Assembly: GCA_000091205.1 (NCBI GenBank)
Contig: AP006491.2
Reading direction: 5' to 3' (one strand)
Source of the DNA: Cyanidioschyzon merolae
Lineage: Eukaryota
DNA: 64,000 bases
Position 1 is the stretch's first letter; each line of letters opens with the position of its first letter. Under the pieces are notes generated by a model, which saw only the letters and a list, made by a program, of their open reading frames with translations, was not told the DNA's origin and ran no database searches. The translations under genes were made by a program, and so were the position numbers. Below are positions 1-64,000 of the stretch, one piece after another.

Positions 1-109
1 TATTTCTTCAAATGGACGCACTGCGGAAGCGTCTGATATAAATCGCGAAAAACCAGTAGACGACATGTAGTAGGGGTGGAACCCAAACGAGGTAAGAGAC
101 TATAAAATG

Positions 110-1400
110 CGACACTGAACTGCTCGCTCTTTGGCTGCCTTGCGATTTTTCCGAGCTTTTCTTGAGATGCGGATCCAAAATTCCAATTGTAGCAATTAGG
201 ACCGAGGATATCGTGGGTATAATGGGCTTCTTTGTCGTCTTTTCAAAGTGACACCTTCGACTCTTTGCTTCTAAAATCCGTTATGCCACCGTCAGCAAGA
301 TGATTTACGATGCCTTCGAAAGCGAGTTCTTAAAATAACCGCGATCATTGTCCAATTCACACATACAAGCCTCCATTCTCTTCTCCTTTCTTTACGTCTA
401 GTATGCGCACATCGCGCATTCTGCAAGGTTAAAATCTTTCCGTTTCGAGACTGCTCGTAGGATTTGCAATTTGCGCTGCTGGGTGGACGAGAAGAAAACT
501 CGACGCAGTACCCTGAAGACTTTTTTGCAAGCTCCTGCCGTAAGTTCAAGGAACTGTTCACTTCAAACAATAGGTTCCGTTCGAATCGCCAATTTTCTTC
601 TGTTTGCGGCCACCGACCATACGATTCTCGACAACAGCATGATGGCTTAAACGAGATAAGCTCCCAGAGGCCCCGTCGATTTTGCTTGCATGGAAAAGGG
701 TCTTTGACACGAATTCCAGCCTTCGCAGCGATCGCTTTCGGTAGAAATTGCATCCGTGCTTTGCATGGAGTGTAAATGGATCGAGATTCCTCGAGTCGTT
801 CTCCAATCTACATCCCCCTCCGATGTGTGATTCAAGGCGAACAACATTGCGTTCAACAAATCTATCATCGGATAGAGAGGCATGTCCATGCGCGAGCAGC
901 AGGCCAAGAACTCGCCGGCTGTATAATCCCGAAGCAGCCCATGAGCGCAGAGTACGCCACGGGGCGCGCAAACGGAGGAAAGCATTGGTAAGATCCTTCT
1001 ATATCCGTCAAGGGCATTTCCTGACCGATAATGCAAATGCTCCCGCGCCGCAGGGCAGCCCGTGGTGCAGATGTGATGGGAAAATGGAAAAACCTGGTTA
1101 CAGCCGAGTGTCACCTCTGCGAAAGGCACACCGGAGCTGTACAAAAAGCAAATGAAAAAGGCGAACGAAGCGTGGATCGCAAATTGGAACTGTGAAAGGA
1201 TTGCGTTGATAGCAGCGGGAAGAGGCGAAATTGGGTCTATAACGCTGGTATGATCCCCTTTAGCTTACGGCCATGGAGCTGGTAGGACGTGAATGATCAG
1301 CGTAACTGAGGCCGGAGATTAGACAGATGAGAAGAAATCAGCTGTAGAAAACGCACTCTAAGGCTGGTGTTGGTGAACGTGGGAAGAAATCCAAAATTTG
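110..1400 (+). pseudogene. Y-family TnpB/Fanzor-like relic, most diverged copy (approximate bounds)
   Basis: It is collinear with the 17.4-18.5 kb copy. The 5' block ttccgagctttt (149-160) is shared. The translated stretch GAVQKANEKGERSVDRKLEL*KDCVDSSGKRRNWVYNAGMIPF (1133-1261) matches EAVQKEDANGKRSSDRDSRQCIKRVYNSEKPRNRDFNATISIL. Stops and frameshifts are present, and the RNRD position reads RRNW. The overlapping 60-165 aa ORFs in all frames are not convincing genes. Confidence 0.35.
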
Positions 1401-1544
1401 AGAGTAAACGTCCGTGTTATTTGAGTGGACCTGTTCAATTTTACTCTATGCTGGGTGTGTCTCTGATCTAAACAAGGGAGTGGCGCTTCCCCTGTTCCAA
1501 AGTCGAATAGTTGAACAATTGCTAACGGCTCGCTTGCTCTCACT

Positions 1545-2327
1545 TTATGTCGAGAGACCATTCCCTGACAGCCAGTGAACCAAGGTTGCGCGAACGCGCT
1601 TCCAAAACCCCGGTCGATTCACCTTTCGCGGACGCGTTTCGGGAACTCTCGAAAAGGTCAGATTGTATCTCGAGGCCTGATCTGCGAACGGTGGAATATG
1701 CAGTGAAGTATTGCGGTGCTCTGCGGACTCGTCAGCATCCGTGACACTTCCATTGACGCCCAACCATTTTGCTGCCTGGAAGCTGTAAAACAACTGCTTG
1801 GCCGCATCGCGCACGTTTGGCTCTGAGCTGTGCTGTAGCTCTCCATAAAGCTTCCGTGCGTCTTCACACGAGCCGAGCGCGTCCTGACAGAGAGCAACTT
1901 GCAGCAAAACACGAGACCCCAGCTCGCCGCGGACTCTTGCAAGTGGCCTCACTGCAGTTAGTTGCTCCAGCGCGGATTCGTACTTCCCGGCCTGAAGCAT
2001 TCGCTCAGCTGACTCCAGAGCAGCGGATAACGCGCTCCTCTCTTCTTCAGTTTCCGCATTTTCGTTTCGTTTCATGCGATACCGTTCTAAAAGCACCCGG
2101 AGTCTCTGTTCTCGTTTTTGGGCGGCATCATCTGGGACAGATACTCCACCAATAGGGATCGATCGGCCACCACCGAATGTTTGTGAAACATCAAGAGGTC
2201 GGGGGAAAACGCCCCAGGTAGAGACCCTGGGCTTGTATACCGAGTCAGGCGGTGCTGCGCGCTCTAGCTTCTCGGGTTCCATGTTGTTCTCAGAACACAT
2301 AGCTGGCCCCGATAGAAACAATTTCAT
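1545..2327 (-). CDS. Hypothetical protein with helical TPR-like C-terminal half
   Basis: The ORF-track ORF is 1545..2738 (397 aa). Only the last ~260 aa, from the Met at 2327 (MKLFLSGPAM...), look protein-like: WGVFPRPLDVSQTFGGGRSIP, then helical repeats LQAGKYESALEQL and ALCQDALGSCEDARKLY. The upstream part is Cys/Arg-rich and probably non-coding. The start is uncertain. Confidence 0.45.
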   Translation of the reverse strand: MKLFLSGPAMCSENNMEPEKLERAAPPDSVYKPRVSTWGVFPRPLDVSQTFGGGRSIPIGGVSVPDDAAQKREQRLRVLLERYRMKRNENAETEEERSALSAALESAERMLQAGKYESALEQLTAVRPLARVRGELGSRVLLQVALCQDALGSCEDARKLYGELQHSSEPNVRDAAKQLFYSFQAAKWLGVNGSVTDADESAEHRNTSLHIPPFADQASRYNLTFSRVPETRPRKVNRPGFWKRVRATLVHWLSGNGLST

Positions 2328-3770
2328 TCGGATAGGAACTCGCTTTGGGTTACCTCGCGCTGCGCCTTTGCAAATTTTCGGGCTAATGATCGATAAAAAC
2401 ACTAAGCAAGGCTGTCGGCAGCAGACCCTTCTCGGAGCAAGCCTCGGGTCCTCGTGCTCTAGCGGGAGTTCGTACAGACCTCCTCGGTCACAAGAGCTCG
2501 CGTGATTGAACGAAAATCTGAGGCGCATGAGACGTTCAAACAGTAGCTTATTCGTCACCGTCTTCGCCGATAGATAGGTGACCCTGAAAAACGAACAGCG
2601 GCAACGTGGCCTCGCCTCGGAGAGAAGTGCGCTGCACAGAATACTTTGCACGCTCGCTTCGAAAAACTGTCGTTCCAGCTGCTCTTGTTTGAGGTTGCTT
2701 TCGGAACCCCACTTTATTGCAAGTTCAGTACCTTCCAAAACGTTCCGCTCTCTGGGTCTGTGGAAAGCACCAGCGTGCAGGTGACCGTGCTCCAGTGATC
2801 AGACGCCACTGGGGATCAAAATGTTTCACCAGTCATGAACCAAGTTGGCGCATGCGACTTTCTCAGATGACAGAACGTTTAGATTGACCATAGCTCCCAG
2901 AATTCGGAATGGATAATAGCTTTCGGGAGAGGGTCCATGATGAAGCGCCTATCTTAGAGTTCCATTACCCATACTTGCTCTCGGATATACTGGTCGTTTC
3001 GTATGCTCGATCGTGCGACAAGTGCCTGCCGTGAACACCCGCCGTGGCGCTTATACCACTGAAGCAGATGCTGCACGGAGACAGAACGGCTTTGCCATAC
3101 CACTGAGGGCGCCCGCTCGAAGAATGATTCATTCAACATAGGGTCGGAATACATAATAATAATCCTGGGAGCCTGTAAGCTGCGCAGACAGATGCGCTGC
3201 CTGCGACAGCGCGAAGCGATACACTAAGAGTCCACTGCGACCAGGGTGACGCCCAGACGCAGCATCCTGCTCCTAGTCCCAAAGTGAATTCCGTTGCGGA
3301 CGAGCTGCGCAGGTCTCGCCACAGCACCTGCCACTGGTGGAAGCGTGAAGCACTAGGCCTGCAGACTCGTCCGGCTCGCGGGACCTTCTGCCTAGAGGGT
3401 AAACTTTCGAAGATACTGAAACTTTTCCCCATTTCGACGCTTATTATCAATGTCGAAAGAAACTGTTATCGAGTTGCTAGTCAGTGGTTAGTTTCTGTTA
3501 TTTCTTCCCTAGGAGAGTACTTGCTGCTCACGGGACGGGCACAACTGGAGGGCCCACCAGTCCGAGGACTGGCCTTTGCTGCCGCTATCTCTATTCAAAG
3601 CCCTGCCGAGTGCTCTCTCATTTTCTCTCTCTACAACCTCCTGTCCGCGCCCTTGGCCAAACCTGTGAAAAGATATCGCTCGCGTCACTCGTGTTCATAT
3701 GTAGGGTACATTGGCGCATGCGATACCCAATGAAATCGGCGTCGTCATCTAACGGATTGGTTGCTAGACT

Positions 3771-4349
3771 TTGCGCGGCTGTTGGAGAAGTTATTGTATG
3801 GCCTGGCACCAAAGCATATCAGAGTTTGCGCGAACTTCCCGGTTTGGCTTGACAGGGGTGCCAGCTGTGGAAAATCCATCTGATGAACCATACGCCTTCC
3901 GATACTTCGTGCTACAGTTCAGAATTCGGTGTTCAGTTCGCGATGACGAGTGGCTAGGCGTTTGGGGCTCGCTTCCTCTGCTGCACGATTGTTTCAACGC
4001 ACCACTTCCGATGAAAAAACTACGTCGCTCAAGGGGCCAGATCGAGTGGGCTTTGCGTGTGCGTTTTCCAAAGCATCTTTATGACGGTTGCGAGTTTACG
4101 TATATATACTGCCTGTTACGGAAAGTTTCTGCGGATAGCCAGTATGAATCTTCCTACGAAGTCGTTGGCTGCGAGCCCTGTCCGTTACGCAAAAGTATTC
4201 TGAGCAGCGAAATCTTGCCATACGGTTTCTACGAACATGACGATCGCTGGGGTCATAATGACGGGAAGGTATATCCAAGGCAGGATCGCCTGGGTGTACT
4301 TGTATACAAGCATCTTTCGCGAGACGCCGCTCCATGCCGCATATCATAG
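3771..4349 (+). CDS. Hypothetical protein, possible CBM20-like carbohydrate-binding fold
   Basis: This is a 192-aa ORF. The segment FVLQFRIRCSVRDDEWLGVWGSLPLLHDCFNAPLPMKKL...IEWALRVRFPKHLYDGCEFTYIYCL loosely follows the CBM20 pattern recalled from memory. The match is weak. Confidence 0.3.
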   Translation: MRGCWRSYCMAWHQSISEFARTSRFGLTGVPAVENPSDEPYAFRYFVLQFRIRCSVRDDEWLGVWGSLPLLHDCFNAPLPMKKLRRSRGQIEWALRVRFPKHLYDGCEFTYIYCLLRKVSADSQYESSYEVVGCEPCPLRKSILSSEILPYGFYEHDDRWGHNDGKVYPRQDRLGVLVYKHLSRDAAPCRIS

Positions 4350-6322
4350 GCAAGAGACAAAGTGACAGCTTGAACGCGCACGTCACACTTGTCTGCAGCA
4401 CTTTGACGTTTATGAGAAAGCGCTCAAGGTGTAGTCGAAAATTCCATCTCACGTGGCCCAAATGCACAGCGACACAGCACTTCATAGAGCGCGCTCCACC
4501 GGCAAACACGAACGGCGGCAGGCATCAATCGTGACCCTGTGCCCGAGCGGAATTTCCTCTGTTCTTACGACTTACAGTTGTTCCGCTCGGTGCAAATATT
4601 TCCTACTCAGCTTTAGTTGATAATGAGGCCGAGATCCCCAATATCTGGAATATTGGAATGAGAAGCATGAAGTCGTTTCGTGGTGGCGTCGATTAGCAGC
4701 AGTCTACCTAGAGAAATCGCCTATCCGCTCTTTTGCCCCCGGCTTCTTGTTGTATTTGGAGCTGTAATTTCTGGAATCATTGTACCAGAGCACCTTTTTG
4801 GTTTTGGTCTGTTTTCGTCGCAGTTATGGAACGAAAGCAATGTGTTCTGTAGATTCGAGAGAGGTCCCGGAAGTATGCTATACTGTCACTGTTAACTTGA
4901 GAAAGAATGGCCTTGGCCCTAGAGCTCACTTCTTCCACGGTAAGCAGGTTGATCAACCAAACATGTAGCAGTCCTTATTCTTAACGTCTCGCAATCTAGA
5001 CAGAATTTATGAATCTCCATTCACGCGAACGTCTTTTGATCAATTCATTCTGCACCATAAGCTCCGTGGGAAATTCTATCCAAGAATCCACGCGATTTTA
5101 AGCTTCCTTACCCCTGATACGAACGATAATGAAGAAACACGGATGGACAAGGAAAAAACACATTCTCGTGCGAGACCGTCGCATCTTGAACAACAGACTA
5201 CCGATTCCATACAGAAACGCGAAAGCTCATTACAGGAGTGAAGGGCGATCGCCTCACTCGATGCAGACTCATTAGGAAGAAATGGTAGACCTCTAGATGG
5301 ATAATTAAAGAGGGAGTAAACCATTTTTCATGAAGAAGAGACAAGCGAGAATGAGGACAATATTAGTCGTATCGGCAATTCGATCCTGTGGTCGCCTATA
5401 TGTCACTTAGATGACAGGGCCTGTCAACACCTTATCCATCATCGAAAGCGTCTGAAAGCTTTTCTTTTCAGTATTTCTCTTTAAAACTTGTCGAGAAAAC
5501 AGTTGCCATGACTCCAACGCGTTTAGAACATACGCAGCTGAGATTGGCGTGAAGCCGCTCCACGTGCCCACCTACTTTCACTGGTTCAGCCGAGTCGGGG
5601 GCGCACTCTCTGTGGTCAGACGCCATGATCACGCTCATGGATTCATGAAAGTGTCTTTTGTGTCCATTACACCGTTTTGTGACGAGCCTATTTTCTACAA
5701 GATGCTCTCTACCTTCACCAGGGTTGAGTTGCAGTGTTGGTCTTCTGCTTGGGCACGGGAGGGAGCCAAAAGGCGAGCCGGACTCGTTGGCGTGCTCGAG
5801 ACGGATAAGGTGACGGAAAATGTTCGTAGAAGTAGTAAATGTACACATAGAAAACGCAAGTCTCAGAGCCATCGTAAACCCAGTGCATCTGAATACCGAG
5901 GAAAAACTGATATGGAGTATAGCGATCACATCTATACCACTTTTCGAAGAAGGGGAGAAATAGAAGAGAACACCAGACAAAGAAGAAAGCTCCATCCTGT
6001 GGGAGGACGAGGAGAGACAGGAAATCATAACACGTCGAAGCGGAAACATCAGTCTGAAACTTTTGACAAAGCCTCCCAGCTAAAACTCATGAGCGGCGAG
6101 AACCTTTGGTAATGTGGGATGCAGAACTCCATTGGGGAACGCGCTGACTGTCACTCCATGTGGGGGCGCTTAGCTTCCCTCGCCCTGGTGCATCTCGCCA
6201 AACGACTGATCGCAACAGTTTCATTCGCAGGGATCCAAGCTGTCAACATTCCTCTGTAACTTCTCGATCAAGCATGCATCTGAAACCTGATGCTCGGGAT
6301 AGACGATGCAATACGACCTGAC

Positions 6323-7235
6323 TTTTTCCATGGCTCTGTATTATCTGGAGTCGGGCGTGATGGACGCCAGGCGGCATGCCAGCGGGTGGAATAGCGGCGT
6401 CAGACCCGATGATAGCGCTCTGAGCACCTGAACGAGTTGAGCGGGATGCGTTGTGCGCGCCACTCACAGAGCGTACAAGAGCGTGTATCTGGCTCACGTG
6501 GGCTATCCCTGGCAGGTTTCCATGAGACCGCATTGAGATCGCCAACCAGCTCGGTGCGATGAAACCACGAGCGCGCACCAGCTCACTTCTTCAATGGAGA
6601 GCAGAGGGAGATGATCGACAATTCGCGTCGTTTGGCGGTAGCCTGTGGCGCTCGACGCGCAGTGCTGCGCACAGGCTGTACTCCCGTGCCTTCGACGGCG
6701 GCGTGCAACGAGTGCACGAGTCGATTCTGCACTATTGCTGTCAATGCGAACAGGGCGATGGACGCGCATCACAGGCAGGGGTGCACGCTGGAGCTGGTAG
6801 AGAGGAACAGCGTAGAAGCGTGTCGGATGCACGGGCTGGTCAACGGCAAACTGACCGGGCGTCAGTTGACGAGGCCATCGAAGATAGGAGACTTGCTATG
6901 CCGCGGCTCGATCCGCAACAAGTGCACATGCACTTGCTGCACCCAGACCTGAGCGCCTCGATCAACTTACGGAAATGCCGGGAGCGTTCGGAGCGTCCCG
7001 CGGCATTGTGTCGAGCGAACTCTTGAGGGAATCCTTTAGTGCTCAGTGGAGGTATTGTGCTGGGAAGCTGATGCGTTGCGATGAATACGAATCGGTGGTC
7101 AGGTGGGCGGACATTGGATATCCGCCCTGGGCGAGTCGCTGGTGTAGCACGGGTCAGCGAACCGGAAAGGCTGGAGCATTACACAGATGTATATAATGGG
7201 AACCTTTTCTCCTGGGTGATTGGTGGACCACAATG
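6323..7235 (+). repeat. R1 repeat: third, partial copy of the outer ~0.9 kb of the 32-40 kb inverted-repeat arms
   Basis: ORFs 6503..6832(-), 6559..7026(+), 6611..6952(+) and 6975..7196(+) translate almost identically to 39816..40145, 39872..40339, 39924..40265 and 40288..40509. Near-identity stops at ~6323. A diverged continuation is visible upstream: acatagaaaacgcaagtctcag at ~5845 versus acacagaaaacgcaagtctcag at ~39219. Confidence 0.85.
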
Positions 7236-7528
7236 AAGCTGGATAATCCCATATTACCGCGTATCCGTATTCCGACGCTCCCATGACTTTACGTGCATCG
7301 CATATGAACTCTACAGCCACGTCGCGCTGCACTGTCGCAGGGCCTGGGCCCGTACGCGTTCCGCCATCCCAGCTATGATCGCATAACCGATGCGGGCCGC
7401 TCATCGTTTCGCGTTCTGGGCACGCGGTCACCGCGATTCGCGGTAACATTACAGACCAGCTTTTTAACATTTTTTGTCTCGGTGACTTCGCGAACGGTGC
7501 TCACGACGCGAGTTACTTTACATAGGAC

Positions 7529-7795
7529 ATGAGTAGCGCGGATACACCCGAGAGGGTGCAAGCGTTCAAAGCTTACCTCGAAGAACAGGGCGTGAACGCT
7601 TTTCTGGTCGAGGCGATCAGCGATCTGTACGCTTCGCAACCACGACCGACGAACGCGCTGCAGTTTCTCGAGCAACGATTGAGTGAAACGCTTAAAAAGC
7701 GGAAAGATCCTTCGAAAGTCGCAGCTCCAGAAGCAAGCAAGACGGACGAAGGGATAGGTCCCGAAACTACAGGGAAGGAGACGGAAAATTATTAG
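7529..7795 (+). CDS. MYCBP: c-Myc-binding protein (MYCBP/AMY-1, FAP174-like) homologue
   Basis: This is an 88-aa ORF. ERVQAFKAYLEEQGVNAFLVEAISDLYASQPRPTNALQFLEQRL is collinear with the MYCBP core (F-R-x-YLE-x-x-GV...L...LYE.P.KP.NAL.FL...L) as I recall it. Confidence 0.7.
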   Translation: MSSADTPERVQAFKAYLEEQGVNAFLVEAISDLYASQPRPTNALQFLEQRLSETLKKRKDPSKVAAPEASKTDEGIGPETTGKETENY

Positions 7796-8201
7796 CGGAA
7801 GGAACAAGAGTGCTGGGGACAACGCCGAGAACTGCGCACGTTGAGTTCTCAAAGAACTCCACTGGTTGATAGCGCCTTCCTTGCAGAACGCTTCTACCGG
7901 CTGGCAGTTCCCAAGCTTGCTGTACGACGTCAGACGAGATGCGCAAGTGACTAGTATCCATGCGGATAACTTGGACAATGTAAACGACGTCTCGCAGCGC
8001 CGCGCCAATGGCTGGCGCCTTTCCAAGAATGCAGCTGTTCAGGAAAGTCTTTACTCCTCGGAAAACGCTCAGATTTGGGATACTAGAATCTCTGCTTCCT
8101 GCAAGAGGGTGTATGTTGGAATCGTCTCAATTTGCCTCGAGTTCTAGTCCAGGCTCAAGGTGATCGTGCCCCTTTTAAATATGGTGGGAATTCTACAGAT
8201 T

Positions 8202-9479
8202 TCAGTTATATACCATGTAGCGCCCTGTCGCGCTGAACTTGGCGTAACCGCGGATGACCTTATTGATCGCATCCAGAAAGTCCTGCTCACAGACAGTCTT
8301 CCTCCGAGCTCGAATGGCGAACATTCCCGCCTCGGTGCAGACACTGCGAAGATCCGCGCCGGTCGTGTTTGGGCACAGACGCGCCAAAAGTTCAAACCGG
8401 ATGCCTCGTTCACAATTCATGCTGCGTGAGTGAATGCGTAGTATCGAGGTTCTGCCTTCTAGGTCGGGCAAACTGAACTCAATCTTTCGATCGAGCCGTC
8501 CAGGACGTAAAAGTGCTGGGTCCAGCGTGTCGGGTCGGTTTGTAGCCATAAGAACCTTGATATTTCCCCGTGCATCGAATCCATCGAGCTGGTTAACAAT
8601 CTCAAGCATTGTTCTTTGTACTTCGTTATCACCTCCTTGCCCATCATCGTATCGCGCTCCACCAATCGCGTCCACTTCGTCAAAGAATACAATTGCAGCC
8701 CTTTTTGAGCGCGCCAACTGAAACAATTCACGCACCATGCGGGCGCCTTCTCCGACATACTTTTGCACAAGTTCAGATCCTATCACTCGAATGAACGTCG
8801 CATCGGTCCTGTTCGCAACTGCACGAGCAAGGAGAGTTTTTCCAGTACCAGGAGGGCCGTACAACAAGACTCCTTTCGGCGGATCGATGCCAAGTTCAAT
8901 GAACCTTTCCGGATGCAGAAGAGGTAATTCGACAACTTCCCGAATCCGTTCAATCTGCTCTTTGACACCGCCAATATCTGCATAAGTCACGTCAGGTTTC
9001 TCTTCCACGGTCATCATTGTAACGCTGGGATCAATACGTGGCGGCAGAGGAAGCTGGATTTGGAACTTGTTACGGTCGACGCCAACACGCATTCCCTCCT
9101 CAATGTCCGTGGGCGCAACGCGCTCCCCGAGACCCACAACGTACTTTGCAATCTGGCGGATGTTAATGACGTACTTTGCTCGCTCAGCTCCTTCATCGAT
9201 GATTTTGGTGCAACGCGCCACTTGTAGGGGCTGCTCTTCTTGCATAGCCTGTTTATCGGCAACGAGATCCCACGAACTCGGGGCTGCTAGACCCGTGTCA
9301 AGCTCGCGAACGCCCACAAGCTCGTCAATATTTTTCGTACACTCCTCTATCTCTTTCTCCAACTGCTTGATTCTGTTGCTGTAAGGGCCGAGACCGTAAG
9401 ACCGGAGCAGTTGTATATCTCCAGCATCAAGAGGTTTCGTGCTCTTACTTCCAGTACCCGTCTCAGAGTCCCCTGCCAT
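8202..9479 (-). CDS. RPT1: 26S proteasome regulatory subunit 7 (Rpt1/PSMC2), AAA ATPase
   Basis: The ORF carries Walker A GPPGTGKT and Walker B IVFFDEVD. It is collinear with PSMC2 throughout ([53 protein letters not shown]-terminal [13 protein letters not shown]). The likely start is the Met at 9479 (MAGDSETG...); the ORF-track Met is at 9551. Confidence 0.95.
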
Positions 9480-9780
9480 GATTAAGAAAGGTTGCCGCTG
9501 CAGGGCGTTCAACTCGCTAACAAATTGAGAGAAGACAATATTGTACGCCACGGGAATACAAAGAGAAGTGCGCCAGTGTCCGCCCTAAACTAATAGCGCC
9601 TCAGCGGTACTTCCCCGTGCTGAAAAGAACTCAAAGAATTCAACAGTCGGACCTATAGCTAAGATTCAGCGGCGCGCACACGCCATCAGAGCCACCGTAC
9701 GCCGCGTGCACCCATGTTGCCATAACACGGGCTATGTTCCCGAACTCACGACTATACTCGAAAGTTCGTGCCACTCACCG

Positions 9781-10640
9781 TTACCGCAAACGACGGCCTT
9801 GGCGGGCTTTTACCGCTATCGCTTCCATTTCCCCTCTCGCCTCTGGCTTTGAATACGCCGGTTGCTCATGTCTCTCCAGCCCCATGGTCACCAGCCGAAG
9901 GATACTGATCGTAGCGTTGAAGTCTCTGTTTCGCGGCTTCTCGCTGTTGTAGACCCGTTTTATGCACTGGCGCGAGTCACGATCTGAGCTTCGTTTACCA
10001 TTTGCATCCTCTTTCTGCACGGCCTCGGGGTGCACTCCCCAGCCGTTACACTTGGACCTGGTCAGGTGTTCCCATGTGCATCCACCAGTCCTCCACCGCC
10101 TCTGAGCGCCACTGTGTGGCGCGTAAACGCTTGACCCATCCCTCGGTACATGCGCTTTACCGTTCCGGAAGGCTCCGCCCGATGCCGTCCTCCGTTTCCG
10201 CGCGCTGCGCCATGCCCAATGATCACAGGCCTCTCCCGGGTGATTTCCTCAGCGAGTACTCTGTTCGCTGCACATTTGTGTGCGCGCTGTCGGATTCGAG
10301 TACTCGGACCCCGCCTCCTTGCCCGCTCTTCGTTTTTCTGCCAATTCTTCGCACAAAAAGTGCCGATGAGCTTGACGCGAATCGAGACACCTTGCCAACT
10401 CGTGGGTGTCGAGCCCGCATGTACTGTTTATTAGCGACGATGCGGCCAAGACGTCTGAGACTCACGCCGGGCTCGCTCGCAGGCGGCAGGCCTATCTTCG
10501 CCTCGGCGCCCTCGTATTTGAGGAATATTCGACCAAGGTTTAGAAACTGGCTGCTGATACCGGTTGCTCCCAGAAGCAGCGTCCGGGGTCGTCGTCGACG
10601 TCTCGCTGACCGTGATGTCCACGACATTCAGCACCAAAGA
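9781..10640 (-). pseudogene. Y-family TnpB/Fanzor-like RuvC nuclease relic (arm A copy)
   Basis: The minus-strand translation, spread across frames, reads VVDITVSET, then LGRIVANKQYMRARHPRVGKVSRF, then PVIIGHGAARGNGG, then EHLTRSKCNGWG (10036-10071), then RQCIKRVYNSEKPRNRDFNATISILRL (motif at 9892-9933). This follows the TnpB order: RuvC-I, helical RxxNxRxDxxHK, RuvC-II region, TSKxCxxCG, CxxC and DRDxNAAxNI. Frameshifts are present and Zn-ribbon cysteines are lost. Confidence 0.55.
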
Positions 10641-11139
10641 GTCGAAGGAGTGCTCAGAAACGAGGACCCGGAATCTCCAACATACCTATGAGTTCGTAGA
10701 ACATTACTGATGCGCTTCGAATGCCGAAGCTGTACGTCTGAACAAAAGTTCAGAAGCAAATCGAACGACGGCCACAGAGAAAGCAGTTTAGTGTTCTCTT
10801 TATAAATCTGACATGGACTAATGGTCTATAAACTCAACTGTATTCCTGCCGCACTGTGTATGATCGAATGCTGTTTGCGGTCTAGGGCGGGGGCCAGAAA
10901 TCACGATGCCATGTACCCGATAGATCGTAGGCGAATCGCCTGTGCGATACATATTCTTTCCTGAACAGTGCATGGAGGACTGCGTTCCTCCTCCAGGTCG
11001 GTCGTACAACAGTACTCAGATGGTTGACGAACACTGACCGAAAGAAGTAGATGCACTCTGCGTCAAACATCGATATTCTCAGAGAATGCGCGCGATCAAC
11101 GGTAGAAAACGGCCCGCTGACCACCTTTTACGAAAGACA

Positions 11140-11780
11140 AATGCGAAAATAGTAGTCGCTACGCGCGTCCCTGTTCCTTAAAAGCGTGTTCGAGTGGTCC
11201 TGAATACACGGGGTACAGTCGCAAAAAGAAAGTCTCAGTTCGTGCACGGCCATTTCCCACCGAGGTCACAGCTACTTCAGCGTTCGTGGAACGCCACTAT
11301 CCGTATGGAGCACAGGGACCGGGACACGGACGTCGGTTTGCTTGTTCAGTCGATGAAACTTGCTTCGGACGAGGCGGCCGGAGCGTAAATGGGTATTCGC
11401 GGACAGTGCACCCGCTGGATGTACGATCGAGCTCGAAGAGAGCGAGGATGTCATCATCTGCTCCAGACGGAGTGGACTTTATTTGCGGCCTCAGATTCAC
11501 TAGTGGAGAAGGCTCATCGACCAACACCAGCCACTTGATCGAATCATGGAAGATTTCGCCCCGACGTCGGGCGACGTCCTTCTGCTGGACACCGTGGCAT
11601 TTCACCATCCCCCTTGCGTTCGGGCTTTTGCCGATCCTGTCGAGGTATAGTGCTGCTTTTCATTCCTCTGTGCTCTACTTGATTCAACCTCATCAAAAGA
11701 ATGTTTTCCATTGTGAAACGTATGATGTCGCTCCAGTGGGGTCATCGCTGAAGCTTCCGGCACACGTTGACACACGGGCG
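11140..11780 (-). pseudogene. X1-family TnpB/Fanzor-like relic (arm A copy), 5'-truncated
   Basis: The minus-strand pieces run in TnpB order: SSRAQRNEKQHYTSTGSAKARTQ (11617-11676), VARRRGEIFHDSIKWLVLVDEPSPLVNL (11492-11569), SGADDDILALFELDRTSSGCTVRE, VSSTEQ...CPGPC, and FCDCTPCIQDHSNTLLRNRDARSDYYFRI (11140-11226). There are at least three frameshifts or stops. A ~310-bp non-coding tail runs to 10831. Confidence 0.5.
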
Positions 11781-11839
11781 CATGGTGTCTTACTTTCGCG
11801 AGTCCTAGCTTTTGCGGGAAGGTCCTCACCTAAACGAAT

Positions 11840-12363
11840 GAACAATCGCTATGATTTTGAAGAAACAGAGAATCCAAGGGAATGGTATGGATGTGGAAGT
11901 CGGGGATCCTGAGTTCCGTCATTGCTGGATTCGACGCAGCCAGAACGAAAAATGCCTCTTCTCGCCGACCATCGAGCGAAGAAGAGCAAGTGGCGAAGAA
12001 GGAGAAGAACGGAGATAGGCGAGGGACGGTGTTTGTCGAGTGGAACGATGACGAGACTGTAGCGGAACAGAGGGCACGAGTACTAAGAACCGTCGGTGTG
12101 ATGAGATCAGGGATCGGCAGTAAACGCATGGAGCTCGTAAGCCGAGACTTGAACGCTGCTACCAATATCAGACGATGCGTTGTGCTGGAGACGAGACCCG
12201 AGCAGCTGACACGATCCAACGCTATGCGGCAACTGCTGAGGCTCGAAGTGTACGTGAATCAACTGGAACCGATTGCAGGCGGCGGGTCAAAAAAGGCTGG
12301 GAGGCGTCCGCATGTGGGTATATATTTACCCTCAATGGCCGGGAAGCATGTCTCGTTTTACTG
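11840..12363 (+). pseudogene. X2-family TnpB/Fanzor-like relic (arm A copy), C-terminal half plus 3' tail
   Basis: The plus-strand translation reads PKRMNNRYDFEE, then (from copies B and C) GMDVEVGDPEF, then PTIERRRASGEEG, then GTVFVEWNDDETV, then ELVSRDLNAATNIRRC (12140-12178). Spacing matches RuvC-II through the LxYKA helix to RuvC-III. All four Zn-ribbon cysteines are missing, and there is a frameshift near 11890. Confidence 0.6.
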
Positions 12364-12709
12364 AATATAGTGTTGGACCGCAGGCCATACTATTACCCTC
12401 TGTGAAGACGAACATCCCACTTCTGGGTTTCACTCGAGCGGAGCGAATGCTTCCCGCTCGGGGCATGCATCGGCACGTACTCCATGCAGCGCGTTGCGCA
12501 GCCGTCGTAGCACTGGCGCGCAGCTCGTTGGATTGTGAACTGGACATCGGGGCGCTGCGCGCTGCGCGCCAGTGTCCAATCTCCGGTAGCATGATGATCG
12601 CTGGATGCGTCCAGGCCAGGCGAGCGTGCTCATCTCCGTACGTGCGCAGGCGTGTGTGTCTGGATGTGCGTACATACTTTTTGCTGGAACGCCGGTTATT
12701 AAAGGCCGC

Positions 12710-15016
12710 ATGTCTGCTGCAGGTTTCCCTAGAGTTTCGACGGCACTTTCCGCCGCGCTGAGGTCTAGGGGAGCACAACGCTGTGGAAGAGTATGGTGGG
12801 CGAGGGCGCCATCGCAGAGCTTGCGGGTTCTGCTTCGGAACTACACACCAAGTCTGGGTTCTTTCGGGCTACGGCGGCAGCTTTATCGTCTGGAGCGAGA
12901 AGCAGACTTGTACCCTGAAGATTGGAGAAAGCAGATGATACTCTTAGAACAGCTAAACCGAGAAGGATCTGTTCAAAGTGCCGAGAAAGTTATTCAACGC
13001 ATCGAATCCGGGAGGTATGCTCTCGGAGAAGAGGCAAAGTACGAGTACATCAAAGCCCTTGTACGAGTTGGAAAACTGGAGGAGCGGTCGAAAACTGGCG
13101 GTGGCCTCGAGTCCGTGTTGCGAAATATTCCAGGCTCTGGAAGTGTCCTTTCTCGAACTGGGAATAGTTCGGAAAGTGGTCGCCTTCCCAGAGGCGCTGC
13201 CGAGCCTCCGACTGCCGCGCGCTACACAGACAACTTTAACAGTCCTCTCCAAATGTATGCCGGTGAAGGCACGCACCCAACGAGCGCCGGTGCGACAGCT
13301 CCCTCCTCAGCGCGAGCGTTGATGGGAGGTGCCTCCGGCGGAGCGTCCGGCAGCACCGAGGAACCGCTTGTCGTCACCCTTGCTGAGCCTACCTTCAGGA
13401 CGCAACTGTGGAAAACGATCCGCACGCTTGGCACTGTATTTCTGCTAATGTCAGGAGTTGGTGCAGTTATGGAGGAGCGGGGCCTATCCCGAGGAATCAG
13501 TATGCAGCAAGAGGTGCTACCCGAAGAAGGCAACAAAAATCTGCGACGGTTCTCTGATGTGAAAGGCTGTGACGAGGCGAAGGATGAACTCATAGAGATA
13601 GTCGAGTATTTGAAGGCGCCACAGAAGTTTACGCGCCTCGGCGGAAAACTCCCCAAGGGCGTGCTTCTAGTCGGGCCACCTGGAACAGGCAAGACACTGT
13701 TGGCGAGAGCGATTGCGGGCGAGGCTGGCGTTCCGTTTTTCTACGCATCCGGCTCTGAATTTGAAGAAATGTTCGTAGGCGTCGGCGCTCGCCGCGTGCG
13801 GGAACTCTTTAACGCAGCTAAGAAGCGGGCTCCCTGTATCGTGTTCATTGACGAAATAGACGCAATAGGCGGCAAGCGGAACCCCAAAGATCAAATGTAT
13901 ATGAAAATGACCCTGAATCAGCTGCTTGTTGAGCTCGACGGATTTTCGTCCTCTGAGGGTATTATCGTGATCGGAGCTACGAACTTCCCGGAATCGCTCG
14001 ACAAGGCGTTGATTCGTCCGGGCAGATTCGATCGCCATGTTATCGTTCCGAACCCTGACGTTCGTGGACGAGAAGAGATCCTCACCCTTCACACCGAGAA
14101 GATTCCGCTTGCGGACGATGTGAATCTCGAAATACTTGCTCGGAGCACGCCTGGATTTTCTGGCGCAGATCTAGCGAATCTGGTGAACATGGCAGCTTTG
14201 AAGGCGGCCCGTGAAGGCGCTTCCCTCGTTACTATGGAGAACTTTGAGTTCGCCAAAGACAAGATAATCATGGGTGCCGAGAGACGCAGCGCAGTTATAT
14301 CAGAGGAAAACCGTCGTTTAACTGCTTACCACGAAAGCGGGCACGCGCTAGTCGCGCTCTTCACGGATGGCGCGCTGCCGGTGCATAAGGCAACCATTGT
14401 GCCGCGTGGCGTCGCTCTCGGCATGGTCGCGCAGCTCCCGGAAAAGGATATGACGTCTATGTCACGCAAACAGATGCTTGCTAAACTCGACGTGTGCATG
14501 GGCGGCAGAGCTGCTGAGGAACTGATTTTCGGACCTGAAAATGTCACGAATGGGGCGGAGTCTGATATAGAGCAGGCAACAGAGCTGGCAGAGGCAATGG
14601 TGACCCGCTTTGGTATGAGTCCCAAGCTGGGTAACATGGCTTACGACATTCAGAGGGAGGTATGTGGGGAGCTTCTGCACGTGGTGGAGAAGGAGGTCAA
14701 ACGATTTTTGGACGAAAGCTACCAGCGGGCAAAGCAAGTGCTGCTGACTCATGAAAAGGAACTCCATCGAGTGGCAGCGGCCCTACTGGAGAAAGAAACC
14801 TTGGGCCGGGAGGAGATCATTCGTATCGTGAGGGGCGATCCTCTCCGCGAGCAGTTGTCGGAGGAAACGACCGTGAAATCCGAAGAGGAGGCCGCCGACA
14901 CTGGCAGCCTGGCTGAAAACGTTGCAGCAAGAGCACGAGGCGCTGTCGCCGCAGCAGCGGCAAAAGCTGGCGTGCCTCGGCCTGGAAAAGTCCCGGCAAC
15001 AGCGAAAACGGCCTGA
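12710..15016 (+). CDS. YME1: ATP-dependent zinc metalloprotease YME1-like (mitochondrial i-AAA FtsH family)
   Basis: The ORF has one TM ([15 protein letters not shown]), Walker A GPPGTGKT, Walker [10 protein letters not shown], and the HEXXH site [10 protein letters not shown]. It is collinear with yeast Yme1 as recalled ([56 protein letters not shown]). The likely start is 12710 ([21 protein letters not shown], presequence-like); the ORF-track Met is at 12605. Confidence 0.93.
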
Positions 15017-15927
15017 GCATAGAGCTGAAGGTGCAAATGCGATTGCTTTGCACCTCATCAGCTGAGCAGAAGAGCAACCTGGATTCTGCGTCCGGCTTCG
15101 GTTTGTTTCCGGGAACCGTGTCCTGTACAGGTATGACGATGCTCAAAGGTACATGAACCCGAATCGCTATTTCGAATGTGTGCAAATGCAAGTCTCCTCT
15201 GGAAAATTTCGTTCTGGATATCTCAACAGGTCGCAATGACCGTTGATTCGACGTACACCTGTACGCCCAGAAGACAGGATGAAAAGGAATGGATCTAGAT
15301 CTATCCGGGTCCGAACTAAATGCACATAAAATCAAAAATCCCACGATGCTAGGTGCTGCATGTTTCAGCGCTGACGCATTCTCTCTATAGGTGATGATGC
15401 TCTTCGCGTCGGCGGGATTTGGTAAGCTTCTTAAGAGAGGTACGAGGCACCCAGTCACCACCAAAACCATACATGCGTCATCATTTTTGACGGAAAGTAG
15501 GAATTCGCTCCTCATCGGACACTACAAACGGGTTTTGAGTCGCCACCCGAGCAGTTCGTTCCACGCATGCAGTTCGCTTGCGGCATTTTGAGGTTGAAGC
15601 ACTCTTGGTCCAAGAAAAAGCGTTTCGATATCCTGTTCGCGGCTGAGGGACTTTACATTGTTACTGGAACGAATATGTCGGTTCACAAACCTGGATATAT
15701 TGTCGAAACACTTCAGTATAAACAATCCTCAGAAACGAGAAATTTCAGACGTCGTAGTGCAACGTTTTTACTGGCACTCGAGCATCGTCACAGAGCTTTT
15801 TTATTGCCTGCTTCGAGACCGGCCTTAGAGCCAATTTTGAAGTTTGCGGCATATACATATGTTAAGCAGAAAAAAAGATTCGCAATTGTGTGCGGTAAAA
15901 GAATATCCACTCGCAGAAGCTTATTAT

Positions 15928-18489
15928 CCTTTTTTGACCCGCCGCCTGCAATCGGTTCCAGTTGATTCACGCACACTTCGAGCCTCAGCAGTTGCCACAT
16001 AGCGTTGGATCGTGTCAGCTGCTCGGGTCTCGTCTTCAGCACAACGCATCGTCTGATATTGGTAGCAGCGTTCAAGTCTCGGCTTACGAGCTCCATGCGT
16101 TTACTGCCGATCCCTGATCTCATCACACCGAGGGTTCTTAGTACTCGTGCCCTCTGTTCCGCTACAGTCTCGTCATCGTTCCACTCGACAAACACCGTCC
16201 CTCGCCTATCTCCTTCTTCTCCTTCTTCGCCACTTGCTCTTCTTCGCTCGATGGTCGGCGAGAGGAGGCATTTCTCGTTCTGGCTGCGTCGAATCCAGCA
16301 ATGACGGAACTCAGGATCCCCGACTTCCACATCCATACCATTCCCTTGGATTCTCTGTTTCTTCAAAATCATAGCGATTGTTCATTCGTTTAGGTGAGGA
16401 CCTTCCCGCAAAAGCTAGGACTCGCGAAAGTAAGACACCATGCGCCCGTGTGTCAACGTGTGCCGGAAGCTTCAGCGATGACCCCACTGGAGCGACATCA
16501 TACGTTTCACAATGGAAAACATTCTTTTGATGAGGTTGAATCAAGTAGAGCACAGAGGAATGAAAAGCAGCACTATACCTCGACAGGATCGGCAAAAGCC
16601 CGAACGCAAGGGGAATGGTGAAATGCCACGGTGTCCAGCAGAAGGACGTCGCCCGACGTCGGGGCGAAATCTTCCATGATTCGATCAAGTGGCTGCTGTT
16701 GGTCGATGAGCCTTCTCCACTAGTGAATCTGAGGCCGCAAATAAAGTCCACTCCGTCTGGAGCAGATGATGACATCCTCGCTCTCTTCGAGCTCGATCGT
16801 ACATCCAGCGGGTGCACTGTCCGCGAATACCCATTTACGCTCCGGCCGCCTCGTCCGAAGCAAGTTTCATCGACTGAACAAGCAAACCGACGTCCGTGTC
16901 CCGGTCCCTGTGCTCCATACGGATAGTGGCGTTCCACGAACGCTGAAGTAGCTGTGACCTCGGTGGGAAATGGCCGTGCACGAACTGAGACTTTCTTTTT
17001 GCGACTGTACCCCGTGTATTCAGGACCACTCGAACACGCTTTTAAGGAACAGGGACGCGCGTAGCGACTACTATTTTCGCATTTGTCTTTCGTAAAAGGT
17101 GTCAACGGGCCGTTTTCTACCGTTGATCGCGCGCATTCTCTGAGAATATCGATGTTTGACGCAGAGTGCATCTACTTCTTTCGGCCAGTGTTCGTCAACC
17201 ATCTGAGTACTGTTGTACGACCGACCTGGAGGAGGAACGCAGTCCTCCATGCACTGTTCAGGAAAGAATATGTATCGCACAGGCGATTCGCCTACGATCT
17301 ATCGGGTACATGGCATCGTGATTTCTGGCCCCCGCCCTAGACCGCAAACAGCATTCGATCATACACAGTGCGGCAGGAATACAGTTGAGTTTATAGACCA
17401 TTAGTCCATGTCAGATTTATAAAGAGAACACTAAACTGCTTTCTCTGTGGCCGTCGTTCGATTTGCTTCTGAACTTTTGTTCAGACGTACAGCTTCGGCA
17501 TTCGAAGCGCATCAGTAATGTTCTACGAACTCATAGGTATGTTGGAGATTCCGGGTCCTCGTTTCTGAGCACTCCTTCGACTCTTTGGTGCTGAATGTCG
17601 TGGACATCACGGTCAGCGAGACGTCGACGACGACCCCGGACGCTGCTTCTGGGAGCAACCGGTATCAGCAGCCAGTTTCTAAACCTTGGTCGAATATTCC
17701 TCAAATACGAGGGCGCCGAGGCGAAGATAGGCCTGCCGCCTGCGAGCGAGCCCGGCGTGAGTCTCAGACGTCTTGGCCGCATCGTCGCTAATAAACAGTA
17801 CATGCGGGCTCGACACCCACGAGTTGGCAAGGTGTCTCGATTCGCGTCAAGCTCATCGGCACTTTTTGTGCGAAGAATTGGCAGAAAAACGAAGAGCGGG
17901 CAAGGAGGCGGGGTCCGAGTACTCGAATCCGACAGCGCGCACACAAATGTGCAGCGAACAGAGTACTCGCTGAGGAAATCACCCGGGAGAGGCCTGTGAT
18001 CATTGGGCATGGCGCAGCGCGCGGAAACGGAGGACGGCATCGGGCGGAGCCTTCCGGAACGGTAAAGCGCATGTACCGAGGGATGGGTCAAGCGTTTACG
18101 CGCCACACAGTGGCGCTCAGAGGCGGTGGAGGACTGGTGGATGCACATGGGAACACCTGACCAGGTCCAAGTGTAACGGCTGGGGAGTGCACCCCGAGGC
18201 CGTGCAGAAAGAGGATGCAAATGGTAAACGAAGCTCAGATCGTGACTCGCGCCAGTGCATAAAACGGGTCTACAACAGCGAGAAGCCGCGAAACAGAGAC
18301 TTCAACGCTACGATCAGTATCCTTCGGCTGGTGACCATGGGGCTGGAGAGACATGAGCAACCGGCGTATTCAAAGCCAGAGGCGAGAGGGGAAATGGAAG
18401 CGATAGCGGTAAAAGCCCGCCAAGGCCGTCGTTTGCGGTAACGGTGAGTGGCACGAACTTTCGAGTATAGTCGTGAGTTCGGGAACATA
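15928..18489. mobile_element. Composite repeat, arm B (inverted copy of arm A): X2 (15928-~16380, minus), X1 (~16440-17390, plus), Y (17391-18489, plus)
   Basis: ORF-track translations are identical to arm A for the 229-, 134-, 94-, 84- and 72-aa ORFs of the Y part. The X part differs at a few residues. The X2 motif lies at ~16046-16084(-) and the Y motif RNRDFNATISILRL at 18289-18330(+). The X2 3' terminus is replaced: similarity to copies A and C ends at 15928, so about 70 bp of tail is missing. Confidence 0.9.
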
Positions 18490-19816
18490 ATCCTTTTTGT
18501 AGTTACCTGGGTCTAAAATCGAAGGCTTGAACGAGATGCCCTATGGATGCGCGGTAGCTGCTATCATCTTTGGAGGAGACGGCTTCCCTTTTCTAATCAT
18601 CACGACGTTACACAAGCTTGGGCCCATTTCTTTCGTCGAAAATGGGGCCTGGATCGTTCCAGCGATGGATCCGCGCAACGCGAAGGCACCAAAGACAGAA
18701 ATTAATGGTAAACTGCGAACGGGTATACTGGATTAATCTGCTGCCCGGGGGGTTCCGTGTAAATTACATAGCACGTACGCGTGGTGGGCCTCATGCTCAG
18801 TAACTTTCGCGAAACTTCTCTCGGGCGCGATGCGGTTTCCAATCAATACCCTCGAATCAGTATTGTTTCGAGTCGTGACGGATTGAAGCATCCCCTGCGC
18901 TTTTCCCCCGAGCGATCGCAAGCAATGATTCACGGAATTCCCTGGCAAGAGCTCCACGAGATGCTTTTTTGCTCTAGGAGCACATGGTGCCGGATTGAAT
19001 TACCTGAGACTTATCTTGGCATGGTAGCCCTACCCTCCAAGGTAGCTACTGTCAGCCAACTCAGATACTAAAAAGCGAGGCATCTCGTTCAGATATCTGC
19101 TCACGCGCGTCGAACCGGACTGTGGGGATTTCGTGAGCTTTCCTGGCGCGTTTACCTCAGCCATAGGCATTTGCTGTAGTCACTGGAACCGAGGGCACAC
19201 TCGAGGTCTCATGCAGAATATCGCTTGGCGCTGGTATATTACCAAATCATATGCAGAGAATTAATGATTTGAGCGTATTGCACAAAACCGCTGTTCAACG
19301 AAAGAGAGGAGATTCATTTCGTGTAAAGCGGGCGAACGGAGACTCTTAAAGCCGGAACGGGATCGACGACATCAGATTTGCACGCGCGCTTCGGGTCCGA
19401 AGCTGAACGTGCGCGACTCCCGACAAGAGGCCCCGTCCATTTTTTTACCTCTGGAAGATTTACACTGACTATGGATCTCCCGTGGCGCGATTTGTGTTTG
19501 CATCCGGAAAAACGATCATTTTTCCACACTATATCATCACGTCCTGTCGCCCGCCACCCACATTTTCCAGACAGAGACACCGTTCATATTGCTTCCTCAG
19601 TAGAGCACCAAACTGTTGTGAGTACCGAAATTAGCGCCTAAAATGCCAGGGTAGACGCCCCAACGAGACGGAACGGCTTTGCCTTACCCTCATGGGCATC
19701 GGCCTCAGAGGCCACGTCCATGAGCGGTCGCAATCGCCACTTATGTGGAGCGTAGCGCACGCTTGCTGCACGAATCCCGGACTTCTTACAAGTGTGGCGC
19801 ATGGAAAAGTTGGCAG

Positions 19817-20509
19817 TCACATTACTATCGCCCGTGAACTCCAAAATTCAACGGCTTGAAGGTACAACTGCCTGTCGAAAGGCACACTGCTACCACCTTC
19901 CGTCAGGATTGCGTTTCGCATAATAGTTATTGGTTGCATGGGAGTCTCATACGGTTCATCCTGCGCTTTAATGCTCACAACGCGCCACGGGGCAGGGTCC
20001 TCCGGTGGCTTTTCAGCCATCGCTAGCGCCTCTTTGATGCACTGCTCTCGGGAATACAGAATAATGTCAAGATAGCGAGCAACGGGCAAACTTTCGTAAC
20101 CACCGATTTTTTCAAGTGGAAAATATCGAATTAGTACCGGAACCTCTTTCTCTGTGCGGGCATCATATTTCGTCCTCAAAAGAATTTCGTTCTCGGGTGT
20201 TATCTTCCAAACTGAAACGCGTGCGTTTGTAAAGTTTGGGATGAACAAATGCTTACAGAAATCAGCGTACCCTTGTACGAGAGCAGGTTTGTCTCTGAAC
20301 TCTAGCTCTAGAGCGAGTCGTTCCCTGTAATACTCGTTCAGCTTATCCTCGAACAGCTGAGGTTCAAAGAATATTCTCGTCCCACTGTGAGCAGGGTTAT
20401 TAAACTGACGCAGAACGAAGCGATCGAGCTTAAGGAAACTAGAAGTTGCCATAGAAGCGTCAACGACGATCGGAAATGTGGCGTCCAGATGGCTCTGATT
20501 TACGGCCAT
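19817..20509 (-). CDS. Conserved protein of unknown function (DUF3228-like)
   Basis: This is a clean 230-aa ORF with globular composition. Family recognition is from memory only. Its start codon lies 35 bp from the divergent P5C reductase start. Confidence 0.7.
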   Translation of the reverse strand: MAVNQSHLDATFPIVVDASMATSSFLKLDRFVLRQFNNPAHSGTRIFFEPQLFEDKLNEYYRERLALELEFRDKPALVQGYADFCKHLFIPNFTNARVSVWKITPENEILLRTKYDARTEKEVPVLIRYFPLEKIGGYESLPVARYLDIILYSREQCIKEALAMAEKPPEDPAPWRVVSIKAQDEPYETPMQPITIMRNAILTEGGSSVPFDRQLYLQAVEFWSSRAIVM

Positions 20510-20544
20510 GGAAGATTGGAGTTCTCATTAGCCCGAAAGTCAAA
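20510..20544. promoter_or_regulatory. 35-bp head-to-head intergenic spacer (putative bidirectional promoter/5' UTRs)
   Basis: It lies between the ATG of the DUF3228-like gene (20509, minus) and the best-supported ATG of P5C reductase (20545, plus). Confidence 0.4.
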
Positions 20545-21372
20545 ATGGAGCCCCTAAGAATAGGTTTTCTTGGCGGAGGTGCCATGTGTGAAGCCATACT
20601 CCGTGGGCTGTTGGACAAAAAGGTTGTGCAGAGCTCCGATGTATGGGTAAGCGACGTCGCTGAGTCTCGTCTGGAAGTAATGCGAGGTCTCGGCGTCAAC
20701 GCCACTGCAAACGGTCGAAAGGTAGTTGAAAAAGCCTCTGTGATTTTGCTTGCCGTCAAACCGGACACGGTACCTGAGGTACTACGCGATGTTCACGACC
20801 TGATCAAGCAGAGCCAACTCCTTGTGTCAATCTGCGCTGGAGTGCCTTTACAAGCTTTGGAGGACCTCGTGCCGGACGGTGTGGCGGTCGTCCGAGTCAT
20901 GCCCAACACCCCGTGCCTCGTCGGCGCCGCAGGCTCCGCCTATGCTCTCGGAAAGAACGCTTCACTCGCAAACCATGCGAATATCGTGGAGGCAATATTT
21001 GGAGCCGTTGGACTGACTGTCCGTGTTCCAGAGAAGCTGCTCGATGCAGTTACGGGAGTGAGTGGCTCCGGACCGGCATACGTTTTTATGTTCATGGAGG
21101 CGCTCGCTGACGGAGGCGTTTGTGCGGGGCTCCCACGTGACATTGCAAAGAAACTGGCTGTCCAAACAGTGTACGGATCAGCGAAGATGGCCATGGAAAA
21201 CGAAAACATGCATCTCGCAGAGCTCCGTAACCGCGTTGAATCACCGGGTGGAACAACAATAGCAGCGTCTCGCGCTCTAGAGGCAAACAGCTTCCGTGCA
21301 ACTGTCATCGGCGCGGTCATGGCCGCGGCCCAGAGAAGCGCTGAAATGCGAACAAAGCCGTCGCCGTTCTAG
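20545..21372 (+). CDS. P5CR: Pyrroline-5-carboxylate reductase
   Basis: The N-terminal Rossmann motif is RIGFLGGGAMCEAI. The ProC signature region is LRNRVESPGGTTIAASRALE. The start was chosen at MEPLRIGFLGGG; the ORF-track Met at 20476 would overlap the neighbouring gene. Confidence 0.9.
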   Translation: MEPLRIGFLGGGAMCEAILRGLLDKKVVQSSDVWVSDVAESRLEVMRGLGVNATANGRKVVEKASVILLAVKPDTVPEVLRDVHDLIKQSQLLVSICAGVPLQALEDLVPDGVAVVRVMPNTPCLVGAAGSAYALGKNASLANHANIVEAIFGAVGLTVRVPEKLLDAVTGVSGSGPAYVFMFMEALADGGVCAGLPRDIAKKLAVQTVYGSAKMAMENENMHLAELRNRVESPGGTTIAASRALEANSFRATVIGAVMAAAQRSAEMRTKPSPF

Positions 21373-21459
21373 AAAGGGGGCATGGCCTTCGTCAGACTGA
21401 ACCGTAACATAGTGGAACGAGAATTGTTTTAAGACCGCAAAACCAGAAAGTAATTTCTC

Positions 21460-22284
21460 TCATGAATCTATATCCTCAGCAGAGCCAAGTCTTTGGCCAG
21501 TACCCCAGTGATGCCCCCGTATTTGTGAAAGAATGGAAGCGCTGCGGGGCTGAGTTATTTCGTTTCTCTGATTGCGAGGTTGGTTGCGTGGACGTTCTCC
21601 AAACAGTCGGTACATCCAACTGGGCGTTTTGGTGATTCCCGCTCTTTGGTGTCCATGAAGCGATGGATATATCGCATCCAAGAAGTAGAAGAGGTGACCA
21701 CTGAGCACGCCAACGATGCCTGGGATATCGAGCCGTCCTGCGAGCAGCGTATTAATTGCCAAAAGCGCGAAAGAAAGGTACGCAGCGGGGACGGCAAAGA
21801 CAAAGACATGAACTCGTTCACGTGGAAACTTTCGCGACCATACATGCATTATGGCCATCATTAAACATCTGCCGAGAATCGGAAGTGGTACCAAGACCAT
21901 TGAGGCCAAACACAAGAAAAACTCGATTACTACCAACATCCAAGTGTACTCAGCGGAAGAGCCCATGAAGACTCCGGTTTCGAGGGATTTTGAGAAGCGA
22001 TAAAGAAACACTAGATCGAACAGGAAATTCAAGCCGAGCGGCCCCAGAAGAAATGACGCTGTCAACGGCCGCCAGATCTCGTACTTTCGAAGGACCCGAT
22101 CCCAGTCAAGAAGTACCGCCCCAAACGGAACGAAACCCAGACCACAGGCAAGGGTGAATAAAGTGGCAGCAGTCAGCCAAGTTCTTGTCACCCGGGGAAT
22201 AGAATAATAGAACGAGGTTAGAGACAGCTCGTCCCCTCTCCAGTCACGAACGTTTGCCATTGTGCAGCAAGCAGTACGAAACAA
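21460..22284 (-). CDS. DER1: Derlin (Der1-like ERAD membrane protein)
   Basis: YYSIPRVTRTWLTAATLFTL opens the Der1-like domain. The WR motif is KYEIWRPLTASFLLG. There are four hydrophobic helices, and GHLFYFL is present. An alternative start lies at 22260 (MANVRDW). Confidence 0.85.
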   Translation of the reverse strand: MFRTACCTMANVRDWRGDELSLTSFYYSIPRVTRTWLTAATLFTLACGLGFVPFGAVLLDWDRVLRKYEIWRPLTASFLLGPLGLNFLFDLVFLYRFSKSLETGVFMGSSAEYTWMLVVIEFFLCLASMVLVPLPILGRCLMMAIMHVWSRKFPRERVHVFVFAVPAAYLSFALLAINTLLAGRLDIPGIVGVLSGHLFYFLDAIYPSLHGHQRAGITKTPSWMYRLFGERPRNQPRNQRNEITQPRSASILSQIRGHHWGTGQRLGSAEDIDS

Positions 22285-22303
22285 TTAGATTTAGGTTTCG
22301 CTC

Positions 22304-23284
22304 ATGGAATCGTGGAGACGTTCTTGCAAGTCGTGGAGGGAGCGCTTTTCCGATGATCTGGTTTATGAAATAAATATTCATACCGACGAATACTTCGGAA
22401 AATTGAAAATTTTTCTCCAACAGGCACCGTCTGGGAGTTACGTCAAGAAAAAGTTTAGAAGCTGCGAAGCCTCTGGTGGAGCAACTGTAGTGAAAAACTT
22501 GAGCTGCGGAGCACCAGTAACGTCAGGAACTCTGGCGTCGCACGGTCCACATCCCAGCGATTTCCGAATCGTCGGTTATGCTCTTAACGAAAAGCGCCTG
22601 TGTCGAGATATTACACCTCCAGAAGAACCGAATCGTTTGTGCGACAGCGCTGCCACTGGCTGGACCGCCTGGGATGCTAGCCTAGTACTAGCGAAGTGGT
22701 TGGAAAGGCGGCCTTACCTCGTGTGTAACAAGTTATGTCTTGAGCTCGGAGCTGGTATCGGCTTAGTATCCTCAGTAGCCTACTGCCTCGGGGCAAAGCT
22801 AACTGTATCCACAGACCGGGACGATGTGATATTCCTCCTGAAAAGCAACTTAAACCGTACAGTGGAGGCCTACATAGCGTATAATAATCAACTTAGGGTG
22901 AAACGAGCAGTTGACTCGAAGCTCGCGGCAGAAGTACTTCACTGGGAATCGAAGGAACATTTGGAGCGTGTACTGGCCGTGTATGGCGCTCCTGAAGTCA
23001 TTTTATGTTCAGATCTGGTTTACGAAGAGTTAGCTTCCCGCGCGCTTGTGCACGTACTTGTCCGAATATCGCGAGCAAGCTTGCAAATGGGGAGAAAACC
23101 TTTGATCATAATGGCGCAGGACGAGCACGTCCCTGAAGTTCTCGAACAATTCTTGGCCGGCATAAGTGCGTTTTTCACTGTTGACCGTGTGCCATGCTTA
23201 GATTTTAATCCGAATTTTAGCAGTGAGTTGATTAGAGTTTACCTTTTCCGGCCAAAAGCTGAACACTTTTTATATAATCAGTAA
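22304..23284 (+). CDS. Protein-lysine N-methyltransferase-like (Methyltransf_16 / FAM86-METTL21 type)
   Basis: ATGWTAWDASLVLAKWL...LCLELGAGIGLVSSVAYCLGAKLTVSTD matches SAM motif I and post-I of family 16. The last codon and stop (CAG TAA, 23279-23284) lie inside the terminus of repeat copy C. Confidence 0.75.
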   Translation: MESWRRSCKSWRERFSDDLVYEINIHTDEYFGKLKIFLQQAPSGSYVKKKFRSCEASGGATVVKNLSCGAPVTSGTLASHGPHPSDFRIVGYALNEKRLCRDITPPEEPNRLCDSAATGWTAWDASLVLAKWLERRPYLVCNKLCLELGAGIGLVSSVAYCLGAKLTVSTDRDDVIFLLKSNLNRTVEAYIAYNNQLRVKRAVDSKLAAEVLHWESKEHLERVLAVYGAPEVILCSDLVYEELASRALVHVLVRISRASLQMGRKPLIIMAQDEHVPEVLEQFLAGISAFFTVDRVPCLDFNPNFSSELIRVYLFRPKAEHFLYNQ

Positions 23285-24811
23285 CACGAGACATGCTTCC
23301 CGGCCATTGAGGGTAAATATATACCCACATGCGGACGCCTCCCAGCCTTTTTTGACCCGCCGCCTGCAATCGGTTCCAGTTGATTCACGCACACTTCGAG
23401 CCTCAGCAGTTGCCACATAGCGTTGGATCGTGTCAGCTGCTCGGGTCTCGTCTTCAGCACAACGCATCGTCTGATATTGGTAGCAGCGTTCAAGTCTCGG
23501 CTTACGAGCTCCATGCGTTTACTGCCGATCCCTGATCTCATCACACCGAGGGTTCTTAGTACTCGTGCCCTCTGTTCCGCTACAGTCTCGTCATCGTTCC
23601 ACTCGACAAACACCGTCCCTCGCCTATCTCCTTCTTCTCCTTCTTCGCCACTTGCTCTTCTTCGCTCGATGGTCGGCGAGAGGAGGCATTTTTCGTTCTG
23701 GCTGCGTCGAATCCAGCAATGACGGAACTCAGGATCCCCGACTTCCACATCCATACCATTCCCTTGGATTCTCTGTTTCTTCAAAATCATAGCGATTGTT
23801 CATTCGTTTAGGTGAGGACCTTCCCGCAAAAGCTAGGACTCGCGAAAGTAAGACACCATGCGCCCGTGTGTCAACGTGTGCCGGAAGCTTCAGCGATGAC
23901 CCCACTGGAGCGACATCATACGTTTCACAATGGAAAACATTCTTTTGATGAGGTTGAATCAAGTAGAGCACAGAGGAATGAAAAGCAGCACTATACCTCG
24001 ACAGGATCGGCAAAAGCCCGAACGCAAGGGGAATGGTGAAATGCCACGGTGTCCAGCAGAAGGACGTCGCCCGACGTCGGGGCGAAATCTTCCATGATTC
24101 GATCAAGTGGCTGCTGTTGGTCGATGAGCCTTCTCCACTAGTGAATCTGAGGCCGCAAATAAAGTCCACTCCGTCTGGAGCAGATGATGACATCCTCGCT
24201 CTCTTCGAGCTCGATCGTACATCCAGCGGGTGCACTGTCCGCGAATACCCATTTACGCTCCGGCCGCCTCGTCCGAAGCAAGTTTCATCGACTGAACAAG
24301 CAAACCGACGTCCGTGTCCCGGTCCCTGTGCTCCATACGGATAGTGGCGTTCCACGAACGCTGAAGTAGCTGTGACCTCGGTGGGAAATGGCCGTGCACG
24401 AACTGAGACTTTCTTTTTGCGACTGTACCCCGTGTATTCAGGACCACTCGAACACGCTTTTAAGGAACAGGGACGCGCGTAGCGACTACTATTTTCGCAT
24501 TTGTCTTTCGTAAAAGGTGGTCAGCGGGCCGTTTTCTACCGTTGATCGCGCGCATTCTCTGAGAATATCGATGTTTGACGCAGAGTGCATCTACTTCTTT
24601 CGGTCAGTGTTCGTCAACCATCTGAGTACTGTTGTACGACCGACCTGGAGGAGGAACGCAGTCCTCCATGCACTGTTCAGGAAAGAATATGTATCGCACA
24701 GGCGATTCGCCTACGATCTATCGGGTACATGGCATCGTGATTTCTGGCCCCCGCCCTAGACCGCAAACAGCATTCGATCATACACAGTGCGGCAGGAATA
24801 CAGTTGAGTTG
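23279..24811. mobile_element. Solo X element (X2+X1 relic pair), copy C, same orientation as arm B
   Basis: It is 1.54 kb and nearly identical to 15928-17390. It also retains the ~70-bp X2 terminus seen in arm A. The X2 motif lies at 23464-23502(-) and the X1 RNRD region at ~24416-24502(+). The high-coordinate boundary is at 24811: acagttgagt, then unique sequence. Confidence 0.9.
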
Positions 24812-25238
24812 AAAAACTCTAGTATCCGAGGTCGATTTCCTTCAAGTCAATGCGTTCCGGTTCGTCGTCTTATGCGCAAGTTGTGGAAGCTACGTGCTGT
24901 ATTCCGTGTTGCCGCATTTAGGTACGCATTCGCATCCAGAGCGCTCTTTGATGCGAACCGGTCCGCAATATGCAGCGCACATGGCAAGGACTCACACCGT
25001 CAAAGCACGCCGAGCTTCGCACATGAAACTTTTCGAAAGCTGGGAAAGATAATTTGCTCGTCGGTTACCGGACGGGCATCCAGAAGAGACGTATCGACCT
25101 TGTCGAGACATCAAAGGTTTTAGGTTTCTCGTTGCAGCGTCAAGTCGCGCGGACACAAATCCAAGTTTCTTAAGATGATCATCGAGCGGTCGAGGTGGTG
25201 CTCTGTGAGAATAAAGCACATCGCTCGCATCGGTGCTC

Positions 25239-27257
25239 TCAGTACGATGGATACGTGCCGGATGCCTGGCCTGGCAGCGCTCCCGGAACATTCCCAGTGC
25301 CTCCAGTGTTAAAGGGTGACTGCATGCCCCCGCCGGCGGCACGCTGGCCCTGCCATACAGGGTATTGCTGGCTGCCATATGGTTGTGTGGCATACGGTTG
25401 ACCAGCAAACGCCTGTCCAGTATAACCGGAACCGCCGAAAGACTGGTTTCCGTAGCCCTGGGCGTTATACATCATTCCTCCATATGGTTGCGACGCGGCT
25501 GCCTGGTGAGATGTCCCGTAAAATGAACCGAATCCACTGCCGTAGTTGCCTCCTACGGACATGCTTCCACTCGCTGGGTAGAAGTCTGGGTTGCGATTGC
25601 GTCGGACGCTACGAGTCTGCTCATTGGGGACGCCGACCCCTAGGCCTCCTGATGAAATGCCATACGCAGCGGCGTACTGCTGGGGATACGCACCGCTACC
25701 GTAATACAACTCAGTTTGGTTGTAGCCAGTGCTGTGCGTGGGTGCTGCTCCCGAGCTGCCCATTGATGCCGGTTGCGCATGGGGCATCGTACTCAGTTTC
25801 GGTTCACCAGGACCGGCAGCATATGAAAGGTTTTGGTTTGTCATATTCGGCGCTGCTTTCGGGGGGTATGCTGTGTCGGTGTAGCCACCATACGGCTGGT
25901 AATACGGATAGCCCTGGAGGCCATAATTTGGAACATGGCCCGGCACTCCGTAGGGGTAGTATCCGTAATAGTTAGGGGGTACACCGTTCACTTGTGCCGG
26001 ATAATGTTGTGGTGACTGAATGTGCTCCGCAGGCGCCGAGTAAGTTTGTCCGCTGTTATTCTCATTCGATGTGTTCGCAGCGGTTTCAGAACCCGACTGC
26101 TGGTTCTCTAACCGCGCATTCTCGCGTGGTTGGCTGCGAACTGCGTTCGGGTTTGGTGCCATCGACCATGATTCTGGCGTGCTGAGTTTTGCATTTGATT
26201 CAACCTGCAAGGACTTGCTCTGCGCAGCAGAAATTGTTGCAGGGGGCTGCAGGCCCGACGGCAGTCTTTCGGCCCCATCGTACGGAACTTGCCTCGAGGG
26301 CTCTAATGGCCGGCTCCCTTGTGCAACACCGCTTTCCGTACTGTCCAATGATTGGTTGGGCAGAGGCTGCCCGTTCACCGCCATGTTGCTAAAGCTCATG
26401 CTCAGATGGTGCTCTTCATTCGGGTAATGCTTCTCTATAGTCGGCATATTCGATACAGGCGGAGCATTAGCCCGGCTTTCAGTCGATACCATGCGTCCGT
26501 GACTCACTGTCTCCGCTCCGGTCTCCGCTGATGTCGCTACCGCAGAACTCGAGGCAGTGTACTGCGCTTTGTGAGACTCGAGCGACGAGCCAGTAGGCGC
26601 CGTGCTAGGCTCGAGACTCGAATTCGCACCAGCATCCACGGGCTGATTATTCTCAGTGGGTGCTGTTACTTCTTGCACTTTCTTCGCCTTCAAACGATCC
26701 GCCCAGGTAGGGCCCGCTGGTTTCGGTGGGGCGAGCCCCGCAGCCTTCGTCGGAGCTGGTGCGTTGTCCGCTTCCTCTTTAGCAGCGGTCTGCTTCGAGC
26801 GCTCCCCGTTCCTGGCGCTAGCGTTTGCCTTGCGTTCAGGAAACGGCTTCCCTGATTTAGCGCCACCTTTTGGTCTCGACGGACCGGGGCGTCTCGGCTT
26901 GATTTTTGAGTCTGGTTCAGCAGCAGCGCTCGAGGCTCGACTATTCTGCTGACGCACCTGCGCGCCCTCCGTGTTGGGCACTCCCCGCCCCTGGTGCACC
27001 TTCCTGGGTGCACCACCGGTAAGGGGCACCGATCGATTGTTATTGTTGTTTTTTGTCTGGCTCCCGGGACGTCTCTTCTTGTCGCCAACCTCGTGCCATA
27101 CGTCGACCTTGCCCGTGAGAAACTTTTCAACAGCCACTTCCTCGTCCATATGTACCTGCTGGAGAATCCTGTACGCGTCTTCCTTCCCAACGTTACAAAC
27201 TTCCGCGACGTTCGCGACTTTCTTAGCTGCCGAAGCAGGGATACGAGTGGAACTCAT
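25239..27257 (-). CDS. GBF-interacting-protein-1-like (DUF1296/UBA-like N-terminus) low-complexity protein
   Basis: The N-terminus IPASAAKKVANVAEVCNVGKEDAYRILQQVHMDEEVAVEKFLTGKVDVWHEV resembles the GIP1 N-terminal domain. The remaining ~550 aa is rich in Q, P, S, G and Y (YYGYYPYGVPGHVPNYGLQGYPYYQPYGGY). The start was taken at MSSTRIP (27257); the ORF-track Met is at 27296. Confidence 0.6.
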   Translation of the reverse strand: MSSTRIPASAAKKVANVAEVCNVGKEDAYRILQQVHMDEEVAVEKFLTGKVDVWHEVGDKKRRPGSQTKNNNNNRSVPLTGGAPRKVHQGRGVPNTEGAQVRQQNSRASSAAAEPDSKIKPRRPGPSRPKGGAKSGKPFPERKANASARNGERSKQTAAKEEADNAPAPTKAAGLAPPKPAGPTWADRLKAKKVQEVTAPTENNQPVDAGANSSLEPSTAPTGSSLESHKAQYTASSSAVATSAETGAETVSHGRMVSTESRANAPPVSNMPTIEKHYPNEEHHLSMSFSNMAVNGQPLPNQSLDSTESGVAQGSRPLEPSRQVPYDGAERLPSGLQPPATISAAQSKSLQVESNAKLSTPESWSMAPNPNAVRSQPRENARLENQQSGSETAANTSNENNSGQTYSAPAEHIQSPQHYPAQVNGVPPNYYGYYPYGVPGHVPNYGLQGYPYYQPYGGYTDTAYPPKAAPNMTNQNLSYAAGPGEPKLSTMPHAQPASMGSSGAAPTHSTGYNQTELYYGSGAYPQQYAAAYGISSGGLGVGVPNEQTRSVRRNRNPDFYPASGSMSVGGNYGSGFGSFYGTSHQAAASQPYGGMMYNAQGYGNQSFGGSGYTGQAFAGQPYATQPYGSQQYPVWQGQRAAGGGMQSPFNTGGTGNVPGALPGQASGTYPSY

Positions 27258-28991
27258 TGCTTCGTTCTCGCTAGAAGATAGCTGGCTCCAACGCAATCCC
27301 AGCGACAGTTGCTGCAGCGCGCGTGATGGGAGCCGCCGCGCATGCGGCCGGCCGCGTTCCCGGCGGCGGGCGATTGCTGGCGGCGCTCATGCCAAGGTGT
27401 CCAGCACCTGCGGAGCAGTACGGATGCCAGTGCTGGTGCTAGTGTTAGAGGCGTCCTTATTGGGTGGAGCTCGAAGGTCTGTAGAGTCCACATCGACGAT
27501 GAGGATATCGGGTAGGGTGCACAGCGGTCAGGCATAGTTCACAGAAGCGTCAAGCAAAATTCCACGAAGCCGAAGAGAGCTTGCGCACACATGAGCGGAG
27601 ATCGCGGAGGTCATTCTGTGGGTACCGCCCACCTTATATGCATCATCTCTTGATGAGCTTGCCTTGGCGTTCGAGGAATGCACCTGTGCAGCTTATCCAG
27701 GTCTGAAACGCTGCTGCGCTGCGCCTCACCTGCTCTGGCAGCTGCGACGTGACGGAGTTGCGGTTGCAGCTACGTCAAAGACAAAAACCTTTCAGTGATG
27801 GTCTCGGAAGGATTTTGTTGAAGAACAGGTTGCATTATTCAACGGACATGGAGAGTGTGATTCAGCTTAGATTAGGCGGGAACAGCAAGGAATGGGGCGT
27901 GGCCCTTGGGTGAGGCTTTGGGAATGTCGGAGACGGTCATGAAGGTTGCGCACGGCCTGGTGGGCACCAGTACGGACAGCACCATACGGCAGCGCTTGAA
28001 GGCATTCTCAGGCAGCTGTCCGTCGAGGGCGCGGATCAGCCAATTGCTCAATTCTAGCGATGATTTTTTTCATTTCGCTCTCCGAGTGACAGGCTCGCGC
28101 TCCCTGTAAACTTCATCCCATGCCTGGAATGGCGAGCATGTATCGACTCAAACCAGATTTCTACGAATGTATATTTTCAAAGCGTGCAGAAGCTTTTTGA
28201 CCGCTGCTCGCAATGCTTTCCGAGACAGGTATTCCAAAACTAACCGGAAAGCACCGAGATAGGAACGAGGCCGTCAAAAGGTTTTCCATCTCGCGGAAAG
28301 CAAGGTTCATTTTTTCTTAAACTTTTCATCTAAATATTTAACACGACTGCCGATAAAACTACTGAGAAAGCACGGCCTGAGCATTTCATCTGTGCTACCG
28401 CTGGTGTTGAACGCACCCACAGCTCGCCTGCTTCTATGCAGCTTCGCGGCCTTACAAGCCTTACGAACCGGAGCGCGCTCACTCGTAGGTGCCATTACTT
28501 CTCGTGTCAGCGCATAGAGCGTGTACGTTCAAGGCACGCTTTCCCGAAGAATATGCACGCACAGCCGTCTCCCCTGGTAAACCAAGCGTATCGTGCACCG
28601 TTGCAATGATTAGGATTCGTCCTGCATAACGTACAAAGCTCGTCGAGAACTTGCAGCAAACGTCTCACTGCCCTTCGTTCGTCTGTAATATGAAAGCAGA
28701 AACTCCAAAGAGGCACCGTATCCAGCGCATAGCAAAGCTGCGCAACAGACACTGCACGAAGCGCGTGCGGATCCATCGCTCAGATCGCGCGCGATGCAAC
28801 CCGGCGAGCCGTGCGACGTTGCGTGACAACGGGACGCCCTGCAGCGCACAGCCGCCGGATCCGCTCGATCCAGAAAAGCTGCACGCCTCCGCTGGAGGAT
28901 CGCAACTGATGCCGGTGCGCGTGTAATGCAGCCGGACAGACGGCACTTCGGAGCGCTGTTCCTGGGTACTCTTGCGTAGCCTTTACTCACG

Positions 28992-30419
28992 ATGAGCCTG
29001 CCTGCCCGGGTGCCGTCTAATTCTGCAGATGATGAGCTCCACCCTTACACAAGGATTTTGTCCCCACGAGAAAACCTGCTCGGAGGTGAGCCTGTCGGTA
29101 AGTTTGGCGTCCCGCACTTGCGACAGTTCTTTGAACATATAGGGCGCTTCCCTTCGCCCCTTTTGACGGCGACGGAGACGCACTCTCTTGGAAGGTCATT
29201 CATACCCGACGATGAGACTGTGCTCGTGGACATTGTGACCAGATGGGGTGAACCGTCTCCATCACGCGAATATATGCGTTCTGGTCCACGGGAGTTTCTT
29301 GCATTTCATCCGCAAACGGTTCGCGCAGCTATTGTTACTTGTGGTGGCCTTTGCCCCGGTATTAATACGGTAGTGAAAGAAATTTACCAATCGCTACGCA
29401 ACATCTATGGCGTGAAGGAGGTTCACGGTGTACAAATGGGCTACCGTGGCTTTTACACTGCCGAGCTCGATACCATTCTCTTGAACGACGTGTACCTGAA
29501 GGGAATACAACATCGTGGTGGCAGCGTTCTGGGCACCACAAGAGGCGGCTTCGACTTAGGGCTGATTGTCGACTCGATTGCTTCCAGGGGTTTCAATCAG
29601 GTGTATATTATCGGCGGGGATGGCACGCATCGAGGCGCATACAAGATCTTTGAAGAATGCATCCGGCGGAGACTCATGGTTTCCGTCGTTGGCATCCCGA
29701 AGACAATTGATAATGATATTGCAATCATCGACCACAGCTTCGGATTTGTTACTGCTGTCCAGGAAGCGCAGCGCGCTATTCGGGCTGCTTACGTAGAGGC
29801 CACCTCCGGATACAATGGAATTGGACTCGTGCGTCTTATGGGACGAAACTCGGGCTATATCTCTATGATGGCTACGCTGGCGGCCGGTGACGTTGACGTC
29901 TGCCTCATACCTGAGATCGACTTCGACCTGGATGGGCCTCACGGCTTGCTTGTGCATATCGAAAATCTGCTTCGGCACAAGAAATACTGCGTCATTGTGA
30001 TTGCGGAAGGAGCGGGACTGCAGTATACTCAGAATGCTCAAGAAGAGAAGAAGGAAGTTGACGCGAGCGGGAATATTAAGATGCAAAATGTGGGGCTGTG
30101 GTTGGCCGAGAGGATCAACAGTTGGTTCAGCCTCCGAGGAATTGAGGTCAACCTGAAATTCTTGGATCCGACCTACGAGATCAGATCAGTTCCCGCCGTG
30201 GCGACTGACAACATTATGTGCACGTTGCTGGCGCAGAGCGCAGTACACGGAGCTATGGCTGGATTTACTGGCTTTACATGCGGGACGGTGAATACACACC
30301 ACGTCATGATACCGATGAAAGAAATTATCAGCAGAGGGCGAAATCGTGTGGATCTCAGCTCCCGTATGTGGCATCGAGTGCTCGCGGCGACCATGCAGCC
30401 ACCACTGAAGAACAAGTGA
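28992..30419 (+). CDS. PFK: 6-phosphofructokinase, plant/trypanosomatid-type PfkA clade (GGDG, so predicted ATP-dependent)
   Basis: Four PfkA motifs are present: AIVTCGGLCPGINTV, IIGGDGTHRGA, GIPKTIDNDI and MGRNSGYISM. Confidence 0.9.
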   Translation: MSLPARVPSNSADDELHPYTRILSPRENLLGGEPVGKFGVPHLRQFFEHIGRFPSPLLTATETHSLGRSFIPDDETVLVDIVTRWGEPSPSREYMRSGPREFLAFHPQTVRAAIVTCGGLCPGINTVVKEIYQSLRNIYGVKEVHGVQMGYRGFYTAELDTILLNDVYLKGIQHRGGSVLGTTRGGFDLGLIVDSIASRGFNQVYIIGGDGTHRGAYKIFEECIRRRLMVSVVGIPKTIDNDIAIIDHSFGFVTAVQEAQRAIRAAYVEATSGYNGIGLVRLMGRNSGYISMMATLAAGDVDVCLIPEIDFDLDGPHGLLVHIENLLRHKKYCVIVIAEGAGLQYTQNAQEEKKEVDASGNIKMQNVGLWLAERINSWFSLRGIEVNLKFLDPTYEIRSVPAVATDNIMCTLLAQSAVHGAMAGFTGFTCGTVNTHHVMIPMKEIISRGRNRVDLSSRMWHRVLAATMQPPLKNK

Positions 30420-32041
30420 TGTCACTGGAGAGCTCCGTGTCTATGCGCTCAATCATGTATGTCGAAGGAAACGGGTTCTGGTTGGTGGCCCTTTCACAAT
30501 AACTGAGATTGCCGAGACTTTGCACGCCCAGAGCGGAACTCAGGTTCCAGCGTATAGTTTTCGAGACCAGGAACTATGGAATATGCTGCCAGCCTGCTCA
30601 AGTAGTCCGACGAGGAGATGTCGATGCCAGAATTGAGAGCCTTTCACGGTAAATGTATGGCGAAGTCTCATTTACGAGTGCAGCTCTAAAGCCGTGGTGG
30701 AGCGATTCAGCGGGCTAAGCCAGAGGCTTCCATACGAAGATGGGTCGCTCCACAAGGAATCGGTCGACGACTGATCCTCGGAACGCACACAACATTGGAG
30801 AATCCCGAAGAGCACCATCACTCAGGAGGCCCAGGAGTGAATTGTGCGATGCGCTCAGCCAGCCGACATCGTTCTGGTGACCAGGCAAACGCACATCCCG
30901 CATCTGTCTGCCCTGAAAACTCAATCCCCAAGACCACTGCCGACGACATATGGTGAGTTGCTATGCACTCATGGCCCTTTCTGACAGCATGCCACGGACT
31001 TGGCAAACATCATGCGAAGGGTAACCTTTGCAGGATTTGCCGCTTGCCACCGAATACGGCAAACATGTCGAAACCAAGTGCTAAGGATATCTGTGGTAAA
31101 ATGCAGTGCTGTTCTGTGCTCTGGCACAGACTATTATAGGTGAAATCTGAACCGAAGTTTCTGCGACCTTTCTTCGAATAGAATGACCCAGCACCGCTGG
31201 TTCACTCAAGCCCAAAAGCGCAGAGCTTTTTGTGACCTGCAAGGAGATTTGGTGCGTTTCTGGGAGGCAAACCATGTACACATATTTGCCCAAAACATGT
31301 ATATGCATTTACACAACTTTACGTCCATAGACACATGTACACGGACACACGAGAATATCCGCATCTGCACGAAAGTTCACGCACACGTGCGCGACTAGAG
31401 GCATATACATACATAAATGCGGACGCAGCGATATACGCAAACACGCACTGCCTGAGGGACTATAGAAAACTTGGTTCTCTAGCCATAAACAACCGCATGC
31501 AACACCAATACTCGAAAGTAGTTCTTCAGCAGCGCAATGAACATGTCCAGGACGTATGAAAAAGTGCATGGCGATCTCTCCCGCGTCTATCGAGTACAGC
31601 AGATGAGTTGAAAGGCTTCCTTGTTTTCCACAGCGCCTCCGAAGCACAGACCAATGGCAGCGAAAACTGTTTCCAGGCGTCGCATGAGAGAGTCTCAAGA
31701 CAAGTACCGTCGGGAAGGGCCAACGCATCAGTTGACTTATACAACCGCGAGCACTATCCACTTGAATGCGAGATGTTCAGTTCGTCTTTGAGACATAACA
31801 TCCTGAACATTAAGTTTAAAATCGATAGCAAACAGGACCCAATGAAGCCTCTCCACATATGCTCGCGACCAGTTAGCCACGAAGCCCATGTCACAGACGT
31901 GAAATCTTTCAGAGCTGGTATGCAAAAGAATGACAAAACCTGGTTTGACGGAGCCATCGGACCAGCAGGAATGTCTTCGATTGGACAGATGTGATGTGCG
32001 TGTCGGGCATACTGTGTGGCACACATTCATATAGCAGCTCC

Positions 32042-34432
32042 ATCGTTCACCAATTGCCCAGGAGAAGGTTCCCATTACATACATCTTTGTAGTGCTCCAG
32101 CCTTTCCGGTTCGCTGACCCGTGCTACACCAGCGACTCGCCCAGGGCGGATATCCAATGCCCGCCCACCTGACCACCGATTCGTATTCATCGCAACGCAT
32201 CAGCTTCCCAGCACAATACCTCCACTGAGCACTAGAGGATTCCCTCAAGAGTTCGCTCGACACAATGCCGCGGGACGCTCCGAACGCTCCCGGCATTTCC
32301 GTAAGTTGATCGAGGCGCTCAGGTCTGGGTGCAGCAAGTGCATGCGCACTTGTTGCGGATCGAGCCGCGGCATAGCAAGTCTCCTATCTTCGATGGCCTC
32401 GTCAACTGACGCCCGGTCAGTTTGCCGTTGACCAGCCCGTGCATCCGACACGCTTCTACGCTGTTCCTCTCTACCAGCTCCAGCGTGCACCCCTGCCTGT
32501 GATGCGCGTACATCGCCCTGTTCGCATTGACAGCAATAGTGCAGAATCGACTCGTGCACTCGTTGCACGCCGCCGTCGAAGGCACGGGAGTACAGCCTGT
32601 GCGCAGCACTGCGCGTCGAGCGCCACAGGCTACCGCCAAACGACGCGAATTGTCGATCATCTCCCTCTGCTCTCCATTGAAGAAGTGAGCTGGTGCGCGC
32701 TCGTGGTTTCATCGCACCGAGCTGGTTGGCGATCTCAATGCGGTCTCATGAAAACCTGCCAGGGATAGCCCACGTGAGCCAGATACACGCTCTTGTACGC
32801 TCTGTGAGTGGCGCGCACAACGCATCCCGCTCAACTCGTTCAGGTGCTCAGAGCGCCATCATCGGGTCTGACGCCGCTATTCCACCCGCTGGCATGCCGC
32901 CTGGCGTCCATCACGCCCGACTCCAGATAATACAGAGCCATGGAAAAACTTGAGCAGCCTCATGTGCTTTCCATTCACTTCGTAGCGTCTGAGCGCTTCA
33001 CCCAGAGGTACGGCGATGTCCTTGAGGTTGATAGACCGGAGATTCACACCCGCCACGACGCTTGTCTCCTTCTCTCGGTTGAACTGTCGCAAAGCACCCT
33101 CTTTGCTCGATTCAAGCCTCCGTTTCACAAAGTGTGGGCAAATGGATATTCAGTGTGATCTTGACCCTCGGATAATTTCCCCCGGGTGCCCTCCCGGGTC
33201 CTCTTGTCATACGGATTCTGCTGTTCTGTAACCAACGGAATTTTCTCCATCTCCTAATGTTGGCGCGGTGCTATAGACGTGGACCCTATATCGCATGCCC
33301 GCTTTTCTTCCTCGGGGTTCAGAGGCACTGGATGGCCGCCGGCACTGAGACTTGCGTTTTCTGTGTATGTATCTCCAAGTCTTCGAGCGCTCTTCCTCAC
33401 CTGCTCTGTCGCGGGCACGCTCACGCACCGTAGTGCACCTGTCCGCCCCCTTGGTTTCACACGCGATCGGAGAAGCGGGAGTGCGGTTCAGGCCTGGTGA
33501 AGCAAGAGAACGAGTCGTCGTAGGACGGTGCTGCGGATGCAAACGAAGCGTCTATGGATCCGTGAAAGTAGAGACGGCGTTTGACGAAACAGAAGTCGCC
33601 TTCGGCTGGGTGCAACCAAAGAGCCTAGGTTGGAACGAGGGACAGCTCAACGCCAATCTCAATTGCAGACGCCCTGACCGCGTTTGACCGATGGAAAAGC
33701 GGCACTGCCGAAGAGCAGTGCAGAAGAATTCGGTACTGGGAGCTCACGAACCGCTTCGATGAGGAAATGGACCATTGAACGATCCTGTCTGTTTGGTGAT
33801 TTGAGGGCGATCCCAACTGAATCCGGGGGCGAGGCGCATGTCGTCACCGTACGCGCCTGTGCCATATTTACGACCAGCGGTGATCCGCTGTTTGAGCACC
33901 CATATCGAGGTCGACCATTTCGCTCGGATGATACCTCATCGAGTGAAACGGAGACCGGCCCGTTCTGTACTAACCGTGCGCGTTACAGCATGAGATCGGT
34001 AGCGCGTTATTCAACGCACGACGGTCTCCCGAAGAAGAGCGCTTTTTGCTCTGTCCATCCGTGTCTCTTGGTGGCCATTGTATCGAGGGCACGGAAGCTA
34101 CACATCCTGTTGGTTCGTTAGGAACGTTTCCGAGAGCACGTATGGAGTGGATTGGATTGACTGGGAGACAATTTTGTGTACCGAGTTTGATCGTTTCCGT
34201 CGTGATGCCCAGAACGCAGAATAAGTAGTATGAGGAGTGCGGCTCATGTACCAGCTCACCGTAGAACAACTGACTTGAGCAAGTAAGGCCGTGTGTCGGA
34301 AGCTGGCAGTCACAGCATAAAGCATTTCCGCGATCTTTCTCCGATCCACGAGATACGTTCCTCTTGGTGAATACCTGCGCGAAGAGAACAAAAGAGGGTG
34401 TGCTTGTAAAGATATCCTAGAACGTACTGCTC
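32042..34432 (-). repeat. IR2 left arm (2.39 kb), degenerate RT-like (non-LTR retroelement?) sequence
   Basis: It is the reverse complement of 38153-40542. Boundaries were read directly: atcgttcaccaattgccc at 32042 corresponds to gggcaattggtgaacgat ending at 40542, and gaacgtactgct ending at ~34432 corresponds to agcagtacgttc at ~38153. The ORF translations of the two arms differ at only a few residues. Confidence 0.9.
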
Positions 34433-34808
34433 TGCATACGGCATTTCGCTTGGGCTACTACTAACTGCGAGAGGCTTGCTGTCGGATGCGCGCTTTAGTG
34501 CGCTGCCCATGCAGAAAAGCTAAAAGACTGTATTCGCTCTTTACAGAGCTGACTGCTGCTCCTCGTGTGGTTCGTGGACCCTCTCGCTTCTCGGGCACGA
34601 GTGTCTGCAGGCCGCGCGTTGCACGTACCGAGAACAGAAAGCAGAACTGCTCGTTTGAGACGCTAGGCGCGGCAGGGAAACGAAAACAGTCGGCACTGTC
34701 CTGTGGTAGTCCCTGCTCCAGGGACTTTTGGCGGTGGCTCTTGAGCCAGTCCACAAACACTGAGCGTTAGCTACGAGAAAAAAGTGTGTTCTGGAAAGCC
34801 GGTGTAAA

Positions 34809-35372
34809 ATGGCGGAGCATCGAAAGCGCAAGCCGACGAAGTGTCTGCGGAATCTTCTCCTCACTGGAACTCCGGGAACCGGCAAATCTACAGTTGCTGC
34901 GAAGTTTTGTGCGAGAATGCGGTTGAACGTACCTGCAAACGACTGGCCTGTTCATATAAACGTCTCTGAACTGATCAAGGAGAACCCGTCGCGGTTCGCT
35001 GAGGAGTTTGATAGCGAACGCGACTGCTTCGTTATCAACGAAGACGCCGTAGTTGAGCACCTAGAGCCCATAGTGCAAAAGTGTAATGTGGTCTTAGAGC
35101 ACCATTCCAGTGACTGGTTCCCGGAACGCTGGTTTTCCCGAGTTGTGGTCCTGGCCAGCGCGACTGATGTACTGTATCGACGACTCGAGGCGAGAGGATA
35201 CACGACGGAAAAAGTGCAAGAAAACGTAGAAGCAGAAATCATGCAAGTTTGTGCAGATGAAGCGATGACGAGTTATGACCGCAAGATTGTTGACATTTAC
35301 GAGAACAATACTGAGGACGATATGGAGCGAATCGTAGGGAACCTCTGCGAATGGTGGTTGATCAGAAGTTGA
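34809..35372 (+). CDS. AK6: Adenylate kinase isoenzyme 6 (AK6/Fap7/hCINAP)
   Basis: The P-loop is NLLLTGTPGTGKST. The size (187 aa) and layout fit the AK6 family. Confidence 0.85.
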   Translation: MAEHRKRKPTKCLRNLLLTGTPGTGKSTVAAKFCARMRLNVPANDWPVHINVSELIKENPSRFAEEFDSERDCFVINEDAVVEHLEPIVQKCNVVLEHHSSDWFPERWFSRVVVLASATDVLYRRLEARGYTTEKVQENVEAEIMQVCADEAMTSYDRKIVDIYENNTEDDMERIVGNLCEWWLIRS

Positions 35373-36846
35373 TCTGTCGACAAGCAGCAACCTGCTGCTC
35401 ACTCGGGCAATATGGGCACTTGAATCTTGTGTTGCCCCTGGGCAGGCGGTTCACTGTTTCTTTGCAGAGCACGTGGCCACAGGGGAGCAAGTACGGCGGA
35501 TTCGTTGGAGTGCTCTGCTCTCTGGAAACTGGGCAGACGAATATAGAGTGGTATTTGTACTTCTTGCCCAGGTCTATCTCAACAGGAAGTTCTTCCCGTT
35601 GTGTCCAGGATTCACGCGTTGCGAGCAGTCGAGTAGCGCGCATCAAAACTGGCAGTGCTATCGTTCCGCACGCAACAACGCTGTACAGGGGACTCTCCTC
35701 GCTTAGATCGAGATGTGCCCAGAAACAACGCCGAAAGGATTGCTCGGCGTCATCGGATAGCGCAGAGGTAAAAAATGAGGCATATGGAGATTTTGCGATA
35801 CGCGATACGAAGGCAAAGCAACCCATAAGTTGCTGAATTTCCTTAGTCTGGGAACGCTGGAAACGAGCAAAATGCTGGCGGGCGTATGCCAGGGCCTCTG
35901 GTAGTCGCCTTTCCTGTAGATAATTGACGAATCGCAAACGATGAAGTTTGAATTCCAGTTCACGTAGTTTTTCGGCAAGCGCTTGACGTCCAGCGTTCGT
36001 GGGTACAGACGGGGTAGCGCTGTGCGGTATGTATGTCGAGTCCTGCATCCTTTGCGCCGCTGAGCTCTCCGAGGCGCCGTCCTGGCTATCGCTGCTTCGC
36101 TCTATCCAGGAAGAGACCCGCTGTGTCCAGAGAATAGCAGGCTCAAGCGTTCCGTGGCGAATATCGTTCAAAATAGCGTACAAATCCCTGAAAGGGAGTC
36201 GATACGTGTCCTCAAAGCTTTGGCCGGACTCTCTAGCGAAGGAGTCCGCGATATCGAAGTGACCTTCTCGATAGAGGTGCTCACCGATTGCTCGTTCAAG
36301 AAGTGTTTTCTCCAGCGGTTGAACATTGCATAGTTGAGAGATCTGTGGGTCAAAACAATTTTCCCCGCTTTTCGTGTACTTGGTAATTGCAGCTTTCAAC
36401 TCCTTCTCTCGTACAGACAGAGTCTCGAAGAGAGCCAAAACTTGTTGCTGAAACTCTGCCAACAGCAACTTGCGTGCTTCTACAGATGTCGTAGGCGACA
36501 GTATGGCGACTTGGAAGCGATCCAGAGCATCCTTCAGGTTCTGGCACGCGTCAAAACTGGAGCCCGAAAGTTTCTTCTGTTTCGCGACCAGCCGCACCAG
36601 GTCCGCCGCAACACTCACAAGTCCAGCGCCGCGTTCTTTTGGCAACTGGCCGCTCATCAGAGCCTGTGATGTCTCGGTGCCAGACATGTCGCCTCCTGGG
36701 GGCCTTTTCCACAAGCGCCGACACGAGAGTAACGACCTCGTATACCAGCACAGGAACCGTTCCAGGACACGCACTCGATCTGCTTCGTCTGTTGATGAGT
36801 CGCAGTCGATCGCGGCCGTCGCCCCTGTTGCGGCCCCCAGCAGCAA
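35362..36846 (-). CDS. RMD5: RMD5/GID2-type CTLH-complex E3 ligase subunit (LisH-CTLH-CRA plus degenerate RING)
   Basis: A LisH/CTLH-like region is present (LERAIGEHLYREGHFDIADSFARESG, LNDIRHGTLEPAILW). The C-terminus FVCPVSREQSTPTNPPYLLPCGHVLCKETVNRLPRGNTRFKCPYCPSEQ is collinear with RMD5. It overlaps the AK6 3' end by 11 bp. Confidence 0.8.
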   Translation of the reverse strand: MLLGAATGATAAIDCDSSTDEADRVRVLERFLCWYTRSLLSCRRLWKRPPGGDMSGTETSQALMSGQLPKERGAGLVSVAADLVRLVAKQKKLSGSSFDACQNLKDALDRFQVAILSPTTSVEARKLLLAEFQQQVLALFETLSVREKELKAAITKYTKSGENCFDPQISQLCNVQPLEKTLLERAIGEHLYREGHFDIADSFARESGQSFEDTYRLPFRDLYAILNDIRHGTLEPAILWTQRVSSWIERSSDSQDGASESSAAQRMQDSTYIPHSATPSVPTNAGRQALAEKLRELEFKLHRLRFVNYLQERRLPEALAYARQHFARFQRSQTKEIQQLMGCFAFVSRIAKSPYASFFTSALSDDAEQSFRRCFWAHLDLSEESPLYSVVACGTIALPVLMRATRLLATRESWTQREELPVEIDLGKKYKYHSIFVCPVSREQSTPTNPPYLLPCGHVLCKETVNRLPRGNTRFKCPYCPSEQQVAACRQINF

Positions 36847-37189
36847 AGGCGACAGCAGCAGCGTCGTGAAACAATACCGAGAGACGTCCCAGCGGGTATC
36901 AGTTGTTACTCCCCGAAATTACCATAGGAAATATGGCGCTGAAATATGCGGAAAAGAAAGCATCACGGTTGGCGCGACTTTTTCTGTCCGTGCTGACGCC
37001 CTGTTAAGCTTGGATGTTCATCGGAAGGGGCGCTGTGCTCCAGTAGATTCATGTTGCAGCGCTGCGGCTGTTGTATCTCTTTCCGAGAGATAAGATGTGG
37101 AAATTCTCGTTATGTGCCGCTCTTGTGCACTGAACATGCGTCTTGAAACTTGGCAATACATTGCCTTGGCTCGTGGGAGAGTGCATGCA

Positions 37190-38150
37190 TTAGACGCCTT
37201 CAGCCGTGGTCAGTGCATGTCGATGGTGCCGTGGTGACTGGGAGCAATCCGCCATGGTGGCTGATAATTGCGCAAAACCCCGCTCAATACGGAGCAAAAT
37301 ACGTCTGGCGCTCGAATCCGCACCGTCACCACAGATATAGAGCCCGTTGGCAACAAGCGAGTCGCGATTATGTCCCACGTTTGGACTTGGTTGCATCGCG
37401 CCTGCGGTTAATGTGCATGCTTGCAGCTATTGCCGCGTTTGCGCCGGGCATGCGTGCCCGCCTGAGGCTTCCCCTCGTTATGCATTTCCAAAGCGCACTC
37501 GGGATTGCGCAGCTGCTACTTCAAGCACACACGAGCCCGAGGACGGCCGCCGCCATAGCATAGAGAAGTACCGCTGTTCGTGAATGCCGCCAGAGAGGTC
37601 CCCGAATGCAGCCTCTCTTCTGAACGAGGATTACTGTTCGGGAAGTCCAAAAGGATGCTCCTCTTGGGGGCTTGTATCGAGCGTTCGCAAGATTTCTCCT
37701 GACACGCGCTCGGAGGACAGCAATGCAACACCGGCCCGAGTGGTCAGCGATCTTTCAACTCCGGGGGCACTTTCGCTCTACCTACCAAACTGTCGATGGT
37801 CTGGACGCATGAATAAGCTGCTAGATTCCGGACTTTACGACGCAAAACAACAGGTTTGCGTCATGGTACAGAGGTGCGCCCTCGGTAGAGGTGCCTGAAG
37901 GACCCATTCCATGCCAGGCTGAACACCAGAACGATACGGCGCAGAAACAACCATCACGCGTTCAGATGATGCTGGTTAGATTCAGGAAGCCAGAAGTACC
38001 CACATCTGGGAAGCGGCTTGAGCTCCTTTGGACAGAGCTGCGTATGCTTTACTGGCAAGTGGGTCAATTAGAGTCCAGCCGAGCCAGTGACTCTCCAGCA
38101 GGACGTGCACACGATGCTGATTTCCGGTTTGTCGGTACGCGTTACATTCA
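37190..38150 (-). pseudogene. Fragment of an FAD-dependent oxidoreductase-like gene (COG2509-like?), with in-frame stops, cut off by IR2 right arm
   Basis: A single minus frame reads ...GVALLSSERVSGEILRTLDTSPQEEHPFGLPEQ*...DSLVANGLYICGDGADSSARRILLRIERGF. The GLYxxGDGA terminal FAD motif is present, and the upstream part is xGHSARD-like. There are about 5 in-frame stops. The expected N-terminal dinucleotide-binding part would lie beyond 38152, where the repeat arm begins. Confidence 0.3.
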
Positions 38151-38152
38151 AA

Positions 38153-40542
38153 GCAGTACGTTCTAGGATATCTTTACAAGCACACCCTCTTTTATTCTCT
38201 TCGCGCAGGTATTCACCAAGAGGAACGTATCTCGTGGATCGGAGAAAGATCGCGGAAATGCTTTATGCTGTGACTGCCAGCTTCCGACACACGGCCTTAC
38301 TTGCTCAAGTCAGTTGTTCTACGGTGAGCTGGTACATGGGCCGCACTCCTCATACTACTTATTCTGCGTTCTGGACATCACGACGGAAACGACCAAACTC
38401 GGTACACAAAATTGTCTCCCAGTCAATCCAATCCACTCCATACGTGCTCTCGGAAACGTTCCTAACGAACCAACAGGATGTGTAGCTTCCGTGCCCTCGA
38501 TACCAATGGCCACCAAGAGACACGGATGGACAGAGCAAAAAGCGCTCTTCTTCGGGAGACCGTCGTGCGTTGAATAACGTGCTACCGATCTCATGCTGTA
38601 ACGCGCACGGTTAGTACAGAACGGGCCGGTCTCCGTTTCACTCGATGAGGTATCATCCGAGCGAAATGGTCGACCTCGATATGGGTGCTCAAACAGCGGA
38701 TCACCGCTGGTCGTAAATATGGCACAGGCGCGTACGGTGACAACATGCGCCTCGCCCCCGGATTCAGTTGGGATCGCCCTCAAATCACCAAACAGACAGG
38801 ATCGTTCAATGGTCCATTTCCTCATCGAAGCGGTTCGTGAGCTCCCAGTACCGAATTCTTCTGCACTGCTCTTCGGCAGTGCCGCTTTTCCATCGGTCAA
38901 ACGCGGTCAGAGCGTATGCAATTGAGATTGGCGTTGAGCTGTCCCTCGTTCCAACTTAGGCTCTTTGGTTGCACCCAGCCGAAGGCGACTTCTGTTTCGT
39001 CAAACGCCGTCTCTACTTTCACGGATCCATAGACGCTTCGTTTGCATCCGCAACACCGTCCTACGACGACTCGTTCTCTTGCTTCACCAGGCCTGAACCG
39101 CACTCCCGCTTCTCCGATCGCGTGTGAAACCAAGGGGGCGGACAGGTGCACTACGGTGCGTGAGCGTGCCCGCGACAGAGCAGGTGAGGAAGAGCGCTCG
39201 AAGACTTGGAGATACATACACAGAAAACGCAAGTCTCAGTGCCGGCGGCCATCCAGTGCCTCTGAACCCCGAGGAAGAAAAGCGGGCATGCGATATAGGG
39301 TCCACGTCTATAGCACCGCGCCAACATTAGGAGATGGAGAAAATTCCGTTGGTTACAGAACAGCAGAATCCGTATGACAAGAGGACCCGGGAGGGCACCA
39401 GGGGGGAATTATCCGAGGGTCAAGATCACACTGAATATCCATTTGCCCACACTTTGTGAAACGGAGGCTTGAATCGAGCAAAGAGGGTGCTTTGCGACAG
39501 TTCAACCGAGAGAAGGAGACAAGCGTCGTGGCGGGTGTGAATCTCCGGTCTATCAACCTCAAGGACATCGCCGTACCTCTGGGTGAAGCGCTCAGACGCT
39601 ACGAAGTGAATGGAAAGCACATGAGGCTGCTCAAGTTTTTCCATGGCTCTGTGTTATCTGGAGTCGGGCGTGATGGACGCCAGGCGGCATGCCAGCGGGT
39701 GGAATAGCGGCGTCAGACCCGATGATGGCGCTCTGAGCACCTGAACGAGTTGAGCGGGATGCGTTGTGCGCGCCACTCACAGAGCGTACAAGAGCGTGTA
39801 TCTGGCTCATGTGGGCTATCCCTGGCAGGTTTCCATGAGACCGCATTGAGATCGCCAACCAGCGCGGTGCGATGAAACCACGAGCGCGCACCAGCTCACT
39901 TCTTCAATGGAGAGCAGAGGGAGATGATCGACAATTCGCGTCGTTTGGCGGTAGCCTGTGGCGCTCGACGCGCAGTGCTGCGCACAGGCTGTACTCCCGT
40001 GCCTTCGACGGCGGCGTGCAACGAGTGCACGAGTCGATTCTGCACTATTGCTGTCAATGCGAACAGGGCGATGTACGCGCATCACAGGCAGGGGTGCACG
40101 CTGGAGCTGGTAGAGAGGAACAGCGTAGAAGCGTGTCGGATGCACGGGCTGGTCAACGGCAAACTGACCGGGCGTCAGTTGACGAGGCCATCGAAGATAG
40201 GAGACTTGCTATGCCGCGGCTCGATCCGCAACAAGTGCACATGCACTTGCTGCACCCAGACCTGAGCGCCTCGATCAACTTACGGAAATGCCGGGAGCGT
40301 TCGGAGCGTCCCGCGGCATTGTGTCGAGCGAACTCTTGAGGGAATCCTTTAGTGCTCAGTGGAGGTATTGTGCTGGGAAGCTGATGCGTTGCAATGAATA
40401 TGAATCGGTGGTCAGGTGGGCGGGCATTGGATATCTGCCCTGGGCGAGTCGCTGGTGTAGCACGGGTCAGCGAACCGGAAAGGCTGGAGCACTACAAAGA
40501 TGTATGTAATGGGAACCTTCTCCTGGGCAATTGGTGAACGAT
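38153..40542 (+). repeat. IR2 right arm (2.39 kb), degenerate RT-like sequence
   Basis: The plus-strand frames give, in order, EQQNPYDKRTREGTRG (~39360; QxGFxxGR-like), VVAGVNLRSINLKDIAVP (~39520; xxDxxKAFDxV-like) and GWNSGVRPDDGALS (~39690; GVRQGDPLSP-like). There are many stops. The assignment is weak. Confidence 0.4.
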
Positions 40543-40749
40543 AGAGGTGTTATATCATTGGATACTAGTAAGAATACTCGGGATATAACGAGAGCGTTTG
40601 GTAGCATTGCTACAACGCAGGATCGGAGTCCTGGTTATGCATTGAAATATTAAATAACTCTCAGCGGAAACCTCCGAGGGCGTTTTCAAATCAAGAGGGA
40701 AAACGGTTCGCTCGGAGTCTACACCTGTGTGACACTAATACAGAAAACT

Positions 40750-41958
40750 GAAGAGCTCGCTCTCTTCATGCCTCGAGATTTTCCCGACCTTATTCAGCTG
40801 ACGTCCAATTACAAGGGTTCGTAAAGTAACCGATATCATCATCCTGTTCATACGGCCAGGCCAAGCGTCCACTCGCCTCGTTTTTTTTTCTGTTTAGCAT
40901 GCTCGAATCAAGCAGACTACAAGCTTTCGCTCTTTCTTTTTCAGAGGTAACTCGTGAGCGTAGTGATCTGTGCAACGGGATTGATGAGTAAAAATACTTG
41001 ACGTCGCCCATGCGCGACCTCTTCACAAGCTCATGCCGAAACTTCACTGAATTTCTCCCGTTAAATGATAAATTACGTTCGGATTACAAATTCAGCTCTT
41101 TTTGTGGCCATTTACGAAGCGGTATTCAATTGCTGTTGGATAGCTCTCACGGGATATGCTGCCAGAGGCTCCCGTCTCGTTGGTTTGCAGGGAAAAGAGT
41201 TTCGGACTGGGACTAGAGACATCGCTGCGGTCGCTCCCAGTGTAGGGAGTGTAACGATTTTGTACGACGCGAGCGTAGAACGGATCGAAATCCATCGATT
41301 TCTTCACCACCCTGGATTTTCGTTCCGGAACTTGTTTCAGTACGCAGAAAGTAGCGTTCCACAAATCCTCTATCCAATGGAGCAGCATGCGCTTACGTGT
41401 GCTGCGGACGGAGCATTCGCAATGGGAATCGCCCAGAAGAAGCCTTTGATCATGTGATAGGGCAGCAGGCGTCGAAAACAAAGACCGCATCAGGCGGAGC
41501 CTTCTAGACCGGTAAAGGGCGTGTACCGAGCGTTGAAGGAAGCGTTCACGCTTCACAAGGCAACCATCGGAGGAGCAGTAACGGCCGACACGTGGGATCA
41601 CTTCAACTCTGTTAAATGTTACCGCTACGAGGGGCGACTTGGGGCTGCGTTCGAATGTGATGAAAATAGCAAACAGACTGTAGATCGCTTCTTCCGCCTG
41701 TGTATGAAATGCATCACCAGCAGCAGCAAGCAGCAGAGTCGGGACTTGAGTAGCGCCATCCACATCCTTCCCCTGGTGACATCGAAGCTGATGGGAACGG
41801 AGAGACCACCATAGAAATCCGCATATTACAGTGGAAAAGTAAGTAGTGGCAGAACGAGCCTACAAGACTAATGTTGATGATAGCGCGAAGAGACCCAAAC
41901 GTCTGCTCGTACGTTCCTGTTAGCTAGACGGGACTCGTTCCGTTTTAGTGTGACATGG
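40750..41958 (+). pseudogene. Y-family TnpB/Fanzor-like relic (diverged solo copy)
   Basis: The plus-strand translation reads ERIEIHRFLHHPGFSFRNL, then KKPLIM*, then TWDHFNSVKC (41593-41619), then FFRLCMKCITSSSKQQSRDLSSAIHILPLV (motif at 41737-41778, with one CxxC retained). The antisense ORF 41092..41763 shares SVHALYRSRRLR with the 229-aa antisense ORF of arms A and B. Confidence 0.5.
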
Positions 41959-42281
41959 AGCCCATACTTTGCGTGGAGCTCTTGGAGGGATTGGACGTCT
42001 GGCATCCGGCAGGCCGCCGTTTAAGCTACGTGTATGGTTTTGTGCTGAAGTAGACGTGCGACGAGCTGCCTTCGTGTCCACTTGTACACATGCCTTCACT
42101 TGTTGGCGTCTAAGGAGCAAGCGGACGCGCACGGGTCGCGGACGCGAGTTGGCGCCAAACAACTTGAAAGTGTGCTCCTCCTCGTCGAGGTCGACGTTTT
42201 CGCAGCTCACAGAGAAGCGAAAAGTCTTTCCTGCAGAGTTCTCGCCGCTCCCTGATTCGATCTTTTGGGTGGAGCTTCGAC

Positions 42282-43706
42282 ATGAAGGTTCCATTCTGGC
42301 TATTTGCACTTATGGTTGCTTTGGTTTCGTTCAACGGGTGCAATATAGCGAAACCCGCTCAGTCTTGCCTTGGCTCGGGGCTCGCAGGCTGCTCGGCGCA
42401 GTTGTATTCTGGGAACCGGAAGGGTTGGTTCAGCGTATCCGGCTCCGTACAGGATACAATATTTACTCAGAATGAGCTTGCATCAAGCTTGGAGAGACTC
42501 GTCAGCCACATAATAGAACCTTTCCGAAATGCAACAGCGGAGGAGCTTCGCCACAGACTACGCACACTGTTCGAGCGCAAGACGTATCGCGTAACCCCGA
42601 ACGGTGCACGCAAAGCCGAAGGTTGTGTCGTCTGGTCGTGGCAGGGAGGAAACCTTACGTTCAACGCACCGACAGAGACGGAAACGATGATGCACCGCAC
42701 GAAACCTTTCTGGTACAATCGCTTACGCTGGACGTGGGAGCTGTTTGAAGCGATAAAAATGCCCAGAGACGACTTTGAGATAGCGCAGTGCCTGCATGAC
42801 TGTGTTCAGACTGTTCGAAAGGAGCCGCAGTTCGCCAAAATGCCTCGGTATCCCGAACCTGGACCGATTCCAATTCTCAGTCTCATCCAGTGCTGCGGCA
42901 TTAGCGATGATATTCCCGCACCAGTTTTTGAATCTGGCAGACCTGGCCCGAGAACGATTTTCTCAACTGGTCTTCGCGACTGGGATGTTGCTTGCGCGCT
43001 CCAAGCTGCTTCTGCTTTACCGTGGGCGTTTAGACTGCCCAAGGCAGTCTTCCGCGGCTCCGCTCGAGAATCTCTAGAGGAAACCAGACTTGCGACCGTC
43101 TCTGGGCGGAGAGGAATCCACGGACGCAGAGGGTCGAACGCGTATGGCCGGCGAGCCCTGGCAGAGCATGGCCGCCGACACCCAGCATTGCTGGATGTAC
43201 TTGTCACAGAATCCGGGGGCAACAGAAGTGCCGGCGGCTTTATGTCTGTCCGGAAGTTGGTGAACTACCGCTACTCTGTGCATGCTGAAGGCAACTGTGG
43301 CTGGGCAGACCGCTTATGGTGGCAGCTACACGCTCCGCAAGTGCTGCTAAAGCAGCGATCACCGTGCGGTCTGTACTTCGAACCCCTGATGAAGCCATAC
43401 AGAGATCACATCCCTGTCTCTGGGTCATTTGACGACCTCAGTCGCAAAGTAAAGTGGCTCCAGCGCCACGAGTCGGATGCTCTCGTAATGGCGACGAATG
43501 CAATGAGATTCGCGGAGGCGTACCTCGTTAGACGGAGCATACTCAAATACTTTGAGATGGTCCTAAACCAGTACGCACAAATTTGGCGACATCATTCTTA
43601 TGGAGATCGCGGGCACTTCCAATCAGGAGGTGGTGGCGCTGAATGCCTTCGACCTCGTTTCGACTTTTGGTTCTTAGAAGAAAAAAGGGATGCAGATGCG
43701 GGATAG
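42282..43706 (+). CDS. CAP10-domain glycosyltransferase (GT90, POGLUT/KDELC-like), secreted/ER
   Basis: The N-terminal signal is MKVPFWLFALMVALVSFNGC. The CAP10 core is AVFRGSARE...YRYSVHAEGNCGWADRLWWQLHAPQVLLKQ...YFEPLMKPYRDHIPVSGSFDDLSRKVKWL. Confidence 0.8.
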   Translation: MKVPFWLFALMVALVSFNGCNIAKPAQSCLGSGLAGCSAQLYSGNRKGWFSVSGSVQDTIFTQNELASSLERLVSHIIEPFRNATAEELRHRLRTLFERKTYRVTPNGARKAEGCVVWSWQGGNLTFNAPTETETMMHRTKPFWYNRLRWTWELFEAIKMPRDDFEIAQCLHDCVQTVRKEPQFAKMPRYPEPGPIPILSLIQCCGISDDIPAPVFESGRPGPRTIFSTGLRDWDVACALQAASALPWAFRLPKAVFRGSARESLEETRLATVSGRRGIHGRRGSNAYGRRALAEHGRRHPALLDVLVTESGGNRSAGGFMSVRKLVNYRYSVHAEGNCGWADRLWWQLHAPQVLLKQRSPCGLYFEPLMKPYRDHIPVSGSFDDLSRKVKWLQRHESDALVMATNAMRFAEAYLVRRSILKYFEMVLNQYAQIWRHHSYGDRGHFQSGGGGAECLRPRFDFWFLEEKRDADAG

Positions 43707-44593
43707 GGGCCCACCTCGTAAGCAAGCTTTCAAGTCGCGTTTACCGATCAGTATTGCCATGCATTCTGCACTGTCCATAAACGTACCCAGGAAGTGGCTG
43801 TCACTGCTGGTCGAGCAGGTTCCCGGAACGATGCTACGTCTTGCGTCTTGGACGATTATTGTTCCGGAGTATGGAACAGGCGGATCTTTTTTTGATTCGT
43901 CCATGATGTACAGAGAATCTACCATGATCATAATGGAAATCGTGCGCCCTGAGTAAATGTCGACAGCGGCCTGCGCGGAGCGCCGAGTTATAAACAGTAC
44001 CGGGTAATTCGACACTGGAGCGAATCAAATACAAAGGTCTAAGCGTTGCAAATGAACCCCACAGGAAGGCATGGGTATGCGCCGGCGTGCTGCAGCGGGC
44101 AACTGGACCCTTCTCATCTAGTCATGCGTGAAGGTTATCATCACGATGGCCGGTAGTAGAACCTGAAACGCTTTCATCGTGGATGCCACCTTCTCGGGCC
44201 AAGCCGGATGGCCCTCATCACAATGAATGGAAGCAAAAGCCCGGTATCCTTTTATCCCGAACAGGCAAGGCCAGCAGAAGCATCATGTTTCGTAACAGAC
44301 TGCTGCTCAACGAGCTTCGGATTCGACGGCGTACGATGCGAGCAGCCCCAGGCCATCTGCAAGCTGCAACGTGACAGAGATTATTCTCGCACAGCGAAAA
44401 AAGTCTTTCTCATTCGGGACGCCTGCATCCCTCGCAAGCGCTCGCAGCCACTTACGCGCAGTTTTGGAAGCTTCGTCTTCCACAAGCCGACTGCGAGGAT
44501 CGCTCGCAAAATCATGATAATTGAGCACCGATATTCAGTAAGCGTTCTGCGAAAGCCCAATCTTTCTTCCTAACAACCACCCACAAGGCGATG

Positions 44594-44989
44594 CTACGTG
44601 CAGGTCGCTACCCCCGTAAAAGTCGAGGTTGTCGTACCACCTGTTCCACAGGTAAAGCGGTACAGCAACCGACCTGCTTCCGCGCACTCGAGCACCAAGT
44701 TTCCATTCCCAGTCGTACCGGACGCACGAAGGAGTTCATTCAGATCAAACCGAGTAGTTTGTGAACGAATAGTCGCCAGGTTTTGGTCGTTCTGTTCCAA
44801 TGCAGACACGTGCGCCCGGAGTTGGGAAACAACAGCCCGCAACTCTGCGTTCTCAGCTGACGCTTTCCGCACAGCAACATCTAAAGAACTAGCCACCGTG
44901 CCAAAGCAGGTCCCGAAAGATCCTACAAAAAGACTTATCCCAATAAGTATGACGAGAGCCTGCCAAGGCTTGAGACTGAAAGTTTGCAT
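44594..44989 (-). CDS. Small signal-anchor/coiled-coil protein, paralogue 1 (novel family)
   Basis: The start was chosen at MQTFSLKPWQALVILIGISLFVGSFG (131 aa). The C-terminus is LVLECAEAGRLLYRFTCGTGGTTTSTFTGVATCT. It is a paralogue of 45278..45712. Confidence 0.5.
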   Translation of the reverse strand: MQTFSLKPWQALVILIGISLFVGSFGTCFGTVASSLDVAVRKASAENAELRAVVSQLRAHVSALEQNDQNLATIRSQTTRFDLNELLRASGTTGNGNLVLECAEAGRLLYRFTCGTGGTTTSTFTGVATCT

Positions 44990-45277
44990 CTTCGAACAAT
45001 ACTTGTCTTTACAAAACAGAGTAGGAAAAAGAATTTTAATGAGATGCAAGCGGCGTAAAGGTGCGTGTTGCGCGCCGTCACGCGGAGCATCCGTTGATCC
45101 CAGTGTCACGAATCGACGACACCAGTGCAACAAACAAGCGACGGCGGCCGGCGGCAACAACACATATCGATGGAAAAATTGCCACTACGTGCTGGAGATC
45201 ACTGGAGGGATCGGATCGCATCGATCGATCCGTGTCTGCTCTGCTCACCATCGCATCTAGCGTTGTTTCTCTCAAAA

Positions 45278-45712
45278 ATGACGCAACGGAGTTACCACCT
45301 TACGCCAGTATTCGTATGCTGCTTCTGGATTATGGCGTGGTTCGTTTGCATATTTACGTTAGGAGCGGTGGAGGCTTTGGGACGCTTTTCTCTGGGAAGT
45401 ACAAGGGAGGGCGTGCTTGCGGCACTTGTAGAGGACAATATTCGCCTGCGAAATGAAGCACGCATTCTGCTCAACCGCTTGAACCACTTTGAGGCTTCGA
45501 ACAGGCGTCAGATTTTGGTTTCCCACGGCAGCGTGCCAGGAGTCTATCCGTATGGAGGTATTTTCAATACCACCGTGCGTGCGAGCACGGGCAGCGGCGG
45601 AGCGGCGACTTCCGTGATTGAGTGCGCCGCGACCGAGAGAGTCCTGTACCGTTTTTCATGCCCAGCAGACGTTGTAGCCGCCACGACGATGACCGGTGTG
45701 ATTGACTGTTAA
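45278..45712 (+). CDS. Small signal-anchor/coiled-coil protein, paralogue 2 (novel family)
   Basis: The start was chosen at MTQRSYHLTPVFVCCFWIMAWFVCIF (144 aa). The C-terminus is SVIECAATERVLYRFSCPADVVAATTMTGVIDC. Confidence 0.5.
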   Translation: MTQRSYHLTPVFVCCFWIMAWFVCIFTLGAVEALGRFSLGSTREGVLAALVEDNIRLRNEARILLNRLNHFEASNRRQILVSHGSVPGVYPYGGIFNTTVRASTGSGGAATSVIECAATERVLYRFSCPADVVAATTMTGVIDC

Positions 45713-45731
45713 CGGAACGCGCTTCGAGCGT

Positions 45732-46352
45732 TCACTGCGTTTCGAAAAAGTCAAGTGTTTGCCAACCGAGACGATCCCGAATTCGTTCCAAACGTTTTCT
45801 GTTGGACCCAAAGTCACCAAGCGGTTGATGGAAAGGATATATATAGGTGACCTTCTGTGACCTCGATCGGTAAAGTACAAGCTTCTCCTCAGGTCGGAGC
45901 AGAAACTCGATGTCGTCCTCGCCGCCCGGTGGAAATACACTCGGTGCAGTCGCATGTAGATAGAAACCATCCACTTCGCGGACAGCGACGCCAGGCTCCG
46001 CTCTTACCGCCGCCTCGAGTGCCGACCAGGCTTCTCGAGGACTATCAGTGACTGTAGCATACGACCACGGCGCGCCGTACTTGACGGGACTCCCGATTGC
46101 GGAAGAGGAGACACAGTTTTCTTCGCTGCCACAGCTCCCGAGCGACTTGATCTGCACCGCCGAGAAAATGCCACCATCGGCACTGGAAACTGGCACTCGA
46201 AAAGCCCCTTCAAGCGAAAGTGCAATCATGACAGCAGCGCAAGCTGACGATCGTCCCCAGGGAGTAGCGGCCGTGGCCGCTAGTCGGAAGCTGCGCCAGC
46301 TCCTGTGCAGGGCGAAACGGCGAGTTCTGACCCTGGAATTGACCACAAACAT
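45732..46352 (-). CDS. DUF1499-domain protein with N-terminal targeting-like extension
   Basis: CGSEENCVSSSA...YGAPWSY...YLHATAPSVFPPGGEDDIEFLL...LYRSRSQ...GDFGSNRKRLERIRDRLGW is collinear with DUF1499 as recalled. The N-terminus is R/S/A-rich. Confidence 0.7.
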   Translation of the reverse strand: MFVVNSRVRTRRFALHRSWRSFRLAATAATPWGRSSACAAVMIALSLEGAFRVPVSSADGGIFSAVQIKSLGSCGSEENCVSSSAIGSPVKYGAPWSYATVTDSPREAWSALEAAVRAEPGVAVREVDGFYLHATAPSVFPPGGEDDIEFLLRPEEKLVLYRSRSQKVTYIYPFHQPLGDFGSNRKRLERIRDRLGWQTLDFFETQ

Positions 46353-46719
46353 GTCTGTACCCTAGAAAATCCTACTTATTCCTAACGTTATTCGGAAGTG
46401 TATCTGACGTTCGCGCAGAGGTATCGTTTGACCACCACAGGAACCTAATGGTGATCGATAAGAGTCAGCGGCCAACTGTTTGCAAAAATTACAGCGCCGC
46501 TGTGTAGCCGGGTAACCCGTACCTCAACATAGTCGCTCTTGAAAGCGTTAAGTTGGCGTTACAGGCAGTTCGCTGACTCCGAATCGAGTACATCTTTGGT
46601 ACGAAAAGAATCAAGCAAGCTCTTATAGTCTTTAACGTCAATTCTGTTGAATCCTTAAGTGAAAGTAATCAACTGCTTTTTCGCGGTCCACGGCAAACGT
46701 GTTCGAAGTACGCTGTTTT

Positions 46720-47205
46720 TTAAGAATAGAAAATCCTAGGCTAAGTTATGGACTTGCAAGTCGCGAATCGAGGAAGGCCATCACCGCCGGCTGCCGACAG
46801 AAGAAAAAGCAAAAATCCTCTTCTCGCCGAACATCAAACGAAGAAAAGCAAGTGACGAAGAAGAAGAGCGGAGATATGCGAGAAAAGGCGTTCGTACGAC
46901 GGGGCGATGACGAGGCTGTAGTGGCATAGAGGTCGCGAACTCTAGGAATCTTTGCAATGGTACGTTCCACCAGCGGCAGCAAACGCATGCAGTTCGTGGA
47001 CCGAGACTTCAGCACCGCCATGAATATCAGACGATGTATGATGCTGAAGAAGAGAACTGAGGAGCTGACGCGATCCAACGTCGTGGTGCAGCCTCTCAGG
47101 CTCGAAGTGTGCCTGCGTAAACTGAAACCGATAGCAGTGGTCCGGTCACAAAAGTCTGGGAGACGTCTGCGCGTGGGTGTATCTGTATACACTCTATGGT
47201 CGTTG
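46720..47205 (+). pseudogene. X2-family TnpB/Fanzor-like relic (diverged solo copy)
   Basis: EKAFVRRGDDEAVVA*...MVRSTSGSKRMQFVDRDFSTAMNIRRCMML (motif at 46999-47037) is collinear with GTVFVEWNDDETVAEQ...GIGSKRMELVSRDLNAATNIRRCVVL. The 3' tail is also alignable at DNA level to 12179-12350. Confidence 0.55.
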
Positions 47206-48346
47206 AACGTTTATCTTTTTGCCGATCACAAACAGAGACTGCGTGAATACGTTACGGGGCTGGCGCTGCGGATGAGCCAACTTCCATACGAGCTCGATGG
47301 AAGGGCCCGGAGACAAGGACACCGCAGCGTTCCAATGCACTCTGTAGGGTTTGTAACCCAACCTGTCTTTCACACAATGAACACATTTCCCACCATGCTC
47401 CACCAGATACGTATCTTTGTTTCCAATTTTTAAGAGACTTTGCAACAGATGCTGGATGCATCCAATTTTCTTTCCGTCAACAGGAGCTCGCTCGCATCAA
47501 TTCCCGGTACACACACATCCATCGCAGTGCTGTTAGAGCGGCTGATGCGATTTTTAATTTCGGTAATGAAGATGTTTCAAGCCGATGTGATCCTCCAAAG
47601 CAAAATGTCTTACAGAGTCCATTGCTGTGGGCCTGAAACCAACAACGCCTGCTTGACTGGTCGAATAACAGGGTAGAGGTGAGCGCGCCATCAACTCGCA
47701 TCTTGCGAAAGTTCTCCCCGCACCCGGAATTCGAAAACCAAGCGCATCACTGGTCGAACAGGCACCGAAACTCCGGCAAGGACAGCAAGATGTTAGATGT
47801 TGGAATGTCACCTTTGGCGTCGGTGACTCACGTGGGCAACGGCAGGTATTTGCACCTGCTGCGCATAAATTCTTGCCATTTTACTCGATGCATTAGAGAA
47901 GTGGCATTATTCAAAGCAATACGGCTGCGCACGATGTCTGCACCGAGAGCCCTCGTGCAGCAATTCCGAACATTAACGGAGAAAGACGTGCTTGAGCTTT
48001 TCAAGTAAGTACCGTACCAGTGTGAAACCTGTTTAGGCGACTCCTTCATGCGTTCGTCGCGCACCGCTTCGTTTTGAATAGTCCATCGTGCGGTTTGGTG
48101 CTATAGTCGTGATCAGCGGACACAAGCGAATTTTGAATCACGCAGCACCGCAGAAAAAGACAAGCCGTCGAAGCTCCGTGTCGACGACGTCTGCGCAGCG
48201 CTCAGCCGCTCCAACAAGTCATCGGTTGCAAGACCGATGGCCGTAATCGAGCTTTTCGCTCTTCTGCGCAGTGCGGGACAAGCGCTCGCAACGGATACAC
48301 GATGCGCCACGTAGTGCATCGAACTGCGGCGGAATGGGTGAAACCG

Positions 48347-50332
48347 TCAACAGGGAGCCCTTTTTCTCGTCAAGTCGGGGTCACTGCTATCTGCAGCATC
48401 CTGTGGAGTATATCGCCTGCGGAAAAATATCTCGAGTTCCCTTGTCGTGAGCTGGCGAAACGTTGGACGCCCATGCGGACACGTGCGAGGTGCTTTCGTT
48501 CGGAGCCATTGGTCCACCAATGACTGCATCCTCTCTCGATCCAATTGCGTTCCGTTCTTCACCGCTGCCCTGCAGGCGAGAAGCGCTAAGCGATCCTCCA
48601 GACTGGATGCAGAACCGAGTGCTTGTAGCAGGAATTGCATCTTTCGCTCAGACTGCGACCTGGGGCAATCATTCTCAGGGTCTAGGAGTCCCGCTTCGAT
48701 GAACATTTGCGGGGCGCGTTCCACTTTCCATTCCAATGGACCGATCATGGTCATGTGGATGCCCAGGGATTCTCGCAGCTCCTCGACCTGAGCTTGAGCG
48801 AACAGACCTCGCATAATAATTGGTTCGCGGAGCTCGACAATATTACGCGCCAGAGACGTATACTGGTCCCTGTACTTTTCGTAGAGCACGCGTTCGTGTG
48901 CGGTATGCTGTTCAATAATCCAAATATCACCGCTCTCCATATTGGTGGCGATGATGTAGGTCTTACCAATCTGGGTCATGGCTTCGAGTCTGAGCAGCTG
49001 GTTACTTTGGGGTTCATCAGCGGCACCGTTTAAGGCGCCTTCTTCCATATCGATAAGTTTCCGAAGATAGGTCGATGCAAATAAGTCTGCGGCGGATACC
49101 TCTGATAGCGGCATCGAGAAGCAACGATCGATGCCCTCTCGAAGTTTCTGAAACCAGTACTCGGGGTCACGTAAACGCATCATAGTTTTCATCGGGTGAA
49201 TATTCCAATCGACATCTCTTCCAGGGCATCTTATGTGAATGAAGATTATCGGGAAGCGACCGGAAGGTAACGTGTGCTGCACATGGCTCAGCGCCGCGTT
49301 CACGAGGTCCGCGTTCTGTACAGCTCTACCGTTCACAGCCACAATGACCGCATCCGCCCGTGAGCGATGGTGCCCCCGGTCCGGATACCCGAGCACACAG
49401 AGGACTTGATCGCTAGCGAAAGCACCACACTCCTCAGGCGCAATTTCCATGATCTGACTAAACATGCGGATAAGGGCGTGCTTAGCTCGCTCTGTCTCCG
49501 ATTCCTCGTCAGAGAATTCAAGTTTGCCGTATAGGGTAAGAAGATTGCGTCCGCTATCTCGAACTCTCCAAGAAACGTTCGGATGGCATAAAGCCGTTGC
49601 GCGGACGAAGGATAGGAGCTGTTGCCGCAGCTGCCTCTTGTGCGGCATGGCGGAACGCCGCGGGGCAAACTGTTCGTCGCAAAAGAGACCAGTGACCTGG
49701 ACAATGGTTCCCTGGGGAAGGCCGACAGGCTCAACCGGTTTCGTTTCAACTTGTTGTGGGCTGTATTGAATCATGTAACCACAGGGGCTGGTCTCCCCTT
49801 TCGAGCGAACCTCAATACACGCACAGAGCTGGGATATTGCCCAGAGACCCTGACCTCGAAAGCCGAGTGTGTGCACCCGTCCAGCAACGAGCTGCTCCAG
49901 TGAGGCGAGCTTACTCGTCGCGTTCTGCTGAAGACAACGTTCAAGGTCATTTGGCCTCATCCCTCGTCCATTATCTCGTACGACGATATTGCCAGCATCA
50001 AAGTCGATGTCGATCTCCACCGCGGTGGCCTCCGCGTCCAGCGCGTTCTCGACGAGCTCTCGCACAGCAGCGACGGGGCTATCAATGACTTCGCCACTCG
50101 CTATTCGCTGAATGACCTCTGTAGGCAAGACGGAGATCCGCAAGGTCAACGGTACTGACCTCCTTGGGGATGTTCGTCGATAAACGGATCTCGGACAGAG
50201 CTTCAACGGCGTTGACGACCAAGGCTGCGCTGGGCTCAGAACAACCCGTCGTGATGATGCGTCGCTTTGCTGCAGCTTGCCCACGTTGCTCGAGATATGC
50301 TTTCTTCTGATGAAACAATATGATATGAACAT
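48347..50332 (-). CDS. MUTL: DNA mismatch repair protein MutL, bacterial-size, with N-terminal extension
   Basis: The GHKL ATPase region reads IASGEVIDSPVAAVRELVENALDAEAT and VRDNGRGM. The C-terminal endonuclease-type motif is EQHTAHERVLYE, and CPHGRPT is present. The ~590-aa core sits behind a ~70-aa S/R-rich leader. Confidence 0.9.
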   Translation of the reverse strand: MFISYCFIRRKHISSNVGKLQQSDASSRRVVLSPAQPWSSTPLKLCPRSVYRRTSPRRSVPLTLRISVLPTEVIQRIASGEVIDSPVAAVRELVENALDAEATAVEIDIDFDAGNIVVRDNGRGMRPNDLERCLQQNATSKLASLEQLVAGRVHTLGFRGQGLWAISQLCACIEVRSKGETSPCGYMIQYSPQQVETKPVEPVGLPQGTIVQVTGLFCDEQFAPRRSAMPHKRQLRQQLLSFVRATALCHPNVSWRVRDSGRNLLTLYGKLEFSDEESETERAKHALIRMFSQIMEIAPEECGAFASDQVLCVLGYPDRGHHRSRADAVIVAVNGRAVQNADLVNAALSHVQHTLPSGRFPIIFIHIRCPGRDVDWNIHPMKTMMRLRDPEYWFQKLREGIDRCFSMPLSEVSAADLFASTYLRKLIDMEEGALNGAADEPQSNQLLRLEAMTQIGKTYIIATNMESGDIWIIEQHTAHERVLYEKYRDQYTSLARNIVELREPIIMRGLFAQAQVEELRESLGIHMTMIGPLEWKVERAPQMFIEAGLLDPENDCPRSQSERKMQFLLQALGSASSLEDRLALLACRAAVKNGTQLDRERMQSLVDQWLRTKAPRTCPHGRPTFRQLTTRELEIFFRRRYTPQDAADSSDPDLTRKRAPC

Positions 50333-50519
50333 ACTTGACTACCCTGGTGGTCACTAAAACCGCACGACGACTCTCCACATCAGCGCAGCGGATTATCGGT
50401 GATGTGATATGGATATTCGTGTCTGAGAAGCCACGCCAACGCGTTCCCGCTGATCGCAGTCCGGTGCTTTTGTGGCGAAACCTGCACCAGATTCAAAGGG
50501 AACAAAAAGCCACTCATTC

Positions 50520-51860
50520 TAAGACTGAATTTCGTTCTTTCCGAGCTTTTTGTCAGATGAGCAGCCTCGACATCCGAAGTGCATCAGTAAGGGCACTGCG
50601 GATTCATGCAAAGCTTGAGGAGTTTCGGGGGTGTTTTCGGAGTGACCCCTTCGACGCTCTGCAGCCAGAATTCGTCCGTCATCGGTACCAGGACGATTCG
50701 CGACGGCCTCGAAGAAGGACCCCTAAACTAAGCGACGGCACCATTGAATTCACATGTACGAGACTCCAGGCCGCTCGTTTCCATGCGTTCAGGGTGTCCT
50801 ACTCACGCATGCCTCGCACGCTCGACCTTTCTGTTCCAGGGCAACTCGTAGGCACAACAACTCGCGCTCCTTCGTTGACGGGTAAGTAAATCGACTTTAT
50901 GCGTTGGCGGCATGCTCACAATATCATGCGCAAACTTCACCGAAATTCTCGCTTCGAAAAAATAGACTCCGTTCAAACGACACATCCGGCTCTCTTTGGA
51001 GCCAACTAGGCATCGGCTTTGCACAGAAGCAGTTTCCCGTCGACGGGGCATGCTCCCAGAGGCTCCCGGCTCTTGTCATCGGAAACCGGACTCGGGCTCG
51101 GGCTCGGACTTTAGTCATCGCGGAGGTCGCTTCTGGTACGGTCTGCATCACTGCCTTGGACGAGCGCAGCGGACATAGATCGAATTCTCTGGGCTTGTTC
51201 ACCAACCGGGATTTCCCTTCCTGGGCTTGTTCACCATCGACATCATCGCATGGCACAAGTCCACTGTCGACTGGGACAGCGTGCGTCTGCGTGTCCAGCG
51301 CGCAGGGCACTTGCCCAGCGCATGACCCCGAAGAAGCCCGTGATCGTCGAGTGCAGCACCGGTCGCGCAAAAGCATGAGGGCATCGAGGCGAGCGTTCTG
51401 TGCACGCTCACGGCATGTATCTGGCGCAGGAACAAGTGCTCAAGCAACACAGGGCCTCTTGTCTGAAGAGACTGCGTTGTAGTCACATGGGATCACCTGA
51501 TGACGCAGACAGGTCACCGCTGCAACAAGGCGCACAGCGTCTGTATACAACGAGGATGGAAATGGCAAACGCAGCGTAGATCGCAACCTTTGCGTGTGCT
51601 CGAAAGACGTCAACAACGAGCCGGAAGCGGCGAAATCGGGACTTGAGCGCTGCTATCAACATGGTTCGTCTGTCGGCACCTGAGCTGGTGGGAAAAAGAT
51701 AGACCAGCGCGTTTGAAGCTGGATAGCAGAGTTAGGAACAGTAAACACGTGCAGAGACATCCCGTAGCGGCTTGTGTTGATGATAGCGAGAAGGGACCCA
51801 AACCTGAGCGTGTACTTCCGTGTTAGATAAGTTGGCCCGTTCCGTTCTATTCTGACATAG
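50520..51860 (+). pseudogene. Y-family TnpB/Fanzor-like relic (diverged solo copy)
   Basis: The 5' block ttccgagcttttt (~50540) is present. The translation reads KKPVIVECSTGRAKA (~51331-51375), then VVTWDHLMTQTGHRCNKAH (~51476-51535), then FACARKTSTTSRKRRNRDLSAAINMVRL (motif at 51631-51672). Frameshifts and stops are present. Confidence 0.5.
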
Positions 51861-52878
51861 TTGTAGAGGCTGCCCCTGCCATTGATGCTTTCCTTTGAAA
51901 ACTTGAAACCCCGCTGACGCGGCCCATTCCCCAAGTTGCATGCAGCGTGATCTCCGATGGCTGCGAACGCAGTAGCTTGCGAACGGTACAGGAGCGATCT
52001 CTCTAAACGCCATTTTCCGCTGAATCGTTCCATAACCGCTCGCCTTCGAGACGGACGTGCGCCCCACAGCCATGATATCCAATCTTTCGCATTCTGGAGG
52101 CGGTGGGGGCGGGAGGCGGCTATACGCATCCAGAGGCGATAGTCTCCATGATACCTAGAAAAGCAAGGGTATTCGGGATGCCCTTCCAGGCGATGTCGTG
52201 ACGTATGCTAGTTGCGCTGAAAACAAGATGGTATGTACCACAAAGCAGATACATTACAGGTGGAAACGGACAATGCAGTGAATTCTACGTGAATTGCCAA
52301 CCAAACTAGCGGGGTTTTCACTGATCCATGTAAACTCAGAGGCATGCGAGCGCGCTTGTAGGCAGCGAAACACCCCAGAGCACCCCAAATGCATAATGTA
52401 TGGCGCTGTGCAACTCAAAAGGCCGCCCACTCTACTTTGCATCGCCACTTGGCCGGATGGTAAACGGAAGCTGTCTTCTTTTGCGCTCATGGTGCAAGTC
52501 AACTGGAGAATGAGGTTCATGTGCTAACTAAGGGCACCAGTAACCTATGCAGAGTGAAAGGATGCAAATGAGACAGTACTCATATGACACGTGTTGCGCG
52601 CAAAAACCGTTTTCCATGAGTAACGCATGTGGCTGAGCATCACAATCGAGACGAGCGCGATCATCTGGGAAGATCCTGCAGCGAAATCTGGCGCATGAAA
52701 ATGAACGCGATGATCAGTCGGCGGTAGCGCAGTTCCCGGCAAGCACAGCGCCACGATGCGTAGCGATCGCGTTGCCCCACCAGGAACGGAACCCTGAGAC
52801 CTGCCAGGAGGCGCGAGGAGAACACCTTTCGTTTAGACCTAAGACTGCCTGGCGCAGCGTTCACAACCGAACGCGCTT

Positions 52879-54675
52879 CTAGATGTTGATGTTGAACGAC
52901 ACACCAAGGTTCCCGGGCCCGACTCCGCTCGTGAACCCGTTCGGGCCCAGCAGACCCGCCTGCTCATCGGGTACCATGCTCAGCTGGACCTGCGTCCGGC
53001 CCTGCTGATGCAGCAGCGACATGTTCACATTCGTATCCGGAGGCCGGTACGCCAGCCCAATGTTCCAGTTGCCGAGCGCACCACCATACTGCTGCTGCTG
53101 AACCGCCTGCAGCTGCGCCTGCTGCAGCTGCATGTACTGCATTGCCTGACGCTGCTGCTCAGCCGCCTGGATCTGCACGTGAATAAGCTGCTTCCGCCGT
53201 GCAGAGATCTCCGCCATGGTCTGCTGCAGGTCGCTACGCTCATTCGCATAGGACCAGTCGGATCCGGGCCGCACGCTCTCCTCCGCCTCGCGCTGGAAAA
53301 GCGCATCCGCTGTGTAGAACGCAAAGTCGCCAGGAATCTCCTCAGATGAAGACGCAGTCTTAAAGTGCTGCAGCGCGTTCTCCCGAATTATCTGCAGCTG
53401 CTTCAGGAACAGCGACTGCAACGACGCATCGAGCACAGTCTCGAGCTCCGCCAGTTTCCGCTCGCGCACTTCAGTTCCCGCATACGCCTCCGTAGCCGAT
53501 TCAAAGCCACTCAGGTACTTTTGCAGAAGCTCCTCCGCCCGGCGTCCAAAACCACTGATCTTCTCGCCCTCGTCCAGTTGACTCGCAAGCTCCCCGAGCT
53601 CCTCGGCGCTGTTCCGAAGCGCCTCGGAGAAAGCGGCATCGCAGTGATACGCTGCTGCCAGTGCCTCTGGCGTGAGCGCTTCCCCAGCGGCTCCTTCATC
53701 CGCCGCCGCCGCCGCCGCCGCCGCCGTAGCGACACGCATGGCCAGCGGCTTCGCAGCACGCATCGCCCCAGCGGGCTGTGCACGAATGCCCTCCCAGAGG
53801 CGTCGACTGAAGGCACCGAATCCATCCGCAGGCAGACCCTTGCTGTATTGCGAGGACAGCAGGCCGCCATCGCCACTGCCACTGCCACTGCCGTCTAGGA
53901 GGTCCCGCCGCAGACGCTGCACAGCGGCGTCGTAGGCTGAACGCGACGTGCGCGGCGACGGCAGCAGAGCTACGCGCAGCTCGAGGGCAGCGCGCAGCGC
54001 CTCCACCGAGTGACTCGCTGCTGTCGGTGCTGATGCTGCTCCGTCGCCGATTTCGCGCTGCCAGTGCTCCTCGGCGTCCAGCCAGAGAGACTCCGCGATC
54101 AACGATGCAGTGCTCTCGGTGGTATCCGCGTCCGCGCCCGTATCCGCGTCTGCGTCGCGCACCACGAACACAACGCAGGTGCGCAGGAGAGGGCCCTCCG
54201 CGTGAGCCAACTCGCGCACGATCGTGCTCAAGTACCACTGTGGGTCTGCGTCGTAGCGTCCCAGGTCGTGGTACCAGACGTTGCACAGAACAACATCGGA
54301 CACACTGGACACGTAGCGGAGGCAGCGCTCCTGCAGCTGCTGCCCCGTCGCGCCTCCGTCCCCGCCGTCGATCTCCAGCACCAGAAGCGTCTCCTGGTTT
54401 GCTGCCAGTGCTGCAGAGACGCCGCGGGTCTTCCAGCGCCGACGCTCAGTCGCCCGCGCGTGCGACACCGCGAAACGCGTCCCGAAAATGTCATTCAAGA
54501 GACTCGACTTGCCTGATAGCGGGCTCCCGATGCACCCGACGACACGATAGCATTCAGCGCCGACATCGAGCTCGCTTGGGAACCAGGGCGTGCGCTCCAG
54601 CATCACGCCATGTTCATCAATGATCTGCAGCACGCCCGCTGGCGCACTGGCAGATTGCGCTGTTCCGTTGCTCAT
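52879..54675 (-). CDS. RHD3/Sey1-type (GB1/RHD3) dynamin-like GTPase lacking the C-terminal TM hairpin
   Basis: LQIIDEHG, then GSPLSGKSSLLNDIFGTRFAV (P-loop), then LLVLEIDGGDGG, then ERCLRYVSSVSDVVLCNVWYHDLGRYDA is collinear with Sey1/RHD3. The C-terminus is Q/A-rich (QQQYGG, poly-Ala from the GCC repeat) and has no hydrophobic segment. Confidence 0.7.
   Translation of the reverse strand: MSNGTAQSASAPAGVLQIIDEHGVMLERTPWFPSELDVGAECYRVVGCIGSPLSGKSSLLNDIFGTRFAVSHARATERRRWKTRGVSAALAANQETLLVLEIDGGDGGATGQQLQERCLRYVSSVSDVVLCNVWYHDLGRYDADPQWYLSTIVRELAHAEGPLLRTCVVFVVRDADADTGADADTTESTASLIAESLWLDAEEHWQREIGDGAASAPTAASHSVEALRAALELRVALLPSPRTSRSAYDAAVQRLRRDLLDGSGSGSGDGGLLSSQYSKGLPADGFGAFSRRLWEGIRAQPAGAMRAAKPLAMRVATAAAAAAAADEGAAGEALTPEALAAAYHCDAAFSEALRNSAEELGELASQLDEGEKISGFGRRAEELLQKYLSGFESATEAYAGTEVRERKLAELETVLDASLQSLFLKQLQIIRENALQHFKTASSSEEIPGDFAFYTADALFQREAEESVRPGSDWSYANERSDLQQTMAEISARRKQLIHVQIQAAEQQRQAMQYMQLQQAQLQAVQQQQYGGALGNWNIGLAYRPPDTNVNMSLLHQQGRTQVQLSMVPDEQAGLLGPNGFTSGVGPGNLGVSFNINI
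53700..53726. repeat. (GCC)n microsatellite inside the RHD3-like CDS (encodes poly-Ala on the minus strand)
   Basis: The run cgccgccgccgccgccgccgccgccg was read directly. Confidence 0.9.
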
Positions 54676-56370
54676 GGGCAGTGTTCAATGCTTCGCTGAA
54701 GGCACCTGGTGTCCCCACAGTTCAGCTCTGTACCGTATGAGGCTTTGTAAAGACTTGACTCCGATCCACTGTGAAGTGTATTCGGTTGGGTTCCGGGCGC
54801 AGCACTGCGTGGGACGCCGTCCGCGTTTCCAGCTGTGTACGCGTTTCTAGCCACAAGAGCGCTGCTCGCCACGGTAGTGACTCCGGTTAGGCGCGAGGTG
54901 ACAGCACGTGCGCACGTTTGGTGTTATTTGGGCAGAGTTCCCGTCAGCAGGCTGCTGTGCCTTTAGGGCTGGGCCTTCTGGCTGCGCTGCAAACCCAACA
55001 GGAAGCTGAACTGCCGCAGTGCGCTCGAGTACGCCTAGGTCGTTGCGGTGCGCGCCGGCGTGTGCTGCTCGCGCTCAGGGTAGTTGCCGTAGACCGCGCT
55101 GGAAACCAACTAGGCACGCGCCTCGTCGTCCTTCTACTCGCAGGGGCCTCCTACCGCACTGCGCTTCTCGCTCGCGCTGCAGACTCGGGTAGGGTTCCGC
55201 GGCGCCGTGCTCAGAATTCGCACAGGCTATGAAACCTTGGTGCCTGAGAGCACGAACCTGTCTCCAGATGCGGTCGGGGCTCACCGGCTCAACGCGCTGG
55301 TGCTTTCCTCTCTTGTGGGTGCGCGCACGCGTAACTGGTCAATAGTGCTCGCAAGGCGTGTTGGTATGCAGCCCCTTCAAACTCCCCGTTTCACCGGGCA
55401 GAGACTCGGACTCGCTCACGCGTTTATGATCTGCGTACCACGGGCAAAGCGTCGAGTTGCACGCGCACCTAGCGCTCGAAGCTATCTATAAGAAAAGAAT
55501 GTTCACGACACAGCGCGACGCTAACGGCGACGTCCTGCAGCCTGGAGTCGTCTGCGCGCAGCCAGCGGTCATTTGGCGACGGCGGGGCGGGCGACGCGGC
55601 GGCTGCGCGCTGGTGCAGCGCCCTGCTGGTGTCCGTATTGTCGCAGAGCGCAATCGCCGCACCAGCGCAAGGCGCGCGCATCCCAGCGGCAGTGCACGCC
55701 ATCACTCAGGCAGGCAACCTGGCGCATCGTGCAGCGCACCCAGCGGCAGCGCACGTCTGTTGCCCATCCAGCTCGCTGAGCCTGTGAACGGCCAGGCCGC
55801 ATGCCGGACGCTTCGGGCGCGCGCCTCTCGCGATTCGCACGAGCGTTCCGTTTCGACGCGAGACGTCGACACTCGCGTCAGCACACGGTGAATTCCGCGT
55901 ACTGGACAGCATAAGGAGACGCTCGCTCTCGCTTGCTGGAGCCGTGTGCAGCGCACAAGTTGCGCAGCAGAAGAGCTGTCTTGTACAGACCGAGACAATA
56001 TCCGATACGTCGAGCAAGCCACAGAGCTGCCGGAAATACACAACGAGGAAGCAGTGTCGCGAGCTGTTATAGCGCTACACCTGACACGTCGAGCCTCGGG
56101 GGTGCTACGACCTGCACGAGGGCAACGACGGCGCACGGCATAACAAGCACGGGTAGACGGGTGCTGGGCACGTTCGGCTTGCTGCGACGCTGGTAGGAAC
56201 CGAACGGGGTGCTCGTACTCGCACCGCTCGCCACTCAGGGTCGCGATCGACACGAGAAGCGCCCACAGGGGAAACGATGGCACCACGAGCGCTGGACGCA
56301 TCGTCGGTGATCTCGGAACCGCTGACACTGCCGCTGACGGGCCGCGCCGCACGAGACCGGGACGCACTCT

Positions 56371-57531
56371 TTGGAGCAAGCGCGGGCACTGCGCCTAACC
56401 CTGCGCCTGTGTCGAGGCGCAAGCAGCCAGTCGCTGGTGCGGAGAAGCGCCCCGCGGCCCGGCCGACCGTTGAACGGAGCCGCTGATGCGGCCGTTCGCG
56501 GGCTGGAAGTCGCAGGGGAAGCGGCTCCACCTTCCACATTCGCAGCAAGCACCAGTGCGCCGGACGCCGAGCTGTTGCAGAGCCGCCAAACTCAGGTTGA
56601 GCAGCTGCGGCGCCAGGCTACGGACGCTGCGCTGCGGGGGCGTCAGTCATCGCGCCGGGCGCTGCAGCTTGCACGAGAGGCGCGAGCGATAGGCGTCGAC
56701 GTTACCATGAGGCTGGGCGAGCAGGACGAACAGCTGGATCGCGTGCAAAACGATCTGGACGAGATTCACGGCCACCTGACGCACAGCGACGAAATCATTC
56801 ACGACATGCAGAGTTTCTGGAAGAAGATGTGGCCTTGGGCGCGCGATCGGAATCGGCGGCACGAGCGCTACGCCCCGGTGCTGGGGGCAGACGGGCCCTC
56901 GACGTCAGCGACGCGGCACGAGATTGCATGCCTGCAGCGCCAGCGCGAGGCGGGGACACTGAACCTGCGGGAACGGCCGCCAGCTGCTTGCTCGTCTGAG
57001 CGTTCGGCGGATGAAGCGCGAGCAGCTGACGATGCGCAGGTCGGGTCATCGCCAGGGTCGGTACCGGCGCACGCGCTTCTACAGGACGCGGTGGATGGCG
57101 AGGCGGCGTCGCTCGATGGCGACAGCGAGCGTCGGCGGGGTCTGCTCTCGTCGCTGCGGCGCGTAACGCGGCGGGTACGCGGCGTCGACGAGCCCGAGGA
57201 CCGTGTGCGGCGCGAGCGGGCTGCGCTGCTCGCAGAGGGTACCGCTCCGACGGCTGCTGCTGGTGCTGCGGCAGCGTCGCCTGCGGACGCAACCGAATGC
57301 GCGGATGCGTCTGCGCAGGCCTCGGCGGCGCCGTGGGAAGAGCACGTTCAGGCACAGGATCGGGACCTCGACGAGCTGAGCGTTGTGGTGTCGGACCTGC
57401 GGACGCTTGCAGTTGGCATCGGAGAGCAGGTGCGCCACCAGAGCACCAAGATCGACGTGATTTCGAAGGACGTGGACTATGGGCGCGAGCGCATCCACGA
57501 GAATAACCGTCGCATTCGACGCATGCTCTAG
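56371..57531 (+). CDS. SNAP25/Sec9-family Qbc-SNARE-like protein (two SNARE motifs, no TM)
   Basis: The first heptad motif is LQLAREARAIGVDVTMRLGEQDEQLDRVQNDLDEIHGHLTHSDEIIHDM (Qb-like, central Q). The C-terminal motif is QDRDLDELSVVVSDLRTLAVGIGEQVRHQSTKIDVISKDVDYGRERIHENNRRIRRML (Qc-like). The start is uncertain, and in this GC-rich region all frames are open. Confidence 0.6.
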   Translation: MEQARALRLTLRLCRGASSQSLVRRSAPRPGRPLNGAADAAVRGLEVAGEAAPPSTFAASTSAPDAELLQSRQTQVEQLRRQATDAALRGRQSSRRALQLAREARAIGVDVTMRLGEQDEQLDRVQNDLDEIHGHLTHSDEIIHDMQSFWKKMWPWARDRNRRHERYAPVLGADGPSTSATRHEIACLQRQREAGTLNLRERPPAACSSERSADEARAADDAQVGSSPGSVPAHALLQDAVDGEAASLDGDSERRRGLLSSLRRVTRRVRGVDEPEDRVRRERAALLAEGTAPTAAAGAAAASPADATECADASAQASAAPWEEHVQAQDRDLDELSVVVSDLRTLAVGIGEQVRHQSTKIDVISKDVDYGRERIHENNRRIRRML

Positions 57532-60500
57532 AGCTACGGATGTGGCGGCAGCGAATGCCGCCGCCACTGCCGCCGCCGCCGCCTGGACGCACGCACGCAC
57601 GCAGGTGTCTGTTCGTGTGCGCGGTGCGTGCGATCGAGGCCTGTATGTGAGGCCGGCGAGCGCTGCTGTTGTGTTTGACGGGAAGCGCGAAGCGCTGCAT
57701 GCGCGCAGCGCCTCATCGATCTCATCGAACGATGGACAGGCGCGCTTGCGCACTGTACGCCAATGCGGGAGATGGAGGATGAGCGGTGAGGCCAGGAGCG
57801 CCTCGGTGTCTTCGGGGTGCGTCTGGGGTGCAGAGCTGCGAGGCAAGCGGCTGGCGCGTCCAACGCGAGATCGTTGTGTGTCAGTGTCGGGCGTTTCGTG
57901 GCGTGACTTGGCGGTGCTTCAGGGAGTTATCCACGTGCGAGGTATCCGTTGTCGATCGGCGGAGGACGCTGGTTCTGGTTCGCGCTTCTCTCTGTGCGTC
58001 ACTGAGACAGGGGGCGGTACTGCATGGCATCGATATTTAATACCTGGATTGGCTGAATCACTTGAAATGAACTTCTGACCTGGCATTAGTCTGTGCGCCT
58101 CCAGTCCTGTTTGATAGACCATGATTGAATTGGATCCGATGTGAATGGGCAGAAGTGACTGACTCTATGAAGTTAATGATAAGACCTCACCCGCTGATCG
58201 AAGTTTTCGGTCAGTGAACACAGTATCTGTTCTAGCGGGGGGTCTTATGGGTTGAAATATACTCTGAGGAGTGAATTCCGGACCGAATGTAGCAGCACGT
58301 CCTCTTTGATTTTTATGTGTCTCTTTCGCAGGTATCCGACATAAGGAAAGTGTCACGCGGGCTGGAGAAAGGTCGCGGGACGTTTTATGCTGTTACTGCT
58401 AGTTTGCGAGAAAACATTCTTACTTGTCTATATCAGTTATTCAACGCTGAGTAGCTGGATAATCCACTCTTCTCGTCGTCCCTGTTCCGAACGTCGTGCA
58501 CCCAAAACGGTGCTTGACAGACGCGATCTACTCGACCCTATCATCGTCGATCCATTCTACGCCGTAACTTCTCTACGAAATGCGACTAGACAAGCCACAG
58601 GATGGCACGTTGCTGTACGGTCCGTGCGAACAGTAATGAAGTGCCACGGATGGATGAAGAACGAAGCGCGACTCTAGAGGAGAACACTGCGCGTTGAACA
58701 GCACGCCAGCGATTTAGCACGGAAACGCGAACGCGTATGCCGGGATTGACCGATGTTTGTCTCGGTCACCCTCGATGGGAGATTATGATGGGGGTCTATG
58801 TGGTATTCCTCCATATGCGTAATGCAAGACAGGGGCTAACCAGTATCCGTCAAGAAGAGACAAACAGCGTGCATGACAACGACACAAGTCCTACTGGCTT
58901 TGCTATCATCGTGTGGTCACTTCCATATCGCCAAACGGACTAGTCCGTTCAACACCTCGTGCACCATCGAAACAGTGTTTGGCTTCACCGCCTCACGCAT
59001 GCTTTTGTCCTGCTCTTTGACAACGTCGGTTTTCATCGCTCATGAGCGTTCAGGGCGCACACCGCTGGGGCTGCTGTTCAGCTGCGCTTCATACCAGCAT
59101 CGATATCCGGGTTCAAGGCAGTCGAAGGCGTCATCTGTGTTGCGGAGCGTCTTTTGCGGACTGGTGGATCAATAGACGAGTCGTTCGGATCTGTGGCCCC
59201 GTTCTTCGACGAATCTTTCTGTACGAGCCTCACCAGCGCTGAACAGCTCTGCTGCTCGTATGCTGTTGCGCAGCAGGGGGCGGAAAGGCGCGCGTCGGTC
59301 CGCGAGCACACTCGCGACAACGAAGGCGACCACGAGGTGCATAAGGAGAAATAGACGCACACGTCGATAGGAAGTGTGGGCTTCAATTCCGCCGCCCACC
59401 GTGTGCGTATGGACTCTCAGGGAAAAAACGTAGACGAACTGCCGCGAACGCCTGTTTGTTGTCGCACCAAGTTTCGGCGAAGGACAGGATACCAGGGACA
59501 CGGAGGTGAACGGTCCTCCAGAAGAGACGGCGAGCAGGTACCGGAAACAGACACCTCTGGAGCGGAAAGTCGAGTCTGAGCCGAACACCACGGCCGCAGT
59601 ACCGAACACACATCGTTTGGGAGGATCTCCCAGACAGTGCGGTGCAGGGTGCCTTGGCTAGTCGCGTGGCGTCTTTCTAGGATACGGTAGGCCTAGTGTC
59701 TCTCGCTTTGACGCCCCTCGTCAAGCAGTAGTTTGTTGGAGTTCCGGATGCGAGGCTGAGCTGCCAGCGATGCACATTCTGCGGGAATACTTGAATCCAA
59801 CCTTCGTGCGACGACACAGCTGGTACTCGGGACACAAGATGCACTGGGGCCTGATCGTGGAATCCGAGGACACCACAAACGCTTCCCAGCAAATACCCTG
59901 AGGTGTCGCTGCGCCAGTTCGGCGCTCGTGATATCGTCAGCGCAGGAGCAGAAACGTATGAGAAAATTACCGTCTAACGAACCGGAATCGTATGCGAGTC
60001 CGAGTCGAGCGCTGCATGAGGCGCATACTGTGTCCGTTGGGCCCGCTGTAGCTTCGCTTTACGAGTGGCGAAAATTGGGGACGGACACGAGCGGTATTTG
60101 GAGTGCGGCTGGAGACTGCGGACGAGCTGGCGGTGGCGGAAGAAGCCGAAGCTGTAGCGAGTGCGGAAGCGATCTCGCAAGGAGCGCGAGACTCGCTTCA
60201 GAGTGTCGGAGCATATCGAGTTAGTCTTGGCCTCGAGGTTACGGAAGTCGTACCTGGGGGCTGGTTGGAACGTGATGTCTGTCTGCGTTTCATCGTGGGG
60301 TAGAAGGTTTTCCGGAACAAAGCCCTGCAGAGCAAAGCCGACTACCTCATCGAGTGCGAGCGCCCTAGCCGCCTCAAGCATCTATCTGGTGTGATCCGCG
60401 TATCTCAGATCAAGGCGCATGACCGCACCGTAGACGCCCGTAGAGTGTATGACGGCAGGGATGAGCGACCACTGGTCTCTGAAGGCTGTGACGACACATG

Positions 60501-61020
60501 GAAACAGCTTTGCGAAGAGCGTCGGCCGATGTTGTCCAAAGCTTGTGGTTTGCAGGCAGGGCACGGGAAGCAGTTTACGGGGATGATGAAGTCCGACGGA
60601 ACATCAATCTGGGTGCGCTTTGTGAAACCTATAAAACTCTTGAAATTGTTGAAACCCGCGAAACCTAGATCTGTGCCGAGCAGCGATAATAATTCCGAGC
60701 CGTTCGAGGCGGATGAAGAGGACGACTCTGTAGCGGGCTTCGATTCTAGGTCGAGGTCGCTCGTAGTCGTTGCGGTATCTCCGAAAAGGAAGCAGACAGC
60801 GCCCAGATTCTGAACGGAAAACGAGTGACGCCGCTTAGTTTTTCCAGAGCTCATAATTCACGGGAGTCAGGTTCCATGGACAAGAGGAGTCATCCCCACA
60901 AATTGAATGACGGCATCAGGACCCGTTTTTGCGTGCCGAGCACCGTGCCGTGCAGAGGCGAATGCTCCGCACGCGGTTTTCAGAGCGTCCATGTGCGTGC
61001 GGACGACACTCAGCAAGCGA

Positions 61021-61120
61021 GCATGAGCATAATCATAAATATAAATAAGCTTGAGCACGAGCACGAGCACGAGCAAAAGCATGAGCATAATCATAAATAT
61101 AAATAAGCTTGAGCACGAGC
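61021..61120. repeat. 58-bp tandem duplication (1.7 copies)
   Basis: gcatgagcataatcataaatataaataagcttgagcacgagc occurs at 61021 and again at 61079. Confidence 0.85.
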
Positions 61121-62324
61121 TTGAGCTTGCACTGAGGCCGCCAACGATTTCGGTTGAACGGAGGCAAGCAGCGTGCACTCTCCTACTCTTTCACTGACTT
61201 GGCAACGTAACTGACCGATACTTCGCGTCGCGTGGTATGGTGGAGGTCGTGTATTGCGCGGCATGTTCTGTAGCACGCAATGGTTGCCCGCCTGCTCGCT
61301 CGATGGAGGCGCGCAACAAGTGGAGGCACCGATTCTGCTCGATTCTCGTTGATGCGCTCGGGACGGCATGTGTGCACGACGAGCACGAGTACACGCTGGA
61401 AAATATAGAGAGGAAGAGTGTGGAACGTTGATGGGCGCACGAGGTCTTGTGCGGGAAGTTTATCGAACGTCAGATGCCGAGCCAATCGCAGGCGTGATGC
61501 TCGCTATGATGCATCTCCATAAGCAAGGAGGCACGCGAGCACCCTCTGCACCACCGAGACGTCAACGCCTCGAAACAAGTCTGGAAATGTCTCGCGCTTG
61601 GGGACCATCCAACGACTGTGTGCTCGATGGAGCCTCCTGAGGGAGTCACTCTGCGCGCAGTGCGAGATTTGTGGTGAAACGCTGAGGAGCTCTGATGAAC
61701 AAGTCCGTGACCTGGAGAAAGGAGTTTTTTGATTCTCGCCTGGAGCAGAGCAGTGGTATTGAACTGTGCAGGAATGCAGAGAGCTCGGTATACCGCATAT
61801 TCAAGACCGCAACGGGTCTCCTGGGCAATTGTTGAAAGATAATGGTGGTCTGTTTGTCGATATCACAGAGTGTAATGTGAAGGATTCGAGAATCATGAAG
61901 GGTTTCCAAACATTTGGTCTGCATGGTGAGGTAAATTTAGCAGTATAGCTAAAGATCCAGAGGACTCCGCCACGAAAAACCGTCAGGACAGGATAACACC
62001 CCTCGCCGCTTGGGTCGTGGTTTTCTCCACACTTGATAAAAACGTTTGACGTTCTGTATCCTACATGGATCCGACGGGGGATTTCTTCGGAGTCTGTCCA
62101 CCACGGAAGGAGAATAGAAAAATAGAGCCCTCGAACGAAGAACGCATTCGGATGATCATCTCAATCAGTGGAATCAAGTCACAGAGGCAACGGATACAGA
62201 TCGGGCTTCCTCGGCAATCATGTTGCAGTCGCTGCGTACGGAATGCAATGCGCGTTGCAGCGCAGAACTGTTGCTGACGCGCATGGCACGTAGGAAGGAC
62301 CTCTGCGAGAAGCAATGCAAGGCT

Positions 62325-63293
62325 TCATGCCAATTCTTCTTTATCGCGAATCCAGCCCAACGAAGAAAGCAAACCAACGCTCGTAAATAGTCCTTTCCTC
62401 GAAGCACGTCCTCGACGCCCAACCCGCGGCAACACTCTTGTGATCATGTACACCGTGTACCCGACGTAGACTGCTAGACCTGCATAGGCTATAGCGCCGA
62501 AAGAATCCCGCGTTAGCGCTCCTTGGAGTAGCATTCCAACATGAACATTATAAAAGTCAAAGGGTGGTTCAAGCCAGGCTGCACATTGCGGGTCGCTCAG
62601 TAGTTCATTCGGCGCGATGGTAAGGCATCGCAATGTGCTTAGTTGCGTGACAGCACCCGCGAGCGCTAAAATTGTTGCCAAGGGCCTCCATAACAAAAAG
62701 AGGCGCTCTAAAGAGCGTCCCTGGGTTGCGGAGACTCTAATTTCTTCTTCGAGATCACGCCACCAAAATAATGAGATTGGGATCATTACTTGCGCGACAA
62801 GCGCCGTCAAAAAGCCTATTGGCTGTTGCGCGATGTTAAAGAAAACAGTCAGCATGAGCATAGAGCTCGCTTGCCAGTAGCCAACCATAAGTCGACGGAG
62901 CGCTTCATGCGCGTCATCTTGCGTGAAGCTGCCGAAAAAGATCCCCAGAGGCGCCACAACGAAAAGCGGCACGGCTAGCTCGAAGTCCAGCCATACGAGA
63001 GTGCGCAACGCCGCTGGAGTGGCCTCGTTCAGCACAGTCGCAATCACAGGAGCACCTAAGAGAGTTGCTCGCAGAGCACGCCCATTACGTGGGCCTATGC
63101 GTTTCCGCCTGGAATCCGCAGGAGTGTAACGCCAAGCTACAGATCTTCTCACCGGTGACGTGCGTGAGTTACACAAGCAAAGCTTTTGCTGTTTGTGTGC
63201 GCCGTCTGCAAAGCTAAGCTCCTTTCCCTCAAAAGCTTTCTGATAAGTTGCTGCACTAACGAAGAACACTCTTTGAATGAGGCTGTTTGACAT
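62325..63293 (-). CDS. Multi-pass membrane protein with basic N-terminal extension (unknown function)
   Basis: This is a 322-aa ORF with at least 5 hydrophobic segments (LLGAPVIATVL, LAVPLFVVAPLGIFFGSF, SSMLMLTVFFNIA, IGFLTALVAQVMIPISLFWW, ATILALAGAV, AIAYAGLAVYVGYTVYMI). The R/S-rich leader suggests organelle targeting. I did not recognise the family with confidence. Confidence 0.6.
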   Translation of the reverse strand: MSNSLIQRVFFVSAATYQKAFEGKELSFADGAHKQQKLCLCNSRTSPVRRSVAWRYTPADSRRKRIGPRNGRALRATLLGAPVIATVLNEATPAALRTLVWLDFELAVPLFVVAPLGIFFGSFTQDDAHEALRRLMVGYWQASSMLMLTVFFNIAQQPIGFLTALVAQVMIPISLFWWRDLEEEIRVSATQGRSLERLFLLWRPLATILALAGAVTQLSTLRCLTIAPNELLSDPQCAAWLEPPFDFYNVHVGMLLQGALTRDSFGAIAYAGLAVYVGYTVYMITRVLPRVGRRGRASRKGLFTSVGLLSSLGWIRDKEELA

Positions 63294-64000
63294 ATACAGC
63301 AGAGCAATCTGAGCTTTCTGTCGCGCAACACAGACAACGTCCTCTCTTTTCTGAAACTATTGCACTACATCAAACACATTGATCACTTGCTGATCCAAAG
63401 GGCCGGTACGGCGCCGTGCCTGCGGCCGTGAAACGCCATCCGCAGGCTGCGTACGCGCAATGTACCGAGTGCAATAGCAGTATGCCGATCCCGTCAGAGA
63501 AGAGGCTTTGCTCGTGATGCATATCGGTCGGGATTCTAGGTGAGTCGCTTCTCGGAAATCGATATGTTCGGAAGACTGGAGTGAGGACTTCCCGAGTGTA
63601 GGCGATCTTCATCGATGGCATGATGGCAACGCGACACGTGCCGATGCAGCGCCCGTATTCATGCCTGCGATACAAGACGGAGGCAGCAGCATGGATTGTA
63701 ATCACAGAGGCACGTGCTGCGTGTAGTTGGAGCTGTGTGAGATGGTTGGCTCAACCCCGGCCGTGAAGCTGCTCCATTTGGATCCCTTCGTTAGAATCTG
63801 CGGGATTAGAAAGATTCTTCATCGCAGTAACGTAAAATAGAGATCGGGAATCGCTGTGTAGCGGATTTTGCAACAACTCGCTTGCTGATTGTACACATAC
63901 TCATCGAGTTCAGATGTATACCTGCGCGGAGAAACGATGCATCCTGGAGTGCTATCGGCGTGCTCACCGCTGGAACCAGGCGCTCTCCGGGCCTGCGCTC

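What the first reader, a model, noticed from the sequence alone, without database searches (positions are those of the whole stretch)
52879..58000. Roughly 5-kb GC-rich island covering two genes and their 1.7-kb spacer
Hand counts of single 60-nt lines give 39/60 G+C at 53641-53700 and 48/60 at 55561-55620. Elsewhere they give 27/60 at 20041-20100 and 30/60 at 29401-29460. Inside the island, long ORFs open in all six frames (for example 225, 255 and 301 aa antisense or intergenic), which is typical of stop-codon depletion. The shift begins at the 3' end of the RHD3-like gene and ends shortly after the SNARE gene. It includes non-coding DNA, so it is regional rather than codon-usage driven. Possible explanations are a recombination or gBGC hotspot, a fragment from a compositionally different genome compartment, or a boundary of an outlier low-GC region.
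Basis: seen in the sequence. Interest (0 to 1): 0.5.

Follow-up and report, generated by a model that had tools for sequence, protein, structure and literature searches.

The report
GC-rich duplicated two-gene block
The GC-rich island is real: it is one copy of an old 5.3-kb duplicated two-gene block in the red alga Cyanidioschyzon merolae, and the two copies keep overwriting each other (gene conversion), a process known elsewhere to raise G+C, so this is a clean new example of a known phenomenon.

Summary
Observation confirmed. Likelihood segmentation gives GC 0.648 at 52721-58020 and 0.529 in the rest of the window. The window is C. merolae 10D (ORF 52879-54675 = BAM80050.1; genome mean 55.0%).

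The island coincides within about 25 bp with a 5.3-kb repeat unit (52697-57997). The unit holds a Sey1/RHD3-like GTPase gene, a 1.6-kb spacer and a SNAP-25-type SNARE gene, arranged head to head. A second copy (BAM80068.1/BAM80069.1) lies 18 genes away, outside the window.

Cyanidiococcus has the same two copies, also 18 genes apart, as direct repeats 43.7 kb apart. Three of their four flanks could be matched to the C. merolae flanks, so the duplication predates the split of the genera.

Within each species the copies are 97.7-99.7% identical, including a spacer that cannot be aligned between species. The proteins are only 58-78% identical between species. This is concerted evolution by non-allelic gene conversion.

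The repeat stands 5-12 GC points above its flanks in both species. The excess appears at four-fold sites, in the spacer and in the 3' flanks, and on the Sey1 side it ends at each species' own repeat edge. GC-biased gene conversion is the best explanation, but it is inferred, not shown. Foreign origin is not supported. Novelty is modest.

The parts
52697..57997 (.). Repeat unit, copy A, of a two-copy 5.3-kb direct repeat. It is the GC-rich island (GC 0.647, against 0.529 for the rest of the window).
   Evidence: Wild contigs carrying the other flanks match the window only over this interval. L006 is a 5,293-bp contig that spans exactly 57997-52697. L005 loses homology at 52697. L003 and L004 lose homology at 57997. 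L009 and L011 end at 52697. GC segmentation gives 52721-58020. No second copy lies inside the window.
52879..54675 (-). Sey1/RHD3-like GTPase gene, copy A (598 aa, identical to BAM80050.1 of C. merolae 10D).
   Evidence: Pfam RHD3_GTPase 2e-22 and Sey1_3HB 1.6e-7. The translation equals P0017 exactly. The paralog BAM80068.1 differs at 2 positions. GC3 is 0.740 and four-fold-site GC is 0.716.
54676..56276 (.). Shared 1.6-kb upstream spacer of the head-to-head gene pair (presumed bidirectional promoter region). It is part of the repeat. GC is 0.63.
   Evidence: tblastx finds no coding conservation with Cyanidiococcus in this stretch. No credible Rfam match was found in 51000-60000. GC was measured over 54676-56300. 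Between species the spacer aligns no better than a shuffled control (42% against 44%), yet it is 98.8% identical between the two Cyanidiococcus copies.
56277..57531 (+). SNAP-25-type (Qbc) SNARE gene, copy A. In this sequence the frame is broken by one extra C.
   Evidence: The ATG is at 56277. After frame correction the protein differs from BAM80069.1 (CYME_CMI312C) only by L18P. BAM80069.1 matches SNAP-25 over both SNARE motifs (E = 1.4e-11). GC3 of ORF 56371-57531 is 0.729.
56450..56453 (+). C-run carrying the frameshift: CCCC here, CCC in all seven wild contigs.
   Evidence: With the extra C, the ORF from ATG 56277 stops after 69 aa.
52697..52878 (.). 3' flank of Sey1 that lies inside the repeat (182 bp, GC 0.604). 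The next 480 bp outside the repeat have GC 0.492.
57532..57997 (.). 3' flank of the SNARE gene that lies inside the repeat (466 bp, GC 0.657). The next 650 bp outside have GC 0.479. It contains a variable (GCC)n microsatellite at 57557-57583.
48347..50332 (-). MutL-family gene in the unique left flank (Lf1). It serves as a positional anchor shared with Cyanidiococcus copy A and with Cyanidium.
   Evidence: Pfam DNA_mis_repair, HATPase_c_3 and MutL_C. Synteny was seen. GC3 is 0.579.
62325..63293 (-). DUF3177 gene in the unique right flank (R1). It serves as a positional anchor shared with Cyanidiococcus copy A and with Cyanidium.
   Evidence: Pfam DUF3177 1.7e-43. Synteny was seen. GC3 is 0.508.

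Best explanation
**What it is.** The island is copy A of a two-copy direct repeat of about 5.3 kb on the 810-kb C. merolae chromosome that carries CMI locus tags. Each copy holds a Sey1/RHD3-like GTPase gene and a SNAP-25-type SNARE gene transcribed away from each other, their 1.6-kb shared spacer, and short 3' flanks. Copy B lies 18 genes away, outside the window.

**History.** The duplication arose after the split from Cyanidium and before the Cyanidioschyzon/Cyanidiococcus split. Since then the two copies have been kept nearly identical by repeated non-allelic gene conversion. Heteroduplex forms between the copies and is repaired without crossover. A crossover between direct repeats would delete the 17 genes in between.

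**Why the GC is high.** The proposal is that mismatch repair in those heteroduplexes favours G or C over A or T (GC-biased gene conversion). Every class of site inside the homology then drifts to a higher equilibrium GC, and the excess stops where the homology stops.

**Shown versus inferred.**
- Shown: two copies exist; the duplication is old; the copies are homogenised, non-coding DNA included; the GC excess coincides with the repeat in two species.
- Inferred: the GC bias of the conversion process itself. A weak bias would be enough. Raising odds(GC) from about 1.0-1.1 to 1.7-2.4 implies a population-scaled B of roughly 0.5-0.8 (my estimate, derived from the values).
For: **Two copies in one genome.** BAM80050.1 (identical to the window ORF) and BAM80068.1 both lie on the 810,151-bp C. 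merolae 10D record, 18 accession numbers apart. The intact SNARE BAM80069.1 sits next to BAM80068.1.

**Repeat edges match GC edges.** The repeat spans 52697-57997 and the GC segmentation gives 52721-58020.

**The duplication is old.**
- Cyanidiococcus has two copies, 18 gene numbers apart, in two independent assemblies.
- They lie on the same strand, 43.7 kb apart.
- Copy A has orthologous flanks on both sides (DUF3177 on one; MutL, DUF1499 and GT90 on the other).
- Copy B has an orthologous HECT flank.
- Cyanidium and Galdieria have a single copy at the 90% clustering level.

**Concerted evolution.**
- Sey1 paralogs differ at 2 of 598 positions in C. merolae and 4 of 592 in Cyanidiococcus, against 132-134 in all four cross-species pairs.
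- SNARE paralogs differ at 1 and 11 residues within species, against 58% identity between species.
- The Cyanidiococcus repeat is 97.7% identical over 5,552 bp. Identity then collapses to about 90 substitutions per 250 aligned columns just outside it.
- The spacer is 98.8% identical within Cyanidiococcus but cannot be aligned between species.

**The GC excess is replicated and affects all site classes.**
- Repeat against the rest of the locus: 0.647 and 0.529 (C. merolae), 0.600 and 0.504 (Cyanidiococcus copy A), 0.600 and 0.551 (copy B).
- Four-fold-site GC is 0.71-0.72 in the island genes, against 0.46-0.58 in the other ORFs. The spacer is 0.63, against 0.525.
- GC also steps at copy-B-type junctions on wild contigs (0.557 to 0.672, and 0.612 to 0.545).

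**On the Sey1 side the step follows the repeat edge, not the gene end.**
- In Cyanidiococcus the repeat runs 662 bp past the Sey1 stop. That stretch has GC 0.595, then GC falls to 0.449. Segmentation edges at 12430 and 12410 compare with repeat ends at 12441 and 12460.
- In C. merolae the repeat ends 182 bp past the stop, and the next 480 bp have GC 0.492.

**Background.**
- Elevated GC relative to flanks, at GC3 and in non-coding parts, is characteristic of regions under gene conversion (PMC2720389).
- Efficient homologous recombination, recombination between direct repeats, and meiotic recombination are all documented for 10D and its relatives (PMC13353863).
Against: - No directional test was possible. 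Differences between the Cyanidiococcus paralogs are symmetric (32 sites weak-in-A/strong-in-B, 28 the reverse) and cannot be polarised.
- Differences between strains are too few to test, and they come from metagenome assemblies that may be chimeric across the repeat.
- Part of the GC richness may belong to the genes themselves. In Cyanidium, where Sey1 is single-copy, its GC3 (0.847) is the highest of 11 neighbouring genes.
- In a third lineage (L013) the gene bodies are GC-rich (0.63-0.77) but the spacer is not (0.41-0.47).
- In Cyanidiococcus the spacer is only mildly raised (0.565), and the SNARE-side GC edge falls about 375 bp inside the repeat.
- Copy B of strain 10D itself was never seen as DNA. 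Its position and direct orientation are inferred from accession order and from Cyanidiococcus.
- The repeat unit nearly coincides with the two transcription units, so on the SNARE side 'repeat' and 'transcribed region' are hard to separate.
Confidence: 0.62

Rival explanations
1. Gene-intrinsic GC richness. The two genes were already GC-rich before the duplication, for example through codon, mRNA or expression-linked selection or transcription-associated mutation bias. The duplication simply copied a GC-rich block, and conversion keeps the copies alike without itself raising GC.
For: - Cyanidium has a single-copy Sey1 with the highest GC3 (0.847) and four-fold-site GC (0.908) among 11 neighbouring genes. 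Its SNARE is also high, with four-fold-site GC 0.832.
- In lineage L013 the gene bodies have GC 0.63-0.77 while the spacer has 0.41-0.47.
- The repeat unit is almost the same as the two transcription units.
Against: - In C. merolae the non-coding spacer (0.63) and both 3' flanks inside the repeat (0.604 and 0.657) are as GC-rich as the genes, and GC drops to 0.48-0.49 right at the repeat ends.
- In Cyanidiococcus the GC-rich stretch extends 662 bp past the Sey1 stop, exactly to the repeat end. In C. merolae it stops 182 bp past the stop, again at the repeat end.
- Overall GC of Sey1 and SNARE in Cyanidium equals that of their flanks.
Confidence: 0.17
2. An allelic (meiotic) recombination hotspot with GC-biased conversion, seated in the bidirectional promoter inside the block. 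It would act on each copy separately, and the duplication would be incidental to the GC excess.
For: [quoted passage not shown]
- Promoter-centred hotspots with gBGC are known in other eukaryotes (my own background knowledge, not checked here).
- Both copies carry the same promoter, so both would be hot.
Against: - The profile is a plateau with its maxima in the gene bodies (0.715-0.72 at 53601-53800 and 57001-57400). It is not a peak at the spacer that decays outward.
- The right edge falls from 0.61-0.67 to 0.45-0.48 within 100 bp, exactly at the end of homology. That fits heteroduplex limited by paralogous homology. Allelic conversion tracts can run into the flanks.
- The near-identity of the paralogs requires conversion between the copies in any case.
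Confidence: 0.12
3. Independent recent duplications in each lineage, with no long-term concerted evolution. GC richness would be unrelated to conversion.
For: High identity between paralogs is, taken alone, also what a young duplication would look like.
Against: The block would have to be copied independently into the same two positions in both genera: copy A between DUF3177 and MutL, copy B next to HECT, 18 genes apart, in the same relative orientation.
Confidence: 0.04
4. Foreign DNA, a fragment from a different genome compartment, or an assembly artefact.
For: The dinucleotide signature distance of the island from the rest of the window (0.111) exceeds that of all 32 other 5.3-kb segments tested (maximum 0.051). 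The island's GC (0.648) resembles the Cyanidium genome (0.657).
Against: - Protein relatives follow the species tree: 78% Cyanidiococcus, 59% Cyanidium, 44% Galdieria.
- The block lies at orthologous positions in the sister genus.
- The signature shift is shared with the Cyanidiococcus repeat (r = 0.78), and the clade's TA depletion is kept.
- Several independent metagenome contigs reproduce the sequence and its junctions.
Confidence: 0.02

Closest known systems
Long-lasting concerted evolution of two-copy gene pairs by non-allelic gene conversion, with raised GC in the converted part (e.g. mammalian DDX19A/B, TUBG1/2 and BMP8A/B; PMC2720389)
   Same: - Exactly two copies kept over a long time.
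- Paralogs more alike than orthologs, although the duplication predates speciation.
- Raised GC at third codon positions and in non-coding DNA relative to the flanks.
- Sharp contrast between converted and non-converted sequence.
   Different: - Here the homogenised unit is a whole two-gene block with its intergenic spacer, 5.3-5.5 kb long, not part of one gene.
- The copies are direct repeats about 44 kb apart with 17 genes between them.
- The organism is a compact-genome red alga in which about 80% of genes are single-copy.
- No conversion tracts were formally detected here.
GC-biased gene conversion (gBGC) model for histone, Hsp70 and rDNA families and for sex-chromosome palindrome arms (Galtier 2003 and Marais 2003 as cited in PMC2720389; palindromes from my own background knowledge)
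   Same: GC excess is confined to sequence that recombines with a paralogous partner. It affects synonymous and non-coding sites alike, and a weak bias is enough to produce it.
   Different: The bias itself has been measured or polarised in those systems and not here. The copies here are direct and not inverted, so crossovers would be deleterious deletions, not harmless inversions.
Compositional islands from horizontal gene transfer, known in Cyanidiophyceae genomes (my own background knowledge)
   Same: A sharply bounded block with atypical GC and an atypical dinucleotide signature.
   Different: The genes are ordinary eukaryotic membrane-traffic genes. Their relatives follow the species tree, and the block sits at orthologous positions in the sister genus.

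Membership tests
Concerted evolution by non-allelic gene conversion | Two or more paralogous copies in the same genome | tested here: met
   BAM80050.1 and BAM80068.1 lie on one 810,151-bp C. merolae 10D record. KAF6002209.1 and KAF6002227.1 lie on one Cyanidiococcus contig, and both were read as DNA (L012, L001). Copy B of 10D was not seen as DNA.
Concerted evolution by non-allelic gene conversion | The duplication predates the speciation (copies at orthologous positions in both species) | tested here: met
   Copy A's flanks (DUF3177 on one side; MutL, DUF1499 and GT90 on the other) are shared between the window and L012. Copy B's HECT flank is collinear between L003 and L001. The copies are 18 gene numbers apart in both genera. 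Copy B's other flank (Lf2) could not be matched between species.
Concerted evolution by non-allelic gene conversion | Paralogs within a species are more similar than orthologs between species, non-coding DNA included | tested here: met
   Sey1 shows 2 and 4 differences within species, against 132-134 between species. SNARE shows 1 and 11 differences within species, against 58% identity between species. The spacer is 98.8% identical within Cyanidiococcus but cannot be aligned between species.
Concerted evolution by non-allelic gene conversion | Stable copy number of two, which argues for conversion and against unequal crossing-over | tested here: met
   There are two Sey1 copies in C. merolae 10D and in each of two Cyanidiococcus assemblies.
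Concerted evolution by non-allelic gene conversion | Directly detected conversion tracts or mosaic exchange between the copies | tested here: inconclusive
   The same haplotypes are attached to both flank types in wild contigs, for example the 12-bp deletion at 57572-57583 with both R1 and R2. Metagenome assemblies of a near-identical 5.3-kb repeat may be chimeric, so this is not decisive.
GC-biased gene conversion (gBGC) | GC raised relative to the flanks at synonymous and non-coding sites | tested here: met
   Four-fold-site GC is 0.71-0.72 in the island genes, against 0.46-0.58 elsewhere. The spacer is 0.63, against 0.525. Repeat against the rest is 0.647 and 0.529 in C. merolae, and 0.600 against 0.504 and 0.551 in Cyanidiococcus.
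GC-biased gene conversion (gBGC) | The GC excess is bounded by the limits of the recombining homology | tested here: met
   In the window both edges agree within about 25 bp. In Cyanidiococcus the Sey1-side edges agree within 11-50 bp and lie about 650 bp past the gene end. The SNARE-side edge in Cyanidiococcus is about 375 bp inside the repeat.
GC-biased gene conversion (gBGC) | Excess of weak-to-strong (AT to GC) changes among polarised substitutions or in allele-frequency spectra | not tested
   No suitable outgroup exists: Cyanidium is itself 65.7% GC, and synonymous sites are saturated. Too few reliable polymorphisms are available. Unpolarised paralog differences are symmetric (32 against 28).
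GC-biased gene conversion (gBGC) | Biased repair of weak/strong mismatches in heteroduplex DNA | not testable with these tools
   This needs tetrad or marker-conversion experiments in C. merolae.
Horizontally acquired or foreign island | Closest relatives lie outside the host lineage, and the block is absent from sister taxa | tested here: not met
   All nine hits belong to the same protein family (same Pfam domains). Every hit that carries an organism name is from Cyanidiophyceae, and identities follow the species tree. The block is present at orthologous sites in Cyanidiococcus.
Sey1/RHD3 family of dynamin-like GTPases (gene 52879-54675) | RHD3-type GTPase domain followed by the Sey1 helical-bundle domain | tested here: met
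   Pfam RHD3_GTPase scores 80.2 bits (cut-off 42.4) and Sey1_3HB 31 bits (cut-off 24). Only positions 2-128 of 419 of the bundle profile are matched. C-terminal membrane anchors were not examined.
SNAP-25-type (Qbc) SNAREs (gene 56277-57531) | Two SNARE motifs in one chain, each homologous to the corresponding SNAP-25 motif | tested here: met
   BAM80069.1 (copy B, one residue different from the frame-corrected copy A) matches SNAP-25 at residues 104-180 and 359-417, E = 1.4e-11. The Pfam V-SNARE_C match is below its cut-off (20 bits against 27.1). In the window sequence the reading frame is broken.

The most novel reading that the evidence does not exclude
The pair of direct repeats may be more than a passively homogenised duplication. 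It may be a recombination-active module that brackets a segment of about 44-50 kb holding 17 genes.

Two wild contigs from different hot-spring samples (L003, L004) join the HECT-side flank of copy B, through the repeat, to the MutL-side flank of copy A. That is exactly the junction a crossover between the copies would produce. If those joins are real, natural populations carry excision, deletion or relocation variants of that segment.

The locus would then give a natural and genetically tractable read-out of both crossover and GC-biased non-crossover repair in a haploid-dominant extremophile alga.
Probability: 0.08. Interest if true: 0.65.

Novelty: new member of a known kind. Interest (0 to 1): 0.4.

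Why it matters
- It explains a conspicuous compositional anomaly in a model red-alga genome without invoking foreign DNA. That is useful because Cyanidiophyceae genomes are often screened for horizontal transfer by composition.
- It gives a clean natural replicate: the same repeat, in two genera, with a GC excess ending at the homology limits. This suggests that GC-biased gene conversion operates in Cyanidiophyceae. My searches found no paper describing this.
- C. merolae 10D supports precise gene targeting, and crosses are now possible (PMC13353863). The bias could therefore be measured directly at this locus.
- It flags a practical annotation issue. The reference copy A of the SNARE gene carries a one-base frameshift that is absent from seven wild contigs.

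Tried and rejected
- **Exact look-up of the window's Sey1 protein and of BAM80050.1** in the contig index: nothing found. The 10D chromosome, and hence copy B of 10D, could not be read as DNA.
- **Rfam scan of 51000-60000:** only a chance-level miRNA-family hit (27.5 bits against a gathering score of 80). There is no sign of a structured RNA explaining the spacer.
- **Hidden coding gene in the spacer:** no tblastx conservation with Cyanidiococcus and no Pfam match for the antisense or intergenic ORFs. They are by-products of stop-codon depletion.
- **Simple repeats as the cause of high GC:** tandem repeats cover under 250 bp of the island.
- **Inverted-repeat flip-flop.** I first read the L003/L004 junction as evidence for inverted copies. 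I rejected this when both Cyanidiococcus copies proved to lie on the same strand. The 10D accession order (Sey1 then SNARE for copy B) also points to direct repeats.
- **Mating-type region:** it lies at CMK076C-CMK078C, on a different chromosome.
- **Foreign origin from the dinucleotide signature:** the signature is atypical, but it shifts the same way in the sister genus's repeat.
- **Polarising substitutions to test the weak-to-strong bias:** abandoned, because the outgroup is compositionally extreme and synonymous sites are saturated.
- **Matching copy B's second flank (Lf2) to Cyanidiococcus:** no similarity found.
- **Literature searches** for this duplication or for gene conversion in C. 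merolae nuclear genes found nothing specific.

Full report

Yes. One-kb windows across 53001-58000 have GC 0.625-0.672. The other 1-kb windows range from 0.458 to 0.581. Sliding 1-kb windows outside the island average 0.530 (sd 0.027, maximum 0.598).

A two-breakpoint likelihood segmentation puts the island at 52721-58020, with GC 0.648 inside and 0.529 outside. The right edge is abrupt: 100-bp bins read 0.65, 0.63, 0.67, 0.61, then 0.48, 0.45, 0.47, 0.48.

They are what stop-codon depletion in GC-rich DNA produces.

The shift is not confined to codons. GC3 is 0.740 and 0.729 in the two island genes, against 0.48-0.58 in 13 other large ORFs (mean 0.542, sd 0.033, pooled Fisher p = 7e-29). Four-fold-site GC is 0.716 and 0.708, against 0.46-0.58. 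The spacer is 0.63, against 0.525 for other DNA outside the large ORFs.

**2. Organism and genes**

ORF 52879-54675(-) has an RHD3-type GTPase domain plus the start of the Sey1 helical bundle. It is identical to BAM80050.1 of Cyanidioschyzon merolae strain 10D.

Its relatives rank as the species tree predicts: Cyanidiococcus 78%, Cyanidium 59%, Galdieria 44%.

The plus-strand gene is a SNAP-25-type SNARE with two SNARE motifs. Its ATG is at 56277, so the shared upstream spacer is 1.6 kb.

Published genome means are 55.0% GC for 10D, 54.6% for Cyanidiococcus yangmingshanensis and 65.7% for Cyanidium caldarium (PMC13353863). The window's flanks are therefore ordinary and the island is the outlier.

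**3. The island is one copy of a repeat**

The 90%-identity cluster of the Sey1-like protein contains a second 10D protein, BAM80068.1. It lies on the same 810,151-bp record, 18 accession numbers away. The intact SNARE BAM80069.1 (CYME_CMI312C) is its neighbour.

Hot-spring metagenome contigs from wild strains differ from 10D by about 0.6-0.75%. This is in line with the published 0.71% between 10D and a Yellowstone strain. These contigs show where the shared sequence ends:
- L006 is a 5,293-bp contig that matches exactly 57997-52697.
- L005 matches down to 52697 and then continues into unrelated DNA.
- L003 and L004 match up to 57997 and then continue into a HECT-domain gene that is not in the window.
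- L009 and L011 end at 52697.
- L007, L008 and L009 carry the window's own flanks.

The repeat unit is therefore 52697-57997. That is the GC island to within about 25 bp at each end. No second copy lies within the window.

**4. The duplication is old but the copies are nearly identical**

Cyanidiococcus also has two Sey1-like genes on one contig. In two independent assemblies they are again 18 gene numbers apart. Both were read as DNA. They lie on the same strand, 43.7 kb apart, so they are direct repeats.
- One copy (L012) sits between D27/DUF3177 and MutL-DUF1499-GT90, exactly like the window's copy.
- The other (L001) sits next to a HECT gene, like the second C. merolae copy.
- Cyanidium and Galdieria have one copy at this clustering level. 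In Cyanidium the two genes are about 9 kb apart and not adjacent.

The block and its duplication therefore arose after the Cyanidium split and before the Cyanidioschyzon/Cyanidiococcus split. Despite this:
- Sey1 paralogs differ at 2 of 598 residues in C. merolae and 4 of 592 in Cyanidiococcus, against 132-134 in every cross-species pair.
- SNARE paralogs differ at 1 and 11 residues, against 58% identity between species.
- The Cyanidiococcus repeat is 97.7% identical over 5,552 bp. Identity then collapses to about 90 substitutions per 250 aligned columns just outside it.
- The spacer is 98.8% identical between the Cyanidiococcus copies. Between species it aligns no better than shuffled sequence.

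This is the standard signature of concerted evolution. With a stable copy number of two, non-allelic gene conversion is the standard cause (PMC2720389).

**5. Link to GC**

The GC excess is replicated. Repeat against the rest of the locus gives 0.647 and 0.529 in the window, 0.600 and 0.504 in L012, and 0.600 and 0.551 in L001. GC also steps at copy-B-type junctions on wild contigs (0.557 to 0.672, and 0.612 to 0.545).

The most discriminating result concerns the Sey1 side. In Cyanidiococcus the repeat runs 662 bp past the stop codon. That non-coding stretch has GC 0.595, falling to 0.449 beyond it. Independent segmentation puts the edge at 12430 (L012) and 12410 (L001), against repeat ends at 12441 and 12460. 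In C. merolae the repeat ends 182 bp past the stop, and the next 480 bp have GC 0.492.

On that side the step therefore follows each species' own limit of homology and not the gene end. Raised GC at third positions and in non-coding DNA relative to flanks is a recognised hallmark of converted regions, explained by biased heteroduplex repair (PMC2720389 citing Galtier 2003 and Marais 2003).

C. merolae 10D has efficient homologous recombination, including recombination between direct repeats. Meiotic recombination occurs in the group.

I infer that conversion between the copies is GC-biased. A weak bias would be enough (B of about 0.5-0.8, my estimate from the odds ratios of the values). The bias itself is not shown.

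**6. Caveats and rivals**

Part of the signal may be gene-intrinsic:
- Single-copy Sey1 in Cyanidium has the highest GC3 of its 11 neighbours.
- In a third lineage (L013) the gene bodies are GC-rich but the spacer is not.
- The Cyanidiococcus spacer is only mildly raised (0.565). Its SNARE-side GC edge lies about 375 bp inside the repeat.

An allelic hotspot in the shared promoter is possible. However, the profile is a plateau with sharp edges, not a peak at the spacer.

Foreign origin is contradicted by the ranking of the protein relatives, the conserved positions, and the fact that the island's atypical dinucleotide signature (distance 0.111, against a maximum of 0.051 for other segments) shifts the same way in the Cyanidiococcus repeat (r = 0.78).

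Independent recent duplications would need the same two insertion sites in two genera.

**7. Comparison with what is known, and novelty**

The finding matches the known class of two-copy genes under long-term concerted evolution with GC enrichment. It is not a new kind of system.

What is new is the instance:
- a whole head-to-head two-gene block with its spacer;
- direct repeats about 44 kb apart;
- conservation in two genera of Cyanidiophyceae, whose genomes are about 80% single-copy.

My literature searches found no description of it. It offers a tractable locus for measuring conversion bias in a red alga. I score interest at 0.4.

**8. Loose ends**
- **SNARE frameshift.** The reference copy A of the SNARE has an extra C (CCCC against CCC) at 56450-56453. 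This truncates the ORF after 69 aa. All seven wild contigs lack it, including those carrying copy A's flanks. It is either a 10D-specific frameshift or a reference error.
- **L003/L004 junction.** These contigs join the copy-B HECT flank, through the repeat, to the copy-A MutL-side flank. That is the junction a crossover between direct repeats would give. An assembler misjoin across a near-identical 5.3-kb repeat is the more likely reading, but it was not resolved.

Noticed in passing
window 56450-56453 (C-run in the SNARE gene, copy A): The window has CCCC where all seven wild contigs have CCC, including contigs with copy-A flanks. BAM80069.1 also implies CCC. With the extra C, the ORF from ATG 56277 stops after 69 aa. 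The downstream 386-codon frame stays open. Frame-corrected, copy A differs from copy B by one residue (L18P). This is either a 10D-specific frameshift or a reference sequencing error.
   Followed up: partly
L003 6692-12918 and L004 5994-11966 (JGI samples 3300005573 and 3300027863): Both contigs join the HECT-side flank of copy B, through the repeat, to the MutL-side flank of copy A. That is the junction expected from a crossover between the direct repeats, which would delete the 17 intervening genes. It could instead be an assembler misjoin across the near-identical 5.3-kb repeat.
   Followed up: partly
L013 1-6468 and L014 (third lineage, P0003): A third Cyanidioschyzonaceae-like lineage (about 80% nt identity to Cyanidiococcus, 76% to C. 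merolae) has the same head-to-head SNARE/Sey1 pair. Its gene bodies are GC-rich (0.63-0.77) but its spacer is AT-richer (0.41-0.47). Whether the block is duplicated in that lineage is unknown.
   Followed up: partly
L002 10001-11686 (Cyanidium caldarium Sey1): Sey1 is single-copy here and overall GC is flat across the locus. Even so, its GC3 (0.847) and four-fold-site GC (0.908) are the highest of 11 neighbouring genes. This hints at a gene-intrinsic component to the GC richness.
   Followed up: no
window 58000-62300: A D27-like gene lies between the SNARE and DUF3177 genes in Cyanidiococcus (L012 5472-6458) and Cyanidium (L002 1468-2508). tblastn finds no trace of it in the corresponding window interval, which contains only short ORFs.
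   Followed up: partly
window about 50917-51860 and about 41023-41956: These two stretches resemble each other at about 65% identity (a secondary hit of contig L007). They look like an old, diverged internal duplication. The stretch 51001-51400 is mildly GC-raised (0.60-0.62).
   Followed up: no
window 52879-54675 (Sey1-like protein): The protein is 598 aa. It matches only positions 2-128 of 419 of the Pfam Sey1 helical-bundle profile and ends in a glutamine-rich tail. Whether it keeps the membrane anchors of canonical Sey1/RHD3 was not checked.
   Followed up: no
window 53700-53726 and 57557-57583: (CCG)9 encodes a poly-alanine run; its one-codon length difference is one of the two differences between BAM80050.1 and BAM80068.1. 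(GCC)9, in the SNARE 3' flank, varies among strains by 12-bp and 4-bp indels.
   Followed up: partly
window 35353-63011 compared with L002 (Cyanidium): Both flanks of the window's copy keep the Cyanidium gene order: Sey1-MutL-DUF1499-GT90-CTLH on one side, and SNARE then DUF3177 on the other. The two halves are inverted relative to each other, and the HECT gene that lies between them in Cyanidium has moved next to copy B. The rearrangement that created the head-to-head pair was not reconstructed.
   Followed up: partly
window 57672-57764 (-): Weak Rfam match to the mir-BHRF1-3 family (27.5 bits, against a gathering score of 80). I judge it a chance match in GC-rich DNA.
   Followed up: no
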